DNA of 64,000 bases from Eubacteriales bacterium (GCA_045537905.1 JAZSQJ010000067.1:2493-66492), one strand, 5' to 3'; shown: positions 1 through 64,000, counted from the stretch's first letter. The notes: generated from the sequence alone by a model not told the origin. Numbers and translations are program-made.

Positions 1-984
1 CAGGCTGCTATAAGCTACACCACCAGCCCTGTTCACAATAACGAGTTCTTTGCCGATTTCTCTGTACAGCTTGCAGAGATGGGTGCCGACTCTATTTGTA
101 TTAAAGATATGGCAGGTCTTCTTAAGCCCTATGACGCTTATGAGCTTGTTAAGGCTATCAAGGCTAAGTGTAACCTCCCCTTGGAAATACACACCCACTA
201 TACAACAGGTCTTGCTTCCATGACCATTCTTAAGGCTATCGAAGCAGGCGCCGATATAATCGATACCGCTATTTCTCCCTTCGCTATGGGTACCTCTCAG
301 CCCCCAACGGAGCCTATCGTTGCTACTCTTGCCGGCACTCCTTACGATACAGGTCTTGACCTTGATAAGCTGGACGTAGTTTCCAAGTACTTTGCAGACC
401 TTCGTACCGAGTATCTTGCAAGCGGTCTTATCGATCCTGCCGTACTTAAGGTTGACGTTAACGCACTGCGTTACCAAGTTCCCGGCGGTATGCTCTCCAA
501 CCTCGTTTCTCAGCTTAAGCAGCTTGGCAGCTTTGATAAGCTTCAGGATGTTCTTGAGGAAGTTCCTCGTGTTAGAGCTGATGCTGGTTATCCTCCTCTT
601 GTTACTCCTACCTCTCAGATCGTAGGTACACAGGCTGTTCAGAATATACTTCAGGGCGAAAGATACAAGCTCGTTACCGGCGAGTTTAAGGGTCTTGTTA
701 AGGGTGCTTACGGTCGCACACCTGCACCTATCGATCCTGATTTTGTTAAGAAGATTATCGGTGACGAGGCTCCTATTACTGCTCGTCCTGCGGACGCTCT
801 CAGTCCTGAGCTTCCTCAGCTTAAGAAGGACTGTGCAGATTACTCTATTCAGCCTGAGGACGTTCTTTCCTACGCTTTGTTTGAAAAGGTTGCTGTTAAG
901 TTCTTTGAGCAGCGTAAGAAGGACCTTGCAGAAAAAGAAGCTGATGCAAACGCTTTGTTTGTTACCAAGGTTGAAGAAGAATAA
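1..984 (+). CDS. Carboxyltransferase subunit (oxaloacetate decarboxylase alpha / transcarboxylase 5S type), 5'-truncated by the window edge, with no biotinyl domain
   Basis: Frame 1 is open from nt 1. Motifs ICIKDMAGLL, EIHTHYTTGLA and RYQVPGGMLSNL are typical of the OadA/PycB carboxyltransferase core. The protein ends ...VTKVEEE with no AMKM biotinylation motif. Confidence 0.85.
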   Translation, partial: QAAISYTTSPVHNNEFFADFSVQLAEMGADSICIKDMAGLLKPYDAYELVKAIKAKCNLPLEIHTHYTTGLASMTILKAIEAGADIIDTAISPFAMGTSQPPTEPIVATLAGTPYDTGLDLDKLDVVSKYFADLRTEYLASGLIDPAVLKVDVNALRYQVPGGMLSNLVSQLKQLGSFDKLQDVLEEVPRVRADAGYPPLVTPTSQIVGTQAVQNILQGERYKLVTGEFKGLVKGAYGRTPAPIDPDFVKKIIGDEAPITARPADALSPELPQLKKDCADYSIQPEDVLSYALFEKVAVKFFEQRKKDLAEKEADANALFVTKVEEE

Positions 985-998
985 TTATGTTTTTTCAA

Positions 999-1028
999 AG
1001 GGACGAGCTTGCTCGTTCCTTTGTGTTT
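999..1028 (+). terminator. Rho-independent terminator after the carboxyltransferase gene
   Basis: agggacgag / ctcgttcct stem (9 bp, one G-U pair), loop cttg, followed by ttgtgttt. Confidence 0.6.
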
Positions 1029-1045
1029 AAGGATGGTGTTTTTGA

Positions 1046-1669
1046 ATGATGAAAAAATCTATTTCTTGTATTTTAACTTTACTTTTAATTGCATTTAGCT
1101 TGTCTTCCTGCGGTATCGTCCCGGGTGTAAACGAAAGTCGAGGTTCCGCAAGCCTTGAGTCTATAGAAGCGTCTGAGGATTTATCTTTAGGCAATCCTTC
1201 AAGTGTTGACGTTTCGGAATCTAAAAGCCACGAAAGTAAGGATAGTGAAGAATCCTCGGCTGATATTACCGAAGAAACAAGTGACGCAATAAGTGAAGTC
1301 AGCGAGGAAAGCAAAGTCCTTATTGACGCGGAGGGCGTATATACCAGTGCTGAGGACGTGGGGCTTTATATACACACTTATGGCAAGCTGCCGGGCAATT
1401 TTATTACCAAAAGCGAGGCACGTGCTTTAGGTTGGGAAGGCGGCGGACTTGATAGGTTTGCCCCCGGTAAGTGCATAGGTGGCGACAGATTTGGTAATTA
1501 CGAGGAACTGCTTCCTGAAAAGAAGGGCAGATTTTATACCGAATGCGATATTGACACCCTTGGTAAAAGCAGCAGAGGTGCAAAACGAATAGTATTTTCC
1601 AATGACGGACTGGTATACTACACCGATGACCATTACGAAAGCTTTACTTTGTTGTACGGAGAAGAATGA
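1046..1669 (+). CDS. Barnase-family (N1/T1/Sa-type) secreted ribonuclease, predicted lipoprotein with an acidic Ser/Glu/Asp linker
   Basis: The C-terminal 110 aa align by eye with B. amyloliquefaciens barnase (YGKLPGNFITKSEARALGW, APGKCIGGDRF, YTECDI, TDDHYESF). The N-terminus has a lipobox (LSSC). The RBS is aagga. Confidence 0.9.
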   Translation: MMKKSISCILTLLLIAFSLSSCGIVPGVNESRGSASLESIEASEDLSLGNPSSVDVSESKSHESKDSEESSADITEETSDAISEVSEESKVLIDAEGVYTSAEDVGLYIHTYGKLPGNFITKSEARALGWEGGGLDRFAPGKCIGGDRFGNYEELLPEKKGRFYTECDIDTLGKSSRGAKRIVFSNDGLVYYTDDHYESFTLLYGEE

Positions 1670-1944
1670 TGAGCGATAGAATTATAAGCATTGATTGCAA
1701 CAGTATAAACAGTAAACAGGATTTACACGAAGCCTTACGCAGGGAGCTGGTTGGTGTAGAGTATTACGGCAACAATCTGGATGCACTTTACGATGCACTT
1801 ACCTCTGTTAAGGGTGTGCATTTGAATTTTGAAAACTTTTCACTCCTTTCTGAAAGGCTTGGAACTTATTACGATAAGCTGGTTAAGCTGATACTTTCGG
1901 CAACCGACGCAAACCCTGAGCTTGAAATAACGATTTCCTATTAA
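1666..1944 (+). CDS. Barstar (barnase inhibitor / immunity protein)
   Basis: YYGNNLDALYDALT and the overall 92-aa layout match barstar. The ATGA start/stop overlap with the barnase gene indicates translational coupling. Confidence 0.9.
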   Translation: MMSDRIISIDCNSINSKQDLHEALRRELVGVEYYGNNLDALYDALTSVKGVHLNFENFSLLSERLGTYYDKLVKLILSATDANPELEITISY

Positions 1945-1974
1945 GCCACAAGCGTTAAAGAGGTGAGTGATTTT

Positions 1975-2727
1975 ATGTCGGCAAAGTACATTAGCGGCAT
2001 CGAATTTGATAACGGTTTAGATAAACGCTCCTATTTACACGCTTTACCTGTTATAAAATATTTGTCAGAGGAAAAACGCTTGTCTTTTTCTTCAAACGTA
2101 ACGTTTTTTGTTGGTGAAAACGGAACGGGCAAATCCACCTTGATTGAGGCAATAGCGGTAGCTTACGGTTTTAACGCCGAAGGAGGAACAAAAAATTTTA
2201 ATTTTTCCACCAATAAAACTCATTCGGAGTTGTGTGAGCATTTAATCCTGACCAGTCGGGATTATGCCAAGGACGGCTTTTTCTTAAGGGCGGAAAGTCT
2301 TTATAACGTTGCTACAAATATAGACAGCATGGACAAATCTCCCGGTTTAAGTCGACCTATAATAGAGAGCTACGGTGGAGTTTCCCTGCACAATCAATCC
2401 CATGGCGAAAGCTTTTTGGCTATTGTTCAAAATCGCTTCAGCGGTAAGGGGCTATATATTTTAGACGAGCCCGAAGCCGCACTTTCACCTATGCGACTGC
2501 TAACCTTAATGGTGGAAATAGACGAGCTGGTGAAGAAGGACTCTCAGTTTATTATCGCAACCCACTCGCCCATATTGATGGCTTTTCCCAATGCGGAGAT
2601 TATTGAGTTTTCTCAAAACGGGCTTGAAAAAGTACATTATGAGGACACTGAGCATTTTCAAATAACAAAACAGTTTTTAGAAAACCCCGAAAGAATGCTG
2701 CATTATTTGTTGAAACATAGTGAATAA
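1975..2727 (+). CDS. Small stand-alone AAA/ABC-like ATPase (predicted ATPase, SMC/RecF-like fold)
   Basis: Walker [10 protein letters not shown], Walker B LYILDEPEAALSP, and ATHSPIL. I prefer ATG 1975 (RBS agaggtg 9 nt upstream) over the GTG 1963 in the ORF track. Confidence 0.75.
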   Translation: MSAKYISGIEFDNGLDKRSYLHALPVIKYLSEEKRLSFSSNVTFFVGENGTGKSTLIEAIAVAYGFNAEGGTKNFNFSTNKTHSELCEHLILTSRDYAKDGFFLRAESLYNVATNIDSMDKSPGLSRPIIESYGGVSLHNQSHGESFLAIVQNRFSGKGLYILDEPEAALSPMRLLTLMVEIDELVKKDSQFIIATHSPILMAFPNAEIIEFSQNGLEKVHYEDTEHFQITKQFLENPERMLHYLLKHSE

Positions 2728-2764
2728 AACGTGTGGATTTCTTGATAGTACACATTAAAACGCA

Positions 2765-2808
2765 ATACATCCGTTAATAGACTTGACAAAGCTTGTTAAC
2801 GGATGTAT
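2765..2808. repeat. 13-bp perfect inverted repeat flanking and overlapping the zur promoter
   Basis: atacatccgttaa (2765-2777) and ttaacggatgtat (2796-2808), with an 18-nt spacer that contains TTGACA. The right arm overlaps the -10. Confidence 0.8.
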
Positions 2809-2811
2809 ACT
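2783..2811 (+). promoter_or_regulatory. Sigma-A type promoter of the zur-znu operon
   Basis: TTGACA (2783-2788), 17 nt spacer, TATACT (2806-2811), about 48 nt upstream of the zur ATG. Confidence 0.55.
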
Positions 2812-2858
2812 TATATAGTAAATTAAGACTTAGTTTCAATTTTAACCGAGGTAATTGT

Positions 2859-3278
2859 ATGTCTAACGTCCAGTCTAAACAAAGATATAATACAAAGCAA
2901 GAGGGCTTGATAATCAGCTTTTTTGAAAACAATAAAAACGGGCATTTTACAGCCGATGAGGTGTGTGACAGCATTCGCTGTAGCGGCATATCCCGTGCAA
3001 CCGTTTACAGACGACTTGAAAGGCTGGTTGAGGATGGGGTGCTTATAAAGTTCAGCTTTGACGGCAAAAGCAGTGCTTGTTACAAATACTGTACAGATGA
3101 ACATTCTGCCAGTGGCACCTGTCATTTTATCTGCACTAAATGTAAGAACGTACAGCATATAGACTGTCACCTGCTTGAGGGACTACAAAGCCATCTCTCC
3201 TGTGACCATAACCTTAATATTGATAGTACACGTACCGTGTTTTACGGTGTTTGCGGAGGATGTGTATGCGAAAACTAA
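2859..3278 (+). CDS. zur: Fur-family metalloregulator, probably Zur
   Basis: Winged-helix region ISRATVYRRLERLVEDGVL plus two CxxC pairs (CTKC, CGGC). It lies directly upstream of, and overlaps, a zinc ABC importer. I chose the start at ATG 2859 (RBS gaggt) rather than 2793. Confidence 0.8.
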   Translation: MSNVQSKQRYNTKQEGLIISFFENNKNGHFTADEVCDSIRCSGISRATVYRRLERLVEDGVLIKFSFDGKSSACYKYCTDEHSASGTCHFICTKCKNVQHIDCHLLEGLQSHLSCDHNLNIDSTRTVFYGVCGGCVCEN

Positions 3279-4222
3279 AATTCCTTTGTTTATTACTGCT
3301 GCTGTGTATGCTTTTGTCCTTTGTTTGCTCCTGTGTCTCCACGGATAACAGCCAAAAAAGCGACGGAATAAGCATAGTAGCAACTCTTTTCCCTCAGTAC
3401 GATTTTGCAAAAGGTATACTTGGCGAAAAGGGAAGTGTTGTTTTATTACTCCCACCCGGTGCAGACAGCCATAGCTTTGAGCTGACCCCAACGGATATTA
3501 AAAAGATTAACAGCAGTGATGTTTTTGTTTATACGGGCCCTGATATGGAGCTGTGGGTAGACAGCATTATCTCTTCAATTAAAGACAGCGTTAAAATTAT
3601 AAACCTGTCTGCCCCTTTGTGTTTGTCCGAGGAGGAGCATAAAAACCACGACAGCGAGCACGACCACAGCGGTGTCGACCCCCACGTATGGACAAATCCC
3701 GTTTATGCTATGGTAATGCTTGATACTATTTATAAAGGCATTTGTGAGCTTGACCCCGACAATAAGGAATATTATAAAGCTAATTATGACGCTTATTATG
3801 CAGAGCTGGCATCGATAGATGCTGATATAAAGAGTATAGCAAGCCGAGCAAAGGGAAAGTGTCTGTATTTCAGCGGTAAATTTGCCTTTAATCATTTTGT
3901 TGAAGAATACGGGTTTACTTATGTTGCCCCCTTTAACAGCTGCTCTGACGTGCAAATTGAAAGTCCTGCGGCTATTAACAGCCTGATTGAGCAAATGAAG
4001 GCTAATAACGTTAAGTATGTTTTTTATGAGGAGCTGTCAAATAACAGTATACTTGATACCATAGTTGCAGAAACCAAGGCAACGCCCTTGCTGTTGCACA
4101 ACACCCATAACATAAGTAAGGATGATTACAATAAGGGAGTCAGCTATTTACAGTTAATGAAAAACAACGTTTTAAGCTTAAGAAAGGCATTGATAGATGG
4201 AGAAACTACTAAGTTGCAGTAA
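3266..4222 (+). CDS. znuA: Metal (zinc) ABC transporter substrate-binding lipoprotein, ZnuA/AdcA/TroA family
   Basis: Lipobox SFVC. His/Asp/Glu-rich loop EEEHKNHDSEHDHSGVDPHVW, typical of ZnuA. RBS GGAGGA 5 nt upstream of ATG 3266. Confidence 0.85.
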   Translation: MRKLKFLCLLLLLCMLLSFVCSCVSTDNSQKSDGISIVATLFPQYDFAKGILGEKGSVVLLLPPGADSHSFELTPTDIKKINSSDVFVYTGPDMELWVDSIISSIKDSVKIINLSAPLCLSEEEHKNHDSEHDHSGVDPHVWTNPVYAMVMLDTIYKGICELDPDNKEYYKANYDAYYAELASIDADIKSIASRAKGKCLYFSGKFAFNHFVEEYGFTYVAPFNSCSDVQIESPAAINSLIEQMKANNVKYVFYEELSNNSILDTIVAETKATPLLLHNTHNISKDDYNKGVSYLQLMKNNVLSLRKALIDGETTKLQ

Positions 4223-4907
4223 CGTATGTGTTGAATACGAAGGCAAGCAGGTTCTAAAAAACGTAAGCTTTGATATTGAGGAAAAGGATTTTGTTTGTAT
4301 AGTTGGGGAAAACGGAGCAGGGAAGTCCACTCTGACCAACGCCATACTTGGGCTCGTGCAGCTGTCCGGCGGTAGGATAAGTATGAACGGTATTACAAAA
4401 AGCGATATCGGATACCTGCCACAAAAATTAAAGGTTGCATCTAACTTTCCCGCCTCTGTAAAAGAGGTTGTTATGTCAGGCTTTGTGGGAAAAAGCTTTT
4501 TCAGCCCCTTTTATACAAAAAACCAAAAGTGCAAGGCGGACGACGCCTTGAGGCTGCTTGGTCTTGACGAGATAAAAAAACGCTCCTATCTTGAGCTTTC
4601 CGGCGGTCAACAGCAAAGGGCTTTGCTTGCAAGAGCGGTATGTGCCGCAGAAAAGCTGGTGCTTCTGGATGAGCCTGTAAGCGGTCTTGACATCAACGCA
4701 ACAGCCAACTTTTATAATTTGATATGCCATCTTAACACCCATCACGATATGGCTATACTTATGGTCTCCCACGATATAGAAACTGCCGTAAAATATTGCA
4801 GCAAGGTTTTACATTTAGGTGACGGTGTTCAGTTTTTCGGTAAGACCTCCGACTATGTAGATAGCTCAATATATAAGCGTTTTGTGCAGAAGGGGGAAGA
4901 GGTATGA
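4197..4907 (+). CDS. znuC: Zinc ABC transporter ATP-binding protein
   Basis: Walker A GENGAGKST, signature LSGGQQQR, Walker B LVLLDEP. Confidence 0.88.
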   Translation: MEKLLSCSNVCVEYEGKQVLKNVSFDIEEKDFVCIVGENGAGKSTLTNAILGLVQLSGGRISMNGITKSDIGYLPQKLKVASNFPASVKEVVMSGFVGKSFFSPFYTKNQKCKADDALRLLGLDEIKKRSYLELSGGQQQRALLARAVCAAEKLVLLDEPVSGLDINATANFYNLICHLNTHHDMAILMVSHDIETAVKYCSKVLHLGDGVQFFGKTSDYVDSSIYKRFVQKGEEV

Positions 4908-5737
4908 TTTTAGAAAACCTAAGCCTTGTTTTTACTGAAGAGTTTGCAAGAAACGCTTTTATAGTAGGTATACTTATCTCAATTTGCACCGCAATACTTG
5001 GTGTGGAGATCGTGCTTAAAAAGTATTCGATGCTTGGTGACGGTCTGTCCCACGTAAGCTTTGGTACTCTTGCGGTTGCTTCCGCTTTCAACTACGCCAG
5101 TATGGAGCTTGCCCTTGTTATAGTTATTCTTGTTGCTTTTTTACTGTTGCAAATCAGACAAAACAGTAAAATCAACGGTGATGCCGCAGTGGCTGTCGTA
5201 TCGGGTAGCTTTATGGCTATAGGTATTTTTGCTTCAAGCCTTTCAGGTGGGTCCAGTACCGAATTCAGCAGTTATATGTTTGGCAGTATTTTTGCTATCA
5301 AAGACAGCTTTTGGTTCAGCGTGGTAATGTGCAGTGTGGTAATTTTGGTGTTCTGCCTGTTTTATAATAAGATTTTTGCCGTTACCTTTGACGAAGGCTT
5401 TTCAAAGGCTACGGGCGGCAAAACAGGGCTTTACAATTTGATTATCGCAGTTTTAACTGCCGTAACGGTCGTAGTGGGAATGAAACTTATAGGCACTCTT
5501 CTTATTTCCAGCCTTACGGTATTTCCTGTGGTCGCCTCCCTCAGACTTGCAAAAAACTACCGCTTCTCGGTAGTGATTGCAGTGCTGTTTTCTTTAGCAG
5601 CTTTTGTAATCGGCTTTGTGCTGTCCTTGTGTATTAATAATATGCCTCTCAGCTCTGCGGTAATTTTCTGCAATTTGTTTATTTTGGCTTGCAGTTATCT
5701 TGTTTCTTTTTTAAGAAAACGGGGTCATCAGTCATAG
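4904..5737 (+). CDS. znuB: Zinc/metal ABC transporter permease (ABC-3 family)
   Basis: Polytopic membrane protein of about 8 TM segments. ATGA overlap with znuC. Operon context. Confidence 0.85.
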   Translation: MILENLSLVFTEEFARNAFIVGILISICTAILGVEIVLKKYSMLGDGLSHVSFGTLAVASAFNYASMELALVIVILVAFLLLQIRQNSKINGDAAVAVVSGSFMAIGIFASSLSGGSSTEFSSYMFGSIFAIKDSFWFSVVMCSVVILVFCLFYNKIFAVTFDEGFSKATGGKTGLYNLIIAVLTAVTVVVGMKLIGTLLISSLTVFPVVASLRLAKNYRFSVVIAVLFSLAAFVIGFVLSLCINNMPLSSAVIFCNLFILACSYLVSFLRKRGHQS

Positions 5738-5749
5738 AAAGGTGTTGTT

Positions 5750-7669
5750 ATGAAAAAAACGTTATATTTTTTAACCTTACAGCTTTTAATTGTTCTTACT
5801 TTGGTATCCTGTGTTGCCTTTACGGGCGGCATCAAAGGCTTTTATAATAACAACAGCGATGGGTTTTATAAAACTGTTTTCACGTCTCTTAACGGTCTCC
5901 TTTCCAATCTTGATACCGGCATAATACCTTCCTTTGAAAATGGTGCCGCAAAAATAGACGTTGACGCCACCGTCAAAAGCTACTCTGTTAACGATAAAAT
6001 GCTTAATGTAGGCAATGGAAAATACAGCGCACATTATTTGCTTACCAAGGATTTTAATTTTGAGCTTACAACAAGTCTTGACGCCTTTGGACAAAAGTCA
6101 ACAAACAGTACCGTGTCTCTGAAAGACGGCTTTTATATGAATATGCCCGATTTTGCAAAAAAACCGTTTTACTATAAAGGTAGCCAAGAGGAAGGCGTTT
6201 TTCAAAAGATAAAAAACGCTGTAGTAAAGTGCTTTAAGGAGGGTAGCTACGTAAACGGTAGTGAAAGCTACACTTTTCACGGTGTCAGCATTAAAGCGGA
6301 CACTACCGAGATTTGTCTGAACAGCGATGTTACAAGCGAACTTGTATCTCTCATAAGCGACACCGTTATTGAGACCCCCAATCTGATACTTAACTCCTTT
6401 ACAAACAAAGCCCTTGATCTGTCTTACATAGTTAACGGTGAAAAGCTTCACCTTACTTGGAAACGCTATTTTGAAGACAATGCCTTGTGCAGAGAAAGCT
6501 TTAAGGTGCACGACAACAACGGACACTATATCATATTGGATATAATAGCACAGACCTTTGACAAACAGACTAATAATGTGGAAATAAGCGTAAAAGGCTT
6601 TGACGGAAAGGGTGTATTCAATATATTTACGCTTGCTATTAACGCCGTAAATAACGAAGGTGAATACAGTACAAATGCCGATGCGCTACTTGGTGATGAG
6701 ATACATTTAGAACTGGAGAACAAAGGAAATAAAACAGGCGCAAAGGGTAAAGCCAACGTGTATTTTATGACTGATATAGGCGAGGCGGTTTTACCTGTAA
6801 GCTACAGCTGCGTGACAGAATCCGAGGGGACTAATAAATACACACTGAAAGCAGACAGTATATATCTTGGTTTTGACATAGAGCTGGTGGTTACAAAAAA
6901 TGCAACCGATAGAACACCTGTTCTTGATGAACCCGATGATTATTACGATATATCCGTGCTGGAAAATCGTTATTACTATGATGAAGCAAAAAAGTACAGC
7001 GATAAGGAATACAGCGATATAAAAGCGTTATTGTCCGGGGAAACACCCGAGCCTGATGAAGAAAAGGTGGAAGAGCCTACCGTAGACCCATTTAAGCTGG
7101 ATATAAACTACGATTACAGTGTTATATACGATACAGAAGGCTCCTACGGAAAACAGTACGTAGATTTACTGCAATCGGATAACTTTAGCTTTACGTATTC
7201 GTATCACGAGCAAAAGGAAGGCTATCCCGTAAATACCTGTACTCAGTATAAAGCAGACGGGAAGAATATGTACAAGTATAACTACGCCGACGGAACAGAA
7301 TATATACAGCTTTTCTCGGGTACGACAAGATACGAAGTAAGGCACGACCTTAAAAAGATTTTGTTTACCGAGTACAGCGAGGAGGATTTCAAAATCTATT
7401 ATCCCGAGGCTGTTTATAAGTTTTATGAAAGCGGATTTTGTAATTACGATAACCGAGAGCTTGTTTACGAAAGATACTACGATTACTCAAATAATAAGTA
7501 CACCTTTGTTTTTGACGAAAACAAAGAGATTGAGCTTATGATAATAGAGGACAGCGCTACAAAGGAAGAAATGTATACCTTTGTAGACAGCATTTCTGAA
7601 ACAGTGCCTGAAAACGTAATGCAACTTCCGTCTTATGAGTACGAATCCGTTCTTGACCATTTCCAGTAA
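5750..7669 (+). CDS. Hypothetical 639-aa lipoprotein with no recognisable family
   Basis: Lipobox LVSC and RBS gaaagg. It starts 12 nt after znuB. The sequence is Tyr/Asn/Asp/Glu/Lys-rich and I can name no motif. Confidence 0.6.
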   Translation: MKKTLYFLTLQLLIVLTLVSCVAFTGGIKGFYNNNSDGFYKTVFTSLNGLLSNLDTGIIPSFENGAAKIDVDATVKSYSVNDKMLNVGNGKYSAHYLLTKDFNFELTTSLDAFGQKSTNSTVSLKDGFYMNMPDFAKKPFYYKGSQEEGVFQKIKNAVVKCFKEGSYVNGSESYTFHGVSIKADTTEICLNSDVTSELVSLISDTVIETPNLILNSFTNKALDLSYIVNGEKLHLTWKRYFEDNALCRESFKVHDNNGHYIILDIIAQTFDKQTNNVEISVKGFDGKGVFNIFTLAINAVNNEGEYSTNADALLGDEIHLELENKGNKTGAKGKANVYFMTDIGEAVLPVSYSCVTESEGTNKYTLKADSIYLGFDIELVVTKNATDRTPVLDEPDDYYDISVLENRYYYDEAKKYSDKEYSDIKALLSGETPEPDEEKVEEPTVDPFKLDINYDYSVIYDTEGSYGKQYVDLLQSDNFSFTYSYHEQKEGYPVNTCTQYKADGKNMYKYNYADGTEYIQLFSGTTRYEVRHDLKKILFTEYSEEDFKIYYPEAVYKFYESGFCNYDNRELVYERYYDYSNNKYTFVFDENKEIELMIIEDSATKEEMYTFVDSISETVPENVMQLPSYEYESVLDHFQ

Positions 7670-7682
7670 AATCCATAAAAAC

Positions 7683-7712
7683 GATAGGGAGACACTTTGC
7701 GGCCTCCCTATC
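7683..7712. terminator. GC-rich hairpin in the convergent intergenic region
   Basis: gatagggag / ctccctatc stem with a 12-nt loop. The U-tract is present only when read on the minus strand (A-run 7677-7681). Confidence 0.45.
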
Positions 7713-7723
7713 AAAAATTACAG

Positions 7724-7757
7724 TCTATTATACAAAATGACAATTTTGTATAATAGA
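7724..7757. repeat. 15-bp perfect AT-rich inverted repeat
   Basis: tctattatacaaaat, loop gaca, attttgtataataga. Each arm reads TGTATAAT (an extended -10-like element) pointing outward. Confidence 0.8.
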
Positions 7758-7776
7758 GAGGTGGTAAAACAGTATA

Positions 7777-7809
7777 AAGAAAGCACTTAGGACTCCTAAG
7801 TGCTTTCTT
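7777..7809. terminator. Bidirectional terminator between convergent genes
   Basis: 15-bp perfect stem aagaaagcacttagg / cctaagtgctttctt with loop act. T-rich flanks on both strands. Confidence 0.7.
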
Positions 7810-7860
7810 CTTGCGGTGGTTATAAAAAACGGCTTAAATACAGGTTTTTTGCATGTTCTC

Positions 7861-8550
7861 TTATAGTACTATAAAACCGCCGTAATCGTACAGCGTATTA
7901 TTACTAAGGCTAATAATATTTTTATTATAGTTATTTATAAATGATTTTATATTATTATAATCCTTATGCTTTTTTATACTACCTGTAAACGCAACGTAAC
8001 TGTCTGTTGTTAAAGATGCACCGCCAATAAATCCGTTGCTGTAACCGTTCAGCAAGATACCGTCATTACTAACCAATAACGCATCGTAGCCTTTGCTTGC
8101 AAGTTCTTTTATAATTCCTTTATCGGAGCTTATAAATGCATCGTCGGTAACTTTGACCGTACTGCAGGCGGCATAGCCTTGTTTTACCCTGCATATATCC
8201 AGCCCTGCTTTCAGTGCATCTTCTATTATTTCACTTGCAGTGCTATCTCCACAGAATAGACAATTTTTGGCAATAAAACAGTTAAATATGCAATCCAACG
8301 GATATCCGTCCCTCGGAATGCTTTTGCTGTGTATAACCTTAACAAATGTGTCCAATTTGTGAACAAAAGGGGTTTTGTCACCGCAAAGCACATCGCCCGT
8401 AGTCAGCTTATAAAACATCATATCGGGATGGTATTTTGTCTCGTTATTTATATAAGGGTTTTCCCAGTACTGTAAACACTCTATACCGAGTTCTTTAAGC
8501 TCTGCTACGATATCGGTGGCAAGTATTTTAGATGCAATTACATATTTCAT
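7861..8550 (-). CDS. Conserved hypothetical protein (229 aa, soluble)
   Basis: Long ORF whose start overlaps the radA stop by 4 nt. Composition is coding-like. I cannot support any family from motifs. Confidence 0.6.
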   Translation of the reverse strand: MKYVIASKILATDIVAELKELGIECLQYWENPYINNETKYHPDMMFYKLTTGDVLCGDKTPFVHKLDTFVKVIHSKSIPRDGYPLDCIFNCFIAKNCLFCGDSTASEIIEDALKAGLDICRVKQGYAACSTVKVTDDAFISSDKGIIKELASKGYDALLVSNDGILLNGYSNGFIGGASLTTDSYVAFTGSIKKHKDYNNIKSFINNYNKNIISLSNNTLYDYGGFIVL

Positions 8551-9929
8551 AGTCCAATTAGTTTAAGCAGGTCGTATACACTGCGGATAGGCACAATTTC
8601 TACGCCTTTTCCGCTGTAGGTGTTCTTTAGCTTTTTAGCAGAATGCATTGGCACGGCTATTGTTTTGAAGCCAAGCCTAATAGCTTCGTTTATTCTGAGC
8701 TCCATACCTGCAACGGAGCGGCATTCTCCCGCAAGACCAATCTCGCCAAAAACAATGGTGTCCTCGGGTATCGGCTTGTCCTTCATCGAAGATATAAGCG
8801 CCAATGCCGCCGGCATATCGCTGGCAGTTTCATAAAGCTGTATACCTCCTGTAACGTTAAGGTACACTTCCAGTGTTGAAAACTTAAGACCTAAGCGTTT
8901 TTCCAGCACTGCCAGAAGCAAGGCAGAACGGTTGTAGTCTATACCGGAGGTCATTCTTCTTGGAGACGGTGTCGGAGACGGATTTACAAGAGCCTGTATC
9001 TCTGCAATTATAGGTCTGGTGCCTTCCATAACGCATACTGCGCAAGAGCCTGAAACTCCGTGGGGTCTTTGAGAAAGAAGCATCTCTGAGGGATTGGGCA
9101 CTTCCGTAAGTCCTCGTTCGCCCATTTCAAAAACGCCAATTTCGTTGGTGGAGCCAAATCTGTTTTTAGCCGCTCTTATGATCCTGTATAAAAGCTGCTT
9201 GTTACCTTCAAAATATAAAACAGAGTCCACCATATGCTCAAGAACCTTAGGGCCTGCAATGGCACCGTCCTTGTTGACGTGACCTACAATTATAACGGCA
9301 ACGCCCAAAGTCTTTGCCAGGTTAATCATACACATTGCACTTTGCTTAACTTGGGTTACGGTACCGGGCATAGAGTTAAGATTATCGTCATACATAGTTT
9401 GTATAGAGTCGATAATAACAACCTTAGGTGACAGCACCTCAATCTCGGTATATATGGTATTTATATTGGTTTCGCACAGTATCGAAAGGTTATCAGAGCT
9501 TACACCAAGTCTCTCGGCACGGTGTTTAATCTGAGGAGCACTCTCCTCACCGGATACGTATAAGATACTGGCGTTGGCACCAACGGCGTCACATATCTGA
9601 AGCAGCAGGGTACTCTTCCCTATTCCGGGCTCACCCGAAAGCAAAACAACACTTCCCTCGACTATACCACCGCCCAGCACACGGTCATATTCGCCTATCC
9701 CTGTTGAAAACCTAAACCTGTCGGAATAACTGATGTCTTTAATTTTCATTGATTTGGAGACGATATTTTGCGTTGTGGAAGCAGAAGTCCTTTTCATAGG
9801 GCTTTTTTTCTTTTCCTCGGGCTCTATTAGCTTTTCAACCATGCTGTTCCACTCTCCGCACATAGGACAGCGTCCAACCCATTTGGAGGTAGTGTATTCA
9901 CAGTTGCCGCACACAAATTGCGTTTTCAT
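8547..9929 (-). CDS. radA: DNA repair protein RadA/Sms
   Basis: N-terminal Zn finger CGNCEYTTSKWVGRCPMCGEW, Walker A GEPGIGKST, the KNRFG motif, and a Lon-like C-terminal domain. Confidence 0.95.
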   Translation of the reverse strand: MKTQFVCGNCEYTTSKWVGRCPMCGEWNSMVEKLIEPEEKKKSPMKRTSASTTQNIVSKSMKIKDISYSDRFRFSTGIGEYDRVLGGGIVEGSVVLLSGEPGIGKSTLLLQICDAVGANASILYVSGEESAPQIKHRAERLGVSSDNLSILCETNINTIYTEIEVLSPKVVIIDSIQTMYDDNLNSMPGTVTQVKQSAMCMINLAKTLGVAVIIVGHVNKDGAIAGPKVLEHMVDSVLYFEGNKQLLYRIIRAAKNRFGSTNEIGVFEMGERGLTEVPNPSEMLLSQRPHGVSGSCAVCVMEGTRPIIAEIQALVNPSPTPSPRRMTSGIDYNRSALLLAVLEKRLGLKFSTLEVYLNVTGGIQLYETASDMPAALALISSMKDKPIPEDTIVFGEIGLAGECRSVAGMELRINEAIRLGFKTIAVPMHSAKKLKNTYSGKGVEIVPIRSVYDLLKLIGL

Positions 9930-9932
9930 TTT

Positions 9933-10655
9933 TTAACACTCCTGTAAAAACTTTATAATTCCTGTATAAATAGCAAAAGCCAGTTTACTCTGATATTCCT
10001 CTGAAGACAGCAGTTTTGCTTCATCCGGGTTCGAAATAAAGCCGCACTCAATCAAAACTGCAGTCTTGGTAGCATTGCTTAGTATATAAATATTATCGTC
10101 ATCCGGCTTAATTTGACGTTTGTTGTCCTTATCCAGCAGTCTTGCCGCCTCTTGAATACAGCCGGCAAGGCTTTCGCTATCCGCAGTATCATCGGCGTAA
10201 AAGGTTTGTAATCCGTGTACACCGGAGGATGTAAACTTGTTTATATGGATGCTTACCAAAAGGGCATTTTCAGTTTTTTCCAGCATTTCAAGTCTTGCCC
10301 TCAGGTCAGCGCTTTTATGTGCGCGTACGGTATCGCCGCTACCAAGCAAGGTGTCGTCGGTTCTTGTTAAAACCAGGTCAACACCTGATAGACTTAAAAA
10401 GCTGCTTAGCTTTTTAGCTATGGCTAAATTAAGGTCCTTTTCTATAAGTCCGTTGGCAACTGCACCGGGGTCAATACCGCCGTGTCCCGCATCAATGATT
10501 AGGGTTTTCCTGCGTTGCAAATCAGCGTTCGTTTCCAGTAAAGCGTTTTTGTAGCCATAGGATTTTGAATAGGCAGAAAAACAAAAGAAAAAAACCGTAA
10601 CAACAATAAGCAAGATGATAAGTATGCTTGTTATCGTAATGTTTCTGTATCTCAT
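9933..10655 (-). CDS. cwlD: N-acetylmuramoyl-L-alanine amidase, CwlD-like (membrane-anchored, spore-cortex type)
   Basis: N-terminal TM segment, then amidase_3 motifs IIDAGHGGIDPGA, VSIHINK and LIECGFISN. The ~240-aa size is typical of CwlD. Confidence 0.8.
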   Translation of the reverse strand: MRYRNITITSILIILLIVVTVFFFCFSAYSKSYGYKNALLETNADLQRRKTLIIDAGHGGIDPGAVANGLIEKDLNLAIAKKLSSFLSLSGVDLVLTRTDDTLLGSGDTVRAHKSADLRARLEMLEKTENALLVSIHINKFTSSGVHGLQTFYADDTADSESLAGCIQEAARLLDKDNKRQIKPDDDNIYILSNATKTAVLIECGFISNPDEAKLLSSEEYQSKLAFAIYTGIIKFLQEC

Positions 10656-10664
10656 AAAAACACA

Positions 10665-10699
10665 CCGCCGTCATTTTTTATAAAAATATATGACGGCGG
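10665..10699 (-). terminator. Hairpin (terminator-like) directly upstream of the cwlD start codon
   Basis: ccgccgtcat / atgacggcgg 10-bp stem with a 15-nt AT loop. On the minus strand it is followed by tgtgttttt and then the cwlD ATG (10655). Confidence 0.55.
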
Positions 10700-10714
10700 C
10701 CTATAAATAATACG

Positions 10715-11317
10715 CTATTTTGATTTTTTAATAGGCTGGTCGGTTGTAGGAGCCATACCGAAATACGTCTTAAGCTGAATATCTTTCGTACCAAGATAAT
10801 AACCGAGACCGTAGCCAAGGATTGCGGGGATTAAATACAATACAAAGAAAAAGCCGTAGGTTTGAGGAAAAATATCGGGCAAGCCGTAGGAGATACCCAG
10901 ATACATACCGTTGCAAAGAAAAATGGTAAACGCCTTGAAAACAGCCGCTACGGAATCAACCGCTGTGTAGCCCATAAGAGAAATGGCTGTCAAAACCACG
11001 AAAGGTACAAGGAAAAGATACGTGGGGATATAGGCAAACAAAGCTACCTTTACACCGTGAAAGGGTCTGGGAGAAAGACGGTTGTTGGTAATTTTGTTTC
11101 TGTCACGGGCACCCTCGTCCCAAGCGTTATCATAAAGTAAGGAAACAAAGAAGCACGCCGCTATAACAGTGGTAACGTACATGGCAATATCACCGAAAGC
11201 AGACATAGCAATGATTGTCATAAAGCCAAACAACGACATTGCCAGCTGATTAAGTAAAAATTTGTGTATTAGCTTCATATTGCCAAGGTAAAAGTTTTTC
11301 ATATCAATTGTCCTCAT
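10715..11317 (-). CDS. Hypothetical integral membrane protein
   Basis: Five to six hydrophobic segments. Overlaps the upstream zincin-like gene. No recognisable motif. Confidence 0.6.
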   Translation of the reverse strand: MRTIDMKNFYLGNMKLIHKFLLNQLAMSLFGFMTIIAMSAFGDIAMYVTTVIAACFFVSLLYDNAWDEGARDRNKITNNRLSPRPFHGVKVALFAYIPTYLFLVPFVVLTAISLMGYTAVDSVAAVFKAFTIFLCNGMYLGISYGLPDIFPQTYGFFFVLYLIPAILGYGLGYYLGTKDIQLKTYFGMAPTTDQPIKKSK

Positions 11318-11711
11318 TAAAAAGTTTAATATCCTTAGTCGGCATATAAACGCCTGTATTGCTATAGATTTCTTGCTGAATTTTGTCCTTCAGCTCCAAA
11401 TCGTGCACACCTGCCAAAGACTGGTTGTGGTGGGTAAGCTCGTGTATCAGCACCTCTTTAAGCCGCCTATGCCATACTTCGGCACCTGCGTGCCTGTACA
11501 CGCGGAGAAAAGAGCCGTAATAAATGAATATGTATCTGCCCATTTGCCTGTTCTTAAAATACTGTCCAAGGACGTACATTCCCTTTGTTTTATCGCTTAG
11601 CTTACACTCCGGCACAAGGGATACACCGCCGTTAAGGTAGCGTAACAGCTCCTCGGGTAGCTCGCTAAGCACGTCGTCAAGATATAGAGCGGCATCATCA
11701 AAGGAAAGCAT
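11304..11711 (-). CDS. Small zincin-like metallopeptidase-family protein
   Basis: HELTHH (HExxH) in a ~135-aa soluble protein, which is the minimal zincin architecture. Confidence 0.7.
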   Translation of the reverse strand: MLSFDDAALYLDDVLSELPEELLRYLNGGVSLVPECKLSDKTKGMYVLGQYFKNRQMGRYIFIYYGSFLRVYRHAGAEVWHRRLKEVLIHELTHHNQSLAGVHDLELKDKIQQEIYSNTGVYMPTKDIKLFNEDN

Positions 11712-11713
11712 AA

Positions 11714-12469
11714 TTAAAGCTCCATTACCAGACCAACAGGACAGTGGTCGCTGCCCATCACATCGGGATAAATGAGACTGTCCTTGATTTTGTCCTTTAC
11801 ACTATCGGAAACAACAAAGTAATCAATACGCCAACCAACGTTTTTAGCTCTTGCCATAGCACGGTAAGACCACCAGGTATAGGCGTCCTTCATATCGGGA
11901 TACAGATAACGGTAGCTGTCAACAAAGCCTGACTCAAGAAGGGCGGAAAAACAACTGCGTTCTTCGTAAGAAAAGCCCGGGTTGCCGACGTTAGGCTTGG
12001 GGTTTTTAAGGTCTATCTCGTTATGAGCAACATTCAAGTCGCCACAAAGTATTACAGGCTTACTACGGGAGAGATTGGATAAATACATCCTCATATCCTC
12101 CTCGTACTCCATACGGTAATCAATGCGTTTAAGCTCAGGCTGGGCGTTGGGTGAGTAGCTTGTTGCAATATAAAACTCCTCAAACTCAAGAACTATAAGC
12201 CTGCCCTCGTCGTTGTATTTACCGTTTATACCGTATGCAACACTCAAAGGCTTTTCTTTAGAAGCGATAAGAGTGCCGGAGTAGCCTTTTTTATCGGCAG
12301 AGTTCCAATAGGTATAATACCCGTCAAAGCTGAAATCAGCCTGATTTTCTTGCATTTTGGTTTCCTGCACGCAAAAAACATCAGCGTCTGCTTCCTTAAA
12401 AAAGTCAAAAAAGCCTTTGCCGGCGCAAGCTCTAAGCCCGTTAACGTTCCAAGAAATAAACTTTTTCAT
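11714..12469 (-). CDS. xth: Exodeoxyribonuclease III (AP endonuclease)
   Basis: SWNVNGLRA, VFCVQETK and the C-terminal SDHCPV motif. 251 aa. Confidence 0.92.
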   Translation of the reverse strand: MKKFISWNVNGLRACAGKGFFDFFKEADADVFCVQETKMQENQADFSFDGYYTYWNSADKKGYSGTLIASKEKPLSVAYGINGKYNDEGRLIVLEFEEFYIATSYSPNAQPELKRIDYRMEYEEDMRMYLSNLSRSKPVILCGDLNVAHNEIDLKNPKPNVGNPGFSYEERSCFSALLESGFVDSYRYLYPDMKDAYTWWSYRAMARAKNVGWRIDYFVVSDSVKDKIKDSLIYPDVMGSDHCPVGLVMEL

Positions 12470-13689
12470 TACTGCTCGTCCAGGCTGGAGTCTACAGAGG
12501 CCTCAGCGTTTTCTCCATCCAAATATGCGTTATATTCAACCATAAGCTCGGCAAGCAAGCGTGTAACGGCGTTAAACTGATATTGGCTACGCTCATCCTC
12601 GATGCCGCTACGCCCCATAAGGCCTACCAAAACATACTGATGTCCGTCGGCAAACACTACACCTGCATCATTAAATGCCTTACCGCTCCAACCGGATTTA
12701 TGAGCCGCCTCGTACTGAGGAATAGCACGCCAAATATAGTTATACATTGCGTGCATAAATCTGTCAAACAGCTCCGCACCGCTTTCGGAGGACAGGCTGT
12801 AATGGTAAATCTCACGCCATACAGCCGCCATTTCAAAGGCGGTTATATAACCCCAATTGCTACCCACGGGGATAACTCTGTCGGAGCCTAAGGAGGTCAT
12901 CATCTGCTCAAAATTTTCAACACCCACAAGCTCCTTTATCATCAGATAGGCCTGGTTATCGCTTATTCTGATCATATAATCCATAAGAGTTTTTACGTCA
13001 AAGCCTGTGCCGTAGGGAGAGTTTTGAACCCAGCCCGTACTGTTTGCCTGAAAATGCCAAGGCTGATAGGTTTTTATAGTGTCCCAACCGATTATACCGT
13101 CGTCGATACACTTATATGCATAAAGCGCCATAGGCCCTTTTATAGAGCTTGCGGTGGCAATTTTCGTGTCCTTAGAGTAGAAAAACGCCATATTCGTTTC
13201 AAGCTCTATCAAAGCAACAGACTGGGGGTTGGCAAAGGAAGCAAACTGCTTTTCCAGCTTCTTTGCTAACTCCTCACTTATACGGAAATCGGTATTATAA
13301 AGCTCCATTTTACCGTTTTCCCACACCTTGTTCATTTCAAGAGGTGCGCTTATGGGAGTGAACCTGTTTTCCGCAGGCACATCCTCGGAAGAGTCCTCGC
13401 TAATATCCTCAGAGCTGAAATCCTCGCTCGTGTCCTCAGAACCGTCATTACTTTCGGTCCTGCTTTCCTCGGACGAATCCTCCGAAGAGAAGGCAGAATT
13501 TTCCCCAGAGCTATCCTCTGTAGAAGCGTCTGCTGAGGATTGTGCATCATTGCTTACTCCATGAGAGCTGTTCTCTGCGGAGCCGTCAACAGACTGGTCG
13601 GGCTCGGTATAAGCGGAATCGCAAGCGAACATACATATACACATTAAAACACAAAGTATAATGCACAGAAAGCTTTTGAATAATTTCAT
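12469..13689 (-). CDS. Class A beta-lactamase-fold serine hydrolase, lipoprotein with an acidic low-complexity linker
   Basis: Lipobox MFAC. SxxK (SSIK), SDN (ISDNQ) and KSG (HKSGWSG) appear in the canonical order. The stop overlaps the xth start (TAATG). Confidence 0.75.
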   Translation of the reverse strand: MKLFKSFLCIILCVLMCICMFACDSAYTEPDQSVDGSAENSSHGVSNDAQSSADASTEDSSGENSAFSSEDSSEESRTESNDGSEDTSEDFSSEDISEDSSEDVPAENRFTPISAPLEMNKVWENGKMELYNTDFRISEELAKKLEKQFASFANPQSVALIELETNMAFFYSKDTKIATASSIKGPMALYAYKCIDDGIIGWDTIKTYQPWHFQANSTGWVQNSPYGTGFDVKTLMDYMIRISDNQAYLMIKELVGVENFEQMMTSLGSDRVIPVGSNWGYITAFEMAAVWREIYHYSLSSESGAELFDRFMHAMYNYIWRAIPQYEAAHKSGWSGKAFNDAGVVFADGHQYVLVGLMGRSGIEDERSQYQFNAVTRLLAELMVEYNAYLDGENAEASVDSSLDEQ

Positions 13690-13695
13690 AGTAAC

Positions 13696-13932
13696 TTATG
13701 CCCTTTCAGATATAATTGCAACCATTTCTCCAACGTTTTTCATTGTAGAAACTTCCTTCATTGCAAATTTTATACCAAACTCACCCTCTACAGCGGAAAT
13801 AAGAGTAATGTGGGAAAGGCTGTCCCAATCCTCAACGTCCTCGGCGGTGGTTTCTGCGGTAAGTTCAATCTTTTCGTCAAAAACCTCTTCAAATATCTCT
13901 TCAAGCTTTGCGTATATTTCCTTATTAGTCAT
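13696..13932 (-). CDS. Acyl/peptidyl carrier protein (phosphopantetheine attachment site)
   Basis: 78-aa acidic protein with a DWDSLSH serine motif at the expected helix-2 position. Confidence 0.85.
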   Translation of the reverse strand: MTNKEIYAKLEEIFEEVFDEKIELTAETTAEDVEDWDSLSHITLISAVEGEFGIKFAMKEVSTMKNVGEMVAIISERA

Positions 13933-13944
13933 CGTAATCTCTCC

Positions 13945-15720
13945 TTAATTAACTTTTATATACCTGTTTTTGTCAGTATATTTATCAATTTCAAGACGCC
14001 AGACAGTGTTACCCTTTTCATCGGCAGAAAGCAGCTCAAAACCAAAGGCTTTATATAGCTCTCTTACCATATTGTTTTTAGCGGTAGGATAATAATAGCC
14101 TATAATCTCGCTAACTCCCTGTTCTTTGCAACGCTTTACCAGGGTGTCAAGCATTGCAAATTCCATATCCCTTTTAAGCACACGGCAGGACATAATCCAA
14201 AGCTCCATATGCAGTGCTTTTTCCACCTTTTTGCCTATAACAACAGAAACTACGCCGTTGTCGCCAAAGCGGTCGGTCAGCTTACCGTACAGGTCGATGT
14301 ATCCATCGTTCGATGCAACGTCTGCAATTTCATCAGCAGTATAACGCTTGGTTGTAACGTTAAACTGGTTGCTTTTATTTGTAAGCTGGGCAATACGCTG
14401 TATATACACCGGCGCAAAAGAGTCTATCTCTGCTTGCATATCAAGACTTTCAAGATACTTACCGTAATCGGCAAAGCTAAGCTGCTCCTGCTCACGCAGG
14501 GCATTTGCCTTATACATTTCGTTTCTCTTAAGGTCATCCTCGGAAAGAGTAGTAACCTCAAAGTAGCCTGCCCTGTCAATAACCTTAATATAGCTTTCAA
14601 CGGTACCAATCTCGGGCACAGCACAAGGCAGTGACTGTCTGACAATGGCACGCTCTGCCGGGTTATCGTCCACAAAAACAATCGCATCAGAGCCAATATT
14701 TATTTGCTTAGCTATTGCGGCAATGTTAAGATTTTTAGGCTCCCAGTTTGCTTTTATCACCAAAAAATCATCGGGAGACAGTACGCTGTCGGGGTGTTTC
14801 AGTCCCGCAATGGCATTCTCGTGGTCGTTCTTGGAGGATACGCTAAGCATTACGCCTATATCCTTATGCTTTTTGATATAAGACTGAAACTCTGTAAAGG
14901 CTTGCGCCGTAGGAGTTTCGGTGCCAAGCTCAAGCCCCTCAACGCCGTCGTCACCTACAATACCGCCCCAAAGAGTGTTATCCATATCCAAAGCAAAAGC
15001 CTTTTTGTTTTTACCGAATAAGGACTTTATAATGTTACTGAGGTTATAGGAAAACTCGGGTATGGCATCAATCGCCATAATATATTTGTACATATACCAA
15101 CAGGAAGGGTCTGACCATTTATCAAGACCGTAGCAGGCGGAGATATAATTTATATCCTGTACGTAAAAGGACTGATGTGTTATGGCGTACTCTGAAACAA
15201 ACATATTCATACGCTGTATAAAATACGCCTTTCCGTGTATATCAGCCACGTCCTTGTTACCAAGCAAGCGGTAAGATGGCATCTCAAAGTTGTTCTGGAT
15301 AATCGGACAATGATATGCAGCCTCAAGCCTTTGCCACATTTGGGAAAAATGCGCCTTTGCATGCTCAAAAAGCTCCTCACAGCGTTCATTGCTGTCAGCT
15401 ACGGAGGGTAAAAACCTCTCAAGATTACGGGTAGAGGTATGGATGTATATAAGGTCAGGTGAGAACTCCCTAAGAGCTTCGTTTTCAAACATCGCATCCT
15501 GCCAATACTGAGCATATTCTGATTGATAAAAGCAGGGGGCTATACCGTTGTCGAGCAAAAACAGCTCACAAATATCAACGATATCATTGGTTGTAGAGCC
15601 ACCCAGTACGGCAATCTTCTTTGATATACGGCTGCTACCGTCAGCAAGCAACGCCTTTTTTAGCTTTCTTTTGCCTCTTAGTATTTCAGCAGAATTAAAC
15701 GGATATGAAATCAAAGCCAT
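13945..15720 (-). CDS. FkbH-like HAD-IIIC family enzyme (HAD phosphatase core plus C-terminal acyltransferase-like domain)
   Basis: HAD motif I LDMDNTLWGG, the VFVDDNP motif, and a conserved Cys in IMSCRVLKR, as in FkbH-type glyceryl-ACP synthases. Confidence 0.85.
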   Translation of the reverse strand: MALISYPFNSAEILRGKRKLKKALLADGSSRISKKIAVLGGSTTNDIVDICELFLLDNGIAPCFYQSEYAQYWQDAMFENEALREFSPDLIYIHTSTRNLERFLPSVADSNERCEELFEHAKAHFSQMWQRLEAAYHCPIIQNNFEMPSYRLLGNKDVADIHGKAYFIQRMNMFVSEYAITHQSFYVQDINYISACYGLDKWSDPSCWYMYKYIMAIDAIPEFSYNLSNIIKSLFGKNKKAFALDMDNTLWGGIVGDDGVEGLELGTETPTAQAFTEFQSYIKKHKDIGVMLSVSSKNDHENAIAGLKHPDSVLSPDDFLVIKANWEPKNLNIAAIAKQINIGSDAIVFVDDNPAERAIVRQSLPCAVPEIGTVESYIKVIDRAGYFEVTTLSEDDLKRNEMYKANALREQEQLSFADYGKYLESLDMQAEIDSFAPVYIQRIAQLTNKSNQFNVTTKRYTADEIADVASNDGYIDLYGKLTDRFGDNGVVSVVIGKKVEKALHMELWIMSCRVLKRDMEFAMLDTLVKRCKEQGVSEIIGYYYPTAKNNMVRELYKAFGFELLSADEKGNTVWRLEIDKYTDKNRYIKVN

Positions 15721-15742
15721 AATTTACCTCATCAAAAACAGT

Positions 15743-16987
15743 TTAGGGTGCGGTGCGTAAAGTCTCCAGGTATTTGTGTACAGGACCTGTAGCCGTAAAG
15801 GCTGAAACAGCAATAGCTACGTCGGTAGCACCAACGTCCTTACAGAATTTTACGCCGTTTTTTCCATAATATCTTATATCGAGAATATACACCTCGTCAA
15901 AGGAACCAAGGGTGAAAGGTGCAAACGCATTACCATAGCTGTCCTTTAATACCACAAGCTTTCTGCCCGTGTTATTTTTAGTTACAACCTTAACAGCGTA
16001 GGTGTCTCCGCATATAAAAGCGCCCGCATAGCTTTTTGTATCAAACACTATGCTGTTTTTTGTCATATTGGGCTTAGACAAATCGTAATTACCGCGTGTA
16101 TAGTAGTAGGCGGTATACTCAGTCTGAGGCATATAAATATAAAAATCCTCTGGATTTTGTCTTATAACTTCAGCCTTTGAAAAGGTATAAGCAGAGCCTA
16201 TAAAGTTAGGCTTTACAATCTCCTTATAGCTTTCAATAGGCGGAAAGCTTACACCGGCAACCTTTGCAAACTCCTCTGCGGCATAGAAGGCAGCCAAAGC
16301 ACCCCAGTGAAATTCCGTTCTGGGGTAGATGGGCTCATCCACGTGCTTCCATAAAGCGTTATAGGTATCAACAAACTTTACGTCAGAGTTAAGCTTTGCC
16401 TTCATATCGTTAAAGTTGACTTTACCACGCTCTATAAGATTGGAATAGCTTTCAGGTGCGTAATAACAACTGGCGTGGGGGGCAACTACGGTATAGAGAT
16501 TAATACCCTCACCTAGATCTTTTTTGAAATTGTTTACAATATTGCAGAAGCTGGCTCTGTTGCTATCGCCGCCAAAGTATTGCTCCATACCTCTGGTACC
16601 GTTTATGAGTATACCGTTGGAGATAAACACCCTATCGTTAGGCACAGCAACACCGGGAGTGGTGGTAGTACTACCGCCGTTACCGGTAGAAGGCGCTTGA
16701 GAGGAAGAATTATCTTGGGATTCTGCCCTGCTCTCCTCTACGCTTTGTTCTTCACTTGTTTCCTCTGTAGTCTCCTCGCTTGTTTCTTCTGTGGAGGCTG
16801 CCGATTCCTCAGAGCTGTCACCTGCTTCAACAGAAGCGTCAACGGTAGAATCAGTAGTAGAATCAGCAGAGCTGCTTTGTTCACTGCTTGTATCGGCGGC
16901 GGAGCCGTTATCAGGTGTTTTGATTTCCGCACAAGAGGAGATTAAAAGTGTAAAAACCAATAAAGCTGAAATTAAAAACCGTTTCAT
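15743..16987 (-). CDS. DHHW-family (AlgJ/AlgX-like SGNH-type) extracytoplasmic protein, lipoprotein, paralog 1
   Basis: Lipobox ISSC, a ~90-aa S/E/T/D linker, the motif TEFHWGALAAFY (Glu at the Asp position), and LKDSYGNAF. Confidence 0.8.
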   Translation of the reverse strand: MKRFLISALLVFTLLISSCAEIKTPDNGSAADTSSEQSSSADSTTDSTVDASVEAGDSSEESAASTEETSEETTEETSEEQSVEESRAESQDNSSSQAPSTGNGGSTTTTPGVAVPNDRVFISNGILINGTRGMEQYFGGDSNRASFCNIVNNFKKDLGEGINLYTVVAPHASCYYAPESYSNLIERGKVNFNDMKAKLNSDVKFVDTYNALWKHVDEPIYPRTEFHWGALAAFYAAEEFAKVAGVSFPPIESYKEIVKPNFIGSAYTFSKAEVIRQNPEDFYIYMPQTEYTAYYYTRGNYDLSKPNMTKNSIVFDTKSYAGAFICGDTYAVKVVTKNNTGRKLVVLKDSYGNAFAPFTLGSFDEVYILDIRYYGKNGVKFCKDVGATDVAIAVSAFTATGPVHKYLETLRTAP

Positions 16988-18192
16988 TAACGAGTCCTCA
17001 TAGAATTAATTTTCTTTGCGTGACCGCAAGCGGAAGAGGAGCTGAGTGCAAATATCACGTCAGTAGCACCAACGTCCTTGCAGAACGTTATGGAGTTGCC
17101 TGTGTAGAATCTGAAGTCAACAACGTAAATCGTCTCATACATAGACATAAGCATAGGAGCAAAGCAGTTGCCAAAGCTGTCCTTGTAAACAACAGCAGTT
17201 CTGCCGTTATTAGTGTTGGTGGTAATCTTGGCAAGCCTGTTATCGCCGCCAAGGAAGGTCATATACCAGGATGCGGCGTGGTTTACCGTCAGGTAGCAGG
17301 TAGGTCTGGTAGCGATAAGCTTTTTACCTGTTTCCACATCGTAATACTCAACGTTGTAATCCTCGTTGTATTCAAACCAGAAAAACTCGTCAGGGTTTTC
17401 CTTCAAAACTGTAGGATTACCCAGCTTGCTGTAGTAATAACCGTAAAAGCCTTGAGGAGTGCCGTCCTCGTTGTACTTGCCGTCCTTAGTGTAAGCACCG
17501 CTTTCAAGGGTCTTAAAGGGCAAGCCTGCCACGGATGCAAACTTTTGTGCGGCATAATACGCACCAAGCTGAGTCCAGTGGAAGTCTGTGCGGAAATAAA
17601 TCTGTTCGTCCCAATGCTCGTAAAGGGTATCGTAAACGTTTACGCTCGTAACACCGGTGCCCTCAAACTTTTCGTCAAGATAATCCAGCTTATCTTCCTG
17701 ATTGCCGCCATACTTTTCGTAAAAGTCAACACCGTCTCTTACATAGTTTCTGAGATAGATGGAATTTGAGGTAGGAACAACCATAGAGAATACGTTAACG
17801 TCAGCGCCAAGGTCTTTTTTGTACTGGGCGATAACCTGACTATAGTAGTTGAAGCTATCGTAAGTGCCACCGAAAACGTCCATACAACGGGTGCCAAGAA
17901 GCAAAATGTTGTTGTAGTTATTAAACTCTTCACCCTTGTCGGCAACATCGCTGAAGGTAGAGCTATCATCGGGAGTGGAGTCCACACTCTCAGAGCTTTC
18001 ATCCTTGTTATCAACACTTGCATCTGCAGATGTGTTGGGAGCTACGGAAGAATCTTTGTCCGGTGTGGTGCTGTCGCCGGACATATAATCCGGCGTAAAG
18101 GATGATTCATCATCGTACTGAATGTTTGCACAGGCAGTAAGAGCACTGAGCAAAAGGGTTATAGTTAAAAATACGGTTAATGCTTTTTTCAT
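16987..18192 (-). CDS. DHHW-family (AlgJ/AlgX-like) extracytoplasmic protein, lipoprotein, paralog 2
   Basis: I chose the start at MKKALTVFLTITLLLSALTAC (lipobox) instead of 18258. Motifs TDFHWTQLGAYY and YKDSFGNCF. Confidence 0.8.
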   Translation of the reverse strand: MKKALTVFLTITLLLSALTACANIQYDDESSFTPDYMSGDSTTPDKDSSVAPNTSADASVDNKDESSESVDSTPDDSSTFSDVADKGEEFNNYNNILLLGTRCMDVFGGTYDSFNYYSQVIAQYKKDLGADVNVFSMVVPTSNSIYLRNYVRDGVDFYEKYGGNQEDKLDYLDEKFEGTGVTSVNVYDTLYEHWDEQIYFRTDFHWTQLGAYYAAQKFASVAGLPFKTLESGAYTKDGKYNEDGTPQGFYGYYYSKLGNPTVLKENPDEFFWFEYNEDYNVEYYDVETGKKLIATRPTCYLTVNHAASWYMTFLGGDNRLAKITTNTNNGRTAVVYKDSFGNCFAPMLMSMYETIYVVDFRFYTGNSITFCKDVGATDVIFALSSSSACGHAKKINSMRTR

Positions 18193-18220
18193 TATTATAG
18201 CCTTTCTGGAAATATATATT

Positions 18221-18577
18221 TTATCCGTTATAATCCTCAAAGGAAAATTCTTCTTCACTTTCGGGTCTGGAGTCCTGGGCTCCGTCCTGAACGTTGGAGC
18301 CTTGCAAATCGGTTTCTATACCGAAGTTGGATTTGATTTGATTAACCAGCTCCCTAAACTTGGAACGGTACGGTATTGAATCGGTATACCAGTCGGCAAT
18401 CTGCTCGGTATACCTGCCGTTAAAGTATGACTCTGCGGTAAAACGGGGAAATTTTGTTATCATTCTGTTTTCGCCCTCTGCAAAGCCGTAGGTTCTGGGA
18501 AAGAAGGACATAAAGCCGATAAACAACACAAATACCAAAACTACACAAAGTATGTTGATAAGGTAAAACTTTTTCAT
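18221..18577 (-). CDS. Small single-pass membrane protein resembling the N-terminal module of DHHW/AlgJ-type proteins
   Basis: N-terminal TM helix, then PRTYGFAEGENRMITKFPRF...YRSKFRE and an acidic tail. It lies 11 nt after the MBOAT gene. Confidence 0.6.
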   Translation of the reverse strand: MKKFYLINILCVVLVFVLFIGFMSFFPRTYGFAEGENRMITKFPRFTAESYFNGRYTEQIADWYTDSIPYRSKFRELVNQIKSNFGIETDLQGSNVQDGAQDSRPESEEEFSFEDYNG

Positions 18578-18588
18578 CGTATCCCTCC

Positions 18589-20022
18589 TTAAAATCTGAA
18601 GTACAGGAACGGATTGTTAGAAGAATCCGTAAGCATAACTATACAAAGGAGCAACAGAATGATATTTGTTACACCCGTAAGACAAACCGCAACCGACTCC
18701 CGTCCCTCGTTAGCGTAAAACCATTTTTTAATCTTAGGTAATATGGGAAAGCTAACGACAGCAGAAAGCACTATCAAATATAAATTGTTAAGAATAGTCG
18801 ATTTTGAAACGGGATCAAGGAAGGTATTGTTATTTGCAAAGACAATATTGCCAAAGAAGGTACCCAGGTCGCCAAGGTTTTCAAAATAGAATATGGCAAA
18901 GCCTATTATAACAACTATCAAAGAATAGATATGAGAAACCGCCTTTGGAAGCTTTTTCATCCTTTTTTTGCCAACAAGCATTTCAATGAGAATAAACGCA
19001 CCGAAATATAAGCCCCATATAATGAAGTTCCAGGACGCACCGTGCCAAAAACCTGTGCAAAACCAAACGAGGAACAAGCTGAGGTACTTTCTTCTTTTGC
19101 CGAAAATTGGCACATACAGCAAATAGTCACGGAAGAAGGTGCCCAGAGATATATGCCAACGCTGCCAAAACTCAGAAATGTTTTTACTTACAAAGGGATG
19201 CTTAAAGTTTTCATCAAAATGGAAGCCGAAAATCCTGCCTATACCGATAGCCATATCGGAGTAGCCTGAAAAGTCAAAGTAAACGTACAAAGCATAGCAG
19301 ATAACGCCAACCAGGGTGCCAACAAAGCTTTGACCTGCAAGTACGCTGGAGGGCAGGTGATCTACAGCACCGTAGTCCCCCAACAGATTGGTTACAACGC
19401 TAAACAGGTTGTTGGCAATAAGAACTTTTTTAGACAAGCCAACAACGAAACGAGTAGCACCCTCGCTAACGTCCTTTAAGGTGCTTTTACGGTTATGTAT
19501 TTCCTCTTCGATGGTTGCATAACGCACGATGGGCCCCGCAACAAGCTGAGGAAACAAAGAGATATAAAGAAGCAGATTAAAAAAGTTTTTCTGTACGTCT
19601 ACCTTACCCCAATAACAGTCTATAATGTAAGACATTATCTGGAAGGTAAAAAAGCTTATGCCTATAGGCAGAACGATGTTTGTAAGCGGTATGGATGTGC
19701 TGAATACTGCGTTTATATTCTCAATAAAGAAATTTGTATACTTGAACACGAAGAGCAAGCCGATATTGAACACAATAGCCAGAGAGACAGACAACTTTGC
19801 CGCAACCGTGTCCCGCTTTTTATCTATAATCAATCCCGCAAAATAGTTTACTGCGGTTGACAGCAGCAACAGACCTACGTAAGTAGGCTCACCCCAGGCG
19901 TAAAATATCAAAGAAAACACTATTAAAACAGCATTCTTCATCCATAGTCTCGGGCTTAAAAAATACAGAAGGAAGCAGGCTGCTAAAAAAACAAATATAA
20001 AAAACAAATCAGAAAAAACCAT
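18589..20022 (-). CDS. MBOAT-family membrane-bound O-acyltransferase (AlgI/DltB/PatA-like)
   Basis: More than 10 TM segments. Conserved His motifs WQRWHISLGTFFRDY and GFWHGASW. Confidence 0.9.
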   Translation of the reverse strand: MVFSDLFFIFVFLAACFLLYFLSPRLWMKNAVLIVFSLIFYAWGEPTYVGLLLLSTAVNYFAGLIIDKKRDTVAAKLSVSLAIVFNIGLLFVFKYTNFFIENINAVFSTSIPLTNIVLPIGISFFTFQIMSYIIDCYWGKVDVQKNFFNLLLYISLFPQLVAGPIVRYATIEEEIHNRKSTLKDVSEGATRFVVGLSKKVLIANNLFSVVTNLLGDYGAVDHLPSSVLAGQSFVGTLVGVICYALYVYFDFSGYSDMAIGIGRIFGFHFDENFKHPFVSKNISEFWQRWHISLGTFFRDYLLYVPIFGKRRKYLSLFLVWFCTGFWHGASWNFIIWGLYFGAFILIEMLVGKKRMKKLPKAVSHIYSLIVVIIGFAIFYFENLGDLGTFFGNIVFANNNTFLDPVSKSTILNNLYLIVLSAVVSFPILPKIKKWFYANEGRESVAVCLTGVTNIILLLLCIVMLTDSSNNPFLYFRF

Positions 20023-20064
20023 AACATCCTCATTCTACATTGTTTACAAACTTTATCAACGTAT

Positions 20065-20093
20065 AGTATATAACAAAAAGCAATTAAAGTCAA
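20065..20093 (-). promoter_or_regulatory. Candidate sigma-A promoter of the MBOAT operon
   Basis: On the minus strand: TTGACT (20093-20088), 17 nt spacer, TATACT (20070-20065). Confidence 0.45.
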
Positions 20094-20114
20094 TAATAAA
20101 GCTAATTCTTATAT

Positions 20115-20153
20115 AAAGAAAAAAGCCACCCTTGCAATTTTGCAAGGGTGGCT
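20115..20153 (-). terminator. Rho-independent terminator of the amidase gene
   Basis: agccacccttgca / tgcaagggtggct 13-bp stem, followed on the minus strand by ttttttcttt. Confidence 0.85.
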
Positions 20154-20174
20154 GGGTTAAACTATTCTAAGCAA

Positions 20175-22238
20175 TTAGCTCTTAAGAGCTGCAGCAAGTG
20201 CAATGTAGTCAGAGGAAGCTACAGTGCCGTCGCCGTCAACGTCTGCTGCCAGTGCAAAAGCACCTTCAAGAGTAACCTGGCTCTTCATCGCCTTGGACTG
20301 GGTGATGTAGTCGGTTGTGGAGATGTTTGCGTCGCCGTTGATGTCACCTGCAACTACAAGGGCGTAAGATACCTTAACTGTACCGTTAACAACAAGGTTT
20401 ACGGTGTAGCCCGTAGCGATAAGCTCGTTAGCGGCAAGTTCGGTACCGCCATTGTTATATATAACGAGGAAGGAATTATCCTGCTCAAAGCTTGCGAGGG
20501 TCTGCTCAACGGTGGTAAGCGCTGCAAAGCCTCTGAAAGCGGTAGAGTCACCAACCTTAACAACCTCTGCCTTAGAAGAAGTGATGTCGGAAGGAGCGGT
20601 AACCTTAAGGGTAATGGTCTTAGTGGTTGTCTTAGAGTCAACAGGACCAACTGCGGTTACGGTAACGGTAAGAGAAGTACCTTCTTGAACTGCGGGAATG
20701 GTAAAGGTCTTGTCAGTAGCACCGTTCTGCTCAACCAAGGTGGAGGTAGCGCCGTTGTTGTTAAGAACAACCTTATAGTTGTAGCTGGTTGCGTTAGCAA
20801 CTGCAGCCCAGGAAACTGTGCCTGTGTCACCTACTTCGATTTCAGCAGGGCAGGAAACGGTAGGAGCGGTTACGGAGAGAGATACGCCGCCGTTAACAAG
20901 AACGTGTGCGTTGGTATAAATTGCATTGTTATCAAGGAACACGCCTACAAAGGAAAGCTTGTCACCAACGGCAATCTTGGTTGCGTATTCGTAATTGGTA
21001 GAACTTGAGTGAATTGCAAACAGAACATTCTTACCGGTTATGGAAATGTTCTTGGTAGCACCTGCATCGGATATAGAGGTAACGGTGTAAGTACCGTCAT
21101 TATTGGGAGAGCAAAGCATTGCACGCCACCAAGTCATTGCAAAGGAACCCTTTGCAGAGGTACAAACGATGCTGTTAACCACGTTGGTGGCACCGTTTAT
21201 TTCAAGAACGGGAATGTACTGAACTGTTGTAGGATAGCTGGGATTATTACCGAGAGCTACAAGCTTGCTGGAGGAAGCGGTGTTGGAAGGACCAACAGCT
21301 GTAACAGTAGCCTTCAAATACTTACCCTTGCTTTGTGCAGGAATTGTTACGTAGGTATCAGTGGTAGACTTGTCAACGAGTGTAGAAGCTGCAGAAGTAG
21401 CGCTGGGCTCACCGTTGAAAAGCTCAACCTTAACCTTATAAGAGGTTGCGTTAGTAACAGCATTCCATCTGAAGGTAACGCCTGTGTTGTTAGCTACAGA
21501 GCTGCCGCTGGTGAAGGTAGGAGCGGTAACGGTCTTGTCATCAACAACGGACTTGTTTATCATAGCAAGCATACCGTTTGCGATAGCCTTAGCGTCTGCA
21601 TCGAAATACTTATCAAAGTTTGCATTATCGGTTGCGTTATCGATAAAGCTACATTCAACGAGTATTGCAGGCATATTGGACTCACGGGTTACGTGGAAGT
21701 TGTTGTACTTAACGCCTCTATTTCTCCAACAGCCAACTGCGATAAGAGCGTTTTGTACGCTGGTAGCAAATTTTGCACTAACAGACGTAGCGCTCTGGCT
21801 CTGGTGATAATAAGTTTCAATGCCTGTACCGAGGTTTGCAGTACCGCAAGCGTTTCTGTGGATGGAAATGAAGTAGGAGTAGCTACCTGCGTTAGCCATA
21901 TCAGTTCTGTTTTGGAGAGACAGAGTGATATCGGTTACTCGGGTAAGAGCAGCGGAGGCGCCGGACTGGTTAACGAGCTTAGCAACGGCAAGTGAAAGTC
22001 TGAGAGTATCATCAGCCTCTTCCCTGTTGCCGCCGAGAACGGTACTCATAGCGCCGGGGTCGTTACCGCCGTGACCGGGGTCGATAATAAAGTTTGCGCT
22101 TGCAAGGCTAGAGCCGTTTACAGCAACACCAACCGCAGCGCTAACCTTAAGAGAAGCATCCTGTATTGCAGAAAAAGCAAAGACAGAAAGCATTAAACAA
22201 AGCGTGAGGAAAATGCTTGTAAGTTTTTTGATTTTCAT
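20175..22238 (-). CDS. Secreted N-acetylmuramoyl-L-alanine amidase (amidase_3) with two Fn3-like modules, an unknown domain and a C-terminal type I dockerin
   Basis: I chose the start at MKIKKL (RBS AAGGAG). Signal peptide present. IIDPGHGGNDPGA, ISIHRNA and LVECSFIDN. The C-terminus has two DxDxDG-type Ca-binding repeats. Confidence 0.85.
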   Translation of the reverse strand: MKIKKLTSIFLTLCLMLSVFAFSAIQDASLKVSAAVGVAVNGSSLASANFIIDPGHGGNDPGAMSTVLGGNREEADDTLRLSLAVAKLVNQSGASAALTRVTDITLSLQNRTDMANAGSYSYFISIHRNACGTANLGTGIETYYHQSQSATSVSAKFATSVQNALIAVGCWRNRGVKYNNFHVTRESNMPAILVECSFIDNATDNANFDKYFDADAKAIANGMLAMINKSVVDDKTVTAPTFTSGSSVANNTGVTFRWNAVTNATSYKVKVELFNGEPSATSAASTLVDKSTTDTYVTIPAQSKGKYLKATVTAVGPSNTASSSKLVALGNNPSYPTTVQYIPVLEINGATNVVNSIVCTSAKGSFAMTWWRAMLCSPNNDGTYTVTSISDAGATKNISITGKNVLFAIHSSSTNYEYATKIAVGDKLSFVGVFLDNNAIYTNAHVLVNGGVSLSVTAPTVSCPAEIEVGDTGTVSWAAVANATSYNYKVVLNNNGATSTLVEQNGATDKTFTIPAVQEGTSLTVTVTAVGPVDSKTTTKTITLKVTAPSDITSSKAEVVKVGDSTAFRGFAALTTVEQTLASFEQDNSFLVIYNNGGTELAANELIATGYTVNLVVNGTVKVSYALVVAGDINGDANISTTDYITQSKAMKSQVTLEGAFALAADVDGDGTVASSDYIALAAALKS
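20178..20354 (-). other. Dockerin module (two 22-residue Ca-binding repeats)
   Basis: GDINGDANISTTDYITQSKAM ... ADVDGDGTVASSDYIALAAAL. Confidence 0.8.
20595..20873 (-). repeat. Fn3/Ig-like module, copy 2 (intragenic protein repeat)
   Basis: VTAPT...VSWAAVANATSYNYKV...FTIPA...TVTVTAVGP is paralogous to the module encoded at 21258-21530. Confidence 0.7.
21258..21530 (-). repeat. Fn3/Ig-like module, copy 1 (intragenic protein repeat)
   Basis: VTAPT...FRWNAVTNATSYKVKV...VTIPA...ATVTAVGP. Confidence 0.7.
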
Positions 22239-22389
22239 ATTAATCTCCTTTACAAATAAATAAAAGTCCATAGTATCTTCACGATAATTATACATCCTTA
22301 TAACAAAAATGTCAATTGCTATATATGTAGAAAACACTCTTTGAAATTTGTGCAACTTTTCCACTACATATAGCTCAAGGCAAAGTTTA

Positions 22390-22419
22390 ACGGCAATGCA
22401 TTTTTTTATGCATTGCCGT
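22390..22419 (-). terminator. Hairpin after potD
   Basis: acggcaatgca / tgcattgccgt 11-bp stem with a T-rich loop. The trailing U-tract is weak. Confidence 0.5.
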
Positions 22420-22423
22420 CAGT

Positions 22424-23677
22424 TTACAGCTTGTAATAATCATCGCCGATGCTACGTGTTCTTTTGTGCTTGAATTTTACAAGAATCAAAACCAAAAGTC
22501 CGGCAACGATAACGCCCGAAATAATATGGATAGATATAGCATTTACGCCGTAGGCCTTGGTAAACGCCCACTGGTCGTTCATAATATTTAATATTTCCTC
22601 ACTCATATGTCTGAACATTAAGTCTTTGTCAAAGTCAGCAAATTCGTCAGGATACAGTATAGAATAACAATAGGGGTCGTTTTCGCTGCTGTAGCTATAG
22701 TCCTCGTGATTGACAACGGCGGTGTTGGGACTGGCGTAACAAATATATTCAGCGTTTGCCAGTGCAACGTCAGGTCTCAGCATATAGTTGATAAACATTT
22801 CCGCAGCCTGCTTGTTTGCGCTTGCCTTGGGAATGCACATAACGTCTATAAACTGGTTGGTAATAAGCTTACCCTCTTCGTTGCGGGGATACACAAATTC
22901 AAGAGCGTCATTCTCCGCCTTCATCGTAAGAAAGTCCCCTGCGTAATAAGGCGCAACAGCGGCGTTACCTGCCTCCATTATATCAAAGATTTCGTCATTG
23001 ACATAACGCTTAAGCACTTTTTTCTGTGCCTTAAGCTCCTCAGCTGCAAGCTCCCAGTCACCGGAGTCCTTAGAGTTTATGCTTACACCGATCTTAAACT
23101 GTGCAATAGCAAAGGCATCGCGAGGGTTATCAAACATAAGAATCTCGCCCTTGTAATCCTCATCCCAAAGTATATCCCAATTGTAGGGCTGTTCCTTAAC
23201 CATTTCGGTGTTATAAATCACACCAACCATACCAACGGTATAAGGGATAGAATATTCATCTTTCGGATCAAACTCAAAAACGCCCTTATATTTGTCCGCA
23301 ATGTACTTATAGTTTGGAACGTTACTGTAATCAATGGTCTGGAGATAGCCTTCCGCCCAAAGACGCTCGAACATATAGTCAGAGGGAACGATAACGTCGT
23401 AGGTTATACCGCCGTTTTCAAGGCTGGCATAAAGCTCCTCGTTATTGGCGTAGGTTATATACTCAACGTTAATACCCGTTTCGTTCTCAAACTCGGTAAT
23501 AACGTCAAGACTGTCATCCTCACCGTTTGAAATATACTCACCCCAGTTGAAAACACGGATGGTGGTGCCTGCAAGGCTGGTATTTATACCGCCGTCATCC
23601 GCAGATGCAAACGACGAAGGGGTGATTGTTGTAAACAGAAAAGCAACTATAAAAGCAAAAGCAATAATCCTTTTCAA
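22424..23677 (-). CDS. potD: Spermidine/putrescine ABC transporter substrate-binding protein with an extra C-terminal TM anchor
   Basis: PotD-type core (IRVFNWGEYI, YDVIVPSDYM). Signal peptide without a lipobox. The last 37 aa form a hydrophobic helix followed by KFKHKRTR. Confidence 0.85.
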   Translation of the reverse strand: MKRIIAFAFIVAFLFTTITPSSFASADDGGINTSLAGTTIRVFNWGEYISNGEDDSLDVITEFENETGINVEYITYANNEELYASLENGGITYDVIVPSDYMFERLWAEGYLQTIDYSNVPNYKYIADKYKGVFEFDPKDEYSIPYTVGMVGVIYNTEMVKEQPYNWDILWDEDYKGEILMFDNPRDAFAIAQFKIGVSINSKDSGDWELAAEELKAQKKVLKRYVNDEIFDIMEAGNAAVAPYYAGDFLTMKAENDALEFVYPRNEEGKLITNQFIDVMCIPKASANKQAAEMFINYMLRPDVALANAEYICYASPNTAVVNHEDYSYSSENDPYCYSILYPDEFADFDKDLMFRHMSEEILNIMNDQWAFTKAYGVNAISIHIISGVIVAGLLVLILVKFKHKRTRSIGDDYYKL

Positions 23678-23696
23678 TTATCCTTCTCCTTAAAAA

Positions 23697-24500
23697 CTAC
23701 TTGCGTTTATTTTCCTTCCGTGTTTTGTCACGACTGCCGATGACGTTTTTGGCAATAAGCAACAACAGCACCGCAATAAATATAATCGTTGACAAAGCGT
23801 AAATGGAATCCGGTACCTTTTTACGGGCGGCACCGTAAATATAAAGAGGCAGGGTGTTGTAGGTACCTGCAGTGAAACGGCTGATTACAAAGTCGTCAAT
23901 AGACAAGGTAAACGCCATAAAGAAGCCCGTTAAAACACCGGTACGGATAGCGGGAAGCTCTACCTTGAAAAATGCCTTCAAGGGTGTGCAGCCCAAATCC
24001 ATAGCAGCCTGGGGCAGGTGCTTGTCCATCTGGTTTATCTTGGGCAAAACAGAAAGTATTACATAAGGTATCTCAAAGGTTATATGAGATATCAGCAATG
24101 CATAAAAACCGAGGAAGTCCGTTATACCAAGCAGTGCGAAAAACAAACCAAACAAAAGAACCAACGAGATAGCCGTAACGATATCTGGGCTTGTCATAGG
24201 TATGTTAGTTACAAGCATAACAGCCTGTTTTATCTTTCTGTTACGGAATTTAGAGATGCCCACAGCGGCAGCAGTACCGATAACTGTAGAAAAGCAAGCG
24301 GAAATAACAGCAATAACCACTGTGTTTTTCAAGGCATCAATGGCTACCTTATCGTTGAAAAAGTTGTTATAAGCCTTAAAGAAGGGACCGTCACCAAAAT
24401 TAAAGGAACGGTAAATAAGCAAAGCGATAGGCGCATACAAGAAAACCAAAACAGCAAGTATGCAAATTGCAGAGCCTATTCTCTTGCGGGACTTTTTCAC
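23697..24500 (-). CDS. potC: Spermidine/putrescine ABC transporter permease
   Basis: Six TM segments, an EAA-like loop (AAMDLGCTPLKAF), and operon context. Confidence 0.85.
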   Translation of the reverse strand: MKKSRKRIGSAICILAVLVFLYAPIALLIYRSFNFGDGPFFKAYNNFFNDKVAIDALKNTVVIAVISACFSTVIGTAAAVGISKFRNRKIKQAVMLVTNIPMTSPDIVTAISLVLLFGLFFALLGITDFLGFYALLISHITFEIPYVILSVLPKINQMDKHLPQAAMDLGCTPLKAFFKVELPAIRTGVLTGFFMAFTLSIDDFVISRFTAGTYNTLPLYIYGAARKKVPDSIYALSTIIFIAVLLLLIAKNVIGSRDKTRKENKRK

Positions 24501-25294
24501 ATCAACACACCTCCATCCTCGTCATCGGAGGTAAACTTGCTCATTATTGCCATGGAAATAATAATAAGAACCAACAGAATGAAAGAAAAAGCAGAGCCCA
24601 AATTATACTTATTAGCCATCATAAACAAATCCTCAATCTTGTCGCCCACGATAACAAACATACCGCCGCCAAGCTTTTCGGAGATGTAGAAGGTGCTGAC
24701 AGAGGGCACAAACACCATAGTAATACCCGAAACGATACCGGGCATACTAAGGGGCAACAATACCTTAGCCCACATCTGCAGCTTTGTACAGCCAAGGTCG
24801 TGGGCAGCTTCTATCAAGCTGTTGTCCATTTTTGAAATAACAGAGTAGATAGGAAGAACCATATAAGGCAAAAAGTTATAGACCATACCCATAATGGCAG
24901 CAGTAAAGGTTTCGCTTATACCCATAGCCTCCGTGAGTACGTATATGGCATTTGTTCTTATAACAAAGTTCATCCACATGGGAAGCATCAGCAAAAGCAT
25001 CATCGCCGCTTGAGCACCGCTTCCCAGCTTGGAAATAAAATATGCAACGGGATAACCTATAAGCAGGCATATCACGGTAGCGATAAGAGCGATTTCAAGG
25101 GATAACAGTAAAATTTCAATATGATAAGCAGAGCCCAGCTCGGCGATGTTGTCAAAGGTAAAATTGCCGTTTTTGTCTGTAAAGGTATAATAAATTACCA
25201 TAAACAACGGCAATACCACAAATATTACAGACCAGACGATATAAGGTGCAGAAACAAGCTTTTGTAAAATATGTCTATTCCCTCTTTTACTCAT
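24497..25294 (-). CDS. potB: Spermidine/putrescine ABC transporter permease
   Basis: EAA-like loop [14 protein letters not shown] chose the start at ATG 25294 (ATGAGTAA overlap with the potA stop) instead of 25339. Confidence 0.85.
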
Positions 25295-26411
25295 CTTCTT
25301 GTTCCTCATCGGCGTTGGAAAGGTTATCAAACGCCTCACTGTATGTGCTGTAATCGCCGTAGATACCTGAGTACTCGGATTTCTTCATAATATGGATAGC
25401 ATCAGGCTCGATATATAAACCGATATTTGCACCAACGGGATGGAAGTCCTTAGTCTGTATCATCCACTTAAAGCCGCCGATGTCAACAATAATCTCGAAG
25501 TGTACGCCCTTGAAGGTGACGGAGGTAACAACGCCCTTAAGCATACCCTTGGCAGGGTCAACAACGTCAACGTCCTCAGGTCTTACAACAACGTCAACGG
25601 GCTCACCCTTGGAAAAGCCTTTGTCAAGGCAGGTGAAAACGGCACCGGAAAACTGCACCTTGTAGTCGTCAATCATAACGCCGTCAATAATATTACTTTC
25701 GCCGATAAAATCTGCAACAAAAGCATTTTCAGGCTCGTTATATATATCCTCAGGAGTGCCTATCTGCTGAATGACACCGTTATTCATAACAACAACGCGG
25801 TCAGACATAGAAAGGGCCTCTTCCTGGTCGTGGGTAACGTAAATAAAGGTTATACCCATACGTTTTTGTATATTCTTAAGCTCAACCTGCATATCCTTAC
25901 GAAGCTTAAGGTCAAGGGCACCAAGAGGCTCATCCAAGAGCAGCAGACGAGGATTCACCGCCAAAGCACGGGCGATAGCAACACGCTGCTGCTGACCGCC
26001 GGAGAGGGTTGAAATATCACGCTTTTCAAAGCCAAGCAAATTAACCATAGCCAGCATATCGTGTACGGTCTTTTTAATCTCAGCCTCGGGAGTACCCTTT
26101 ACACGCAAACCGAAGGCAATGTTTTCAAAAACATTGAGATGAGGGAACAACGCATATTTTTGAAATATTGTATTTACAGGACGCTTATGCGGAGGAAGGT
26201 TGCTGATTTCGTTATTTTCAAAATACACCTCGCCAGCATCAGCAGAAAGAAAACCCGCAATTATCCTAAGAGTGGTGGTTTTTCCGCATCCGGAAGGACC
26301 CAAAAGCGTAACAAATTCCTTGTCACAAATTTCAAGCGACACATTGTCTAAAATCTGATCGTCATCAAACTTAACCGATATGTCTTTCAGACGCAAAATA
26401 ACATTTTCCAA
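25287..26411 (-). CDS. potA: Spermidine/putrescine ABC transporter ATPase
   Basis: [24 protein letters not shown] and a C-terminal TOBE-like domain. Apparent TTG start with RBS AAAGGAG 10 nt upstream. Confidence 0.9.
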
Positions 26412-26465
26412 TCTTTCAGTACTCCTTTAATTTTGCAGAATTTTGTATTAATTTACAACAAATTG

Positions 26466-26494
26466 AATATACTTTTTTTTTAACGATTTGTCAA
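26466..26494 (-). promoter_or_regulatory. Candidate sigma-A promoter of potABCD
   Basis: On the minus strand: TTGACA (26494-26489), 17 nt spacer, TATATT (26471-26466). Confidence 0.5.
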
Positions 26495-26622
26495 TAGTTT
26501 AGGGTGAATTTCTAAATATTTTTTTATTTTAATCATTACCAAACAATATTTACAGTGTTTTAACAATTTTTTATACAATAAGTGCTATTATAAGATAATT
26601 AAATTAAGTTTGGAGTAATTTT

Positions 26623-27753
26623 ATGCTTAGTTCCCCTCTTATTACGTTTGCAGAAAACTACAGTTTTGAATTTCTTGATGAAACCGCATACGGTTTTATT
26701 AAGTCTTTTCTTGTTTCCGTTTATAACGACGGCTACAAAAAGGTTGCCTTTATAAACTACTTCACTCCCGAGTCTGACGAGGGTGACTCTATGCTTAAGC
26801 TCAAGCTCTCTGAAGAGATAAAGGGGCTTCAGCTTGATGCCCTTAAGGATTATGAAGTTCTTATTAACGGCGTTGCGTTCCGCACAAGTGCCGACTTGGT
26901 TGAATTTGATGCCGCTATCAGCGCCCTTTGTGACTTGCTTGCGGATAAGGGATTTTTACCCAGTCCCGTTTGCTCTGAGTGCGGCTACTCCGTAGCGGAG
27001 GATGGCGACGCTTTTATTTCCGTTATCGAAAACCGCGCCTGCTTTATGTGTGACGAGTGCACTGCTGAAGCCAGAAACGCCGTTGACGCACAGAGTTCAG
27101 ACGAAGGTAAAGGCAGTAAAAAGCGTGGCGTTGTTGCTGCCGTTATAGGCGGTTTTATTTCCCTTGCCGTGGTGCTTGTTTTGTTTATGTTTGCTTTCCC
27201 TGCCAAAGGGATTGTGTACGGCGACGCAGATACGGACGTTATAAGCTCCTTGCTCTTCTGCATCCCGCTTTTCGCCGTATCCACTGTGCTTACCTTCCTT
27301 AGTTATCGTTTATTAACAGGCCGTAAGGGGCCCGAAAGGATACTTCCCTGCTTCGTTATATCCGTAGTTTATACCCTTATCGGCATTTACCTTTCTACAG
27401 CTATACTGTATACCAATACCTTTGAGCTTAGCTTTAATCAGGCAGGCAGAATGCTTGGCACTATAATTTGTGCCCCCGTTACCGACCCATACTTCCGTAC
27501 CAAGCTTATAAGCTACGGTCTATACAGCCTTGCCGTTGTTATTGCGGTTACCTTAATCTACTCCTTGATTTTCGACACAAAGAAGCCTACTCAGACGGAG
27601 TTTATTCCTTTTGGTAAAAACGCTTATACTGAAGATACAGAGGAAGCTGAAGAGATGTGCGACTGCCACCACTGTCAGTACGTGGAGGACGGTTGTGAAG
27701 AAGCGGAGGATAATACCGAAGAAAACGAAAACAGCGAAGAAACAGAAGAATAA
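26623..27753 (+). CDS. Hypothetical membrane protein: soluble N-domain with a CxxC...CxxC ribbon, about 5 TM segments, and an acidic Cys/His tail
   Basis: CSECGY...CFMCDEC, then hydrophobic segments, then a C-terminal MCDCHHCQYVEDGCEE tail. RBS ggag. Confidence 0.6.
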   Translation: MLSSPLITFAENYSFEFLDETAYGFIKSFLVSVYNDGYKKVAFINYFTPESDEGDSMLKLKLSEEIKGLQLDALKDYEVLINGVAFRTSADLVEFDAAISALCDLLADKGFLPSPVCSECGYSVAEDGDAFISVIENRACFMCDECTAEARNAVDAQSSDEGKGSKKRGVVAAVIGGFISLAVVLVLFMFAFPAKGIVYGDADTDVISSLLFCIPLFAVSTVLTFLSYRLLTGRKGPERILPCFVISVVYTLIGIYLSTAILYTNTFELSFNQAGRMLGTIICAPVTDPYFRTKLISYGLYSLAVVIAVTLIYSLIFDTKKPTQTEFIPFGKNAYTEDTEEAEEMCDCHHCQYVEDGCEEAEDNTEENENSEETEE

Positions 27754-27821
27754 AACGGCAGTTTTAAGCTGTTTTTAAGTTAAATATAATATTCCTTTAA
27801 TCGTCGAGGAGGTGTTATATT

Positions 27822-28496
27822 ATGCGTGTTTTGATAGTTGAAGACGAAAAACGCATTGCAGACGCTTTAGGACGCATTATGAAGGATAACAAGCATTCCT
27901 GTGACGTTGTGTATGACGGTCTTGACGGTTACCTTTATGCCGAAAGCGACATATACGACGTCATTATTCTTGATGTGATGTTACCTAAAATGAGCGGTCT
28001 TGAGGTTGTTAAAAAGCTAAGGGATAAAAAAATAAAAACCCCGGTGTTACTTCTTACAGCAAGGGACTCCATACAGGACAAGGTTGTGGGCCTGGACAGC
28101 GGCGCTGACGATTATCTGACCAAGCCCTTCTCTAAGGACGAGCTGCTTGCCAGAATTAGGGCACTTACCAGAAGACAGGGCGAGGTTATTATGGAGGAGC
28201 TTACTTTCTCCGACGTTACCCTGGGGCTTTCGACCTACACCCTCAGCTGTGGAGAAAAATCCATACATCTTGGCTATAAGGAGTTTGCTATCCTTAAGCT
28301 TTTGATGTCCAACCCTAAAAACGTTGTCCAAAAAGAGGATATAATTACCAAGGTTTGGGGTTACGACTCTGATGCGGAGGACAACAACGTAGAGGTTTAT
28401 ATCTCATTTCTCCGTAAAAAGCTTTCCTTTTTAGGTTCAAGAGTCGGTATAGGTACCGTAAGAAAAATAGGTTATCATTTGGAGGAGTCTGTTTGA
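27822..28496 (+). CDS. OmpR/PhoB-family response regulator
   Basis: Receiver domain (DVIILDVMLP, TKPF) plus a winged-helix C-terminus (VEVYISFLRKKL). Confidence 0.9.
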   Translation: MRVLIVEDEKRIADALGRIMKDNKHSCDVVYDGLDGYLYAESDIYDVIILDVMLPKMSGLEVVKKLRDKKIKTPVLLLTARDSIQDKVVGLDSGADDYLTKPFSKDELLARIRALTRRQGEVIMEELTFSDVTLGLSTYTLSCGEKSIHLGYKEFAILKLLMSNPKNVVQKEDIITKVWGYDSDAEDNNVEVYISFLRKKLSFLGSRVGIGTVRKIGYHLEESV

Positions 28497-29683
28497 TAAA
28501 ACGGCTTAAAAGAAAGTTTATACTTATTAACGTGTTTTCCGTAGTTGTGGTTATAATTATAGCTTTTTACTGCAATTATTCCTTTAACCGTGCCAATATG
28601 TATATGGAAAGCGTAAGGGTGATGGAAAACGCAATCGAGGACAAAGCACCTAAAAGTATGCAAACCTTTTTGGTGTTTGTAAATAACAACGATCTGATAT
28701 ATCAGGTCAGAGGTTATACCGGTGCTTTGGCTGATGATTTTACAGAGGTGTCTAACCTGACTATAACTGCCCTGTCCTCTCAAAGAGAGGTTGGGGATAT
28801 ATTGGGTGCAAACATCCGCTATATGAAAAAGAATGCTCCCGAGGGGAAAATCGTTGCATTTTACAGCACCGTGGAAGAAAAGCTTGCTCTGGACGGTATT
28901 ATGCGTTTTTCCACTTATATTGGCATTTGCTGTGTGATAGTATTTTTCTGCGTTTCCGTTTATCTGGCAAGCATAGCTACAGACCCCGTGGAGGAATCTC
29001 TTGAGCATAGAAAACAGTTTATTGCAGACGCTTCTCACGAGCTTAAAACGCCTCTTACTGCTATTATGTCCTCCTCGGACGTGCTGATAGAGTCTCCCGA
29101 TATCAAGGGTGACGATAAGCTTATGCTTACCGGAATAAGGGAAGCCGCAGGCGATATGTCCGTGCTGGTAAACAATATGCTTAACCTTGCACGCACTGAG
29201 GACGAAACCGCAAAACGAACAGAAGAAACGGTTAATTTCAGTGAGCTGGCAACGGCAGTAGCACTGGACTATGAATATATACTTTTTGAGGCGGAAAAAA
29301 ACTTCAGTTCAGACATAGACCCCGATATCAACGTCTTTGGCTGTGCTAACGAACTTAAACAGCTGATGGTTATATTCCTTGATAACGCACGTAAATATTC
29401 CGATGCAAAAGGCAAAATCGAGCTTTCCCTTAAAAACGTACAGGATAAAGCCGTTCTTACCGTTTATAATACAGGTGAGCCTATCCCCGAGGAGGAGCTT
29501 GACAAGATATTTGAGCGTTTTTACCGTGTAGACAAGGTTAGAGGTGCGGCATCCGGCTACGGACTGGGTCTATCCATAGCAAAGAATATTTCCGATAACC
29601 ATTCCACAAAAATAAGCGTTGTAAGCAACGTAGACGGCACTTCCTTTTCGGTTCCTTTCAAAACAGTCAAACCCGGCAGGTGA
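28493..29683 (+). CDS. Sensor histidine kinase
   Basis: Two TM segments, H-box SHELKTPLT, N-box LDNARKY, and G-box GYGLGLSIA. Overlaps the response regulator gene by 4 nt. Confidence 0.88.
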   Translation: MIKRLKRKFILINVFSVVVVIIIAFYCNYSFNRANMYMESVRVMENAIEDKAPKSMQTFLVFVNNNDLIYQVRGYTGALADDFTEVSNLTITALSSQREVGDILGANIRYMKKNAPEGKIVAFYSTVEEKLALDGIMRFSTYIGICCVIVFFCVSVYLASIATDPVEESLEHRKQFIADASHELKTPLTAIMSSSDVLIESPDIKGDDKLMLTGIREAAGDMSVLVNNMLNLARTEDETAKRTEETVNFSELATAVALDYEYILFEAEKNFSSDIDPDINVFGCANELKQLMVIFLDNARKYSDAKGKIELSLKNVQDKAVLTVYNTGEPIPEEELDKIFERFYRVDKVRGAASGYGLGLSIAKNISDNHSTKISVVSNVDGTSFSVPFKTVKPGR

Positions 29684-29687
29684 TTTT

Positions 29688-30842
29688 ATGAAGAAAACAA
29701 TAATAATAGCAATTCTGATCATATGTACAGTACTATCAGGTACGGCGTGTTCCCCTTCTTTAGTAAATAAGGTCAATACAAACAGCAAATCCGAAGAATC
29801 AGAAGTCAACGCTCCCCCTGACAGCAACAAAACTCCATCATCAACAGAAAACGTAGATCTATCTTCAAAAGGCGAAAACAGTCTAGACAGAGAGTTTATA
29901 ACCGCCAGCGGTGACGAACGTCTTGGTTTATCAAGCGTTGTAAGCTCAATACAAAACAGCGTTGTTGCTATTAACGTAACAGGCACCGCTTCTTACTACC
30001 ACTACACTTACCCTACCGAAGGCAGTGGCAGCGGTGTTATCATTTCTGATGACGGATATATTATTACCAATAACCACGTTATAAGCGGCGGTAACAATAT
30101 AACGGTATTCCTTAATAATAACAGCTCCTACTCCGCAAAACTGGTAGGCTCTGACCCCGTTACGGATATAGCTGTTTTGAAGATAGAGGCAACGGGACTT
30201 AAGGCGGCATCCTTTGGCGATTCCTCCACGCTGAGAGTTGGAGATTTTGCTCTTGCAATCGGCAACCCTCTGGGTGAATACCAGGGCAGCGTTACCTTTG
30301 GTATAGTCAGCGCCCTTAACCGTGAAATAGAGATTGATAACGAAACCCATACTATGTTTCAGGTAGACGCCGCAATAAACCCGGGCAACTCGGGTGGCGG
30401 GATGTTTGACAGCAACGGTATGCTTATCGGTATAGTAACAGCCAAGAACGTCAGCGAAGAGGTTGAAGGACTGGGCTTTGTATTACCGATGAACGACGTT
30501 AAACCCGTAGTTGAGGACCTTATAAACCACGGTTATGTTACAGGCAGACCTACCCTGGGCTTTGAGCCGGTGGAGATAACCAGTATGCGTGTAGCGGCTT
30601 ATTACGGTCTTAATAAGCTGGGTGTATACGTAAACAAGGTTATAGAGGGGTCTTGTGCTGAGGATTGCGGTCTGCAGTTTTTGGACTATATCAATATGGC
30701 AGACGGCGAGGTCATTGCCACCGTTGACCGCCTGTATGAAATTTTAGAAAGCAAAAAGGTAGGCGACACCTTACTTCTTGAGGTATGGCGCGGTGACTCT
30801 GTAATTGACGTGGTGCTAATCATCGAGGAGCGTGTAAACTAA
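29688..30842 (+). CDS. HtrA/DegP-family serine protease (S1C) with a PDZ domain, lipoprotein
   Basis: Lipobox GTAC. Catalytic residues in NNHVI, DIAVLKI and GNSGGG. C-terminal PDZ-like region. Confidence 0.88.
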   Translation: MKKTIIIAILIICTVLSGTACSPSLVNKVNTNSKSEESEVNAPPDSNKTPSSTENVDLSSKGENSLDREFITASGDERLGLSSVVSSIQNSVVAINVTGTASYYHYTYPTEGSGSGVIISDDGYIITNNHVISGGNNITVFLNNNSSYSAKLVGSDPVTDIAVLKIEATGLKAASFGDSSTLRVGDFALAIGNPLGEYQGSVTFGIVSALNREIEIDNETHTMFQVDAAINPGNSGGGMFDSNGMLIGIVTAKNVSEEVEGLGFVLPMNDVKPVVEDLINHGYVTGRPTLGFEPVEITSMRVAAYYGLNKLGVYVNKVIEGSCAEDCGLQFLDYINMADGEVIATVDRLYEILESKKVGDTLLLEVWRGDSVIDVVLIIEERVN

Positions 30843-30860
30843 TCCTCTTCCCTATTATAT

Positions 30861-30898
30861 AAAAAATCCGTTGCAGCGATAGCTACAACGGATTTTTT
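30861..30898. terminator. Bidirectional rho-independent terminator between convergent genes
   Basis: aaaaaatccgttg ... caacggatttttt, with A/T runs on both sides. Confidence 0.8.
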
Positions 30899-30907
30899 AT
30901 ATAATAA

Positions 30908-31414
30908 CTATTTCCAGTTAAACTTTTTGGAAGAAAGCTTGCTTGCCAAAATAACCTTAAGGTTTTCAAGCTGTTCAGCATCCAGTGCAGAAACGTCAAC
31001 CAAGAAGGCGTGGTTTTTGTCTATAAACAAGTATAAATCATTTTTATTTTTCACAAGCTTAACCAAAGTATCGTATTTTCTTACTGCTGCTTCGTTCACA
31101 GCCCCGGTATCAAAGTGTGTACGGATTTCGTTTTCTGTAAAACTGTAATGAATTGTTACGTTTTTATTCTTGGATTTGTTAACGCTTATTATGGGCAACA
31201 CCAAATATAAAAATATTTCAAAAAAATCAAAAAACAGCAGCATATACATAATAAATCTTGTATCGCTTGATAGATTACCTGCTACAAGCTCTGCGATAGC
31301 AAAAACCGTAGTTATAATAACGGCTATCCATAAAAGCTTTTTCTGTGCCGCAACATAATAGTTAAACCTTAAAAGCCTTTTCTTGGTATAAACAGTGGTA
31401 ACATCAATTTGCAT
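30908..31414 (-). CDS. YcxB-like small membrane protein
   Basis: Two central TM helices followed by a ~90-aa soluble C-domain. This is an architecture-based call only. Confidence 0.5.
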   Translation of the reverse strand: MQIDVTTVYTKKRLLRFNYYVAAQKKLLWIAVIITTVFAIAELVAGNLSSDTRFIMYMLLFFDFFEIFLYLVLPIISVNKSKNKNVTIHYSFTENEIRTHFDTGAVNEAAVRKYDTLVKLVKNKNDLYLFIDKNHAFLVDVSALDAEQLENLKVILASKLSSKKFNWK

Positions 31415-31417
31415 AAT

Positions 31418-33691
31418 TCAAACCTCCTTTTTATAAACCAAACTATCTTCAACTGCAATAATTTTATCCATAGGAACATCCGTATTACAGAATAGCGAGA
31501 ACTGCCAATCGTAGCAGGTGTCCAGATAATGGAAAATCTTGTGCATAATCCCACGAAGCTGTTCAAGCTCAGTTTCCGGTGTAAACGTAATAACAAAAGC
31601 ACTTGTAAAAAAGTCCTCGGTTATAACCTTGCGAACAAGGTGTATACGCTCCACAACACCTTCATCAATGCGATTTATGTAGGATAATATATCCTCCAGC
31701 AATCCATCGGGAAGCTTTTCTGTAACAAGGGTGTCATCCTTAACGATATAACCCGTTTTTCCGTATTTATCCTCGTATTCTTGGCCAAGCTCGCTAGCCC
31801 TTTGTCTGTATTCATCAAGCCTTTCCTGATTGCCGGTCATACAGCAGTAGGCACCAATATAATGCATACCCTCGTGAAAATAATTTGTATTTGTTTCTAT
31901 TGCTTTGTAAATATACTCAATACCTTCGTCATTGAAACAGTGCAGCAAAAACGCACCGTACATATAATGTGCGTAGTGAGAGGCACCCTCGTCCAAGACT
32001 TCCATAGCCTGCTTTGCTACTTCATTAGCTTCAGTATTTCTGCAAAGAGTACGAAGGGCATCTATAACATCCGCATATTCCTCTGCGACGATAGGTTTGC
32101 CTGCGTTTTCCCATTCTTCTATAAGCTCTTTTGGCTTGACGTATTCCCTTTCCCTGATATCTGCGTATTTTTCCTCTGTTTCAAATCTCTTTGCAAACAA
32201 ATCCTCTGCAAATTCAACAGCCTTATCCTGCTCAGCCTTGTATGCAAGGCTGGGCGGCACAGTAAGGATTTTCATTTCAGAAACTCCCAGGGTTTCAAGA
32301 CGCATCTTCAAGGTGGGGTGAGTAGTGGCTCTGGATATTATAGCCACCTTTGCATATCCATTCCAAAGCTCGGCGTGTTTTTCCACAGCCTTTTTGTAGA
32401 GTGCCAGCTCCCTCCTTACCGTTCCCCTGTTGTATTCTTCGGAAACGAAGAGAGAGTCGGTATCGTAGGTGCCTTTTTCCCACTGATGCATTTCGTCATA
32501 ATAAACTTTAAGCAAAGCGGAAGCGGCAGCCTCGATGTCTCCGCATAGAAGCATAGCCTTGTCCGAGTCCGTTTCTAACATTATTGAGCTGGCATACATA
32601 TACATATTATGGTTGAACTGCCAAAGGGTAGCAGGATAATCAATCATATATATGGATAGCTTTTCATAAGGCAATAAAACGTATGGGCAAGACAGCCATT
32701 TATGAGCTACACCCTTTTCGTTGTATATGGTCGGCGCCTTCATATGGGCAAACTCGTGGAGGAGTATGGCATACAGCTCATCCTCAGTGAGATTGTTTAT
32801 AAGCAATACGCCCAGATTTACCAAGCAATAACCGTCACCTCTGGCTATCATTGCATTAAAACTGCATTCAATCGTAATTCTTATCTCTTTTTTCCAACCA
32901 ACGCGATCGGCCGCCTTGCGTGCTAGACCGAAAATAACCGGATAATCCTCCTCCGATATAAGCTCTACACCTTCAAGCTCGTCATTGTTTATAAAAGGAT
33001 AAAAATTTGCCAGACCCGTTCTTATAAGAATAAAGGAAGCTAAAAAAGCAAACACGGCTGTACCTTGATAAGAAAATACAAGTATTGCACCGCAAAGTAT
33101 AAACAGTATAGCATAAGCACGGGAAAGGGTGTGTATCCGTTTTAGGGTCTTTTTCTTTTGCTCTACGGTTTTATAAGCCTCGTCTCGGTGGGATGCTATA
33201 TAATTTTGCCTTTCGCCAAAATTCATTTTCTTAAATTTATTTACATATAAGCGTTTCAGAAGCAAGCTTCCTATAATAGTCAGTAAAGGCAGCAGTCCGC
33301 TTGCCGCATTAGTCCAAAGCAAGCACCCCCTATATGCGTCCTTGGTTATAGAGCTAAAGTATAGACCGCCGCCCCAGGCAAGCAAAACGATAACAAAAGA
33401 TAAGGTATAATGGGTAGTTGCAATCTTTTTTACCGATGGAGGCACGGGTATATCAGGCTCCTGTTCCCGGGACCGTGCGGAGGGATATAGCTTATTGTAT
33501 TTGTTGCTTAAAAATATCAAGGCGGCAACAACCAAAAGCTCGGCAATAATAAAAGCTGCAAAAATATACTCATCAGTTTGGCTGTAATCCTTCATAGCTT
33601 TGAAATCCGTTAAATACAAATTAAGGAAAAGCAAACCAAACATCAATATAACACATACAATGATCTCAAACTTCAACGCCTTTTTGCTCAT
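31418..33691 (-). CDS. Membrane-embedded M48-like zinc metallopeptidase with a long soluble C-terminal extension
   Basis: I chose the start at MSKKALKF (RBS GAAGGAG). Multiple N-terminal TM segments. HEFAH (HExxH) and a downstream THPTLKMR motif. Confidence 0.7.
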   Translation of the reverse strand: MSKKALKFEIIVCVILMFGLLFLNLYLTDFKAMKDYSQTDEYIFAAFIIAELLVVAALIFLSNKYNKLYPSARSREQEPDIPVPPSVKKIATTHYTLSFVIVLLAWGGGLYFSSITKDAYRGCLLWTNAASGLLPLLTIIGSLLLKRLYVNKFKKMNFGERQNYIASHRDEAYKTVEQKKKTLKRIHTLSRAYAILFILCGAILVFSYQGTAVFAFLASFILIRTGLANFYPFINNDELEGVELISEEDYPVIFGLARKAADRVGWKKEIRITIECSFNAMIARGDGYCLVNLGVLLINNLTEDELYAILLHEFAHMKAPTIYNEKGVAHKWLSCPYVLLPYEKLSIYMIDYPATLWQFNHNMYMYASSIMLETDSDKAMLLCGDIEAAASALLKVYYDEMHQWEKGTYDTDSLFVSEEYNRGTVRRELALYKKAVEKHAELWNGYAKVAIISRATTHPTLKMRLETLGVSEMKILTVPPSLAYKAEQDKAVEFAEDLFAKRFETEEKYADIREREYVKPKELIEEWENAGKPIVAEEYADVIDALRTLCRNTEANEVAKQAMEVLDEGASHYAHYMYGAFLLHCFNDEGIEYIYKAIETNTNYFHEGMHYIGAYCCMTGNQERLDEYRQRASELGQEYEDKYGKTGYIVKDDTLVTEKLPDGLLEDILSYINRIDEGVVERIHLVRKVITEDFFTSAFVITFTPETELEQLRGIMHKIFHYLDTCYDWQFSLFCNTDVPMDKIIAVEDSLVYKKEV

Positions 33692-33712
33692 AGTAACTCC
33701 TTCTGCAAAGTC

Positions 33713-33742
33713 AAAAGTGCCATACCAAAAACAGTACGGCAC
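33713..33742 (-). terminator. Terminator after pfkA
   Basis: Minus-strand RNA: gugccguac, loop uguuuuug, guauggcac (one G-U pair), followed by uuuu. Confidence 0.6.
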
Positions 33743-33750
33743 TAAAGGGA

Positions 33751-34821
33751 TTAAAGACTAACGGTTTCTATAAGATTACGAATATAATCCTTATAACCTT
33801 TTTTAGCCGCAATAAACTTATTCATCTCGAAGAGCTGGCTGGGAGGAATCATCCTAACCTGCTCCGGCGTAAGCTTATCCTTATAAAGGTTATCAAGGGT
33901 AACGGCATAGGACATTTCAACAGAGGTGATATCATTGCCACGGGCGCAGATAACGTCGTTTGTATCACCCATAAGCAAGCAATTTACAGCTGCGGCACCC
34001 ATCTGGGTAGCAAGCACCCTGTCTCTCAAAGTAGGAGAGCCGCCGCGCTGGATATAACCAAGGATAGAAAGTCTGGTTTCAATCCCTGTTTCTGCCTCAA
34101 TCTTTTTAACAAGAGCAGGACCGTAATCCTTACCCATACCCTCGCAGATAATGATAATAAAGTTACGTTTGCCTGCATGACGTGCTTTTATCATCTTGTG
34201 TATCAAGGCATCGATATCAACATCGTACTCACGAACAACTGCGGCAACGGCACCAACGGATATAGCTGTTTGGATAGCTATATCGCCTGCCTGTCTGCCC
34301 ATAACCTCAATAACGTTACAACGGGAGTGGCTTTCACCTGTGTCACGGATTTTATCTATCAAATCAACAACAGTATTCATAGCGGTGTCAAAACCTATAG
34401 TAACGTCGGTTGCGGCAATGTCGTTGTCGATGGTGCAAGGCACGCCAACGCAAGGAATGCCCTCCTCAGAGAGGTCATAGGCACCTCTGAAGGTGCCGTC
34501 ACCACCAAGGGCAACAATACCGTCGATGTTATTGGAGCGGCAAACATCAGCGGCTTTTTTTACACCCTCAGCAGTACGAAACTCGTCACAACGGGCGGTG
34601 TACAGCATTGTGCCGCCGCGGTTAATAATATAGGAAACATCACGCTCGGTCATAGGCATCATTTCCTGATCTATAAGTCCCTGATAACCGTTGCGGATAC
34701 CGATAACATTAAGACCGTGATAAAGCCCTGTTCTTGCAACGGCACGAATAGCCGCATTCATCCCGGGAGCGTCACCGCCGGATGTAAGAACTCCAATGGT
34801 TTTAATCTGTTTTCTTGCCAT
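33751..34821 (-). CDS. pfkA: ATP-dependent 6-phosphofructokinase
   Basis: GVLTSGGDAPGMNAAIR, GGDGT, TIDND and MGR. I chose the start at MARKQ (RBS GGAGG). Confidence 0.92.
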   Translation of the reverse strand: MARKQIKTIGVLTSGGDAPGMNAAIRAVARTGLYHGLNVIGIRNGYQGLIDQEMMPMTERDVSYIINRGGTMLYTARCDEFRTAEGVKKAADVCRSNNIDGIVALGGDGTFRGAYDLSEEGIPCVGVPCTIDNDIAATDVTIGFDTAMNTVVDLIDKIRDTGESHSRCNVIEVMGRQAGDIAIQTAISVGAVAAVVREYDVDIDALIHKMIKARHAGKRNFIIIICEGMGKDYGPALVKKIEAETGIETRLSILGYIQRGGSPTLRDRVLATQMGAAAVNCLLMGDTNDVICARGNDITSVEMSYAVTLDNLYKDKLTPEQVRMIPPSQLFEMNKFIAAKKGYKDYIRNLIETVSL

Positions 34822-34901
34822 AATAACCTCCAAAAAACACACAATCAAAGGTACAAAAACGTACTTTATGAGTATAGAATATATTTTTGCGCTTTTGATT
34901 T

Positions 34902-34932
34902 AATGACAGGGAGCATTACGCTCCCTGTCATT
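34902..34932 (-). terminator. Strong hairpin after hydA
   Basis: aatgacagggagc / gctccctgtcatt 13-bp stem with loop attac. No clean U-tract on the minus strand. Confidence 0.55.
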
Positions 34933-34955
34933 ATTAATCGGATTTTGTTTAGAGA

Positions 34956-36710
34956 TTAATACTTGGGACGTGCAGTGTAACCGGTGTGCAGGATAGCGTG
35001 TGCACGGTGGCTGCCGGGTTCCTTAAAGTATTCATCATAAATAGCCTTAACGTCCTCATTCTCGTGAGAAAGTCTTACGGGAAGCTGCTGGTCGTCCTTA
35101 TAAAGACCTGCTGCACGTTCAGCACTGAGGTCGATAAAGTTACGAACAAAAGCAGGCTGGATAGGCTGACCGCCACCGTTTACACAGCCGCCGGGGCAAG
35201 CCATGATTTCGATGAAGTCAAAGGTCTTCTCGCCGCTCTTAACCATATCAAGGAGCTTCTTTGCGTTAGCAAGACCGCTGGCAACAGCAACCTTGATCTC
35301 GGTTCCGCCAAGGTTAAAGGTAGCTTCCTTTATACCCTCAACGCCACGAACTGCGTTAATCTCAATAGACTCAAGCTCAACACCGAGGAACTTGATAGCA
35401 GCAGTTCTGAGAGCTGCTTCCATAACGCCGCCGGTAGCACCGAAGATGGTACCTGCGCCACTGCCAAGACCGAAGGGCTTATCAAACTCTTCATCGGGAA
35501 GAGCGTTGAACATAATACCGCACTTCTTAATCATACGTGCAAGCTCACGGGTGGTGATGGAAGCGTCGATATCAGCAAGACCTTCAACTGCGGTGTGGTC
35601 AAGACGCTCTGCCTCAAACTTCTTAGCAGTACAAGGCATAACGCTTACAACAAAGATGTCTTTAGGATCAATACCCATCTTTTCAGCATAGTAAGTCTTA
35701 GCAACGGCACCGAACATACCCTGAGGAGACTTACAGGTGGAAAGGTTGGGAATCATTTCAGGATAGTTATGTTCACAGAACTTGATCCAACCGGGAGAGC
35801 AAGAAGTGATAAGAGGAAGGTTTTCCTTCTTGGTAAATCTCTGAATAAACTCGGTAGCCTCTTCCATGATGGTAAGGTCTGCAGAGAAGTTAGTATCAAA
35901 AACACCGTCAAAGCCAAGACGCTTGAGAGCAGCAACCATCTTGCCGGTAACGATAGTACCGATGGGCAAACCAAATTCTTCACCAAGGCCAACTCTTACA
36001 GCGGGAGCGGTCTGAACAACAACGTGCTTGGAAGGATCATTAAGAGCTGCAAATACCTTAGCGGTATCATCTCTTTCGGTAAGAGCGCCGGTAGGACAAA
36101 CGTTAATACACTGACCGCAGGAAACGCAAGCAACGTCAGCAAGATCTGCTTCAAATGCACAGCCGATATGAGTCTTAAAGCCTCTATCGTTAGCACCGAT
36201 AACGGAAACAGCCTGAACCTTGGAGCAAACTGCGCTACAACGACGGCAAAGTATACACTTGTTGTTGTTTCTAACCATATGAGCAGCACTGGTGTCTATT
36301 TCATAAACATCGTTAGTGCCGTCAAACTTACCTTCGTCTTCTACACCGTACTCGTTGCAGAGAGTCTGAAGCTCGCAGTTGCCGGAACGAACGCAGGAGA
36401 GACACTTTCTGTCATGGTTAGAAAGTATAAGCTCAAGAGTGGTCTTTCTTGCAGCGATAACTGCAGGAGAGTTAGTGAAAATCTCAGAATCGGGTCTGAG
36501 GTCAGCTACAGGATATACACAGGAAGCAACAAGGCTTCTTGCACCCTTAACTTCAACAACGCAGATACGGCAAGCACCTATCTCGTTGATTTCCTTGATC
36601 CAGCAGAGAGTAGGAATATAAATACCTACGTAGCGGCAAGCTTCAAGGATCGTCATATTATTGGGAACGGAATAATTTTTACCGTTAATTATTAAATTCT
36701 TAAATTCCAT
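34956..36710 (-). CDS. hydA: [FeFe] hydrogenase catalytic subunit (M3-type, HydABC complex)
   Basis: N-terminal 2Fe-2S and 4Fe-4S Cys patterns. H-cluster motifs VMPCTAKKFE and MACPGGCVNGGGQP. The L1 motif reads TSCSPGW instead of TSCCPxW. Confidence 0.92.
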   Translation of the reverse strand: MEFKNLIINGKNYSVPNNMTILEACRYVGIYIPTLCWIKEINEIGACRICVVEVKGARSLVASCVYPVADLRPDSEIFTNSPAVIAARKTTLELILSNHDRKCLSCVRSGNCELQTLCNEYGVEDEGKFDGTNDVYEIDTSAAHMVRNNNKCILCRRCSAVCSKVQAVSVIGANDRGFKTHIGCAFEADLADVACVSCGQCINVCPTGALTERDDTAKVFAALNDPSKHVVVQTAPAVRVGLGEEFGLPIGTIVTGKMVAALKRLGFDGVFDTNFSADLTIMEEATEFIQRFTKKENLPLITSCSPGWIKFCEHNYPEMIPNLSTCKSPQGMFGAVAKTYYAEKMGIDPKDIFVVSVMPCTAKKFEAERLDHTAVEGLADIDASITTRELARMIKKCGIMFNALPDEEFDKPFGLGSGAGTIFGATGGVMEAALRTAAIKFLGVELESIEINAVRGVEGIKEATFNLGGTEIKVAVASGLANAKKLLDMVKSGEKTFDFIEIMACPGGCVNGGGQPIQPAFVRNFIDLSAERAAGLYKDDQQLPVRLSHENEDVKAIYDEYFKEPGSHRAHAILHTGYTARPKY

Positions 36711-36723
36711 TTTCCGTATCCTC

Positions 36724-38511
36724 CTATTTCTTGCTTATCGCGCCAAACTTACACAAATCAATGCAAGTGCCGCACTTGATACACTTAGCGGGGTCGATGG
36801 TGTGAGGCTGCTTAACAGTGCCTTCGATAGCGTTAACAGGACACTTTCTTGCACAGAGGGTACAACCCTTACACTTGTCAGCATCGATAACGAAGGTGAG
36901 AAGGTCTTTACATACGCCTGCAGGACACTTCTTATCAACAACGTGTGCTATATACTCATCACGGAAGTGACGGAGAGTAGAAAGCACGGGGTTAGGAGCT
37001 GTCTGACCGAGACCGCAAAGAGAATTGTTTTTACTGTACTTGCAAAGCTTTTCCATCTCGTCAAGGTCTTCAAGGGTACCGTTGCCGGAGGTAATCTTCT
37101 CAAGCATCTCGTAAAGACGCTTTGTACCGATACGGCAAGGAGTACATTTACCGCAGGATTCGTCAACGGTAAACTCAAGGAAGAACTTAGCGATGTCAAC
37201 CATACAGTTGTCTTCGTCCATAACGATAAGACCGCCGGAGCCCATCATTGCGCCGATAGAAATAAGGCTTTCGTAATCGATGGGAAGGTCAAGATATTCA
37301 GCAGGGATACAACCGCCGGAAGGACCACCGGTCTGTGCAGCCTTAAACTTCTTACCACCGGGGATACCGCCGCCGATTTCTTCAATAACGGTACGGAGAG
37401 AAGTACCAATCGGAACCTCAACAAGACCGGTATTGTTAATCTTACCGCCAAGAGCGAATACCTTTGTGCCCTTACTCTTTTCAGTACCCATAGCTGCAAA
37501 CCATTCGGGACCGTTGAGAATAATCTGTGCAATGTTTGCATAGGTCTCAACGTTATTAAGAACGGTAGGCTTGCCAAAGAGGCCCTTAAGTGCAGGGAAA
37601 GGAGGACGAGGTCTGGGCTCGCCGCGGTGACCCTCAATAGAGGTCATAAGAGCAGTTTCTTCACCGCATACGAATGCGCCTGCACCAAGTCTGATTTCAA
37701 GGTCGAAATCAAAACCCTTGCCAAATATATTCTTACCGAGAAGGCCGTATTCCTTAGCCTTATCGATAGCTATCTGAAGTCTGTTAACTGCGATAGGATA
37801 CTCAGCTCTTACGTATACGTAGCCCTGAGATGCACCGATAGCGTAACCTGCGATAGCCATAGCTTCGATCAAAGCGTGAGGGTCGCCTTCGAGGATGGAA
37901 CGGTCCATAAATGCACCGGGGTCACCTTCGTCTGCGTTACAGCAAACGTACTTCTGATCAGCTGCGTTAGCTGCTGCAAAGCTCCACTTAAGACCTGTGG
38001 GGAAGCCTGCACCGCCACGGCCGCGGAGACCGCTTGCCTTAACGATATCGATAACCTGTGCAGGTGTATACTCGTTAAGACACTTTGCAAGTGCTTCATA
38101 ACCGTTGTAAGCTATGTACTCTTCAATAGACTCGGGGTTGATAACGCCACAGTTACGGAGAGCAATACGCTTCTGAGAACGATAGAAGTCAGTGTCATTA
38201 AGAGACTTGATAGAGCTTTCGGTAACGGTTTCCTTATAAAGGAGATCCTTTACGGGACGGCCCTTAACGATGTGCTCGTCAACAATTCTGGGGATGTTAG
38301 CTGCTTCAACTGCGGAGTAGAAGCAGCCTTCAGGATAAACGATCATGATAGGACCAACAGCGCAAAGACCGAAGCAGCCGGTTTTAACTATCTTAACTTC
38401 GTTTTCAAGATTGCGCGCCTTAAGCTCGTTTTCAAGAGCTGTTATAACAGCAGCGCTACCGGAAGCGGTACAGCCGGTACCGCCGCATATAAGTATGTGA
38501 GAACGATACAT
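36724..38511 (-). CDS. hydB: NADH-binding flavoprotein subunit of the hydrogenase (NuoF-like)
   Basis: N-terminal Trx-like 2Fe-2S domain (CGGTGC...CFGLC), GRGGAGFPTGLKW, NADEGDPGAF, ESCGKCTPCR, and a C-terminal 2x CxxCxxCxxxCP. Confidence 0.92.
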   Translation of the reverse strand: MYRSHILICGGTGCTASGSAAVITALENELKARNLENEVKIVKTGCFGLCAVGPIMIVYPEGCFYSAVEAANIPRIVDEHIVKGRPVKDLLYKETVTESSIKSLNDTDFYRSQKRIALRNCGVINPESIEEYIAYNGYEALAKCLNEYTPAQVIDIVKASGLRGRGGAGFPTGLKWSFAAANAADQKYVCCNADEGDPGAFMDRSILEGDPHALIEAMAIAGYAIGASQGYVYVRAEYPIAVNRLQIAIDKAKEYGLLGKNIFGKGFDFDLEIRLGAGAFVCGEETALMTSIEGHRGEPRPRPPFPALKGLFGKPTVLNNVETYANIAQIILNGPEWFAAMGTEKSKGTKVFALGGKINNTGLVEVPIGTSLRTVIEEIGGGIPGGKKFKAAQTGGPSGGCIPAEYLDLPIDYESLISIGAMMGSGGLIVMDEDNCMVDIAKFFLEFTVDESCGKCTPCRIGTKRLYEMLEKITSGNGTLEDLDEMEKLCKYSKNNSLCGLGQTAPNPVLSTLRHFRDEYIAHVVDKKCPAGVCKDLLTFVIDADKCKGCTLCARKCPVNAIEGTVKQPHTIDPAKCIKCGTCIDLCKFGAISKK

Positions 38512-38525
38512 TTGACTTTTCCTCC

Positions 38526-38885
38526 TTAGCCTGCAGTATATTCGGTAACAACGTTACCGTTAACGATATGTTCAGCTACTACCTTAGCAGCCTTTTCTGC
38601 GGTCATATTAACATAGGTTACCTTATCCTGACCGTCAAGAGTAACCTCAACAACGGGAGAATTTGCGCCCCAAGCCGCGTTACCGTCCTGGATAACGGCT
38701 ATGTTATATATTCCGTTTTTGCCTAAATTTTCAGAAAATGCAAGAACAACATCCTTTGCACCGGCAGCGATGCCTGCGGTACCCATGCTTACAACGATCT
38801 TACCGGCTTCGGTAGCGTCGCTTCTGATACCCATTTGGTCTTGCATACGAGCCTTAATAGCTCTGAGTTCATCCAAACTTCTCAT
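38526..38885 (-). CDS. Thioredoxin-like [2Fe-2S]-ferredoxin-fold protein that contains no cysteine
   Basis: VVSMGTAGIAAGAKDV and the overall layout resemble the small Trx-like ferredoxin of hyd operons and the HydB N-domain. The 119-aa product has zero Cys. Confidence 0.65.
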   Translation of the reverse strand: MRSLDELRAIKARMQDQMGIRSDATEAGKIVVSMGTAGIAAGAKDVVLAFSENLGKNGIYNIAVIQDGNAAWGANSPVVEVTLDGQDKVTYVNMTAEKAAKVVAEHIVNGNVVTEYTAG

Positions 38886-38911
38886 ACCAATATTAATCCT
38901 TTCGGTGTAAT

Positions 38912-39448
38912 TTACTGAATAATTTTACTTGCCAGATACTCCTTTATCAACACGGCTTTGATAAACGGCGGTGAGTTTTTGTCCAAGGAGAGAGCTTCAA
39001 ACAGTTCATCTACCTCTAGCTCAAAGCAATACGAGTCGCATTGATACTTGTAGTGAAAGCTAACGTCGGGCGCGGTGATAACCATACACACCAACGCCTC
39101 CGTCATATCCCCCAAGGGAACAAAGTTAACACTGTCAGTGTTGAACGTGGCAGAAATCTCTGTACCGCTTCCCTTTTCGGACTTGATTTTGTAGCTACCA
39201 TCGGTCATCTTTGCCCTTTGAATAAACAAGGGAACCCCAAGACCGACCTTATGTGTAACATCAGTCGTGAAAAACGGGTCTGTTACACGGGCAAGCTCCT
39301 CGTCACCCATACCACAGCCATTGTCCTTAACGCTTATAGCAAGCTGTCCGCAAAGCACATCCTTAGTTAAGCAAATCTTAACAGCTGTGGCACCTGAACG
39401 AACAGAGTTTTGCACCAGGTCAAGAACGGATAAAGAGAGAGTACGCAT
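38912..39448 (-). CDS. Stand-alone histidine-kinase-like ATPase (HATPase_c) domain protein
   Basis: N-box DLVQNSVRSGA, G1 DNGCGMG, G2 GLGVPL. No HisKA domain. The start shares 1 nt with the hydC stop. Confidence 0.7.
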   Translation of the reverse strand: MRTLSLSVLDLVQNSVRSGATAVKICLTKDVLCGQLAISVKDNGCGMGDEELARVTDPFFTTDVTHKVGLGVPLFIQRAKMTDGSYKIKSEKGSGTEISATFNTDSVNFVPLGDMTEALVCMVITAPDVSFHYKYQCDSYCFELEVDELFEALSLDKNSPPFIKAVLIKEYLASKIIQ

Positions 39449-39945
39449 TAAGCACGATATTTTTCGATTATGCCGTCAACGTCCTTAACGGTAAGTCTAC
39501 CGTAAACGTCATCGCCAACAGTAAGAACAGGAGCAAGACCACAAGCACCTATGCAACGGCAAGCCTCAAGAGAGAATTTACCGTCGGGAGTGCAACCGCC
39601 ATCGGAAAGACCAAGCTTTTCCTTAAGTGCCTCATAAATGTCACCGCTGCCCTTTACGTAGCAAGCAGTACCCAAGCATACGGAAATGTTATGCTCGCCC
39701 TTGGGCTGGATAGAAAACAGAGAGTAGAAAGATACTACCCCGTAAACCTCCTCAAGCGGAACATTAATTCCCTCAGCTACGGCAATCTGTACCTCCAAGG
39801 GGAGATAACCGTAAATTTCCTGTGCCCTCTTCAGAACCTGTACAAGGGAGCCGCGTACATCCTTAAACTCAGCAATAACTGCGTCAAGCTGCGCCTTTTG
39901 CTCAGGTGTGTCCTTGAAGGGGAAAGTTTCAAGTTTGTTCCTCAT
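39448..39945 (-). CDS. hydC: NuoE-like [2Fe-2S] subunit of the hydrogenase
   Basis: CLGTACYVKG ... CRCIGACGLAPV, the four-Cys pattern of NuoE/HydC. Confidence 0.9.
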   Translation of the reverse strand: MRNKLETFPFKDTPEQKAQLDAVIAEFKDVRGSLVQVLKRAQEIYGYLPLEVQIAVAEGINVPLEEVYGVVSFYSLFSIQPKGEHNISVCLGTACYVKGSGDIYEALKEKLGLSDGGCTPDGKFSLEACRCIGACGLAPVLTVGDDVYGRLTVKDVDGIIEKYRA

Positions 39946-40003
39946 TGTTATGAACTCCTCCTTATAAATAATGAATTAATTGAATATATTTTTTAACCGA
40001 TTA

Positions 40004-40032
40004 ATTATACCATATACTTTTACAAAGGTCAA
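40004..40032 (-). promoter_or_regulatory. Candidate sigma-A promoter of the hyd operon
   Basis: On the minus strand: TTGACC (40032-40027), 17 nt spacer, TATAAT (40009-40004), with TGG immediately upstream (extended -10-like). Confidence 0.55.
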
Positions 40033-40039
40033 TGATAAA

Positions 40040-40053
40040 AACAAATATTTGTT
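40040..40053. promoter_or_regulatory. 14-bp perfect palindrome upstream of the hyd promoter (possible regulator site)
   Basis: aacaaatatttgtt, 8 bp upstream of the -35. Confidence 0.3.
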
Positions 40054-40091
40054 AGTTTTTTTAGAAAAAACAAGTTATTTTTATTAATTTG

Positions 40092-40445
40092 TCACCCTTT
40101 TATTCCGCGGCTCAGATTAACGGCTGTTTTATAGCTGTCTTCCTTACTGCCCAAAACCGTAACGCCGTGTGTTTTTGCCGATTTTAACAGCTCCTCGTCC
40201 GGCACGGTCCCCTCTGTCAGAACAACGCAGGCGGCGTTGTTATTGTAAGCCACGGCACCTACGTTGACGTTGTTCATCACCGTAAGCCACGCAGATTTTT
40301 CTTTTAGCTTTACCAGGGCGTTACTTAACAGGTCGCAACAGTAAACCGATGCAATTTCCCTGTCAAGGCTACCGCAAAATAAAGTTAAACCATAGCTTTC
40401 AACAGCTTCTTTTATAAGCACAACAACACCCCTTTCCAAATCCAA
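40092..40445 (-). CDS. DRTGG-domain protein
   Basis: 117 aa with CCDLLSNAL ... AACVVLTEG, typical of small DRTGG proteins found near hydrogenase genes. Confidence 0.65.
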   Translation of the reverse strand: MDLERGVVVLIKEAVESYGLTLFCGSLDREIASVYCCDLLSNALVKLKEKSAWLTVMNNVNVGAVAYNNNAACVVLTEGTVPDEELLKSAKTHGVTVLGSKEDSYKTAVNLSRGIKG

Positions 40446-40503
40446 TTATAGATGCAAAAAGGCTATTTGTAAATATCTTTTTATAAATTGCACTAAAATA
40501 CCA

Positions 40504-40536
40504 AAGGCTACTGTTACTTCTTTTAACAGTAGCCTT
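40504..40536 (-). terminator. Terminator after the AKR-FeS gene
   Basis: aaggctactgtta / taacagtagcctt 13-bp stem with a 7-nt loop. On the minus strand it is followed by tggtatttt. Confidence 0.7.
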
Positions 40537-40540
40537 GTAG

Positions 40541-41572
40541 CTATATTTTGGTTTTCTCTTCCAAAATGCTTAAATAGTCCTCTAAATTACGTTTTAGCAA
40601 TTCTGGTGTATTGAGGTTATACGGACATAAAGAGACGCATTTTCCGCAATTAATGCAGTCGTTTATCTTAAGCATCATTTCCCTGCTTTTCTCTGTCAAC
40701 CATCCGCTCGAAGGGCTACGCCTTATAAGCTGCGACATACGGGCGCAGGTGTTAATTTCTATCCCCATAGGACAGGGCATACAGTAACCGCAAGCACGGC
40801 AAAAGCTGCCCGAAAGAGCTTGCCTGTCCTTTTCTATTACCGCAGAAACCTGTGTATCGTCTATGACTGTATTTGCAAGAGAAATAAACTCATCAAGCTC
40901 GGTTTCTTTTTGTATGCCCCATATAGGCAAAACGTTATCAAACCGCTCCATCCAAGCGTATGCGGCGGCAGCGTTGGTTATAAGTCCGCCGGACAATCCC
41001 TTCATAGCAATAAAACCAACCTCGTGCTCCTTGCAAAGCTTAACCAAAGACAGATCTACATCGTTTGCCAGATAACAAAACGGAAACTGAAGGGTGCTGT
41101 ACAGCCCTGATTTAACAGCCTCCTCCGCTACCTTGTGGCGATGGTTGGTGATACCTATATGACGTATCTTCCCCACCCCTTTTGCCTCAAGCATAGCTTC
41201 ATAAAGCCCGCTTCCATCATCGGGCTTCGGACAAAAGGCAGGGTTATGGAATTGATATATATCAATATAATCGGTTTTTAACAAACTGAGGCTTGTTTCC
41301 AAATCCTTCCAAAAAGCATCAACCGTAGTAACTGTGGTCTTGGTAGCAATAACGATATTACTACGAACGGAAGACAGGGCAAGACCTATCTTCCGTTCGC
41401 TATCAGTATACATTCTGGCTGTATCAAAAAATGTAAAACCGTTATTATATGCCTTTTGTAACAGCATCACGGCATAATCGTCATTTACCCTTTGGATGGG
41501 CAATGCACCGAATGCGTTCTTAGGAGAAACAATGCCTGTTTTTCCCAACTTTACATAAGACATAGCATCCAC
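40541..41572 (-). CDS. Aldo/keto reductase fused to a C-terminal 2x[4Fe-4S] ferredoxin-like domain
   Basis: AKR core (FDTARMYTDSE, IGITNH) plus CRACGYCMPCPMG and CINCGKCVSLCPY. Confidence 0.85.
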   Translation of the reverse strand: MDAMSYVKLGKTGIVSPKNAFGALPIQRVNDDYAVMLLQKAYNNGFTFFDTARMYTDSERKIGLALSSVRSNIVIATKTTVTTVDAFWKDLETSLSLLKTDYIDIYQFHNPAFCPKPDDGSGLYEAMLEAKGVGKIRHIGITNHRHKVAEEAVKSGLYSTLQFPFCYLANDVDLSLVKLCKEHEVGFIAMKGLSGGLITNAAAAYAWMERFDNVLPIWGIQKETELDEFISLANTVIDDTQVSAVIEKDRQALSGSFCRACGYCMPCPMGIEINTCARMSQLIRRSPSSGWLTEKSREMMLKINDCINCGKCVSLCPYNLNTPELLKRNLEDYLSILEEKTKI

Positions 41573-41573
41573 C

Positions 41574-43250
41574 TTAGAACAAGCCTGAAATCTTGCCGTT
41601 TTCGTCTACGTCGATACGCTCAGCAGCGGGAGACTTGGGCAAGCCGGGCATGGTAAGTATATCACCGGTGAGCACAACTATAAAGCCTGCACCGGCAGAA
41701 ACCTTAACGTTTTTAACCGTTACGGTAAAGCCCTCGGGAGCACCAAGCTTTGTGGGGTCATCAGAGAAGCTGTACTGGGTTTTTGCAATACATACAGGCA
41801 TCTTGCCAAAGCCAAGCTTTTCAAGCTGCTCAATCTGTTTTTTAGCTGCAGGCATTACGTTAATGCCAACGCCGCCGTATACCTTAGTAACAACAGATGC
41901 AATCTTTTCCTCAATGGTGCTGTCAAGCTCGTAGGAGAAGGTAAAGTCGCCCTGTTCTTCCTCACAAAGGCGTACAACCTCTTTTGCAAGCTCAACGCCA
42001 CCCTTGCCGCCGTCTGCCCAAACTGTAGACAAAACGGTATTAACACCGAGAGCACGGCATTTTTCGATTATAAACTCTATTTCCTTATCAGTATCAGTTG
42101 GGAAACGGTTTACAGCTACAACACAGGGGAGCTTATAAACGTTTTTAATATTTGAAACGTGGCGAAGAAGGTTAGGTATACCCTTTTCAAGAGCAACCAA
42201 GTCCTCATTACCAAGCTCGGTCTTAGCAAGACCGCCGTGCATCTTAAGCGCACGAACCGTAGCAACGATAACAACGGCATCAGGAGTAAGACCTGCCATA
42301 CGGCACTTGATATCAAGGAACTTTTCAGCACCGAGGTCAGCACCAAAGCCTGCTTCGGTAACGGTATAGTCGCCCATCTTGAGAGCAAGACGGGTTGCCA
42401 TAACAGAGTTACAGCCGTGGGCAATGTTAGCAAAGGGACCTCCGTGAACAAAGGCAGGGGTACCCTCAAGAGTCTGAACAAGGTTAGGCTTCAAAGCGTC
42501 CTTCAAAAGTGCAGTCATTGCACCTGCCGCCTTAAGCTCGCCACAGGTTACGGGCTTATCGTCATAGGTGTAGCCTACAACGATGCGGGACAGTCTTTCC
42601 TTAAGGTCGGTGATGGAGCTGGAAAGGCAAAGAACAGCCATAATCTCAGAAGCAACGGTAATATCAAATCCGTCCTCTCTGGGAACACCGTTGGTCTTGC
42701 CGCCCAAGCCGTCAACAACAAAGCGAAGCTGACGGTCGTTCATATCAACGCAACGCTTCCAGGAGATTTTTCTCACGTCTATATTAAGTGCGTTGCCCTG
42801 CTGGATATGGTTATCCAACATAGCCGCAAGCAGGTTGTTTGCCGCACCTATAGCGTGGAAGTCACCTGTAAAGTGGAGGTTAATGTCCTCCATAGGTACC
42901 ACCTGAGCATATCCGCCGCCTGCGGCACCGCCCTTAACGCCAAATACGGGGCCAAGGGATGGCTCTCTGAGTGCAACGGTAACGTCCTTGCCTATAAGCT
43001 TAAGACCGTCGGCAAGACCTATTGTGGTAGTAGTTTTACCCTCACCTGCAGGGGTGGGTGTAATTGCAGTAACAAGTATAAGCTTACCGTCGGGACGGTT
43101 GGTTTCATCCAGCAAGGAAAGGTCAACCTTTGCCTTATATCTGCCGTACTGCTCAATATACTTATCGTCAACGTGGGCACGCTCAGCTATAACGCTGATA
43201 TGCTCCATTTTACATTGCTGTGCTATTTCAATATCGCTTAAATATGCCAT
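41574..43250 (-). CDS. fhs: Formate--tetrahydrofolate ligase
   Basis: [16 protein letters not shown], 558 aa, with full-length similarity to FTHFS. Confidence 0.95.
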
Positions 43251-43267
43251 ACAATCTACTCCTTACA

Positions 43268-46200
43268 TTACTTAAAGTACTTAACTGCGGCCTCAAACAT
43301 ACGGATGTTATAGTTACCGGGAACGTTCTTGTAAAGTCCTGCACCAACTCTTTCGCTGTGACCCATTTTACCAAAAACTCTGCCATCGGGAGAGGTGATA
43401 CCCTCAATAGCAAACATAGAATCGTTGGGATTAAAGTGAACGTCACCGGTGGGATTACCTTCAAGGTCTACGTATTGGGTAGCAATCTGACCGTTTGCGG
43501 CAAGCCGCTTAATAAGCTCGGGGTCTGCAAGGAAGCGACCCTCGCCGTGAGAAATCGGCACGCTGTAAACATCGCCAACCTGGGTAAGTGCAAGCCAAGG
43601 AGACTTGTTGGAGGCGATACGGGTGCGAACTATACGGGATTGATGTCGGGCTATAGTATTGAAGGTCAAGGTGGGACAGCTTGCATCGGTATCGATAATC
43701 TTACCGTAAGGAACAAGCCCCAGCTTTATAAGTGCCTGGAAGCCGTTACAGATACCGCACATTAAACCGTCACGCTTTTCCAGAAGCTCTGTAACGCCCT
43801 CTTTAATAGCGGCATTACGGAAGAAAGCGGTTATAAACTTACCGCTACCGTCAGGCTCGTCGCCGCCGGAGAAGCCGCCGGGGATAAATACCATCTGGGC
43901 ATTCTTAAGCTTGCCTGCAAAGGCATCTATGCTCTCGCTGATGCCGGCGGCACTAAGGTTTTTGATAACAACTATTTCAGGCTCAGCACCTGCATCTCTT
44001 ACAGCCTTAGCGCTGTCATACTCACAGTTTGTACCGGGGAATGCAGGAATAAGCACCTTGGGCCTTGCAACCTTGATAGCCGCAGAGCGATGCTCGTCAA
44101 CAGAGTACTCAAACTTTTCCATAGGAGAGTTTGAGTCGGGGATATTACAGCTATAAACGCTTTCAAGCTTATCCTCGTAAATGCCAAGTAAGCTGTTGAG
44201 AGAAAGCTTTTCATCACCGTAGCTGATAACACCGTCATCTGTAACGGTACCTATAACAGCATCAGCAAAGCTATCATCCTTTACTTCCACAACGAAAGAA
44301 CCATAGCTGTAAGCAAACAGCTCGTCCAAAGCTACACCGCTGTTAAACTTAACGCCAAGACCGTTACCAAAGGCAGCCTTCATAACCGCCTCGGCAACAC
44401 CGCCCATACCGGGGGTATAACAGGAAACGGCAGAACCGCTGCGCATAAGACCGGTAACGTCTGCGAACAGCTTAATAAGAGAATCCGCAGTAGGAAGACC
44501 GTCCTCACCGTAAACAGGCTTAAGATGAACAAGCTTGTTGCCCGCCTTCTTAAGCTCGGGAGAGATAACTTCATCGGTTTTACCCGTAGTTACCGCAAAG
44601 GAAACAAGAGTAGGAGGAACATCCAGATTTTCAAAGGAACCACTCATAGAGTCCTTACCGCCGATAGAGCCTATACCAAGCTCAACCTGCGCTCTGAAGG
44701 CACCGAGCAAAGCAGACAAGGGCTTGCCCCAACGCTTGCCGTCCTTTCTTGGATGCTCAAAATATTCCTGGAAGGAAAGATAAACGTCCTCGAAGGAAGC
44801 ACCGGACGCTACAAGCTTTGCAACGGATTCAACCACTGCAAGATATGCACCGTGATAGGGGCTGGCTTCGGAGATATAGGGGTTGTATCCGAAGGACATA
44901 AAGGAGCAGGTATTTGTGTGCTCCTTCTCAACAGAAACCTTTTGCACCATGCTCTGGGCAGGGGTAAGCTGGTTGATACCGCCAAAGGGCATCAAAACAG
45001 TACCGGCGCCGATTGTAGAGTCAAACCTTTCGGAAAGACCGCGCTTAGAGCAGATGTTAAGGTCAGAAGCAAGGGCTTTATAGTTATCGGTAAAGCTACC
45101 GCTGACAGTTTTGTTCTTATACTCTGCCTTGGCAGGTGTTATGCTTATATGCTTTTCAGCACCGTTAGAGTTCAAAAACTCACGGCTTATATCAACAATC
45201 TTTTTACCGTTCCAGTTCATAACAAGTCTGGGAGACTCAGTAACAACGGCAACGGGGCAAGCCTGAAGATTTTCTTCAGCGGCAAGAGACAGGAAGGTAT
45301 TAACGTCCTTAGCCTCTATAACACCCGCCATACGCTCCTGAGACTCGCTTATAGCAAGCTCGGTACCGTCAAGACCCTCGTACTTTTTGGGTACGGCGTT
45401 AAGGTTTATTTCAAGACCGTCTGCAAGCTCACCGATAGCAACGGAAACACCGCCTGCACCAAAGTCGTTACAACGCTTGATAAGACGGGATGCCGCAGGA
45501 TTACGGAACAAACGCTGAAGCTTTCTTTCCTCGGGTGCATTACCCTTTTGTACTTCCGCACCGCAGGTTTCTACAGAGTGAGAATCGTGAGCCTTGGAGG
45601 AGCCTGTGGCACCGCCGATACCGTCTCTGCCCGTGCTACCGCCCAAAAGGATTACTACGTCACCTGCAGCAGGAACCTCTCTCCTTACGTTTTCAGCAGG
45701 TGCAGCCGCAATAACTGCACCGATTTCCATACGCTTAGCGGCATAACCGGGGTGATAAATCTCATCAACTATACCCGTGGCAAGACCTATCTGGTTACCG
45801 TAGGAGGAATAACCTGCAGCAGCAGTAGTAACTATTTTACGCTGAGGAAGCTTACCCTTTATGGTCTCGCTGACAGGCTTCAAGGGATCAGCCGCACCGG
45901 TAACACGCATTGCACCGTATACGTAGGAACGGCCGGAAAGAGGGTCACGGATCGCACCGCCTATACAGGTAGCCGCACCGCCAAAGGGCTCGATTTCCGT
46001 AGGATGGTTGTGGGTTTCGTTCTTGAACAGCAACAACCAGGGCTCGCTCTTGCCATTGATTTCAACGTCAATTTTAACAGTACAAGCGTTAATCTCCTCA
46101 GACTCATCAAGCTTATCAAGCTTGCCGTTTTTCTTAAGATATCTGACTGCAAGGGTTGCAATATCCATAAGGCAAACAGGCTTTGTTCTGCCAAGCTCGC

Positions 46201-46957
46201 CACGCATAGCTATATAACTATCATAGGTCTTTTGAAGGAGCTCGTCCTCAAAAACAACGTTATCAATAATAGTCTGGAAGGTGGTATGACGGCAATGGTC
46301 AGACCAATAGGTATCTATCATCCTGATTTCGGTGATAGTGGGGTCGCGGTTTTCCTCTATAAAATACTTCTGGCAAAAAGCAATATCCTCGTTATCCATC
46401 GCCAGACCGTAATTCTTTACAAAGGCAGCCAAGCCTTCCTTATCAAGCTTGGTGAAGCCGTCGATAGTTTTAACCTCGGTAGGAATATCGTATTCAACCG
46501 CAAGGGTCTCAGGCTTTTCAAGGGTAGCTTCCCTTGCCTCAACGGGGTTAATAACATACTTTTTAATCTCTGCAATCTCAGCATCGCTAAGTGTACCGTA
46601 CAAAACGTAAACCTTAGCTGTGCGGATGATAGGTCTGTCACCGCAGGATATGATCTGGATACACTGCGCCGCAGAGTCTGCCCGCTGGTCAAACTGACCG
46701 GGTAAAAACTCAACGGCAAAAACATAAGCGTCGCCGCAATCCAAGGACTCTGTAGCTATGTCAAGCTGAGGCTCGGAAAATACCGTGCCAATAGAGTAAT
46801 TAAACAGCTCCTCTGTTATGTTTTCGGCGTCATAACGGTTTATAACACGCACGTCGCTAAGATTAGTAATGCCAAGCAGAGTGCGAGCATCGGAAAGGAG
46901 AGACTTTGCTTCGTTAGCAAGCTCTTTTTTCTTTTCTACAAAAACTCTGTAAACCAT
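43268..46957 (-). CDS. purL: Phosphoribosylformylglycinamidine synthase, single-chain large form
   Basis: 1229 aa. The FGAM synthetase domains are fused to a C-terminal glutaminase domain (GICNGFQAL, GHSER). Confidence 0.95.
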   Translation of the reverse strand: MVYRVFVEKKKELANEAKSLLSDARTLLGITNLSDVRVINRYDAENITEELFNYSIGTVFSEPQLDIATESLDCGDAYVFAVEFLPGQFDQRADSAAQCIQIISCGDRPIIRTAKVYVLYGTLSDAEIAEIKKYVINPVEAREATLEKPETLAVEYDIPTEVKTIDGFTKLDKEGLAAFVKNYGLAMDNEDIAFCQKYFIEENRDPTITEIRMIDTYWSDHCRHTTFQTIIDNVVFEDELLQKTYDSYIAMRGELGRTKPVCLMDIATLAVRYLKKNGKLDKLDESEEINACTVKIDVEINGKSEPWLLLFKNETHNHPTEIEPFGGAATCIGGAIRDPLSGRSYVYGAMRVTGAADPLKPVSETIKGKLPQRKIVTTAAAGYSSYGNQIGLATGIVDEIYHPGYAAKRMEIGAVIAAAPAENVRREVPAAGDVVILLGGSTGRDGIGGATGSSKAHDSHSVETCGAEVQKGNAPEERKLQRLFRNPAASRLIKRCNDFGAGGVSVAIGELADGLEINLNAVPKKYEGLDGTELAISESQERMAGVIEAKDVNTFLSLAAEENLQACPVAVVTESPRLVMNWNGKKIVDISREFLNSNGAEKHISITPAKAEYKNKTVSGSFTDNYKALASDLNICSKRGLSERFDSTIGAGTVLMPFGGINQLTPAQSMVQKVSVEKEHTNTCSFMSFGYNPYISEASPYHGAYLAVVESVAKLVASGASFEDVYLSFQEYFEHPRKDGKRWGKPLSALLGAFRAQVELGIGSIGGKDSMSGSFENLDVPPTLVSFAVTTGKTDEVISPELKKAGNKLVHLKPVYGEDGLPTADSLIKLFADVTGLMRSGSAVSCYTPGMGGVAEAVMKAAFGNGLGVKFNSGVALDELFAYSYGSFVVEVKDDSFADAVIGTVTDDGVISYGDEKLSLNSLLGIYEDKLESVYSCNIPDSNSPMEKFEYSVDEHRSAAIKVARPKVLIPAFPGTNCEYDSAKAVRDAGAEPEIVVIKNLSAAGISESIDAFAGKLKNAQMVFIPGGFSGGDEPDGSGKFITAFFRNAAIKEGVTELLEKRDGLMCGICNGFQALIKLGLVPYGKIIDTDASCPTLTFNTIARHQSRIVRTRIASNKSPWLALTQVGDVYSVPISHGEGRFLADPELIKRLAANGQIATQYVDLEGNPTGDVHFNPNDSMFAIEGITSPDGRVFGKMGHSERVGAGLYKNVPGNYNIRMFEAAVKYFK

Positions 46958-46959
46958 CC

Positions 46960-48234
46960 TTAGTCCTCCTTGTTAGCTTTTAATGCACGGGCACCAATGT
47001 CGCTGCGGTAGAACGCCCCCTCAAAGCCTACACGCTTAACCATAGCGTAAGATTTATCAATAGCTTCCTTAAGTGTGGGTGCTGTAGCCGTAATACCGAG
47101 GACACGGCCGCCGCCGGTAAGAAGTTTGCCGTCCTTTTCTACCGCACCTGCAACGTATACACTGCCCTGTATATCGTCAGGTATGGTTATCTCAAAGCCC
47201 TTCTTGTAAGAGCCGGGATAACCGCCGGAAGCAAGGATAACACAGCAGGCACTTTCATCCTTAAACTCCACGTTAAGAACATCAAGGGTGCCCTTTGTAG
47301 TAGCCTGCATAACGGTAAGTAAATCTGTGTTCAAAAGGGGCAGAACCACCTGGGTCTCAGGGTCACCGAAACGGCAGTTATATTCTATAACCTTAGGTCC
47401 CTTAGGGGTAAGCATAAGACCGAAGTACAAGCAGCCCTTAAAGCTTCTTCCCTCTGCATTCATAGCTTTTACCGTGGGAAGGAAAATAGTTTCCATACAC
47501 TCTTTGGCGATTTCCTTAGTGTAATAGGGGTTGGGGGCGATTGTGCCCATACCGCCTGTATTAAGACCTGTATCATTATCCCCTGCACGCTTGTGGTCCA
47601 TGGAGGAAACCATAGGAACAAGAGTTTTACCGTCGGTGAAAGCCAGAACAGAAACCTCGGGGCCCGTAAGGAACTCCTCGATTACAATGCTGTCACCGCT
47701 TTTGCCAAAGACCTTATCAGCCATCATAGATTTAACAGCGTCGTAAGCCTCTTCACGGGTTTGTGCTATAATAACGCCCTTGCCGAGAGCCAGACCGTTA
47801 GCCTTGATAACGGTAGGAATAGCCGCAGTTTTAAGGTATTCCAACGCTTTATCCATATTATCAAATACTTCATATTCTGCAGTGGGAATACCGTATTTTT
47901 TCATAAGATTTTTAGAAAAAACCTTACTGCCTTCGATTATTGCCGCAGCTTTGTTTGGACCAAAGCAAGGAATACCTACCGACTCCAGCTCGTCAACACA
48001 GCCTAACACAAGGGGGTCATCGGGTGCAACAACTGCATAATCTATGCCCTTATCAACTGCAAACTGCTTGATAGCCGCTAAGTCTGTTGCTTTGATATCA
48101 ACAATCTGTGCATCCTTTGCAATGCCGCCGTTACCGGGCAAGGCATATATTTGAGTAATATTTTTGTTTTCTTTCAGTTTTTTGATTATGGCGTGTTCTC
48201 TGCCTCCGCCACCAACAACCATTATTTTCATCAA
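46960..48234 (-). CDS. purD: Phosphoribosylamine--glycine ligase
   Basis: MKIMVVGGGGREHAI and an ATP-grasp core. 424 aa. Confidence 0.95.
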   Translation of the reverse strand: MMKIMVVGGGGREHAIIKKLKENKNITQIYALPGNGGIAKDAQIVDIKATDLAAIKQFAVDKGIDYAVVAPDDPLVLGCVDELESVGIPCFGPNKAAAIIEGSKVFSKNLMKKYGIPTAEYEVFDNMDKALEYLKTAAIPTVIKANGLALGKGVIIAQTREEAYDAVKSMMADKVFGKSGDSIVIEEFLTGPEVSVLAFTDGKTLVPMVSSMDHKRAGDNDTGLNTGGMGTIAPNPYYTKEIAKECMETIFLPTVKAMNAEGRSFKGCLYFGLMLTPKGPKVIEYNCRFGDPETQVVLPLLNTDLLTVMQATTKGTLDVLNVEFKDESACCVILASGGYPGSYKKGFEITIPDDIQGSVYVAGAVEKDGKLLTGGGRVLGITATAPTLKEAIDKSYAMVKRVGFEGAFYRSDIGARALKANKED

Positions 48235-48242
48235 ACTACTCC

Positions 48243-49427
48243 TTAATGATGGAACAAACGCATACCGGTAAACGCCATAGCCATACCGTACTTATCACAG
48301 CACTCAATTACCAGATCATCACGGATAGAGCCACCGGGCTCTGCAATATATTTAACGCCGCTACGCTTAGCTCTTTCGATGTTGTCACTGAAGGGGAAGA
48401 AGGCGTCGGAACCAAGGGCAACGCCATCCTTGGTTGCGAGATATGCTTTGATTTCGTCATCAGTAAGAGGCTCGGGCTGGGAGGTAAAATACTTCTGCCA
48501 GTTGCCGTCTGCACAAACGTCCTCTTCGTTTCTGTTTATGTAGCCGTCTATAACGTTATCTCTCTCAGGTCTGCCGATATCAGCCTTGAAGGGTAAGGAA
48601 AGAACCTTGTCATGCTGACGAAGGAACCAAGTGTCTGCCTTGGAGCCGGCAAGACGGGTACAGTGGATACGGGACTGCTGACCTGCACCAACGCCGATAG
48701 CCTGACCGTCAACTGCATAGCAAACAGAGTTGGACTGGGTGTACTTAAGAGTGATAAGAGCAACGATGAGGTCTCTTACCGCACTTTCGGGAAGGTCCTT
48801 ATTTTGGGTAACGATATTGGAAAGAAGCGCCTTGTTAATCTCGAAATTGTTTCTTCCCTGCTCGAAGGTTATACCAAAGACCTGCTTATGCTCTGCAAGG
48901 TCGGGAACGTAATTGGGGTCTATCTTAACTATATTGTAGTTGCCGTTTCTCTTGGTCTTAAGGATTTCCAAAGCCTCAGGCTCATAACCGGGAGCGATAA
49001 CACCGTCAGAAACCTCACGCTTGATCATTTTTGCGGTAACAACGTCACAAACGTCGCTGAGGGCAACCCAGTCACCAAAGGAGCACATTCTGTCAGTGCC
49101 GCGGGCACGGGCGTAAGCACAGCCAAGAGGAGACTCATCCAGACCCTCAATATCGTCAACGAAGCAAGCCTTTTTAAGCTTATCGGACAAAGGGATACCA
49201 ACAGCGGCAGAGGTAGGACTAACGTGCTTGAAGGAGGTAACGGCAGGCATACCGAGAGCTTCCTTAAGCTCCTTTACAAGCTGCCAGCTATTGAAAGCAT
49301 CAAGAAAATTAATAAAGCCGGGACGACCGTTTATTATTTCTATAGGAAGCTCGCTACCGTCGTGCATATAAATTTTAGCAGGCTTTTGGTTAGGATTACA
49401 ACCGTATTTAAGTTCAAATTCTTTCAT
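48243..49427 (-). CDS. purH: AICAR formyltransferase (PurH transformylase domain only, no MGS-like IMP cyclohydrolase domain)
   Basis: LKYGCNPNQ, SFKHVSPTSAAVG and GGSIRD. 394 aa. Confidence 0.9.
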   Translation of the reverse strand: MKEFELKYGCNPNQKPAKIYMHDGSELPIEIINGRPGFINFLDAFNSWQLVKELKEALGMPAVTSFKHVSPTSAAVGIPLSDKLKKACFVDDIEGLDESPLGCAYARARGTDRMCSFGDWVALSDVCDVVTAKMIKREVSDGVIAPGYEPEALEILKTKRNGNYNIVKIDPNYVPDLAEHKQVFGITFEQGRNNFEINKALLSNIVTQNKDLPESAVRDLIVALITLKYTQSNSVCYAVDGQAIGVGAGQQSRIHCTRLAGSKADTWFLRQHDKVLSLPFKADIGRPERDNVIDGYINRNEEDVCADGNWQKYFTSQPEPLTDDEIKAYLATKDGVALGSDAFFPFSDNIERAKRSGVKYIAEPGGSIRDDLVIECCDKYGMAMAFTGMRLFHH

Positions 49428-49448
49428 TGTATAATCTCCTTACAGCAA

Positions 49449-50165
49449 TTAGTTTTTGTTTATAAGACGGGATGCAACGTCACCGGTCTTAAGGTCGGTA
49501 TAACGAACGTAAAGGGAAATTTTGTTGTTTTCATCAAGAGCGTTCCACAGTGTATTTGTGAAAGCATCAATATCATCGGGGATAGCAACACGCTCAGGCT
49601 CACCCTGGAAAGTGGGAATGGGGTTACCGTCGCAAACGTATGTATGGATAAAGTGGCCAAGACCAGCAACGGAAGGATAAGAGAAGGTGAAACGGGCACA
49701 GTCACTTCCCTCTGCGTCGATGCTCTTAAGAATGCTCATCTCATAAGTAAAGCTGTTATCAGCAAAAGCGAGCATACCGCTTATACGGGGAGTAAGGTTG
49801 GGAGCATCAGGCTCAAACTGACGGGCGGTTAACGCCTGACTGAAGGACTTACCTTCCTTAAGACCGTTATAAATAGTATCAGTCTGGTCACCGTTGGTAA
49901 CGATAAGCTTGTTTTCAAAGGAACGAAGAGCCGCATAAATGATAAGACTGGGATCCTCTACCTTAGAGGCGTCAAAAGGCTCGGTAAACAAAGCGCCGTC
50001 ACGCTCGGTAAACACACGGTTTCTGCTGTTAGCGCTTCTGCCCATTATGAAGTATGCAGTGCACGCCTTACTGCCGTCGGCACTTGTACCGATAACGATA
50101 CCTCTGCCAACGTAGGAATTGCCCTCAATAAGCTTGTCAATTTGATTAATCTTGTAAATATCCAT
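49449..50165 (-). CDS. purO: IMP cyclohydrolase, PurO (archaeal) type
   Basis: YVGRGIVIG...YFIMGRSANSRNR at the N-terminus is typical of the PurO-like family. It lies directly upstream of the AICARFT-only purH gene in the direction of transcription. Confidence 0.75.
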   Translation of the reverse strand: MDIYKINQIDKLIEGNSYVGRGIVIGTSADGSKACTAYFIMGRSANSRNRVFTERDGALFTEPFDASKVEDPSLIIYAALRSFENKLIVTNGDQTDTIYNGLKEGKSFSQALTARQFEPDAPNLTPRISGMLAFADNSFTYEMSILKSIDAEGSDCARFTFSYPSVAGLGHFIHTYVCDGNPIPTFQGEPERVAIPDDIDAFTNTLWNALDENNKISLYVRYTDLKTGDVASRLINKN

Positions 50166-50181
50166 TTTATATTCCCCTTTA

Positions 50182-50793
50182 TTATTTTTCCTTAATTATC
50201 TCCGCACAAACCTTTTCGGCTGCAGCGGGTAAAATTTTCCATTCAGCTAAACGCATAACACGCTTTTGTAACACCTCGGGAGTGTCTCCCTCGTGTATGG
50301 TAACCGCCTTTTGCAAAATAATCTCTCCCCCATCGGGTATCTCATTTACAAAATGTACTGTAGCACCTGTTACCTTAACTCCCTTTGCCAAAGCAGCCTC
50401 GTGTACACGTAGACCGTAAAAGCCTTCTCCGCAAAAGGAAGGTATCAAGGACGGATGTACGTTTATAATGCGTTTTGCAAAACGGTCTGTAAACCTTTTG
50501 CTGAGTATAGACATAAAGCCTGCAAGTATAATAAGGTCGGTTCCCTGTTCCTCGAGAGCATTAATCAAAGCATCCTCAAACAGCTCCTGACTGCCGCAGG
50601 ACTTTTTAGTTATAACCACAGAGGGAATGCCAGCCTTGGTAGCACGCTCAAGAGCGTATGCCCCCTCTTTATTGGATATCACCAAGGTAATCTTACCGCT
50701 GGTTATAACGCCTTTCTTTTCCGCATCAATAAGTGCCTGCAAATTTGTGCCGCCGCCGGAAACCAATACAGCTATTTTAGCCGTTTTTTGCAT
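50182..50793 (-). CDS. purN: Phosphoribosylglycinamide formyltransferase
   Basis: VLVSGGGTNLQALID and NVHPSLIP. I chose the start at ATG 50793 (RBS AAGGAGG) instead of 50823. Confidence 0.9.
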   Translation of the reverse strand: MQKTAKIAVLVSGGGTNLQALIDAEKKGVITSGKITLVISNKEGAYALERATKAGIPSVVITKKSCGSQELFEDALINALEEQGTDLIILAGFMSILSKRFTDRFAKRIINVHPSLIPSFCGEGFYGLRVHEAALAKGVKVTGATVHFVNEIPDGGEIILQKAVTIHEGDTPEVLQKRVMRLAEWKILPAAAEKVCAEIIKEK

Positions 50794-51418
50794 CACTAAT
50801 AGCCTCCTTGCCGTATTTTTCAAGCAAAGCCATCATTATAGCACCAAGTCCGTTGCTTACTATAATTATAGCTATAAAACTAAATACCTTAGGCTCCACA
50901 ATGCCAGATGCGGTGAAATAGAACATATCCGCAATAGAGTGTTCAAAGCCGCTGAGTATAAATACAGGTATACAGAAAATGATACCCGATATGGTATTTT
51001 TGCTTCTGTAAATGCAAACGGCAAGATACATAAGCACGCCGCAAAGCATACCGCGTATAATAGACTGCCCTATCTCCTGCTCCAATCTTGCCTCGCAGGC
51101 AAGCTTTGCAGTTTCAGCAAGGGCGGGTATAGCATACTTTACAGCCAAGCCCATTATTACGGTGCCGATTGCGTTACCCAGCAAGCCTAAAAGCAATACG
51201 GACCAGGCTTTTCTGCTGCCATCATCAACAAGAAAGCCAACCTTGCCAGTAAACAAGGAGTAGCCTCTGTAGCAGATAACCAACAAGGCAACGGCAAACA
51301 GTGTAGCACCAACAAACTTTGTTGTAACATCGTTGGCGAGGGCAAGAAATACGCAACCGCCAATGGAAACCATCAAGCCTGCGGATATACCGCTGATTAT
51401 ACGCCTTAGCATATACAT
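50777..51418 (-). CDS. Formate/nitrite transporter (FNT) family channel, short 6-TM form
   Basis: The FNT signature [14 protein letters not shown] and six hydrophobic segments. It overlaps the purM stop and the purN start. Confidence 0.8.
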
Positions 51419-52449
51419 ATCTTTTCCTCGGACTCAATGATTTCGCCTATAACGTAAGCGTCTTCTCCGTTAGCCTTGAGTATAGCTATAGCCTTGTCAA
51501 CATCCTCGGCGCCAACAACAACGCTCATACCAACGCCCATATTGAAGGTATTGAACATATCTCTTTCAGAAATGCCGCCCGTCTTTGCGATGAGGTCGAA
51601 TATAGGAAGTATCTTAACTGCGGACTTTTCTATCCTTGCGCCAAGACCTTCGGGAATGCTACGGGGAATGTTCTCGTAGAAGCCGCCGCCTGTTATATGA
51701 GAGATGCCCTTAACCGCAACCTCTTCAAGCAAAGCAAGGATGGGCTTAACGTAAATCCTTGTAGGAGCAAGCAAAGTTTCGCCTATAGACTTACCGCCAA
51801 GCTCTGCAACGGGAGTCTTTATATCCTTGTTCTCGACGTCAAACACCTTACGAACAAGAGAAAAACCGTTGGAGTGAACGCCGGAGGAAGGAAGAGCTAT
51901 AACCACGTCGCCTGCCTTCATAGTCTTGTTGTCGATAATCTTAGCCTTATCAACGATACCTGTGCAATAGCCTGCAAGGTCGTATTCATCCACGGGGTAA
52001 AAACCGGGCATTTCTGCTGTTTCGCCGCCGATAAGAGCCGCACCGGACTGTACACAGCCATCGCAAACGCCCTTAACTATATCAGCAATACGCTCAGGAA
52101 CGTTTTTACCGCAAGCGATATAATCAAGGAAAAACAGGGGTTTTGCACCGCTACAGATAATATCGTTTACACACATTGCAACACAGTCGATACCAACCGT
52201 GTCGTGCTTGTCCATAATAAAAGCAATCTTAAGCTTAGTGCCAACACCGTCGGTGCCGCTGACAAGTACAGGACGGCTTATACCGGTAAGATCAAGCTCA
52301 AACAAGCCGCCAAAGCCGCCAACGTCAGAGCAAACACCTTTTGTAAGGGTAGTTGCAATATGTTTTTTCATAAGCTCAACAGCCTTGTAACCTGCTGTTA
52401 TATCAACGCCCGCTGCTGCGTAGCTATCAGATTTGGATTGTGTATGCAT
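51406..52449 (-). CDS. purM: Phosphoribosylformylglycinamidine cyclo-ligase (AIR synthetase)
   Basis: [16 protein letters not shown] and [10 protein letters not shown] chose the start at MHTQSK (52449). Confidence 0.93.
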
Positions 52450-52454
52450 AATTA

Positions 52455-53879
52455 TTATTCCTTTCCGTTCCAGCAATAGGTACAAAGCTTACAGGGCTCG
52501 ATACCTATAGCGTCTATTAAACCTTGTAATGACTGAAATTCAATTGAAGCCAAATGTAGCTCTTTGCAAATCTTTTCTCTGAACTTTTTACCGCGTTCGG
52601 TAGAAGAATCGCTGTATTCCTCGATATACTTAAAACCTTCTTCACCCTCAAGCTCCATAATAACACGGCGTGCAATAAGCTCCATGTCGTTGGTAGCCCT
52701 TGTAAAGTTAAGGTACTTACAGCCAAACATTATAGGAGGACAAGCGGAACGCATATGCACTGCCTTTGCCCCGTTTTCGTAAAGGAAATCTACCGTTTCC
52801 TTAAGCTGAGTACCTCGTACAATCGAGTCGTCAACAAACAACAAGCTTTTGTCGATAATAAGCTCGTGTACCGGTATCTGCTTCATTTTTGCAACTTTTC
52901 TGCGTTCCTTTTGACTGGTAGGCATAAAGCTACGAGCCCAAGTGGGAGTGTATTTTATAAAAGCTCTTGCAAAAGGTAAGCTGCTTTTATTGGCGTATCC
53001 TATTGCGTGAGGCGTGCCCGAATCGGGAACACCGCCGATATAGTCAACGTCCACTGCATTACCTACGTGCATATCGTGCTCCGCCATTATCTCACCGTTG
53101 CGGTAACGCATCATTTCTACGTTAACACCCTCATACGTAGACGTAGGGTAACCGTAATAGCTCCACAAGAAGGAGCAAACACGCATCTCCTTGCCTGGAG
53201 CCGAAAGAACGGTAACGCTATCAGCAGTGATTTCCACTATCTCGCCCGGACCAAGCTCCTTTATTCTTTCATATTCAAGCTTGATATAAGCAAAATCCTC
53301 AAAGGAAACGCAATGTCCGGTCTCGCTTTTGCCCACGGTAACAGGAGTTCTGCCCAATCTGTCACGGGCAGCTATAATAGAGCCGTCATCCTTAAGCACC
53401 AGTATAGAAGCAGAGCCCTCTATTTCCTTTTGAGCAAATTTGATACCTTCGATAAAATTGCTCTTTTGATTTATCAAAGCAGCAACAAGCTCGGTGCTGT
53501 TAATGTTGCCGCTGGTCATTGCATTAAAATGACCGCCGCTAAAGGATAGATAATGGTCAACCAGACTATCAGAGTTATTAATTATGCCGATAACACAAAT
53601 GGCATAGGTACCAAGACTGGACCTTATAAGCAGAGGTTGAGGGTCGTAGTCACTGATACAGCCTATGGCAGAGTTGCCCTGCATCTCCTCAAACACGTGC
53701 TCAAACTTAGTCCTAAATGGTGAATTTTCAATATTATGTATTACACGCTGTAAGCCTATTTTTTCATCAAAAACAGCCATACCTCCGCGGCGCGTGCCAA
53801 GATGTGAGTGGTAGTCTGTTCCAAAGAAAACATCACCTACAGCATCGCCTTTGCAAGCAGCACCAAAAAACCCGCCCAT
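52455..53879 (-). CDS. purF: Amidophosphoribosyltransferase homolog lacking the N-terminal nucleophile Cys
   Basis: PRTase motif [13 protein letters not shown] and a PurF-like layout. The N-terminus is MGGFFGAAC..., with a strong RBS AAGGAGG 6 nt upstream, not MCG[IV]. Confidence 0.8.
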
Positions 53880-53908
53880 AAACTCCCTCCTTATAATAGT
53901 ACTATATA

Positions 53909-54403
53909 CTAACCGTTAAAACTTTCAGAAATAGCCGCATCCTTTTCAAGAACCTTCTTAGCGTCAGACGCACGCTTTGCGTTTAACTTATCAGCAAGGG
54001 CGCTATCCTCAACCGCTATAATCTGTGCGGCAAGCAGTGCGGCGTTTGCACCGCCGTTTATTGCTACTGTTGCTACGGGGATACCGCTGGGCATCTGTAC
54101 AGTAGAGAGCAATGCGTCCAGACCGTCAAGATTAGAAGACTTACAAGGTATACCTATAACAGGCAGGGTTGTATTAGCCGCAATTGCACCTGCAAGGTGT
54201 GCCGCCATACCTGCCGCAGCAATAATAACGCCAAAGCCCTTGTCGCGGGCGGTAAGGGCAAAATCCCTTGCCTGCTCCGGCGTTCTGTGGGCGGAATATA
54301 CGTGCACCTCGAAAGGAACACCTAAAGAGCTTAAGGTATCGGTAGCTTTTTGTATAATAGGAAGGTCGCTATCGCTCCCCATAACTATACCAACTTTTTT
54401 CAT
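53909..54403 (-). CDS. purE: N5-CAIR mutase (PurE, class I-like)
   Basis: GIVMGSDSDLP and AAGMAAHLAGAIAA. I chose the start at MKKVG (RBS AGGAGG). Confidence 0.93.
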   Translation of the reverse strand: MKKVGIVMGSDSDLPIIQKATDTLSSLGVPFEVHVYSAHRTPEQARDFALTARDKGFGVIIAAAGMAAHLAGAIAANTTLPVIGIPCKSSNLDGLDALLSTVQMPSGIPVATVAINGGANAALLAAQIIAVEDSALADKLNAKRASDAKKVLEKDAAISESFNG

Positions 54404-54421
54404 AAAGTAACCTCCTGAAAC

Positions 54422-54462
54422 AAAAACAAGGCACACTTAACTTGTAAAAAGTAAAGTGTGCC
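54422..54462 (-). terminator. Intrinsic terminator forming the expression platform of the ZTP riboswitch
   Basis: Minus-strand RNA: ggcacacuu, 15-nt loop, aagugugcc, then uuguuuuu. The 5' arm overlaps the CUGGGCA of the aptamer. Confidence 0.8.
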
Positions 54463-54545
54463 CAGACGGTCGGCTTTAACGCAAAAAACATACATTCTTT
54501 GTTCCCTTGTGGTAACCCACAATAATCCGTCAGTAGCAAAGAATG
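54459..54545 (-). promoter_or_regulatory. ZTP (pfl-motif) riboswitch aptamer
   Basis: Minus-strand RNA: P1 cauucuuug...caaagaaug; ACUGACGG; P2 UGUGGGUUACCACAAGGGA; linker; GCCGACCGUCUGGGCA. The pseudoknot is GACGG with CCGUC. This matches the conserved ZTP core. Confidence 0.85.
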
Positions 54546-54560
54546 GCAATCGGTGTCTTT

Positions 54561-54589
54561 ATTATAACACCCATGTTATTTGGTGTCAA
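54561..54589 (-). promoter_or_regulatory. Consensus sigma-A promoter of the pur operon
   Basis: On the minus strand: TTGACA (54589-54584), 17 nt spacer, TATAAT (54566-54561). Confidence 0.7.
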
Positions 54590-54627
54590 GGCACGCTTTG
54601 ATATTTTATGATATTTTTATTAAAATC

Positions 54628-55047
54628 TTATATCTTAGCTTCGGTTTCGCAATACAGGCAACGGTAAACAACGTCCTTACCCTTTGCAAGGGTAAACACG
54701 TGAGACAGCTCCTGCTCAACGGAAGTGATACAGCGGGGATTTTTACACTTTATAACACTAGTCAAAACCTTGGGTGTATCAATCGTACGCTTGCTTACCA
54801 ACTCACCGTTTTTGATAATATTCACGGTAGCGTTAGGGTCAACAAAGCCGATAACGTCAAAGTCCAGCGTGATGTCGGCATCAATTTTGATGATGTCCTT
54901 TTTACCCATTTTTTTGCTTGCAACGTTTTTAATTATCGCAACAGAGCAGTCAAAATTATCAAGATGCAAAAGGTCGTACAACCTCATACCCCTACCTGCG
55001 GTAATATGGTCAATTACAACACCGTTAGTGATGGAGTCGATATTCAT
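54628..55047 (-). CDS. pyrI: Aspartate carbamoyltransferase regulatory subunit
   Basis: C-terminal Zn domain CKNPRC...CLYC. 139 aa. Overlaps pyrB by 4 nt. Confidence 0.9.
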
Positions 55048-55964
55048 TTCTTAGCCTCCTCCAACAATTTTAGTATCAAAGCCATACGCATATATTTGCC
55101 GTTAAGCACCTGCTTGAAATAACAGGCTCTGGGATCATCGTCAATAGCAACGCTTATCTCGTTTACACGAGGCAGTGGATGCATGATGCAAAGGTCTGAC
55201 TTGGCACCCTGAAGCTTTTTAGGCTCTAATATATAGCTATCCTTCAAACGGAGATAGTCCTCCTCGTTGAAGAAACGCTCTCTCTGCACACGGGTCATAT
55301 ACAGAATATCAAGCTGAGGCATCGCATCCTCAAGGCTGGTGGTTTCCTCATACTCAATGCCGTTTTTATCAAGAACGTCGTTTTTTACATAACCGGGAAG
55401 CGCCAGCTCCTCAGGAGAAATAAGCACAACCTTTATGCCTTTGTATCTGGACATAGCATTGATAAGAGAGTGTACGGTTCTGCCAAACTTAAGGTCGCCG
55501 CAAAAGCCTATGGTAAGGTTATCAAATCTACCCTTTTCCCGGTGTATAGTTAAAAGGTCTGCCAAGGTTTGGGTAGGATGGTTGTGACCGCCGTCACCTG
55601 CGTTGATAACGGGTATGCTGGCATTAATAGCCGCAACCAGCGGTGCGCCCTCCTTGGGATGACGCATTGCAACAATATCGGCATAACAACTAACGGTTTT
55701 TGCAGTATCCGCAACGCTCTCACCCTTAGCGGCAGAGGAATTGTCTGCAGAGGAAAAGCCTATCACGTTGCCGCCCAGCTCATACATTGCCGCCTCGAAG
55801 CTGAGCCTTGTTCTGGTAGAAGGCTCAAAGAACAAAGTGGCAAGCTTTTTACCCTTGCACTTTTCGGAATATGCAGAAGGATTTGCAATAATATCCTCTG
55901 CGGTGGCTATAAGCTCATCAAGCTCGTTGGTCGATAAATCCAGAATATCAATCAGGCTTCTCAT
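55044..55964 (-). CDS. pyrB: Aspartate carbamoyltransferase catalytic subunit
   Basis: [13 protein letters not shown] and HPLPR. Confidence 0.95.
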
Positions 55965-55966
55965 TA

Positions 55967-56605
55967 TTAAGCACCCGCATTAATCCAGCTCTCATCGGAG
56001 GGATTGTTTCTGAAAGCTATAAGCTTTTGAATTTCTTCGGGCTTAATATAACCTTCTTCAGCTGCAACCTCTGCGATAACGTCAAAGTTTGTGAGGGATA
56101 TATTCTTAACCTCAGCAGCCGCCAAACGCTCAAGACCCTTTTTCATACCGTAGGTGAAGATGCTGACAACGCCAAGCACCTCGGCACCGGCTTCTCGAAG
56201 CACGTTAACAACCTCGATAACGCTACCGCCTGTAGAGATAAGGTCTTCAACAACAACAACCTTCTGTCCCTTTTCAAGCTTGCCCTCTATCTGGTTCTGT
56301 CTACCGTGATCCTTTGCACCGGAACGAACGTAACCCATAGGCATATCAAGCAAATGAGCGGTTATAGCTGCATGAGCAATACCGGCAGTAGAAGTACCCA
56401 TAAGCACCTCTGCATCGGGATAGTTTTCTTTAATTAACGTAGCAAGTCCGTTTTCAACATCGTTGCGAACTGCTGTAGAAGTAAGAGTAAGTCTGTTATC
56501 ACAGTAAACGGGGCTTTTAATACCGCTTGCCCACGTAAAGGGTTCCTGAGGGCGGAAGAAAACAGCACCTATAGAAAGTAAATCTTTAGCAATCAGCTTT
56601 TGCAT
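55967..56605 (-). CDS. pyrE: Orotate phosphoribosyltransferase
   Basis: PRPP-binding motif [13 protein letters not shown]. 212 aa. Confidence 0.93.
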
Positions 56606-56620
56606 AACCTTATATCTCCT

Positions 56621-57319
56621 TTAATCTACAAATTCTCTGACACAACGCTCGTAAGCGGCAACAGGATCCTCAGCCGCAGTAATGGGTCTGCCCACGACTA
56701 TATAATCAGAGCCGATTTCCTTAGCCTGTGCAGGAGTCATCACTCGCTTTTGGTCGCCCACTTCCCCATCGGCAAAGCGTACACCGGGGGTCACGGTTAT
56801 AAAATCGTTGCCGCAAAGCTCGTGGACCTTGCCAGCCTCCAAAGGAGAGCACACCACGCCGTCAAGCCCTGCAGACTTTGCGTTGCTTGCGTAATGCATA
56901 ACAACCTCGTCCATGGGGCGGTTGATAAGCAAATCCTTTTCAAGGCTTTCCTGATCAGTAGAAGTAAGCTGAGTAACAGCTATAAGCAAGGGTCTTGTGC
57001 CGTCGGGTCTGGTAAGACCCTCAATAGCCGCCTTCATCATATTGATCGTACCGGCAGCATGAAGGTTGCACAAATCCACATCAAGACCTGACAGAACCGC
57101 CATAGATTTTTTTACCGTATTGGGAATATCGTGAAGCTTAAGGTCGAGGAAAATCTTATGACCGCGTTTTTTAATCTCCTTAACTATCTGAGGGCCTGCT
57201 CCGTAAAAAAGCTCCATACCTATCTTTACAAAAGGCTTTTTACCCTCAAACTTATCTAAAAATTCAAGCACCTTTTCCTCATTGGGAAAATCACAAGCAA
57301 TAATTACATCCTTGCCCAT
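56621..57319 (-). CDS. pyrF: Orotidine 5'-phosphate decarboxylase
   Basis: [12 protein letters not shown] and IVVGRPIT. Confidence 0.93.
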
Positions 57320-58230
57320 TACAAGGCACCTCCTATTATATCCTTCAAATTATCAATTTTGTATTTTTTCATCACCGACGGAAGCTCGTCTATAATCTTC
57401 TTGCAAGCATAAGGGTCCACAAGATTTGCGGCCCCCACCTCAACGGCGGTAGCACCTGCAAGCATCATCTCTATAACGTCCTCGGCACTGCTTACACCGC
57501 CCATACCAACAACGGGTATAGATACAGCCTTTGCAACCTGATATACCATACGAAGGGCAACGGGGAATATGGCATTACCCGAAAAGCCACCCATTTTATT
57601 AGCTATAACAGGCTTTTTAGTGCGTAGGTCTATACGCATACCAAGCAAGGTATTTATAAGGCTTATACCGTCTGCACCTGCTGCCTCACAAGCCTTTGCT
57701 ATTGAAACTATGTCGGTTACATTGGGAGACAGCTTAATAATTACAGGCTTGGTTGTAACAGCCTTAACTGCCCTTGTTACCGCTGCAGCCGCATCGGGAC
57801 TGGTGCCAAAGCTCATACCCCCGCCGTGAACGTTGGGACAGCTTACGTTAACCTCCAGCCAGCCAACCTGCTCACAGGCGTCAAGCTTTTCACAGGTATA
57901 GGCATAATCCTCAATAGAAAAACCGCTGACGTTTGCCATAACCTTTTTATTAAAGCATTTTGCAAGCCTTGGCAGCTCCTCACCTATAACCTTTTCAACA
58001 CCCGGATTCTGCAAGCCTACGGCGTTTATCATACCCGCAGTGCATTCTGCAATTCTGGGTGTAGGGTTGCCAAAACGAGGCTCCTTGGTAGTACCCTTGA
58101 AGGAAAAGCTACCCAAAACGTTTATATCGTAAAGCTCTGCAAACTCATAACCGTAACCGAAGGTACCGCTTGCGGGAATAACGGGGTTATCAAGCTGGAT
58201 ACCGCACAGGGTTACACTTAGCTTTCCCAC
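57319..58230 (-). CDS. pyrD: Dihydroorotate dehydrogenase, class 1B catalytic subunit
   Basis: [17 protein letters not shown] and GGVSSAEDV. Confidence 0.93.
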
Positions 58231-58955
58231 AGTATCTCCTCCTTCTTAAGAACAGGTCCTTCCTTGCAAATACGCTTGTAACCTGTTATCGTCTTGCAGG
58301 AGCAGCCCATACAAGCACCAAAGCCGCACCCCATTCTTTCCTCAAAGCTGAACTGACCGCTGCTCTGCGTTGCACCGAATACGGCTTTTAACATAGGCTC
58401 GGGACCGCAGGTGTAAAAATAGCTATATTCCACACCCTCAAGGGCGGTGGTTACAAAGCCCTTTATGCCATAGCTGCCGTCAACGGTGGTTACCAAAACT
58501 TTGGCGCCTAAGTCAGCAAATTCTTTTTCGTAAAAAACCTCTTCCGCCTTGTTAAAGCCAAGTATAACGGTAGGCTTCTTCCCTTCTGCAATCAACTGCT
58601 TTGCAAGCATATACAGAGGAGGCACGCCAACACCGCCGCCAAGAAGAACGGGAGCGTCACCGGAAAGGCCGGTGTCGTAGCCGTTACCAAGACCTGTAAG
58701 AACATCCAAGGTACCGCCTTGCATAGCACTCATTTGTTCGGTACCCTTACCAACCACCTTATAAATAATGGTAACCGTATCCTCCGTTACATCGCAAACG
58801 GATATAGGACGCCTTAAAAACAAACCGTCAAGCTTAACGTTGATAAACTGCCCCGGAACTGTTATATCAGACACATCGCCCCCTAAAACCATTTTATAGA
58901 CGTTGTCGGTAAGCTTTACATTTGAAATTACCGAAAAAAGACCTTGTTTCATCAT
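58218..58955 (-). CDS. pyrK: Dihydroorotate dehydrogenase electron-transfer subunit
   Basis: FAD/NAD-binding fold (RRPISV) and a C-terminal CGFGACMGCSC 2Fe-2S motif. Confidence 0.9.
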   Translation of the reverse strand: MMKQGLFSVISNVKLTDNVYKMVLGGDVSDITVPGQFINVKLDGLFLRRPISVCDVTEDTVTIIYKVVGKGTEQMSAMQGGTLDVLTGLGNGYDTGLSGDAPVLLGGGVGVPPLYMLAKQLIAEGKKPTVILGFNKAEEVFYEKEFADLGAKVLVTTVDGSYGIKGFVTTALEGVEYSYFYTCGPEPMLKAVFGATQSSGQFSFEERMGCGFGACMGCSCKTITGYKRICKEGPVLKKEEILWES

Positions 58956-58963
58956 TTTACTCC

Positions 58964-61900
58964 TTAAGCGTCTATGGTAGAGATGGTGATGGTTGTTTCC
59001 TCAAGGACGTCAAGCAAAACCCTTACGGTGTCAAGGGCGGTAAATATAGTTACGTTATTTTCCGTAGCACACTGACGAATCTTGGTGCCGTCGTTGGTCT
59101 CCTCGACCTTATCTATATCCCTGGTGCTTATAACGTAAGCGATGTGACCTTGACGGATAGCATCAAGTATTTCCTCACTGCCGTCGCTGATTTTCTTAAG
59201 AGCATGGGTTCTTATACCGTTTTGCTTAAGATAGTTAGCTGTACCTGTTGTCGCCTCAATATTGAAACCAAGATTATAGAAGCGGCGAATCAAAGGCAAA
59301 GCCTCTGCCTTATCAGAGTCGCCAATGGTAGCAAACACTGTGCCGTAATTCTGCAGATGCATACCCGATGCCTGCAGTGCTTTGAACAACGCACGATTAA
59401 GCTTATCGTCGTAGCCGATAGCCTCGCCGGTAGACTTCATCTCTGGAGAGAGGTATGCGTCCAAACCGCGAATCTTGTTAAAGGAGAATACGGGTACCTT
59501 TACATACCAACGGTTCTTTTCCGTAGGATAGATATCAAATATGCCCTGCTCCTTAAGGCTCTTGCCCATAATAACCTCGGTAGCTATGTCAGCAAGGCTG
59601 TAGCCCGTTGCCTTGGAGAGGAAAGGAACTGTTCTGGAAGAACGGGGGTTTACTTCAATAATAAATACGTTGTCCTGCTTGTCAACGATGAACTGAATGT
59701 TATACAAACCAATAATGCCCAGTCCCAAACCAAGCTTTTTAGCGTACTGAAGGATAATACCCTTAACCCTGTCAGAGATGCTGAAGCTGGGATATACGCT
59801 GATGGAGTCACCGCTGTGAACGCCTGTACGCTCAACAAGCTCCATTATACCGGGAACAAATACGTCCCTACCGTCACAAATAGCGTCAACCTCTACCTCT
59901 TTGCCCTGAATATACTTATCAACAAGTACAGGCTTATCCTCGTCTATTTCAACTGCCGTTTTAAGATACTGACGAAGCTGCTCCTCGGTAGCAACTATCT
60001 GCATTGCTCTGCCGCCCAGAACAAAACTGGGACGAACAAGCACGGGATAACCGATGCTTGCGGCAGCTTCAACGCCTGCCTCTATGCTGGTAACAGCCTT
60101 ACCCTGAGGCTGAGGGATATTAAGCTCCTCAAGTATCTTTTCAAAGCTGTCACGGTTTTCTGCACGGTCGATCGCCGCACAGTCGGTACCAATAATTTCA
60201 ACACCCCGTTCCATAAGAGGAGCGGCAAGGTTGATAGCGGTCTGACCGCCAAGAGACGCAATAACACCCTCAGGCTTTTCAAACTCAATAATGTTCATAA
60301 CATCCTCGGGGGTCAAAGGCTCAAAATACAGCTTGTCCGCTGTGGTATAGTCAGTAGAAACGGTTTCGGGGTTGTTGTTTATAATAATAGCCTCGTAACC
60401 GGAGTTTTTAATGGTAGTAACAGCGTGAACCGTGGAATAGTCAAATTCAACACCCTGGCCTATACGAATGGGACCTGCACCCAAAACAACAATCTTTTTC
60501 TTATTTGTAAGGACAGAAGCATTTTCACCTGTGTAAGAAGAGTAGAAATAAGGAATATATGCGTTTGTATGACAGGTGTCAACCATACGGAACACAGGGA
60601 ACATATTATTTGCTTTTCTGAGGTTAAATACATCAAGCTCGGTCTGAGACCAGAGGCGTGCAATAAACTTATCGGAAAAGCCCATCTTTTTTGCAGAAAG
60701 TAACACGTCAAGCTTGCCGACGTTAGTCTTGATTTCCTTCTCCTTATCGATAATGTTCTTGATAGACTGAAGGAAGAGAGGGGTAATTTTTGTTACGTCG
60801 TGAAGCTTTTCAAGACTGACTCCTCTGCGGATAAGCTCAGATACTGCAAATATCGTATCGTCCTTAAACTCGTTAAGATACCCAAACAATTCCTCATCTG
60901 TCATACCGTCAAACTTAGGGAGATGGAAGTGGAAGGCACCCGTCTCCAAGGAACGGACAGACTTAAGCATACATTCCTCTAAGGTGGAGCCAATACCCAT
61001 AACCTCACCCGTAGCCTTCATCTGCGTACCCAAGGTGTTGGGAGCAGAAGCAAACTTATCAAAGGGGAAACGGGGGAACTTGGCAACAACGTAGTCAAGT
61101 CTGGGCTCAAATGCTGCGGTGGTGTTTGCAATAGTGATTTCCTCAAGAGCCATACCAACTGCAATCTTAGCGGTAACACGGGCAATAGGATAACCGCTTG
61201 CCTTGGATGCAAGAGCGGAAGAACGGGAAACACGGGGGTTTACCTCGATAAGGAAGTACTCACTGGAATAAGGGTTAAGTGCAAACTGTACGTTACAGCC
61301 ACCCTCGATTTTAAGCTCCTTTATAATCTTGATAGCGCTGTCGTTGAGCATCTTAAGGTCGTGATCGTTCAAGGAAAGGATAGGCGCAACAACAATAGAG
61401 TCGCCGGTGTGAACGCCAACAGGGTCAACGTTCTCCATGCCACAGATGGTAATTGCGTGATCATTGGAGTCACGCATTACCTCAAACTCTACTTCCTTAT
61501 ACCCCTTAACGCTCTTTTCAATAAGTACCTGATGAACAGGAGAAAGCTTGAAAGCGTTAAGACCGATCTCGGTAAGCTCTTCTTCGTTGTTTGCAAAGCC
61601 GCCGCCTGTACCGCCCAAGGTAAAGGCAGGACGAAGTACAACGGGATAGCCAATTCTGCTTGCCGCTTCCTTGGCCTCTTCTATGCTATAGGTAATTTCA
61701 GAAGGAATAGTAGGCTCACCAATAGACTCACAAAGCTCCTTAAACAGCTCTCTGTCCTCAGCACGCTCGATGCTGCGGCTGCTGGTGCCCAAAAGCTCAA
61801 CACCGCATTCCTTTAATACACCCTTCTTTTCAAGCTGCATAGCAAGGTTAAGACCGGTCTGCCCGCCGATGCCGGGAACGATGGCGTCAGGTCTTTCGTA

Positions 61901-62137
61901 GCGAAGAATCTTTGCCACGTACTCAAGAGTAAGGGGTTCCATATAAACCTTGTCTGCAATAGTGGTATCCGTCATAATAGTAGCGGGGTTAGAGTTTACA
62001 AGCACAACCTCGTAGCCCTCTTCCTTCAAGGCAAGACAAGCCTGGGTGCCTGCATAGTCAAACTCAGCCGCCTGACCGATAATAATCGGGCCGGAGCCGA
62101 TTATCATAATTTTCTTTATGTCTGTTCTTTTAGCCAT
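58964..62137 (-). CDS. carB: Carbamoyl-phosphate synthase large subunit
   Basis: 1057 aa with duplicated ATP-grasp halves (IMIIGSGPIIIGQAAEFDY and VVLGAGPIRIGQGVEFDY) and an MGS-like C-terminus. Confidence 0.95.
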   Translation of the reverse strand: MAKRTDIKKIMIIGSGPIIIGQAAEFDYAGTQACLALKEEGYEVVLVNSNPATIMTDTTIADKVYMEPLTLEYVAKILRYERPDAIVPGIGGQTGLNLAMQLEKKGVLKECGVELLGTSSRSIERAEDRELFKELCESIGEPTIPSEITYSIEEAKEAASRIGYPVVLRPAFTLGGTGGGFANNEEELTEIGLNAFKLSPVHQVLIEKSVKGYKEVEFEVMRDSNDHAITICGMENVDPVGVHTGDSIVVAPILSLNDHDLKMLNDSAIKIIKELKIEGGCNVQFALNPYSSEYFLIEVNPRVSRSSALASKASGYPIARVTAKIAVGMALEEITIANTTAAFEPRLDYVVAKFPRFPFDKFASAPNTLGTQMKATGEVMGIGSTLEECMLKSVRSLETGAFHFHLPKFDGMTDEELFGYLNEFKDDTIFAVSELIRRGVSLEKLHDVTKITPLFLQSIKNIIDKEKEIKTNVGKLDVLLSAKKMGFSDKFIARLWSQTELDVFNLRKANNMFPVFRMVDTCHTNAYIPYFYSSYTGENASVLTNKKKIVVLGAGPIRIGQGVEFDYSTVHAVTTIKNSGYEAIIINNNPETVSTDYTTADKLYFEPLTPEDVMNIIEFEKPEGVIASLGGQTAINLAAPLMERGVEIIGTDCAAIDRAENRDSFEKILEELNIPQPQGKAVTSIEAGVEAAASIGYPVLVRPSFVLGGRAMQIVATEEQLRQYLKTAVEIDEDKPVLVDKYIQGKEVEVDAICDGRDVFVPGIMELVERTGVHSGDSISVYPSFSISDRVKGIILQYAKKLGLGLGIIGLYNIQFIVDKQDNVFIIEVNPRSSRTVPFLSKATGYSLADIATEVIMGKSLKEQGIFDIYPTEKNRWYVKVPVFSFNKIRGLDAYLSPEMKSTGEAIGYDDKLNRALFKALQASGMHLQNYGTVFATIGDSDKAEALPLIRRFYNLGFNIEATTGTANYLKQNGIRTHALKKISDGSEEILDAIRQGHIAYVISTRDIDKVEETNDGTKIRQCATENNVTIFTALDTVRVLLDVLEETTITISTIDA

Positions 62138-62168
62138 AAAACAGAGCCTCCTTTATATTAAACCAATA

Positions 62169-63383
62169 TTATGCTTTTTTATAAACGACCTTGCCGTCTG
62201 CAACGGTAAGCAAGCACTCACCGTATAGCTCTTTTCCTGCAAAGGGTGTTGCCCTGCCCTTGGAAAGAAAATCCTCGGGGTCAACAACGTAGCTTTTATC
62301 AAGGTCCCATATACTGAAATCCATACCCATCGGTATAGAGAAACGCTTTCGGGGATTATAAACCATAAGCTCGATCAGCTTATCCATACTTATTATGCCT
62401 GGTTTTACAAAGTGGGTATACATAACGGAAAAAGCAGTTTCCAACCCCACAACACCAAAGGAGCTGCCCTCAAGCCCCTTTGCCTTTTCTTCGGCCGAAT
62501 GAGGAGCGTGGTCTGTAGCTATCATATCGATCGTTCCGTCCAGCAGACCTGCAACAAGGGCGTCCCTATCCTCTTTACTGCGTATAGGAGGATTCATCTT
62601 AAACCTGCCGTCCTCCTGAAGCTCCCTATCATCCATCACCAGATAGTGAGGTGCGGTCTCGCAAGTGATATTTATACCTCTGGACTTAGCCTCACGGATA
62701 AGCTCAACGCTTTCCTTTGTGGAAATGTGGTCGACGTGATACGCACAGCCTGTTTTTTCTACAAGCTCAATATCACGCTTTATAGGCGCCCACTCACTCT
62801 CACTGCAGATGCCGCGGTGCCCGTGTTGCTTGGCATAGTCACCGTCGTGGATGTACCCGCCCCTTAGCAAAGAGTTCTCTTCACAGTGGGCAGAAATAAC
62901 CTTATCAAGAGAAGCGGCAAGCTCCATAGCGGCGGTCATCATTTCCTCATCCTGCACGCCTCTGCCATCGTCGGAAAAACCAATAACACGATCAGCGATA
63001 TTTTTCATATCGGCTAAAGAACGACCCGCCTCGTCGACGGTTATAGTCCCAAAAGGATAAACGTTTATCACCGCACCGTCCTTGATAAGCTGTTCCTGAA
63101 TAGCCAGATTTTCAGAATTATGAGGAGTAGGCTTAAGGTTGGGCATAGTGCAAACCGCCGTGTAGCCACCGTGGGCTGCCGCCATAGAACCGCTTTTAAT
63201 AGTTTCTTTATAAGAAAAACCCGGCTCACGAAAATGCACATGCACATCGCAAAAACCGGGAAATATAGAATAACGAGGAGACAAATAGCCGCTAAGCTCA
63301 CTATTTTTGGAAATAAAGCCCCTTACTGAAGATACAAATTCCTCAGCAGAAAGTGAAAGTGTAGATTGTGAATGTTTAAGCAT
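62169..63383 (-). CDS. pyrC: Dihydroorotase
   Basis: CDVHVHFREPG, FSDDG and ATDHAPH. I chose the start at ATG 63383, because the 30-codon extension in the ORF track runs through a leader terminator. Confidence 0.88.
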   Translation of the reverse strand: MLKHSQSTLSLSAEEFVSSVRGFISKNSELSGYLSPRYSIFPGFCDVHVHFREPGFSYKETIKSGSMAAAHGGYTAVCTMPNLKPTPHNSENLAIQEQLIKDGAVINVYPFGTITVDEAGRSLADMKNIADRVIGFSDDGRGVQDEEMMTAAMELAASLDKVISAHCEENSLLRGGYIHDGDYAKQHGHRGICSESEWAPIKRDIELVEKTGCAYHVDHISTKESVELIREAKSRGINITCETAPHYLVMDDRELQEDGRFKMNPPIRSKEDRDALVAGLLDGTIDMIATDHAPHSAEEKAKGLEGSSFGVVGLETAFSVMYTHFVKPGIISMDKLIELMVYNPRKRFSIPMGMDFSIWDLDKSYVVDPEDFLSKGRATPFAGKELYGECLLTVADGKVVYKKA

Positions 63384-63409
63384 ATCAAAACACCATCCCT
63401 TCGTCAAGC

Positions 63410-63440
63410 AAAAAGAAAAGCCTTGCAAATCTTGCAAGGC
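63410..63440 (-). terminator. Intrinsic terminator in the pyr operon leader (attenuator)
   Basis: Minus-strand RNA: gccuugcaa, loop gau, uugcaaggc, followed by uuuucuuuuu. It lies 27 nt upstream of the pyrC ATG and about 100 nt downstream of the promoter. Confidence 0.75.
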
Positions 63441-63544
63441 GATTAAGCAAAATAACACAGAAATACCAACCACTAAATACAGGGGTATGTTAATGCTGAA
63501 TTACAATCTTGCCGATATCTCGTACCGCCTTAAAGATTAATGAA

Positions 63545-63573
63545 ATTATAGCACTAAACGACGCCTTTGTCAA
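63545..63573 (-). promoter_or_regulatory. Consensus sigma-A promoter of the pyr operon
   Basis: On the minus strand: TTGACA (63573-63568), 17 nt spacer, TATAAT (63550-63545). Confidence 0.7.
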
Positions 63574-63636
63574 TGGCACTTTTCCCTTTTTTTAGACATT
63601 TGAAAGCAGTTTTTCTATGCAATTTGTAAAAGCGTA

Positions 63637-64000
63637 TCAAAGCTCGGGTTTGAAGGACGGCATAAGCTGTAGCTTGAACTGATTTATCCTATGAAGATAG
63701 TCGATCCTTTCCTTTTTCTGAAGGTCGTCAATCTCTCCCGTTCGGATATAACGGTCAAGCTCTGCGTAGGTAAAGCCTAAGTTATCCTCGTCTGTTTTTC
63801 CACACAGTCCGTCTATAGGAACCTTGTCCACAAGCTCCTTGGGCAAGCCCAGAAGGTAGCCTATTTCTTTAATCTCGTGTACCGTGAGATGTGACATAGG
63901 ACTGAAGTCGCCTGCGGCATCACCGTAACGGGTGGAATAACCAACCCAATCCTCGGACAGATTACAGGTATTTACGACCCTGCCGTTACAGCTTTGAGAA
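63637..64000 (-). CDS. nadE: NAD+ synthetase, C-terminal part (5' end lies outside the window)
   Basis: The frame is open to nt 64000 and reads ...WVGYSTRYGDAAGDFSPMSHLTVHEIKEIG..., the NadE signature region. Confidence 0.85.
   Translation of the reverse strand, partial: SQSCNGRVVNTCNLSEDWVGYSTRYGDAAGDFSPMSHLTVHEIKEIGYLLGLPKELVDKVPIDGLCGKTDEDNLGFTYAELDRYIRTGEIDDLQKKERIDYLHRINQFKLQLMPSFKPEL

Follow-up and report, generated by a model that had tools for sequence, protein, structure and literature searches.

MBOATs of the PatA/AlgI type carry at their extreme C-terminus the hexapeptide FxYxxF, an acyl-shuttle motif, and in PatA the acyl group has been shown experimentally to be carried on its tyrosine (PMC12148441). 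The characterised MBOATs with a fused shuttle motif use acetyl-CoA, and the 2025 PatA paper states that a carrier protein is absent from such pathways (PMC12148441). Here we analyse a 64-kb stretch of DNA (the window, at its full length) from a gut Ruminococcus-like bacterium, in which an MBOAT ending in such a motif is encoded together with an FkbH-like enzyme and a carrier protein (ACP). The reading that we favour, with somewhat better than even confidence, is that this operon encodes a carrier-protein-fed MBOAT-SGNH pathway that would O-acylate a cell-envelope polymer via glyceryl-S-ACP. Probably, a sugar polymer of the cell envelope receives a glycerate-type ester. The combination was not found described in full-text literature searches, and a previous sequence-only reading of this DNA had likewise known of no report of the chemistry for MBOAT systems.

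Gene content and layout of the operon

Seven co-directional ORFs were found at 12469-20022, all on the minus strand, with neighbouring ORFs spaced by 28 nt or less (Table 1). ORF checks and profile searches bore out the tightly packed set of families that had been named there, with coordinates unchanged, and all the motifs quoted for them (WHISL, WHG, [DE]FHW, KDS[YF]GN, DMDNT, SCRV, and DSL) could be located in the translations. The packing runs on past the cluster into housekeeping genes: at 12469, the stop of the lipoprotein gene overlaps an exonuclease III gene start. Close spacing cannot by itself, therefore, be taken as a sign of a functional unit. At the other end, two promoter-like sites (TTGACT-17-TATACT and TTGATA-16-TAGAAT, each with 10/12 consensus matches) follow a strong terminator, so that the operon probably starts just upstream of the MBOAT gene. 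Inspection of the flanks revealed no adenylating ligase (AMP-binding), PKS/NRPS or glycosyltransferase gene, as had been claimed. Two Amidase_3 genes flank the operon.

Table 1. Coordinates of the operon genes and adjoining signals within the window.
Feature	Coordinates	Strand	Profile match or remark
Beta-lactamase2/PBP-A-like lipoprotein	12469-13689	(-)	PF13354, 97 bits
Stand-alone carrier protein (ACP), 78 aa	13696-13932	(-)	PF00550, 26.6 bits (cutoff 20.8)
FkbH-like enzyme, 591 aa	13945-15720	(-)	TIGR01686, PF21211
DHHW#2, lipoprotein (LISSC)	15743-16987	(-)	PF14286, E 1.4e-33
DHHW#1, lipoprotein	ORF 16987-18258 (GTG at 18258); likely 16987-18192	(-)	PF14286, E 3.7e-35
118-aa single-pass membrane protein	18221-18577	(-)	DHHW profile positions 1-76 only, E 8e-10
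MBOAT, 477 aa	18589-20022	(-)	PF03062, E 3.9e-23, 82.7 bits (cutoff 27)
Codon of MBOAT Tyr474	18601-18603
Two promoter-like sites	20032..20093	(-)	Directly upstream of MBOAT start; consensus matches only
Terminator of preceding amidase/dockerin gene	20153-20124		13-bp stem, 8/13 pairs GC

The conserved histidines of the MBOAT, H290 in WHISL (at 289) and H327 in FWHG (at 325), align to the DltB structure 6BUG. Its C-terminus reads FLYFRF, an FxYxxF motif containing Tyr474 and kept in 66 of the 72 full-length MBOATs of FkbH loci; since this is the shuttle motif of PatA/AlgI-type enzymes, the architecture is not DltB/DltX-like. The protein also falls below the cutoff of the DltB equivalog TIGR04091 (158 vs 375 bits), and profile searches found no DltX, DltD or AMP-binding ligase in the operon or its flanks. 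Judged from its sequence, the MBOAT is of the PatA/AlgI type with a fused acyl shuttle. The label "Dlt-like" given to the locus is hence kept for the predicted use of a carrier protein and dropped for the MBOAT.

The FkbH-like enzyme (hereafter the loader) comprises FkbH_N (35-232), a HAD-IIIC phosphatase and a C-terminal GNAT-fold acyltransferase domain. It scores 280 bits (cutoff 146.65) over positions 3-321 of 323 of TIGR01686, which is a subfamily-domain model and not an equivalog. The full FkbH catalytic signature is present, upholding its assignment as an FkbH-like HAD-IIIC enzyme: D245xD247xT249 (DMDNT at 245), S296-K297-N298, K323/K329, and D351-D352 in the HAD domain, and an invariant Cys512 within the GNAT-fold domain (S511-C512-R513; SCRV at 511). 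Every residue invariant between ZmaN and a Streptomyces homologue is kept in the loader (D245, D247, T249, S296-K297-N298, K329, D351-D352 and S511-C512-R513), and neither the HAD phosphatase residues nor the Cys vary among 80 species. ZmaN comes from a zwittermicin cluster, and the Streptomyces homologue from a cluster that looks tetronate/butenolide-type. The loader is only 27-29% identical to characterised FkbH enzymes, which weakens the favoured reading, and forms part of its own clade, within which identity exceeds 55% across phyla. It is predicted to make glyceryl-S-ACP from 1,3-bisphosphoglycerate. The predicted phosphopantetheine site of the adjoining ACP is Ser38 in DWDSLSH (DSL at 37), a motif shared by 73 linked ACPs, and the protein is one of a conserved family of FkbH-linked ACPs. 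None of the named NCBIfam ACP equivalogs is matched above its cutoff. The ACP resembles DltC no more than it does generic ACPs, which counts against our favoured reading.

By profile and motif, DHHW#1 and DHHW#2 are members of the DHHW/AlgX-like (PatB1-like) SGNH transferase family (122 and 117 bits, respectively, vs a PF14286 cutoff of 25), both paralogues retaining the PatB1 Ser, D/E-x-H and DxRY motifs. DHHW#1 contains D225-x-H227 in DFHW, Ser361 in KDSFGN, and DFRFY, numbered from the GTG; its true start is likely the downstream ATG, giving MKKALTV... with the lipobox LTAC. DHHW#2 contains E225-x-H227 in EFHW, Ser350 in KDSYGN, and DIRYY; the Glu replacing the catalytic Asp also speaks against the favoured reading. 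The closest structure match of DHHW#2 is 4NZK from Eubacterium siraeum (E 2.5e-55), with B. cereus PatB1 at E 1.7e-7. The 118-aa protein, listed previously as simply a TM protein, is indeed a membrane protein but not an unrelated one: it aligns with the N-terminal ends of DHHW proteins that related loci encode in a single gene, and carries the motif ENR...P.F...Y.D..P.R of their TM and juxtamembrane module, and hence represents a split-off N-terminal DHHW module. The same split is found in two other loci (L001 and L072).

The last gene encodes a lipoprotein with the motifs S181xxK, S243DN, and K331SG, whose best solved relative is PBP-A TLL2115. A class A beta-lactamase was considered and rejected (NF033103, 45 bits vs a cutoff of 200), only the fold family PF13354 being matched. 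The fold assignment of this "class-A beta-lactamase-fold lipoprotein" thus stands, while its place in the cluster core does not: apart from this operon, only the nearest relative (L001/L002) has it, and none of the 80 loci surveyed below does. Co-transcribed here but not a conserved member, it is of doubtful relation to the system.

Recurrence of the gene set across genomes

We surveyed 80 loci with an FkbH-like gene from species-representative genomes, counting MBOATs within 10 kb. A cognate ACP adjoins the FkbH-like gene in 68/80 loci and an MBOAT is present in 63/80; 45 of 73 MBOAT ORFs are on the same strand and no more than 2 kb away. Co-occurrence of the ACP/FkbH pair with MBOAT/DHHW genes had been set beforehand as a test that could refute the proposal, and these directly observed linkages strongly support it. 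Hundreds of species carry the combination, and the linked genes occur in several phyla and in at least three arrangements: MBOAT-DHHW-FkbH-ACP in Oscillospiraceae; FkbH-ACP-(tailoring genes)-MBOAT-SGNH-like in Lachnospiraceae, Bacilli, Christensenellaceae, and Odoribacter; and MBOAT-X-ACP-FkbH on pSymB of Sinorhizobium meliloti. Four-gene modules stand alone amid housekeeping genes, and no further enzyme that uses an ACP is encoded close by. Some loci carry a MaoC dehydratase, an SDR or a split transketolase between loader and MBOAT; such tailoring genes are typical of ACP-tethered substrates.

Five of the 17 MBOAT-less loci are truncated contigs, and about a dozen complete loci have an FkbH-ACP pair with no MBOAT nearby. 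In the MAG CANRGJ01, the FkbH locus (L048) has no MBOAT and an orthologous solo MBOAT (L096), 57% identical and with the same C-terminal motif, is found on another contig; where the MBOAT sits elsewhere in the genome, DHHW-DHHW-FkbH-ACP remains together. More distant homologues are partnered by cytoplasmic transferases instead. Together with the complete loci devoid of an MBOAT, these partners indicate that the FkbH-ACP module is not exclusive to MBOATs, a point against the favoured reading.

A predicted acyl relay and its alternatives

In the pathway that we infer, Cys512 of the loader would capture the acyl group of 1,3-bisphosphoglycerate in the cytoplasm, the HAD domain of the same enzyme would remove the 3-phosphate, and the glyceryl group would then be placed on the phosphopantetheine arm at Ser38 of the ACP. 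The histidine-lined tunnel of the MBOAT would pass it to Tyr474 of its own FLYFRF at the outer face, from where the DHHW lipoproteins would take it onto their catalytic serine and hand it on to a constitutive wall glycopolymer at one of its hydroxyls. Docking of these transferases is probably aided by the 118-aa membrane module. The genetic coupling of the MBOAT to FkbH-ACP argues for a carrier-protein donor rather than acetyl-CoA; the use of acetyl-CoA by the characterised MBOATs with a fused shuttle speaks against it.

The same relay (ACP to MBOAT to DHHW to polymer) could carry a group other than glyceryl, derived from another phosphorylated acyl phosphate or from glyceryl-ACP converted before export by unlinked enzymes (e.g. 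to lactyl, pyruvoyl or hydroxymalonyl). The low identity of the loader to characterised FkbH enzymes and the subfamily-domain nature of TIGR01686 leave room for such a substrate, and the MaoC+SDR, VOC+SDR or split transketolase genes of related loci point to different small hydroxyacyl products. Nevertheless, we consider this variant unlikely, at about one chance in five in our estimation expressed loosely: the HAD residues and Cys, invariant in 80 species and ZmaN, fit a substrate that, like 1,3-bisphosphoglycerate, combines an acyl phosphate with a phosphate monoester, and there is no tailoring enzyme in this operon or in the minimal four-gene modules.

Somewhat less probable still is that two independent modules lie side by side, the MBOAT and DHHW proteins using acetyl-CoA to O-acetylate a wall polymer in the manner of PatA1/PatB1, and the FkbH-ACP pair feeding an unlinked enzyme, e.g. 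a cytoplasmic N-/O-acyltransferase acting on a sugar precursor or lipid. The architecture of the MBOAT is that of the acetyl-CoA-using PatA/AlgI enzymes, solo MBOATs exist, and MBOAT-free FkbH-ACP pairs adjoin Antibiotic_NAT/DUF4910 genes (L040) or a gene for a cytoplasmic protein of unknown family (L093). Yet independence sits poorly with a tight linkage that crosses phyla in rearranged gene orders, with minimal modules devoid of any other candidate acceptor enzyme, with tailoring genes interleaved between ACP and MBOAT, and with transferase, loader and carrier genes kept together even when the MBOAT lies elsewhere in the genome. Least probable of all is a real relay onto a membrane glycolipid, a lipoprotein/S-layer glycan or peptidoglycan, with the beta-lactamase-fold lipoprotein as cognate esterase or DD-peptidase in this lineage: the window holds no polysaccharide or teichoic acid genes, and the lack of target polymer genes nearby also tells against the favoured reading; Amidase_3 genes flank the operon, and a PBP-A-like lipoprotein ends it. 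On the other side, polysaccharides are the substrates of the characterised members of the DHHW/AlgX family, glycosyltransferase-rich EPS/CPS clusters surround the Class B loci, and all 80 census loci lack the lipoprotein.

Returning to the glyceryl relay onto a wall glycopolymer, we see an even chance that it stands for a whole family of carrier-protein-fed MBOAT-SGNH systems, large but so far unrecognised, present in abundant gut Clostridia and sporadic in other phyla including rhizobia, that put glycerate-derived small hydroxyacyl esters on cell-envelope glycopolymers. These esters would be glyceryl, and lactyl or related groups in the variants with tailoring genes. If true, this would be the first MBOAT to have both a fused tyrosine shuttle and a Ppant-carrier donor, and FkbH enzymes would gain a role outside polyketide and non-ribosomal peptide biosynthesis.

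Comparison with known systems

The Dlt system (DltA, DltC, DltB, DltX, and DltD; teichoic acid D-alanylation) resembles the pathway predicted here in that a cytoplasmic carrier with a Ppant-thioester donor feeds an MBOAT and in that the group travels to a wall polymer by way of an acyl-tyrosine shuttle and then an SGNH-type transferase outside the cytoplasm; its genes, too, form an operon standing alone amid housekeeping genes. It differs in its loader, an adenylating ligase instead of an FkbH-type HAD/GNAT enzyme; in its acyl group, D-Ala instead of a predicted neutral hydroxyacyl; in its shuttle, here fused to the MBOAT C-terminus without a DltX microprotein; and in its transferase, DltD instead of a DHHW protein.

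PatA1/PatB1 (O-acetylation of the B. cereus SCWP), PatA/PatB and AlgI/AlgJ/AlgX share the pairing of an FxYxxF MBOAT with a DHHW/AlgX-type SGNH transferase. Those systems use acetyl-CoA without carrier or loader (PMC12148441), whereas an FkbH-ACP pair is genetically coupled to the MBOAT here, and DHHW is split in this operon into a TM module and two lipoprotein catalytic paralogues.

With the glyceryl-ACP synthases FkbH, OzmB, ZmaN and those of tetronate pathways, the loader shares the HAD-IIIC domain, the C-terminal domain with the invariant S-C-R cysteine and a dedicated adjoining ACP, its long form with FkbH_N matching the Streptomyces cluster homologue. Unlike in those polyketide pathways, there is no KS, PKS or NRPS partner, and we predict export of the product as an ester rather than its condensation into a polyketide. 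Aeruginosin-type clusters (suomilide and varlaxin) also bring an FkbH domain and an MBOAT into one gene cluster. There, however, the FkbH domain is part of the NRPS loading module for glycerate and the MBOAT acts independently on a different portion of the molecule (in suomilide, by a deduced acylation of the Abn moiety), so that those clusters have no ACP-to-MBOAT relay.

The cluster and its surroundings

ORF calling gave seven minus-strand ORFs within 12469-20022 of the window; profile searches bore out every family name proposed by the sequence-only reading, and all the motifs that it quoted were found in the cluster proteins. Just ahead of the MBOAT gene we found a strong terminator and, after it, promoter-like sites, and we placed the probable operon start there. 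Past the 3' side of the cluster, dense gene packing goes on into RadA and other housekeeping genes, so that spacing by itself is weak evidence and comparative evidence is required. The lipoprotein gene and the exonuclease III (Exo_endo_phos) gene that comes next overlap at position 12469, stop codon on start codon, and hence the envelope operon leads directly into DNA-repair genes (xth ... radA); this overlap and the synteny are kept in L001, a locus of the nearest relative.

Genes of the cluster, in window coordinates
Feature	Coordinates	Strand	Evidence
MBOAT, 477 aa	18589-20022	-	profile search
118-aa membrane protein	18221-18577	-	profile search, DHHW profile positions 1-76 only
DHHW#1	16987-18258	-	profile search
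DHHW#2	15743-16987	-	profile search
FkbH-like loader	13945-15720	-	TIGR01686, 280 bits (cutoff 147); FkbH_N domain also matched
PP-binding protein, 78 aa	13696-13932	-	profile search
Beta-lactamase2-fold lipoprotein	12469-13689	-	profile search

The rest of the 64-kb window is made up of housekeeping genes (hydrogenase, FTHFS, purine and pyrimidine genes, ABC transporters). It includes a 729-aa N-acetylmuramoyl-L-alanine amidase (Amidase_3; 20175-22364, minus strand) whose middle domains are repeated and whose C-terminus is a type I dockerin. A cellulosome-type anchor on a wall hydrolase suggests a Ruminococcus-like host that bears cellulosomes, and the nearest relatives also indicate an Oscillospiraceae/Ruminococcus-like MAG. 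An ordinary ZMP/ZTP riboswitch (RF01750, 59 bits; gathering score 39) lies at 54453-54547 (minus strand), upstream of apparently purine/folate-related genes. Three window ORFs had no Pfam match at E 1e-5: 31418-33742 (minus strand, 774 aa), 5750-7669 (plus strand, 639 aa) and 26623-27753 (plus strand, 376 aa).

Linkage of loader, carrier, MBOAT and DHHW genes

One genome per GTDB species was scanned, yielding 80 loci whose ORFs were called and then searched with the seven window proteins. A homologous ACP immediately follows the loader gene in 68 of these loci, and is present somewhere in the flanks in 75. The sequence-only reading had staked its proposal on the ACP/FkbH pair co-occurring with MBOAT/DHHW genes in related genomes, and this is what we observed: an MBOAT lies within 10 kb of the loader in 63/80 loci (in 59 of those on the same strand and within 5 kb), in at least three gene orders. 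Counts drop steeply with distance, 45 of the 73 MBOAT ORFs being on the same strand within 2 kb. Among the 17 loci without an MBOAT, five are on truncated contigs, and in two further loci integrase, Rep or FtsK genes are inserted beside the module. This pattern argues strongly that loader, carrier, MBOAT and DHHW serve one pathway.

In class A (Oscillospiraceae, Ruminococcus) the order is MBOAT-DHHW(-DHHW)-FkbH-ACP, and the modules are isolated, with ribosomal, ThiC or PASTA-kinase genes around them and no further enzyme nearby that would use an ACP; dlt operons are similarly isolated among housekeeping genes. In class B (Lachnospiraceae, Bacilli, Christensenellaceae, Odoribacter) it is FkbH-ACP-(tailoring genes)-MBOAT-SGNH-like, frequently within glycosyltransferase-rich polysaccharide loci, and the partner belongs to a family of about 350 aa with only weak GDSL similarity. 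The third order, MBOAT-X-ACP-FkbH, is that of Sinorhizobium meliloti pSymB, where protein X is a member of the same partner family. In L088, from a pSymB-like plasmid of S. meliloti RCAM1750, positions 815-5849 hold the MBOAT, a 409-aa protein of this SGNH-like family annotated as 'TonB-dependent receptor', the ACP and a 628-aa HAD-IIIC gene, adjoining genes for a GT2 and a calcium-binding protein. SMb20651 was rejected as a candidate for the pSymB cluster ACP, as it pairs with an acyl-CoA-ligase-like gene at a different locus. In locus L056 (12027-19989) a single MBOAT is surrounded by five paralogues of the ~350-aa family.

Four loci of E. siraeum-like Ruminiclostridium MAGs (L048, L060, L065 and L069) carry DHHW-DHHW-FkbH-ACP beside Pth and Mfd and lack an MBOAT inside 10 kb. 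The MAG of L048 (WGS prefix CANRGJ01) has on another contig (L096) a solitary MBOAT, 57% identical and sharing the C-terminal motif, between NadA and aldose epimerase genes, which indicates that the system is divided over two loci.

The lipoprotein behaves differently from the rest of the cluster. Proposed as part of the system, it recurs only in the nearest relative (L001/L002), all 80 census loci being without a homologue, and we treat it as a lineage-specific neighbour; a role as conserved DltE-like esterase was rejected on the same distribution. Among proteins of known structure, the lipoprotein is closest to the cyanobacterial PBP-A TLL2115.

Properties of the individual proteins

The identification of the loader as an FkbH-type enzyme held up, both by its TIGR01686 score and by alignment with the gene in ZmaN position of a B. 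cereus zwittermicin cluster (L087) and with a Streptomyces long-form homologue (L089) whose cluster also encodes a KSIII, an ACP, a PPTase and an AfsA-like protein. Identity to these comparators is only 27-29%, and the HAD motifs DxDxT, SKN, K and DD as well as the S-C-R cysteine are invariant among the three. OzmB, ZmaN and FkbH reportedly load 1,3-bisphosphoglycerate onto a cysteine, after which the HAD domain is said to strip the 3-phosphate and the glyceryl group to be handed to an ACP. Since the phosphatase residues are retained, the substrate can be argued to bear a phosphate monoester plus an acyl phosphate, and since the window operon is without tailoring genes, glyceryl is the simplest predicted product. 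In the AlphaFold model of the loader (pLDDT 75), Cys512 sits at a strand end in the C-terminal domain, which Foldseek assigns to the GNAT fold; the modelled arrangement fits acyl transfer to a pantetheine arm. Database searching returned at least 8000 close relatives among the matches listed, most of them 60-86% identical and from Ruminococcaceae, Lachnospiraceae and other Clostridia, and a 50%-clustered library holds 5175 related cluster representatives at E 1e-30 or better.

In the carrier, Ser38 lies within DWDSLSH. The 73 ACPs linked to loader homologues form a well-conserved family (consensus T.A.DI.DWDSLEHINL..AVE.EFG.KF.MGEV..MKNVGEM); among PDB matches of the 78-aa protein 2LML is the best, and DltC is absent.

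The cluster had been described as Dlt-like, a label that holds only for the use of a carrier protein. The MBOAT reaches 158 bits with the DltB equivalog model, whose cutoff is 375, and ends in FLYFRF. In C. jejuni, PatA acetylates itself on the tyrosine of this C-terminal FxYxxF motif and the acyl-tyrosine is the donor for PatB; DltB has no such motif and relies on the microprotein DltX (Anderson et al. 2025, PMC12148441). The architecture of the window MBOAT is thus PatA/AlgI-like. According to the same paper, MBOAT/SGNH pathways other than Dlt have no carrier protein because they draw on acyl-CoA (PMC12148441).

The 118-aa protein is a membrane protein, as proposed, yet it is not separate from DHHW: where related loci encode DHHW as a single gene, it aligns to the transmembrane and juxtamembrane part at the N-terminus of that protein. 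Judged from these alignments, the window DHHW protein is split into a membrane module and two lipoprotein catalytic paralogues, both of which begin with lipoprotein signal peptides. The same split in L001 and L072 shows that it is not a sequencing artefact, and DHHW paralogue pairs are found again in other loci. A DltX-like acyl shuttle was rejected for the 118-aa protein, given the FxYxxF motif on the MBOAT itself and the alignment to DHHW N-termini.

Donor variants, proposed relay and known systems

Some variants carry MaoC dehydratase + SDR, VOC + SDR or split transketolase genes between loader and MBOAT. In class B, sets of split transketolase with MaoC dehydratase (and aldo-keto reductase), of glyoxalase/VOC with SDR, or of MaoC with SDR occur in L024 (11800-13973), L075 (2039-5069), L078, L086, L041 (12036-12443), L043 (5806-6949) and L003 (14773-15940). 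Such gene content suggests related small hydroxyacyl groups, i.e. a palette of small hydroxyacyl-ACP donors; by analogy with the bryostatin loading module, MaoC + SDR could give lactyl.

More distant loader homologues are paired with cytoplasmic transferases rather than MBOATs, so that FkbH-ACP seems to be a donor module of general use in glycan decoration, and the MBOAT route is characteristic of the clade whose loaders are more than 55% identical. Two loci have FkbH-ACP without an MBOAT: in L040 (7818-12029) DUF4910/DUF2172 and Antibiotic_NAT genes lie directly upstream, and in L093 (2-3494) an SDR-like gene lies upstream and a 340-aa cytoplasmic protein with no family match downstream. They suggest a cytoplasmic acylation route fed by the same donor, for which the C. 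jejuni flagellin-glycan locus offers a parallel.

The relay that we propose, put together from homology and gene linkage, would convert 1,3-bisphosphoglycerate to glyceryl-S-Cys512 on the loader and then to glyceryl-S-ACP, from which the group would pass to His/Tyr474 of the MBOAT, from Tyr474 to the DHHW serine, and finally to a hydroxyl of a putative polymer. If true, the dominant Oscillospiraceae and Lachnospiraceae of the gut would have a surface chemistry still to be charted. Cultured carriers for genetics exist in Eisenbergiella tayi DSM 26961 and in S. meliloti, the latter (L088) offering the same system in a Gram-negative bacterium amenable to genetics.

In full-text literature open without subscription, we found no work tying FkbH/HAD-IIIC enzymes to bacterial MBOAT/SGNH acylation; the only co-mentions of both families concern aeruginosin-type NRPS clusters, where each acts on a different step. 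MBOAT-SGNH pairs are the main bacterial route to esters on peptidoglycan, alginate, cellulose, secondary wall polysaccharides and teichoic acids, and such envelope-polymer esters control resistance to lysozyme and antimicrobial peptides, phage adsorption and immune recognition. Present models know two donor types, acetyl-CoA for MBOATs with a fused shuttle tyrosine and D-alanyl-DltC for DltB/DltX. The proposed relay, if true, would bring to MBOAT-SGNH systems a third donor principle as well as a new class of substituents, and would mean that carrier proteins can feed fused-shuttle MBOATs.
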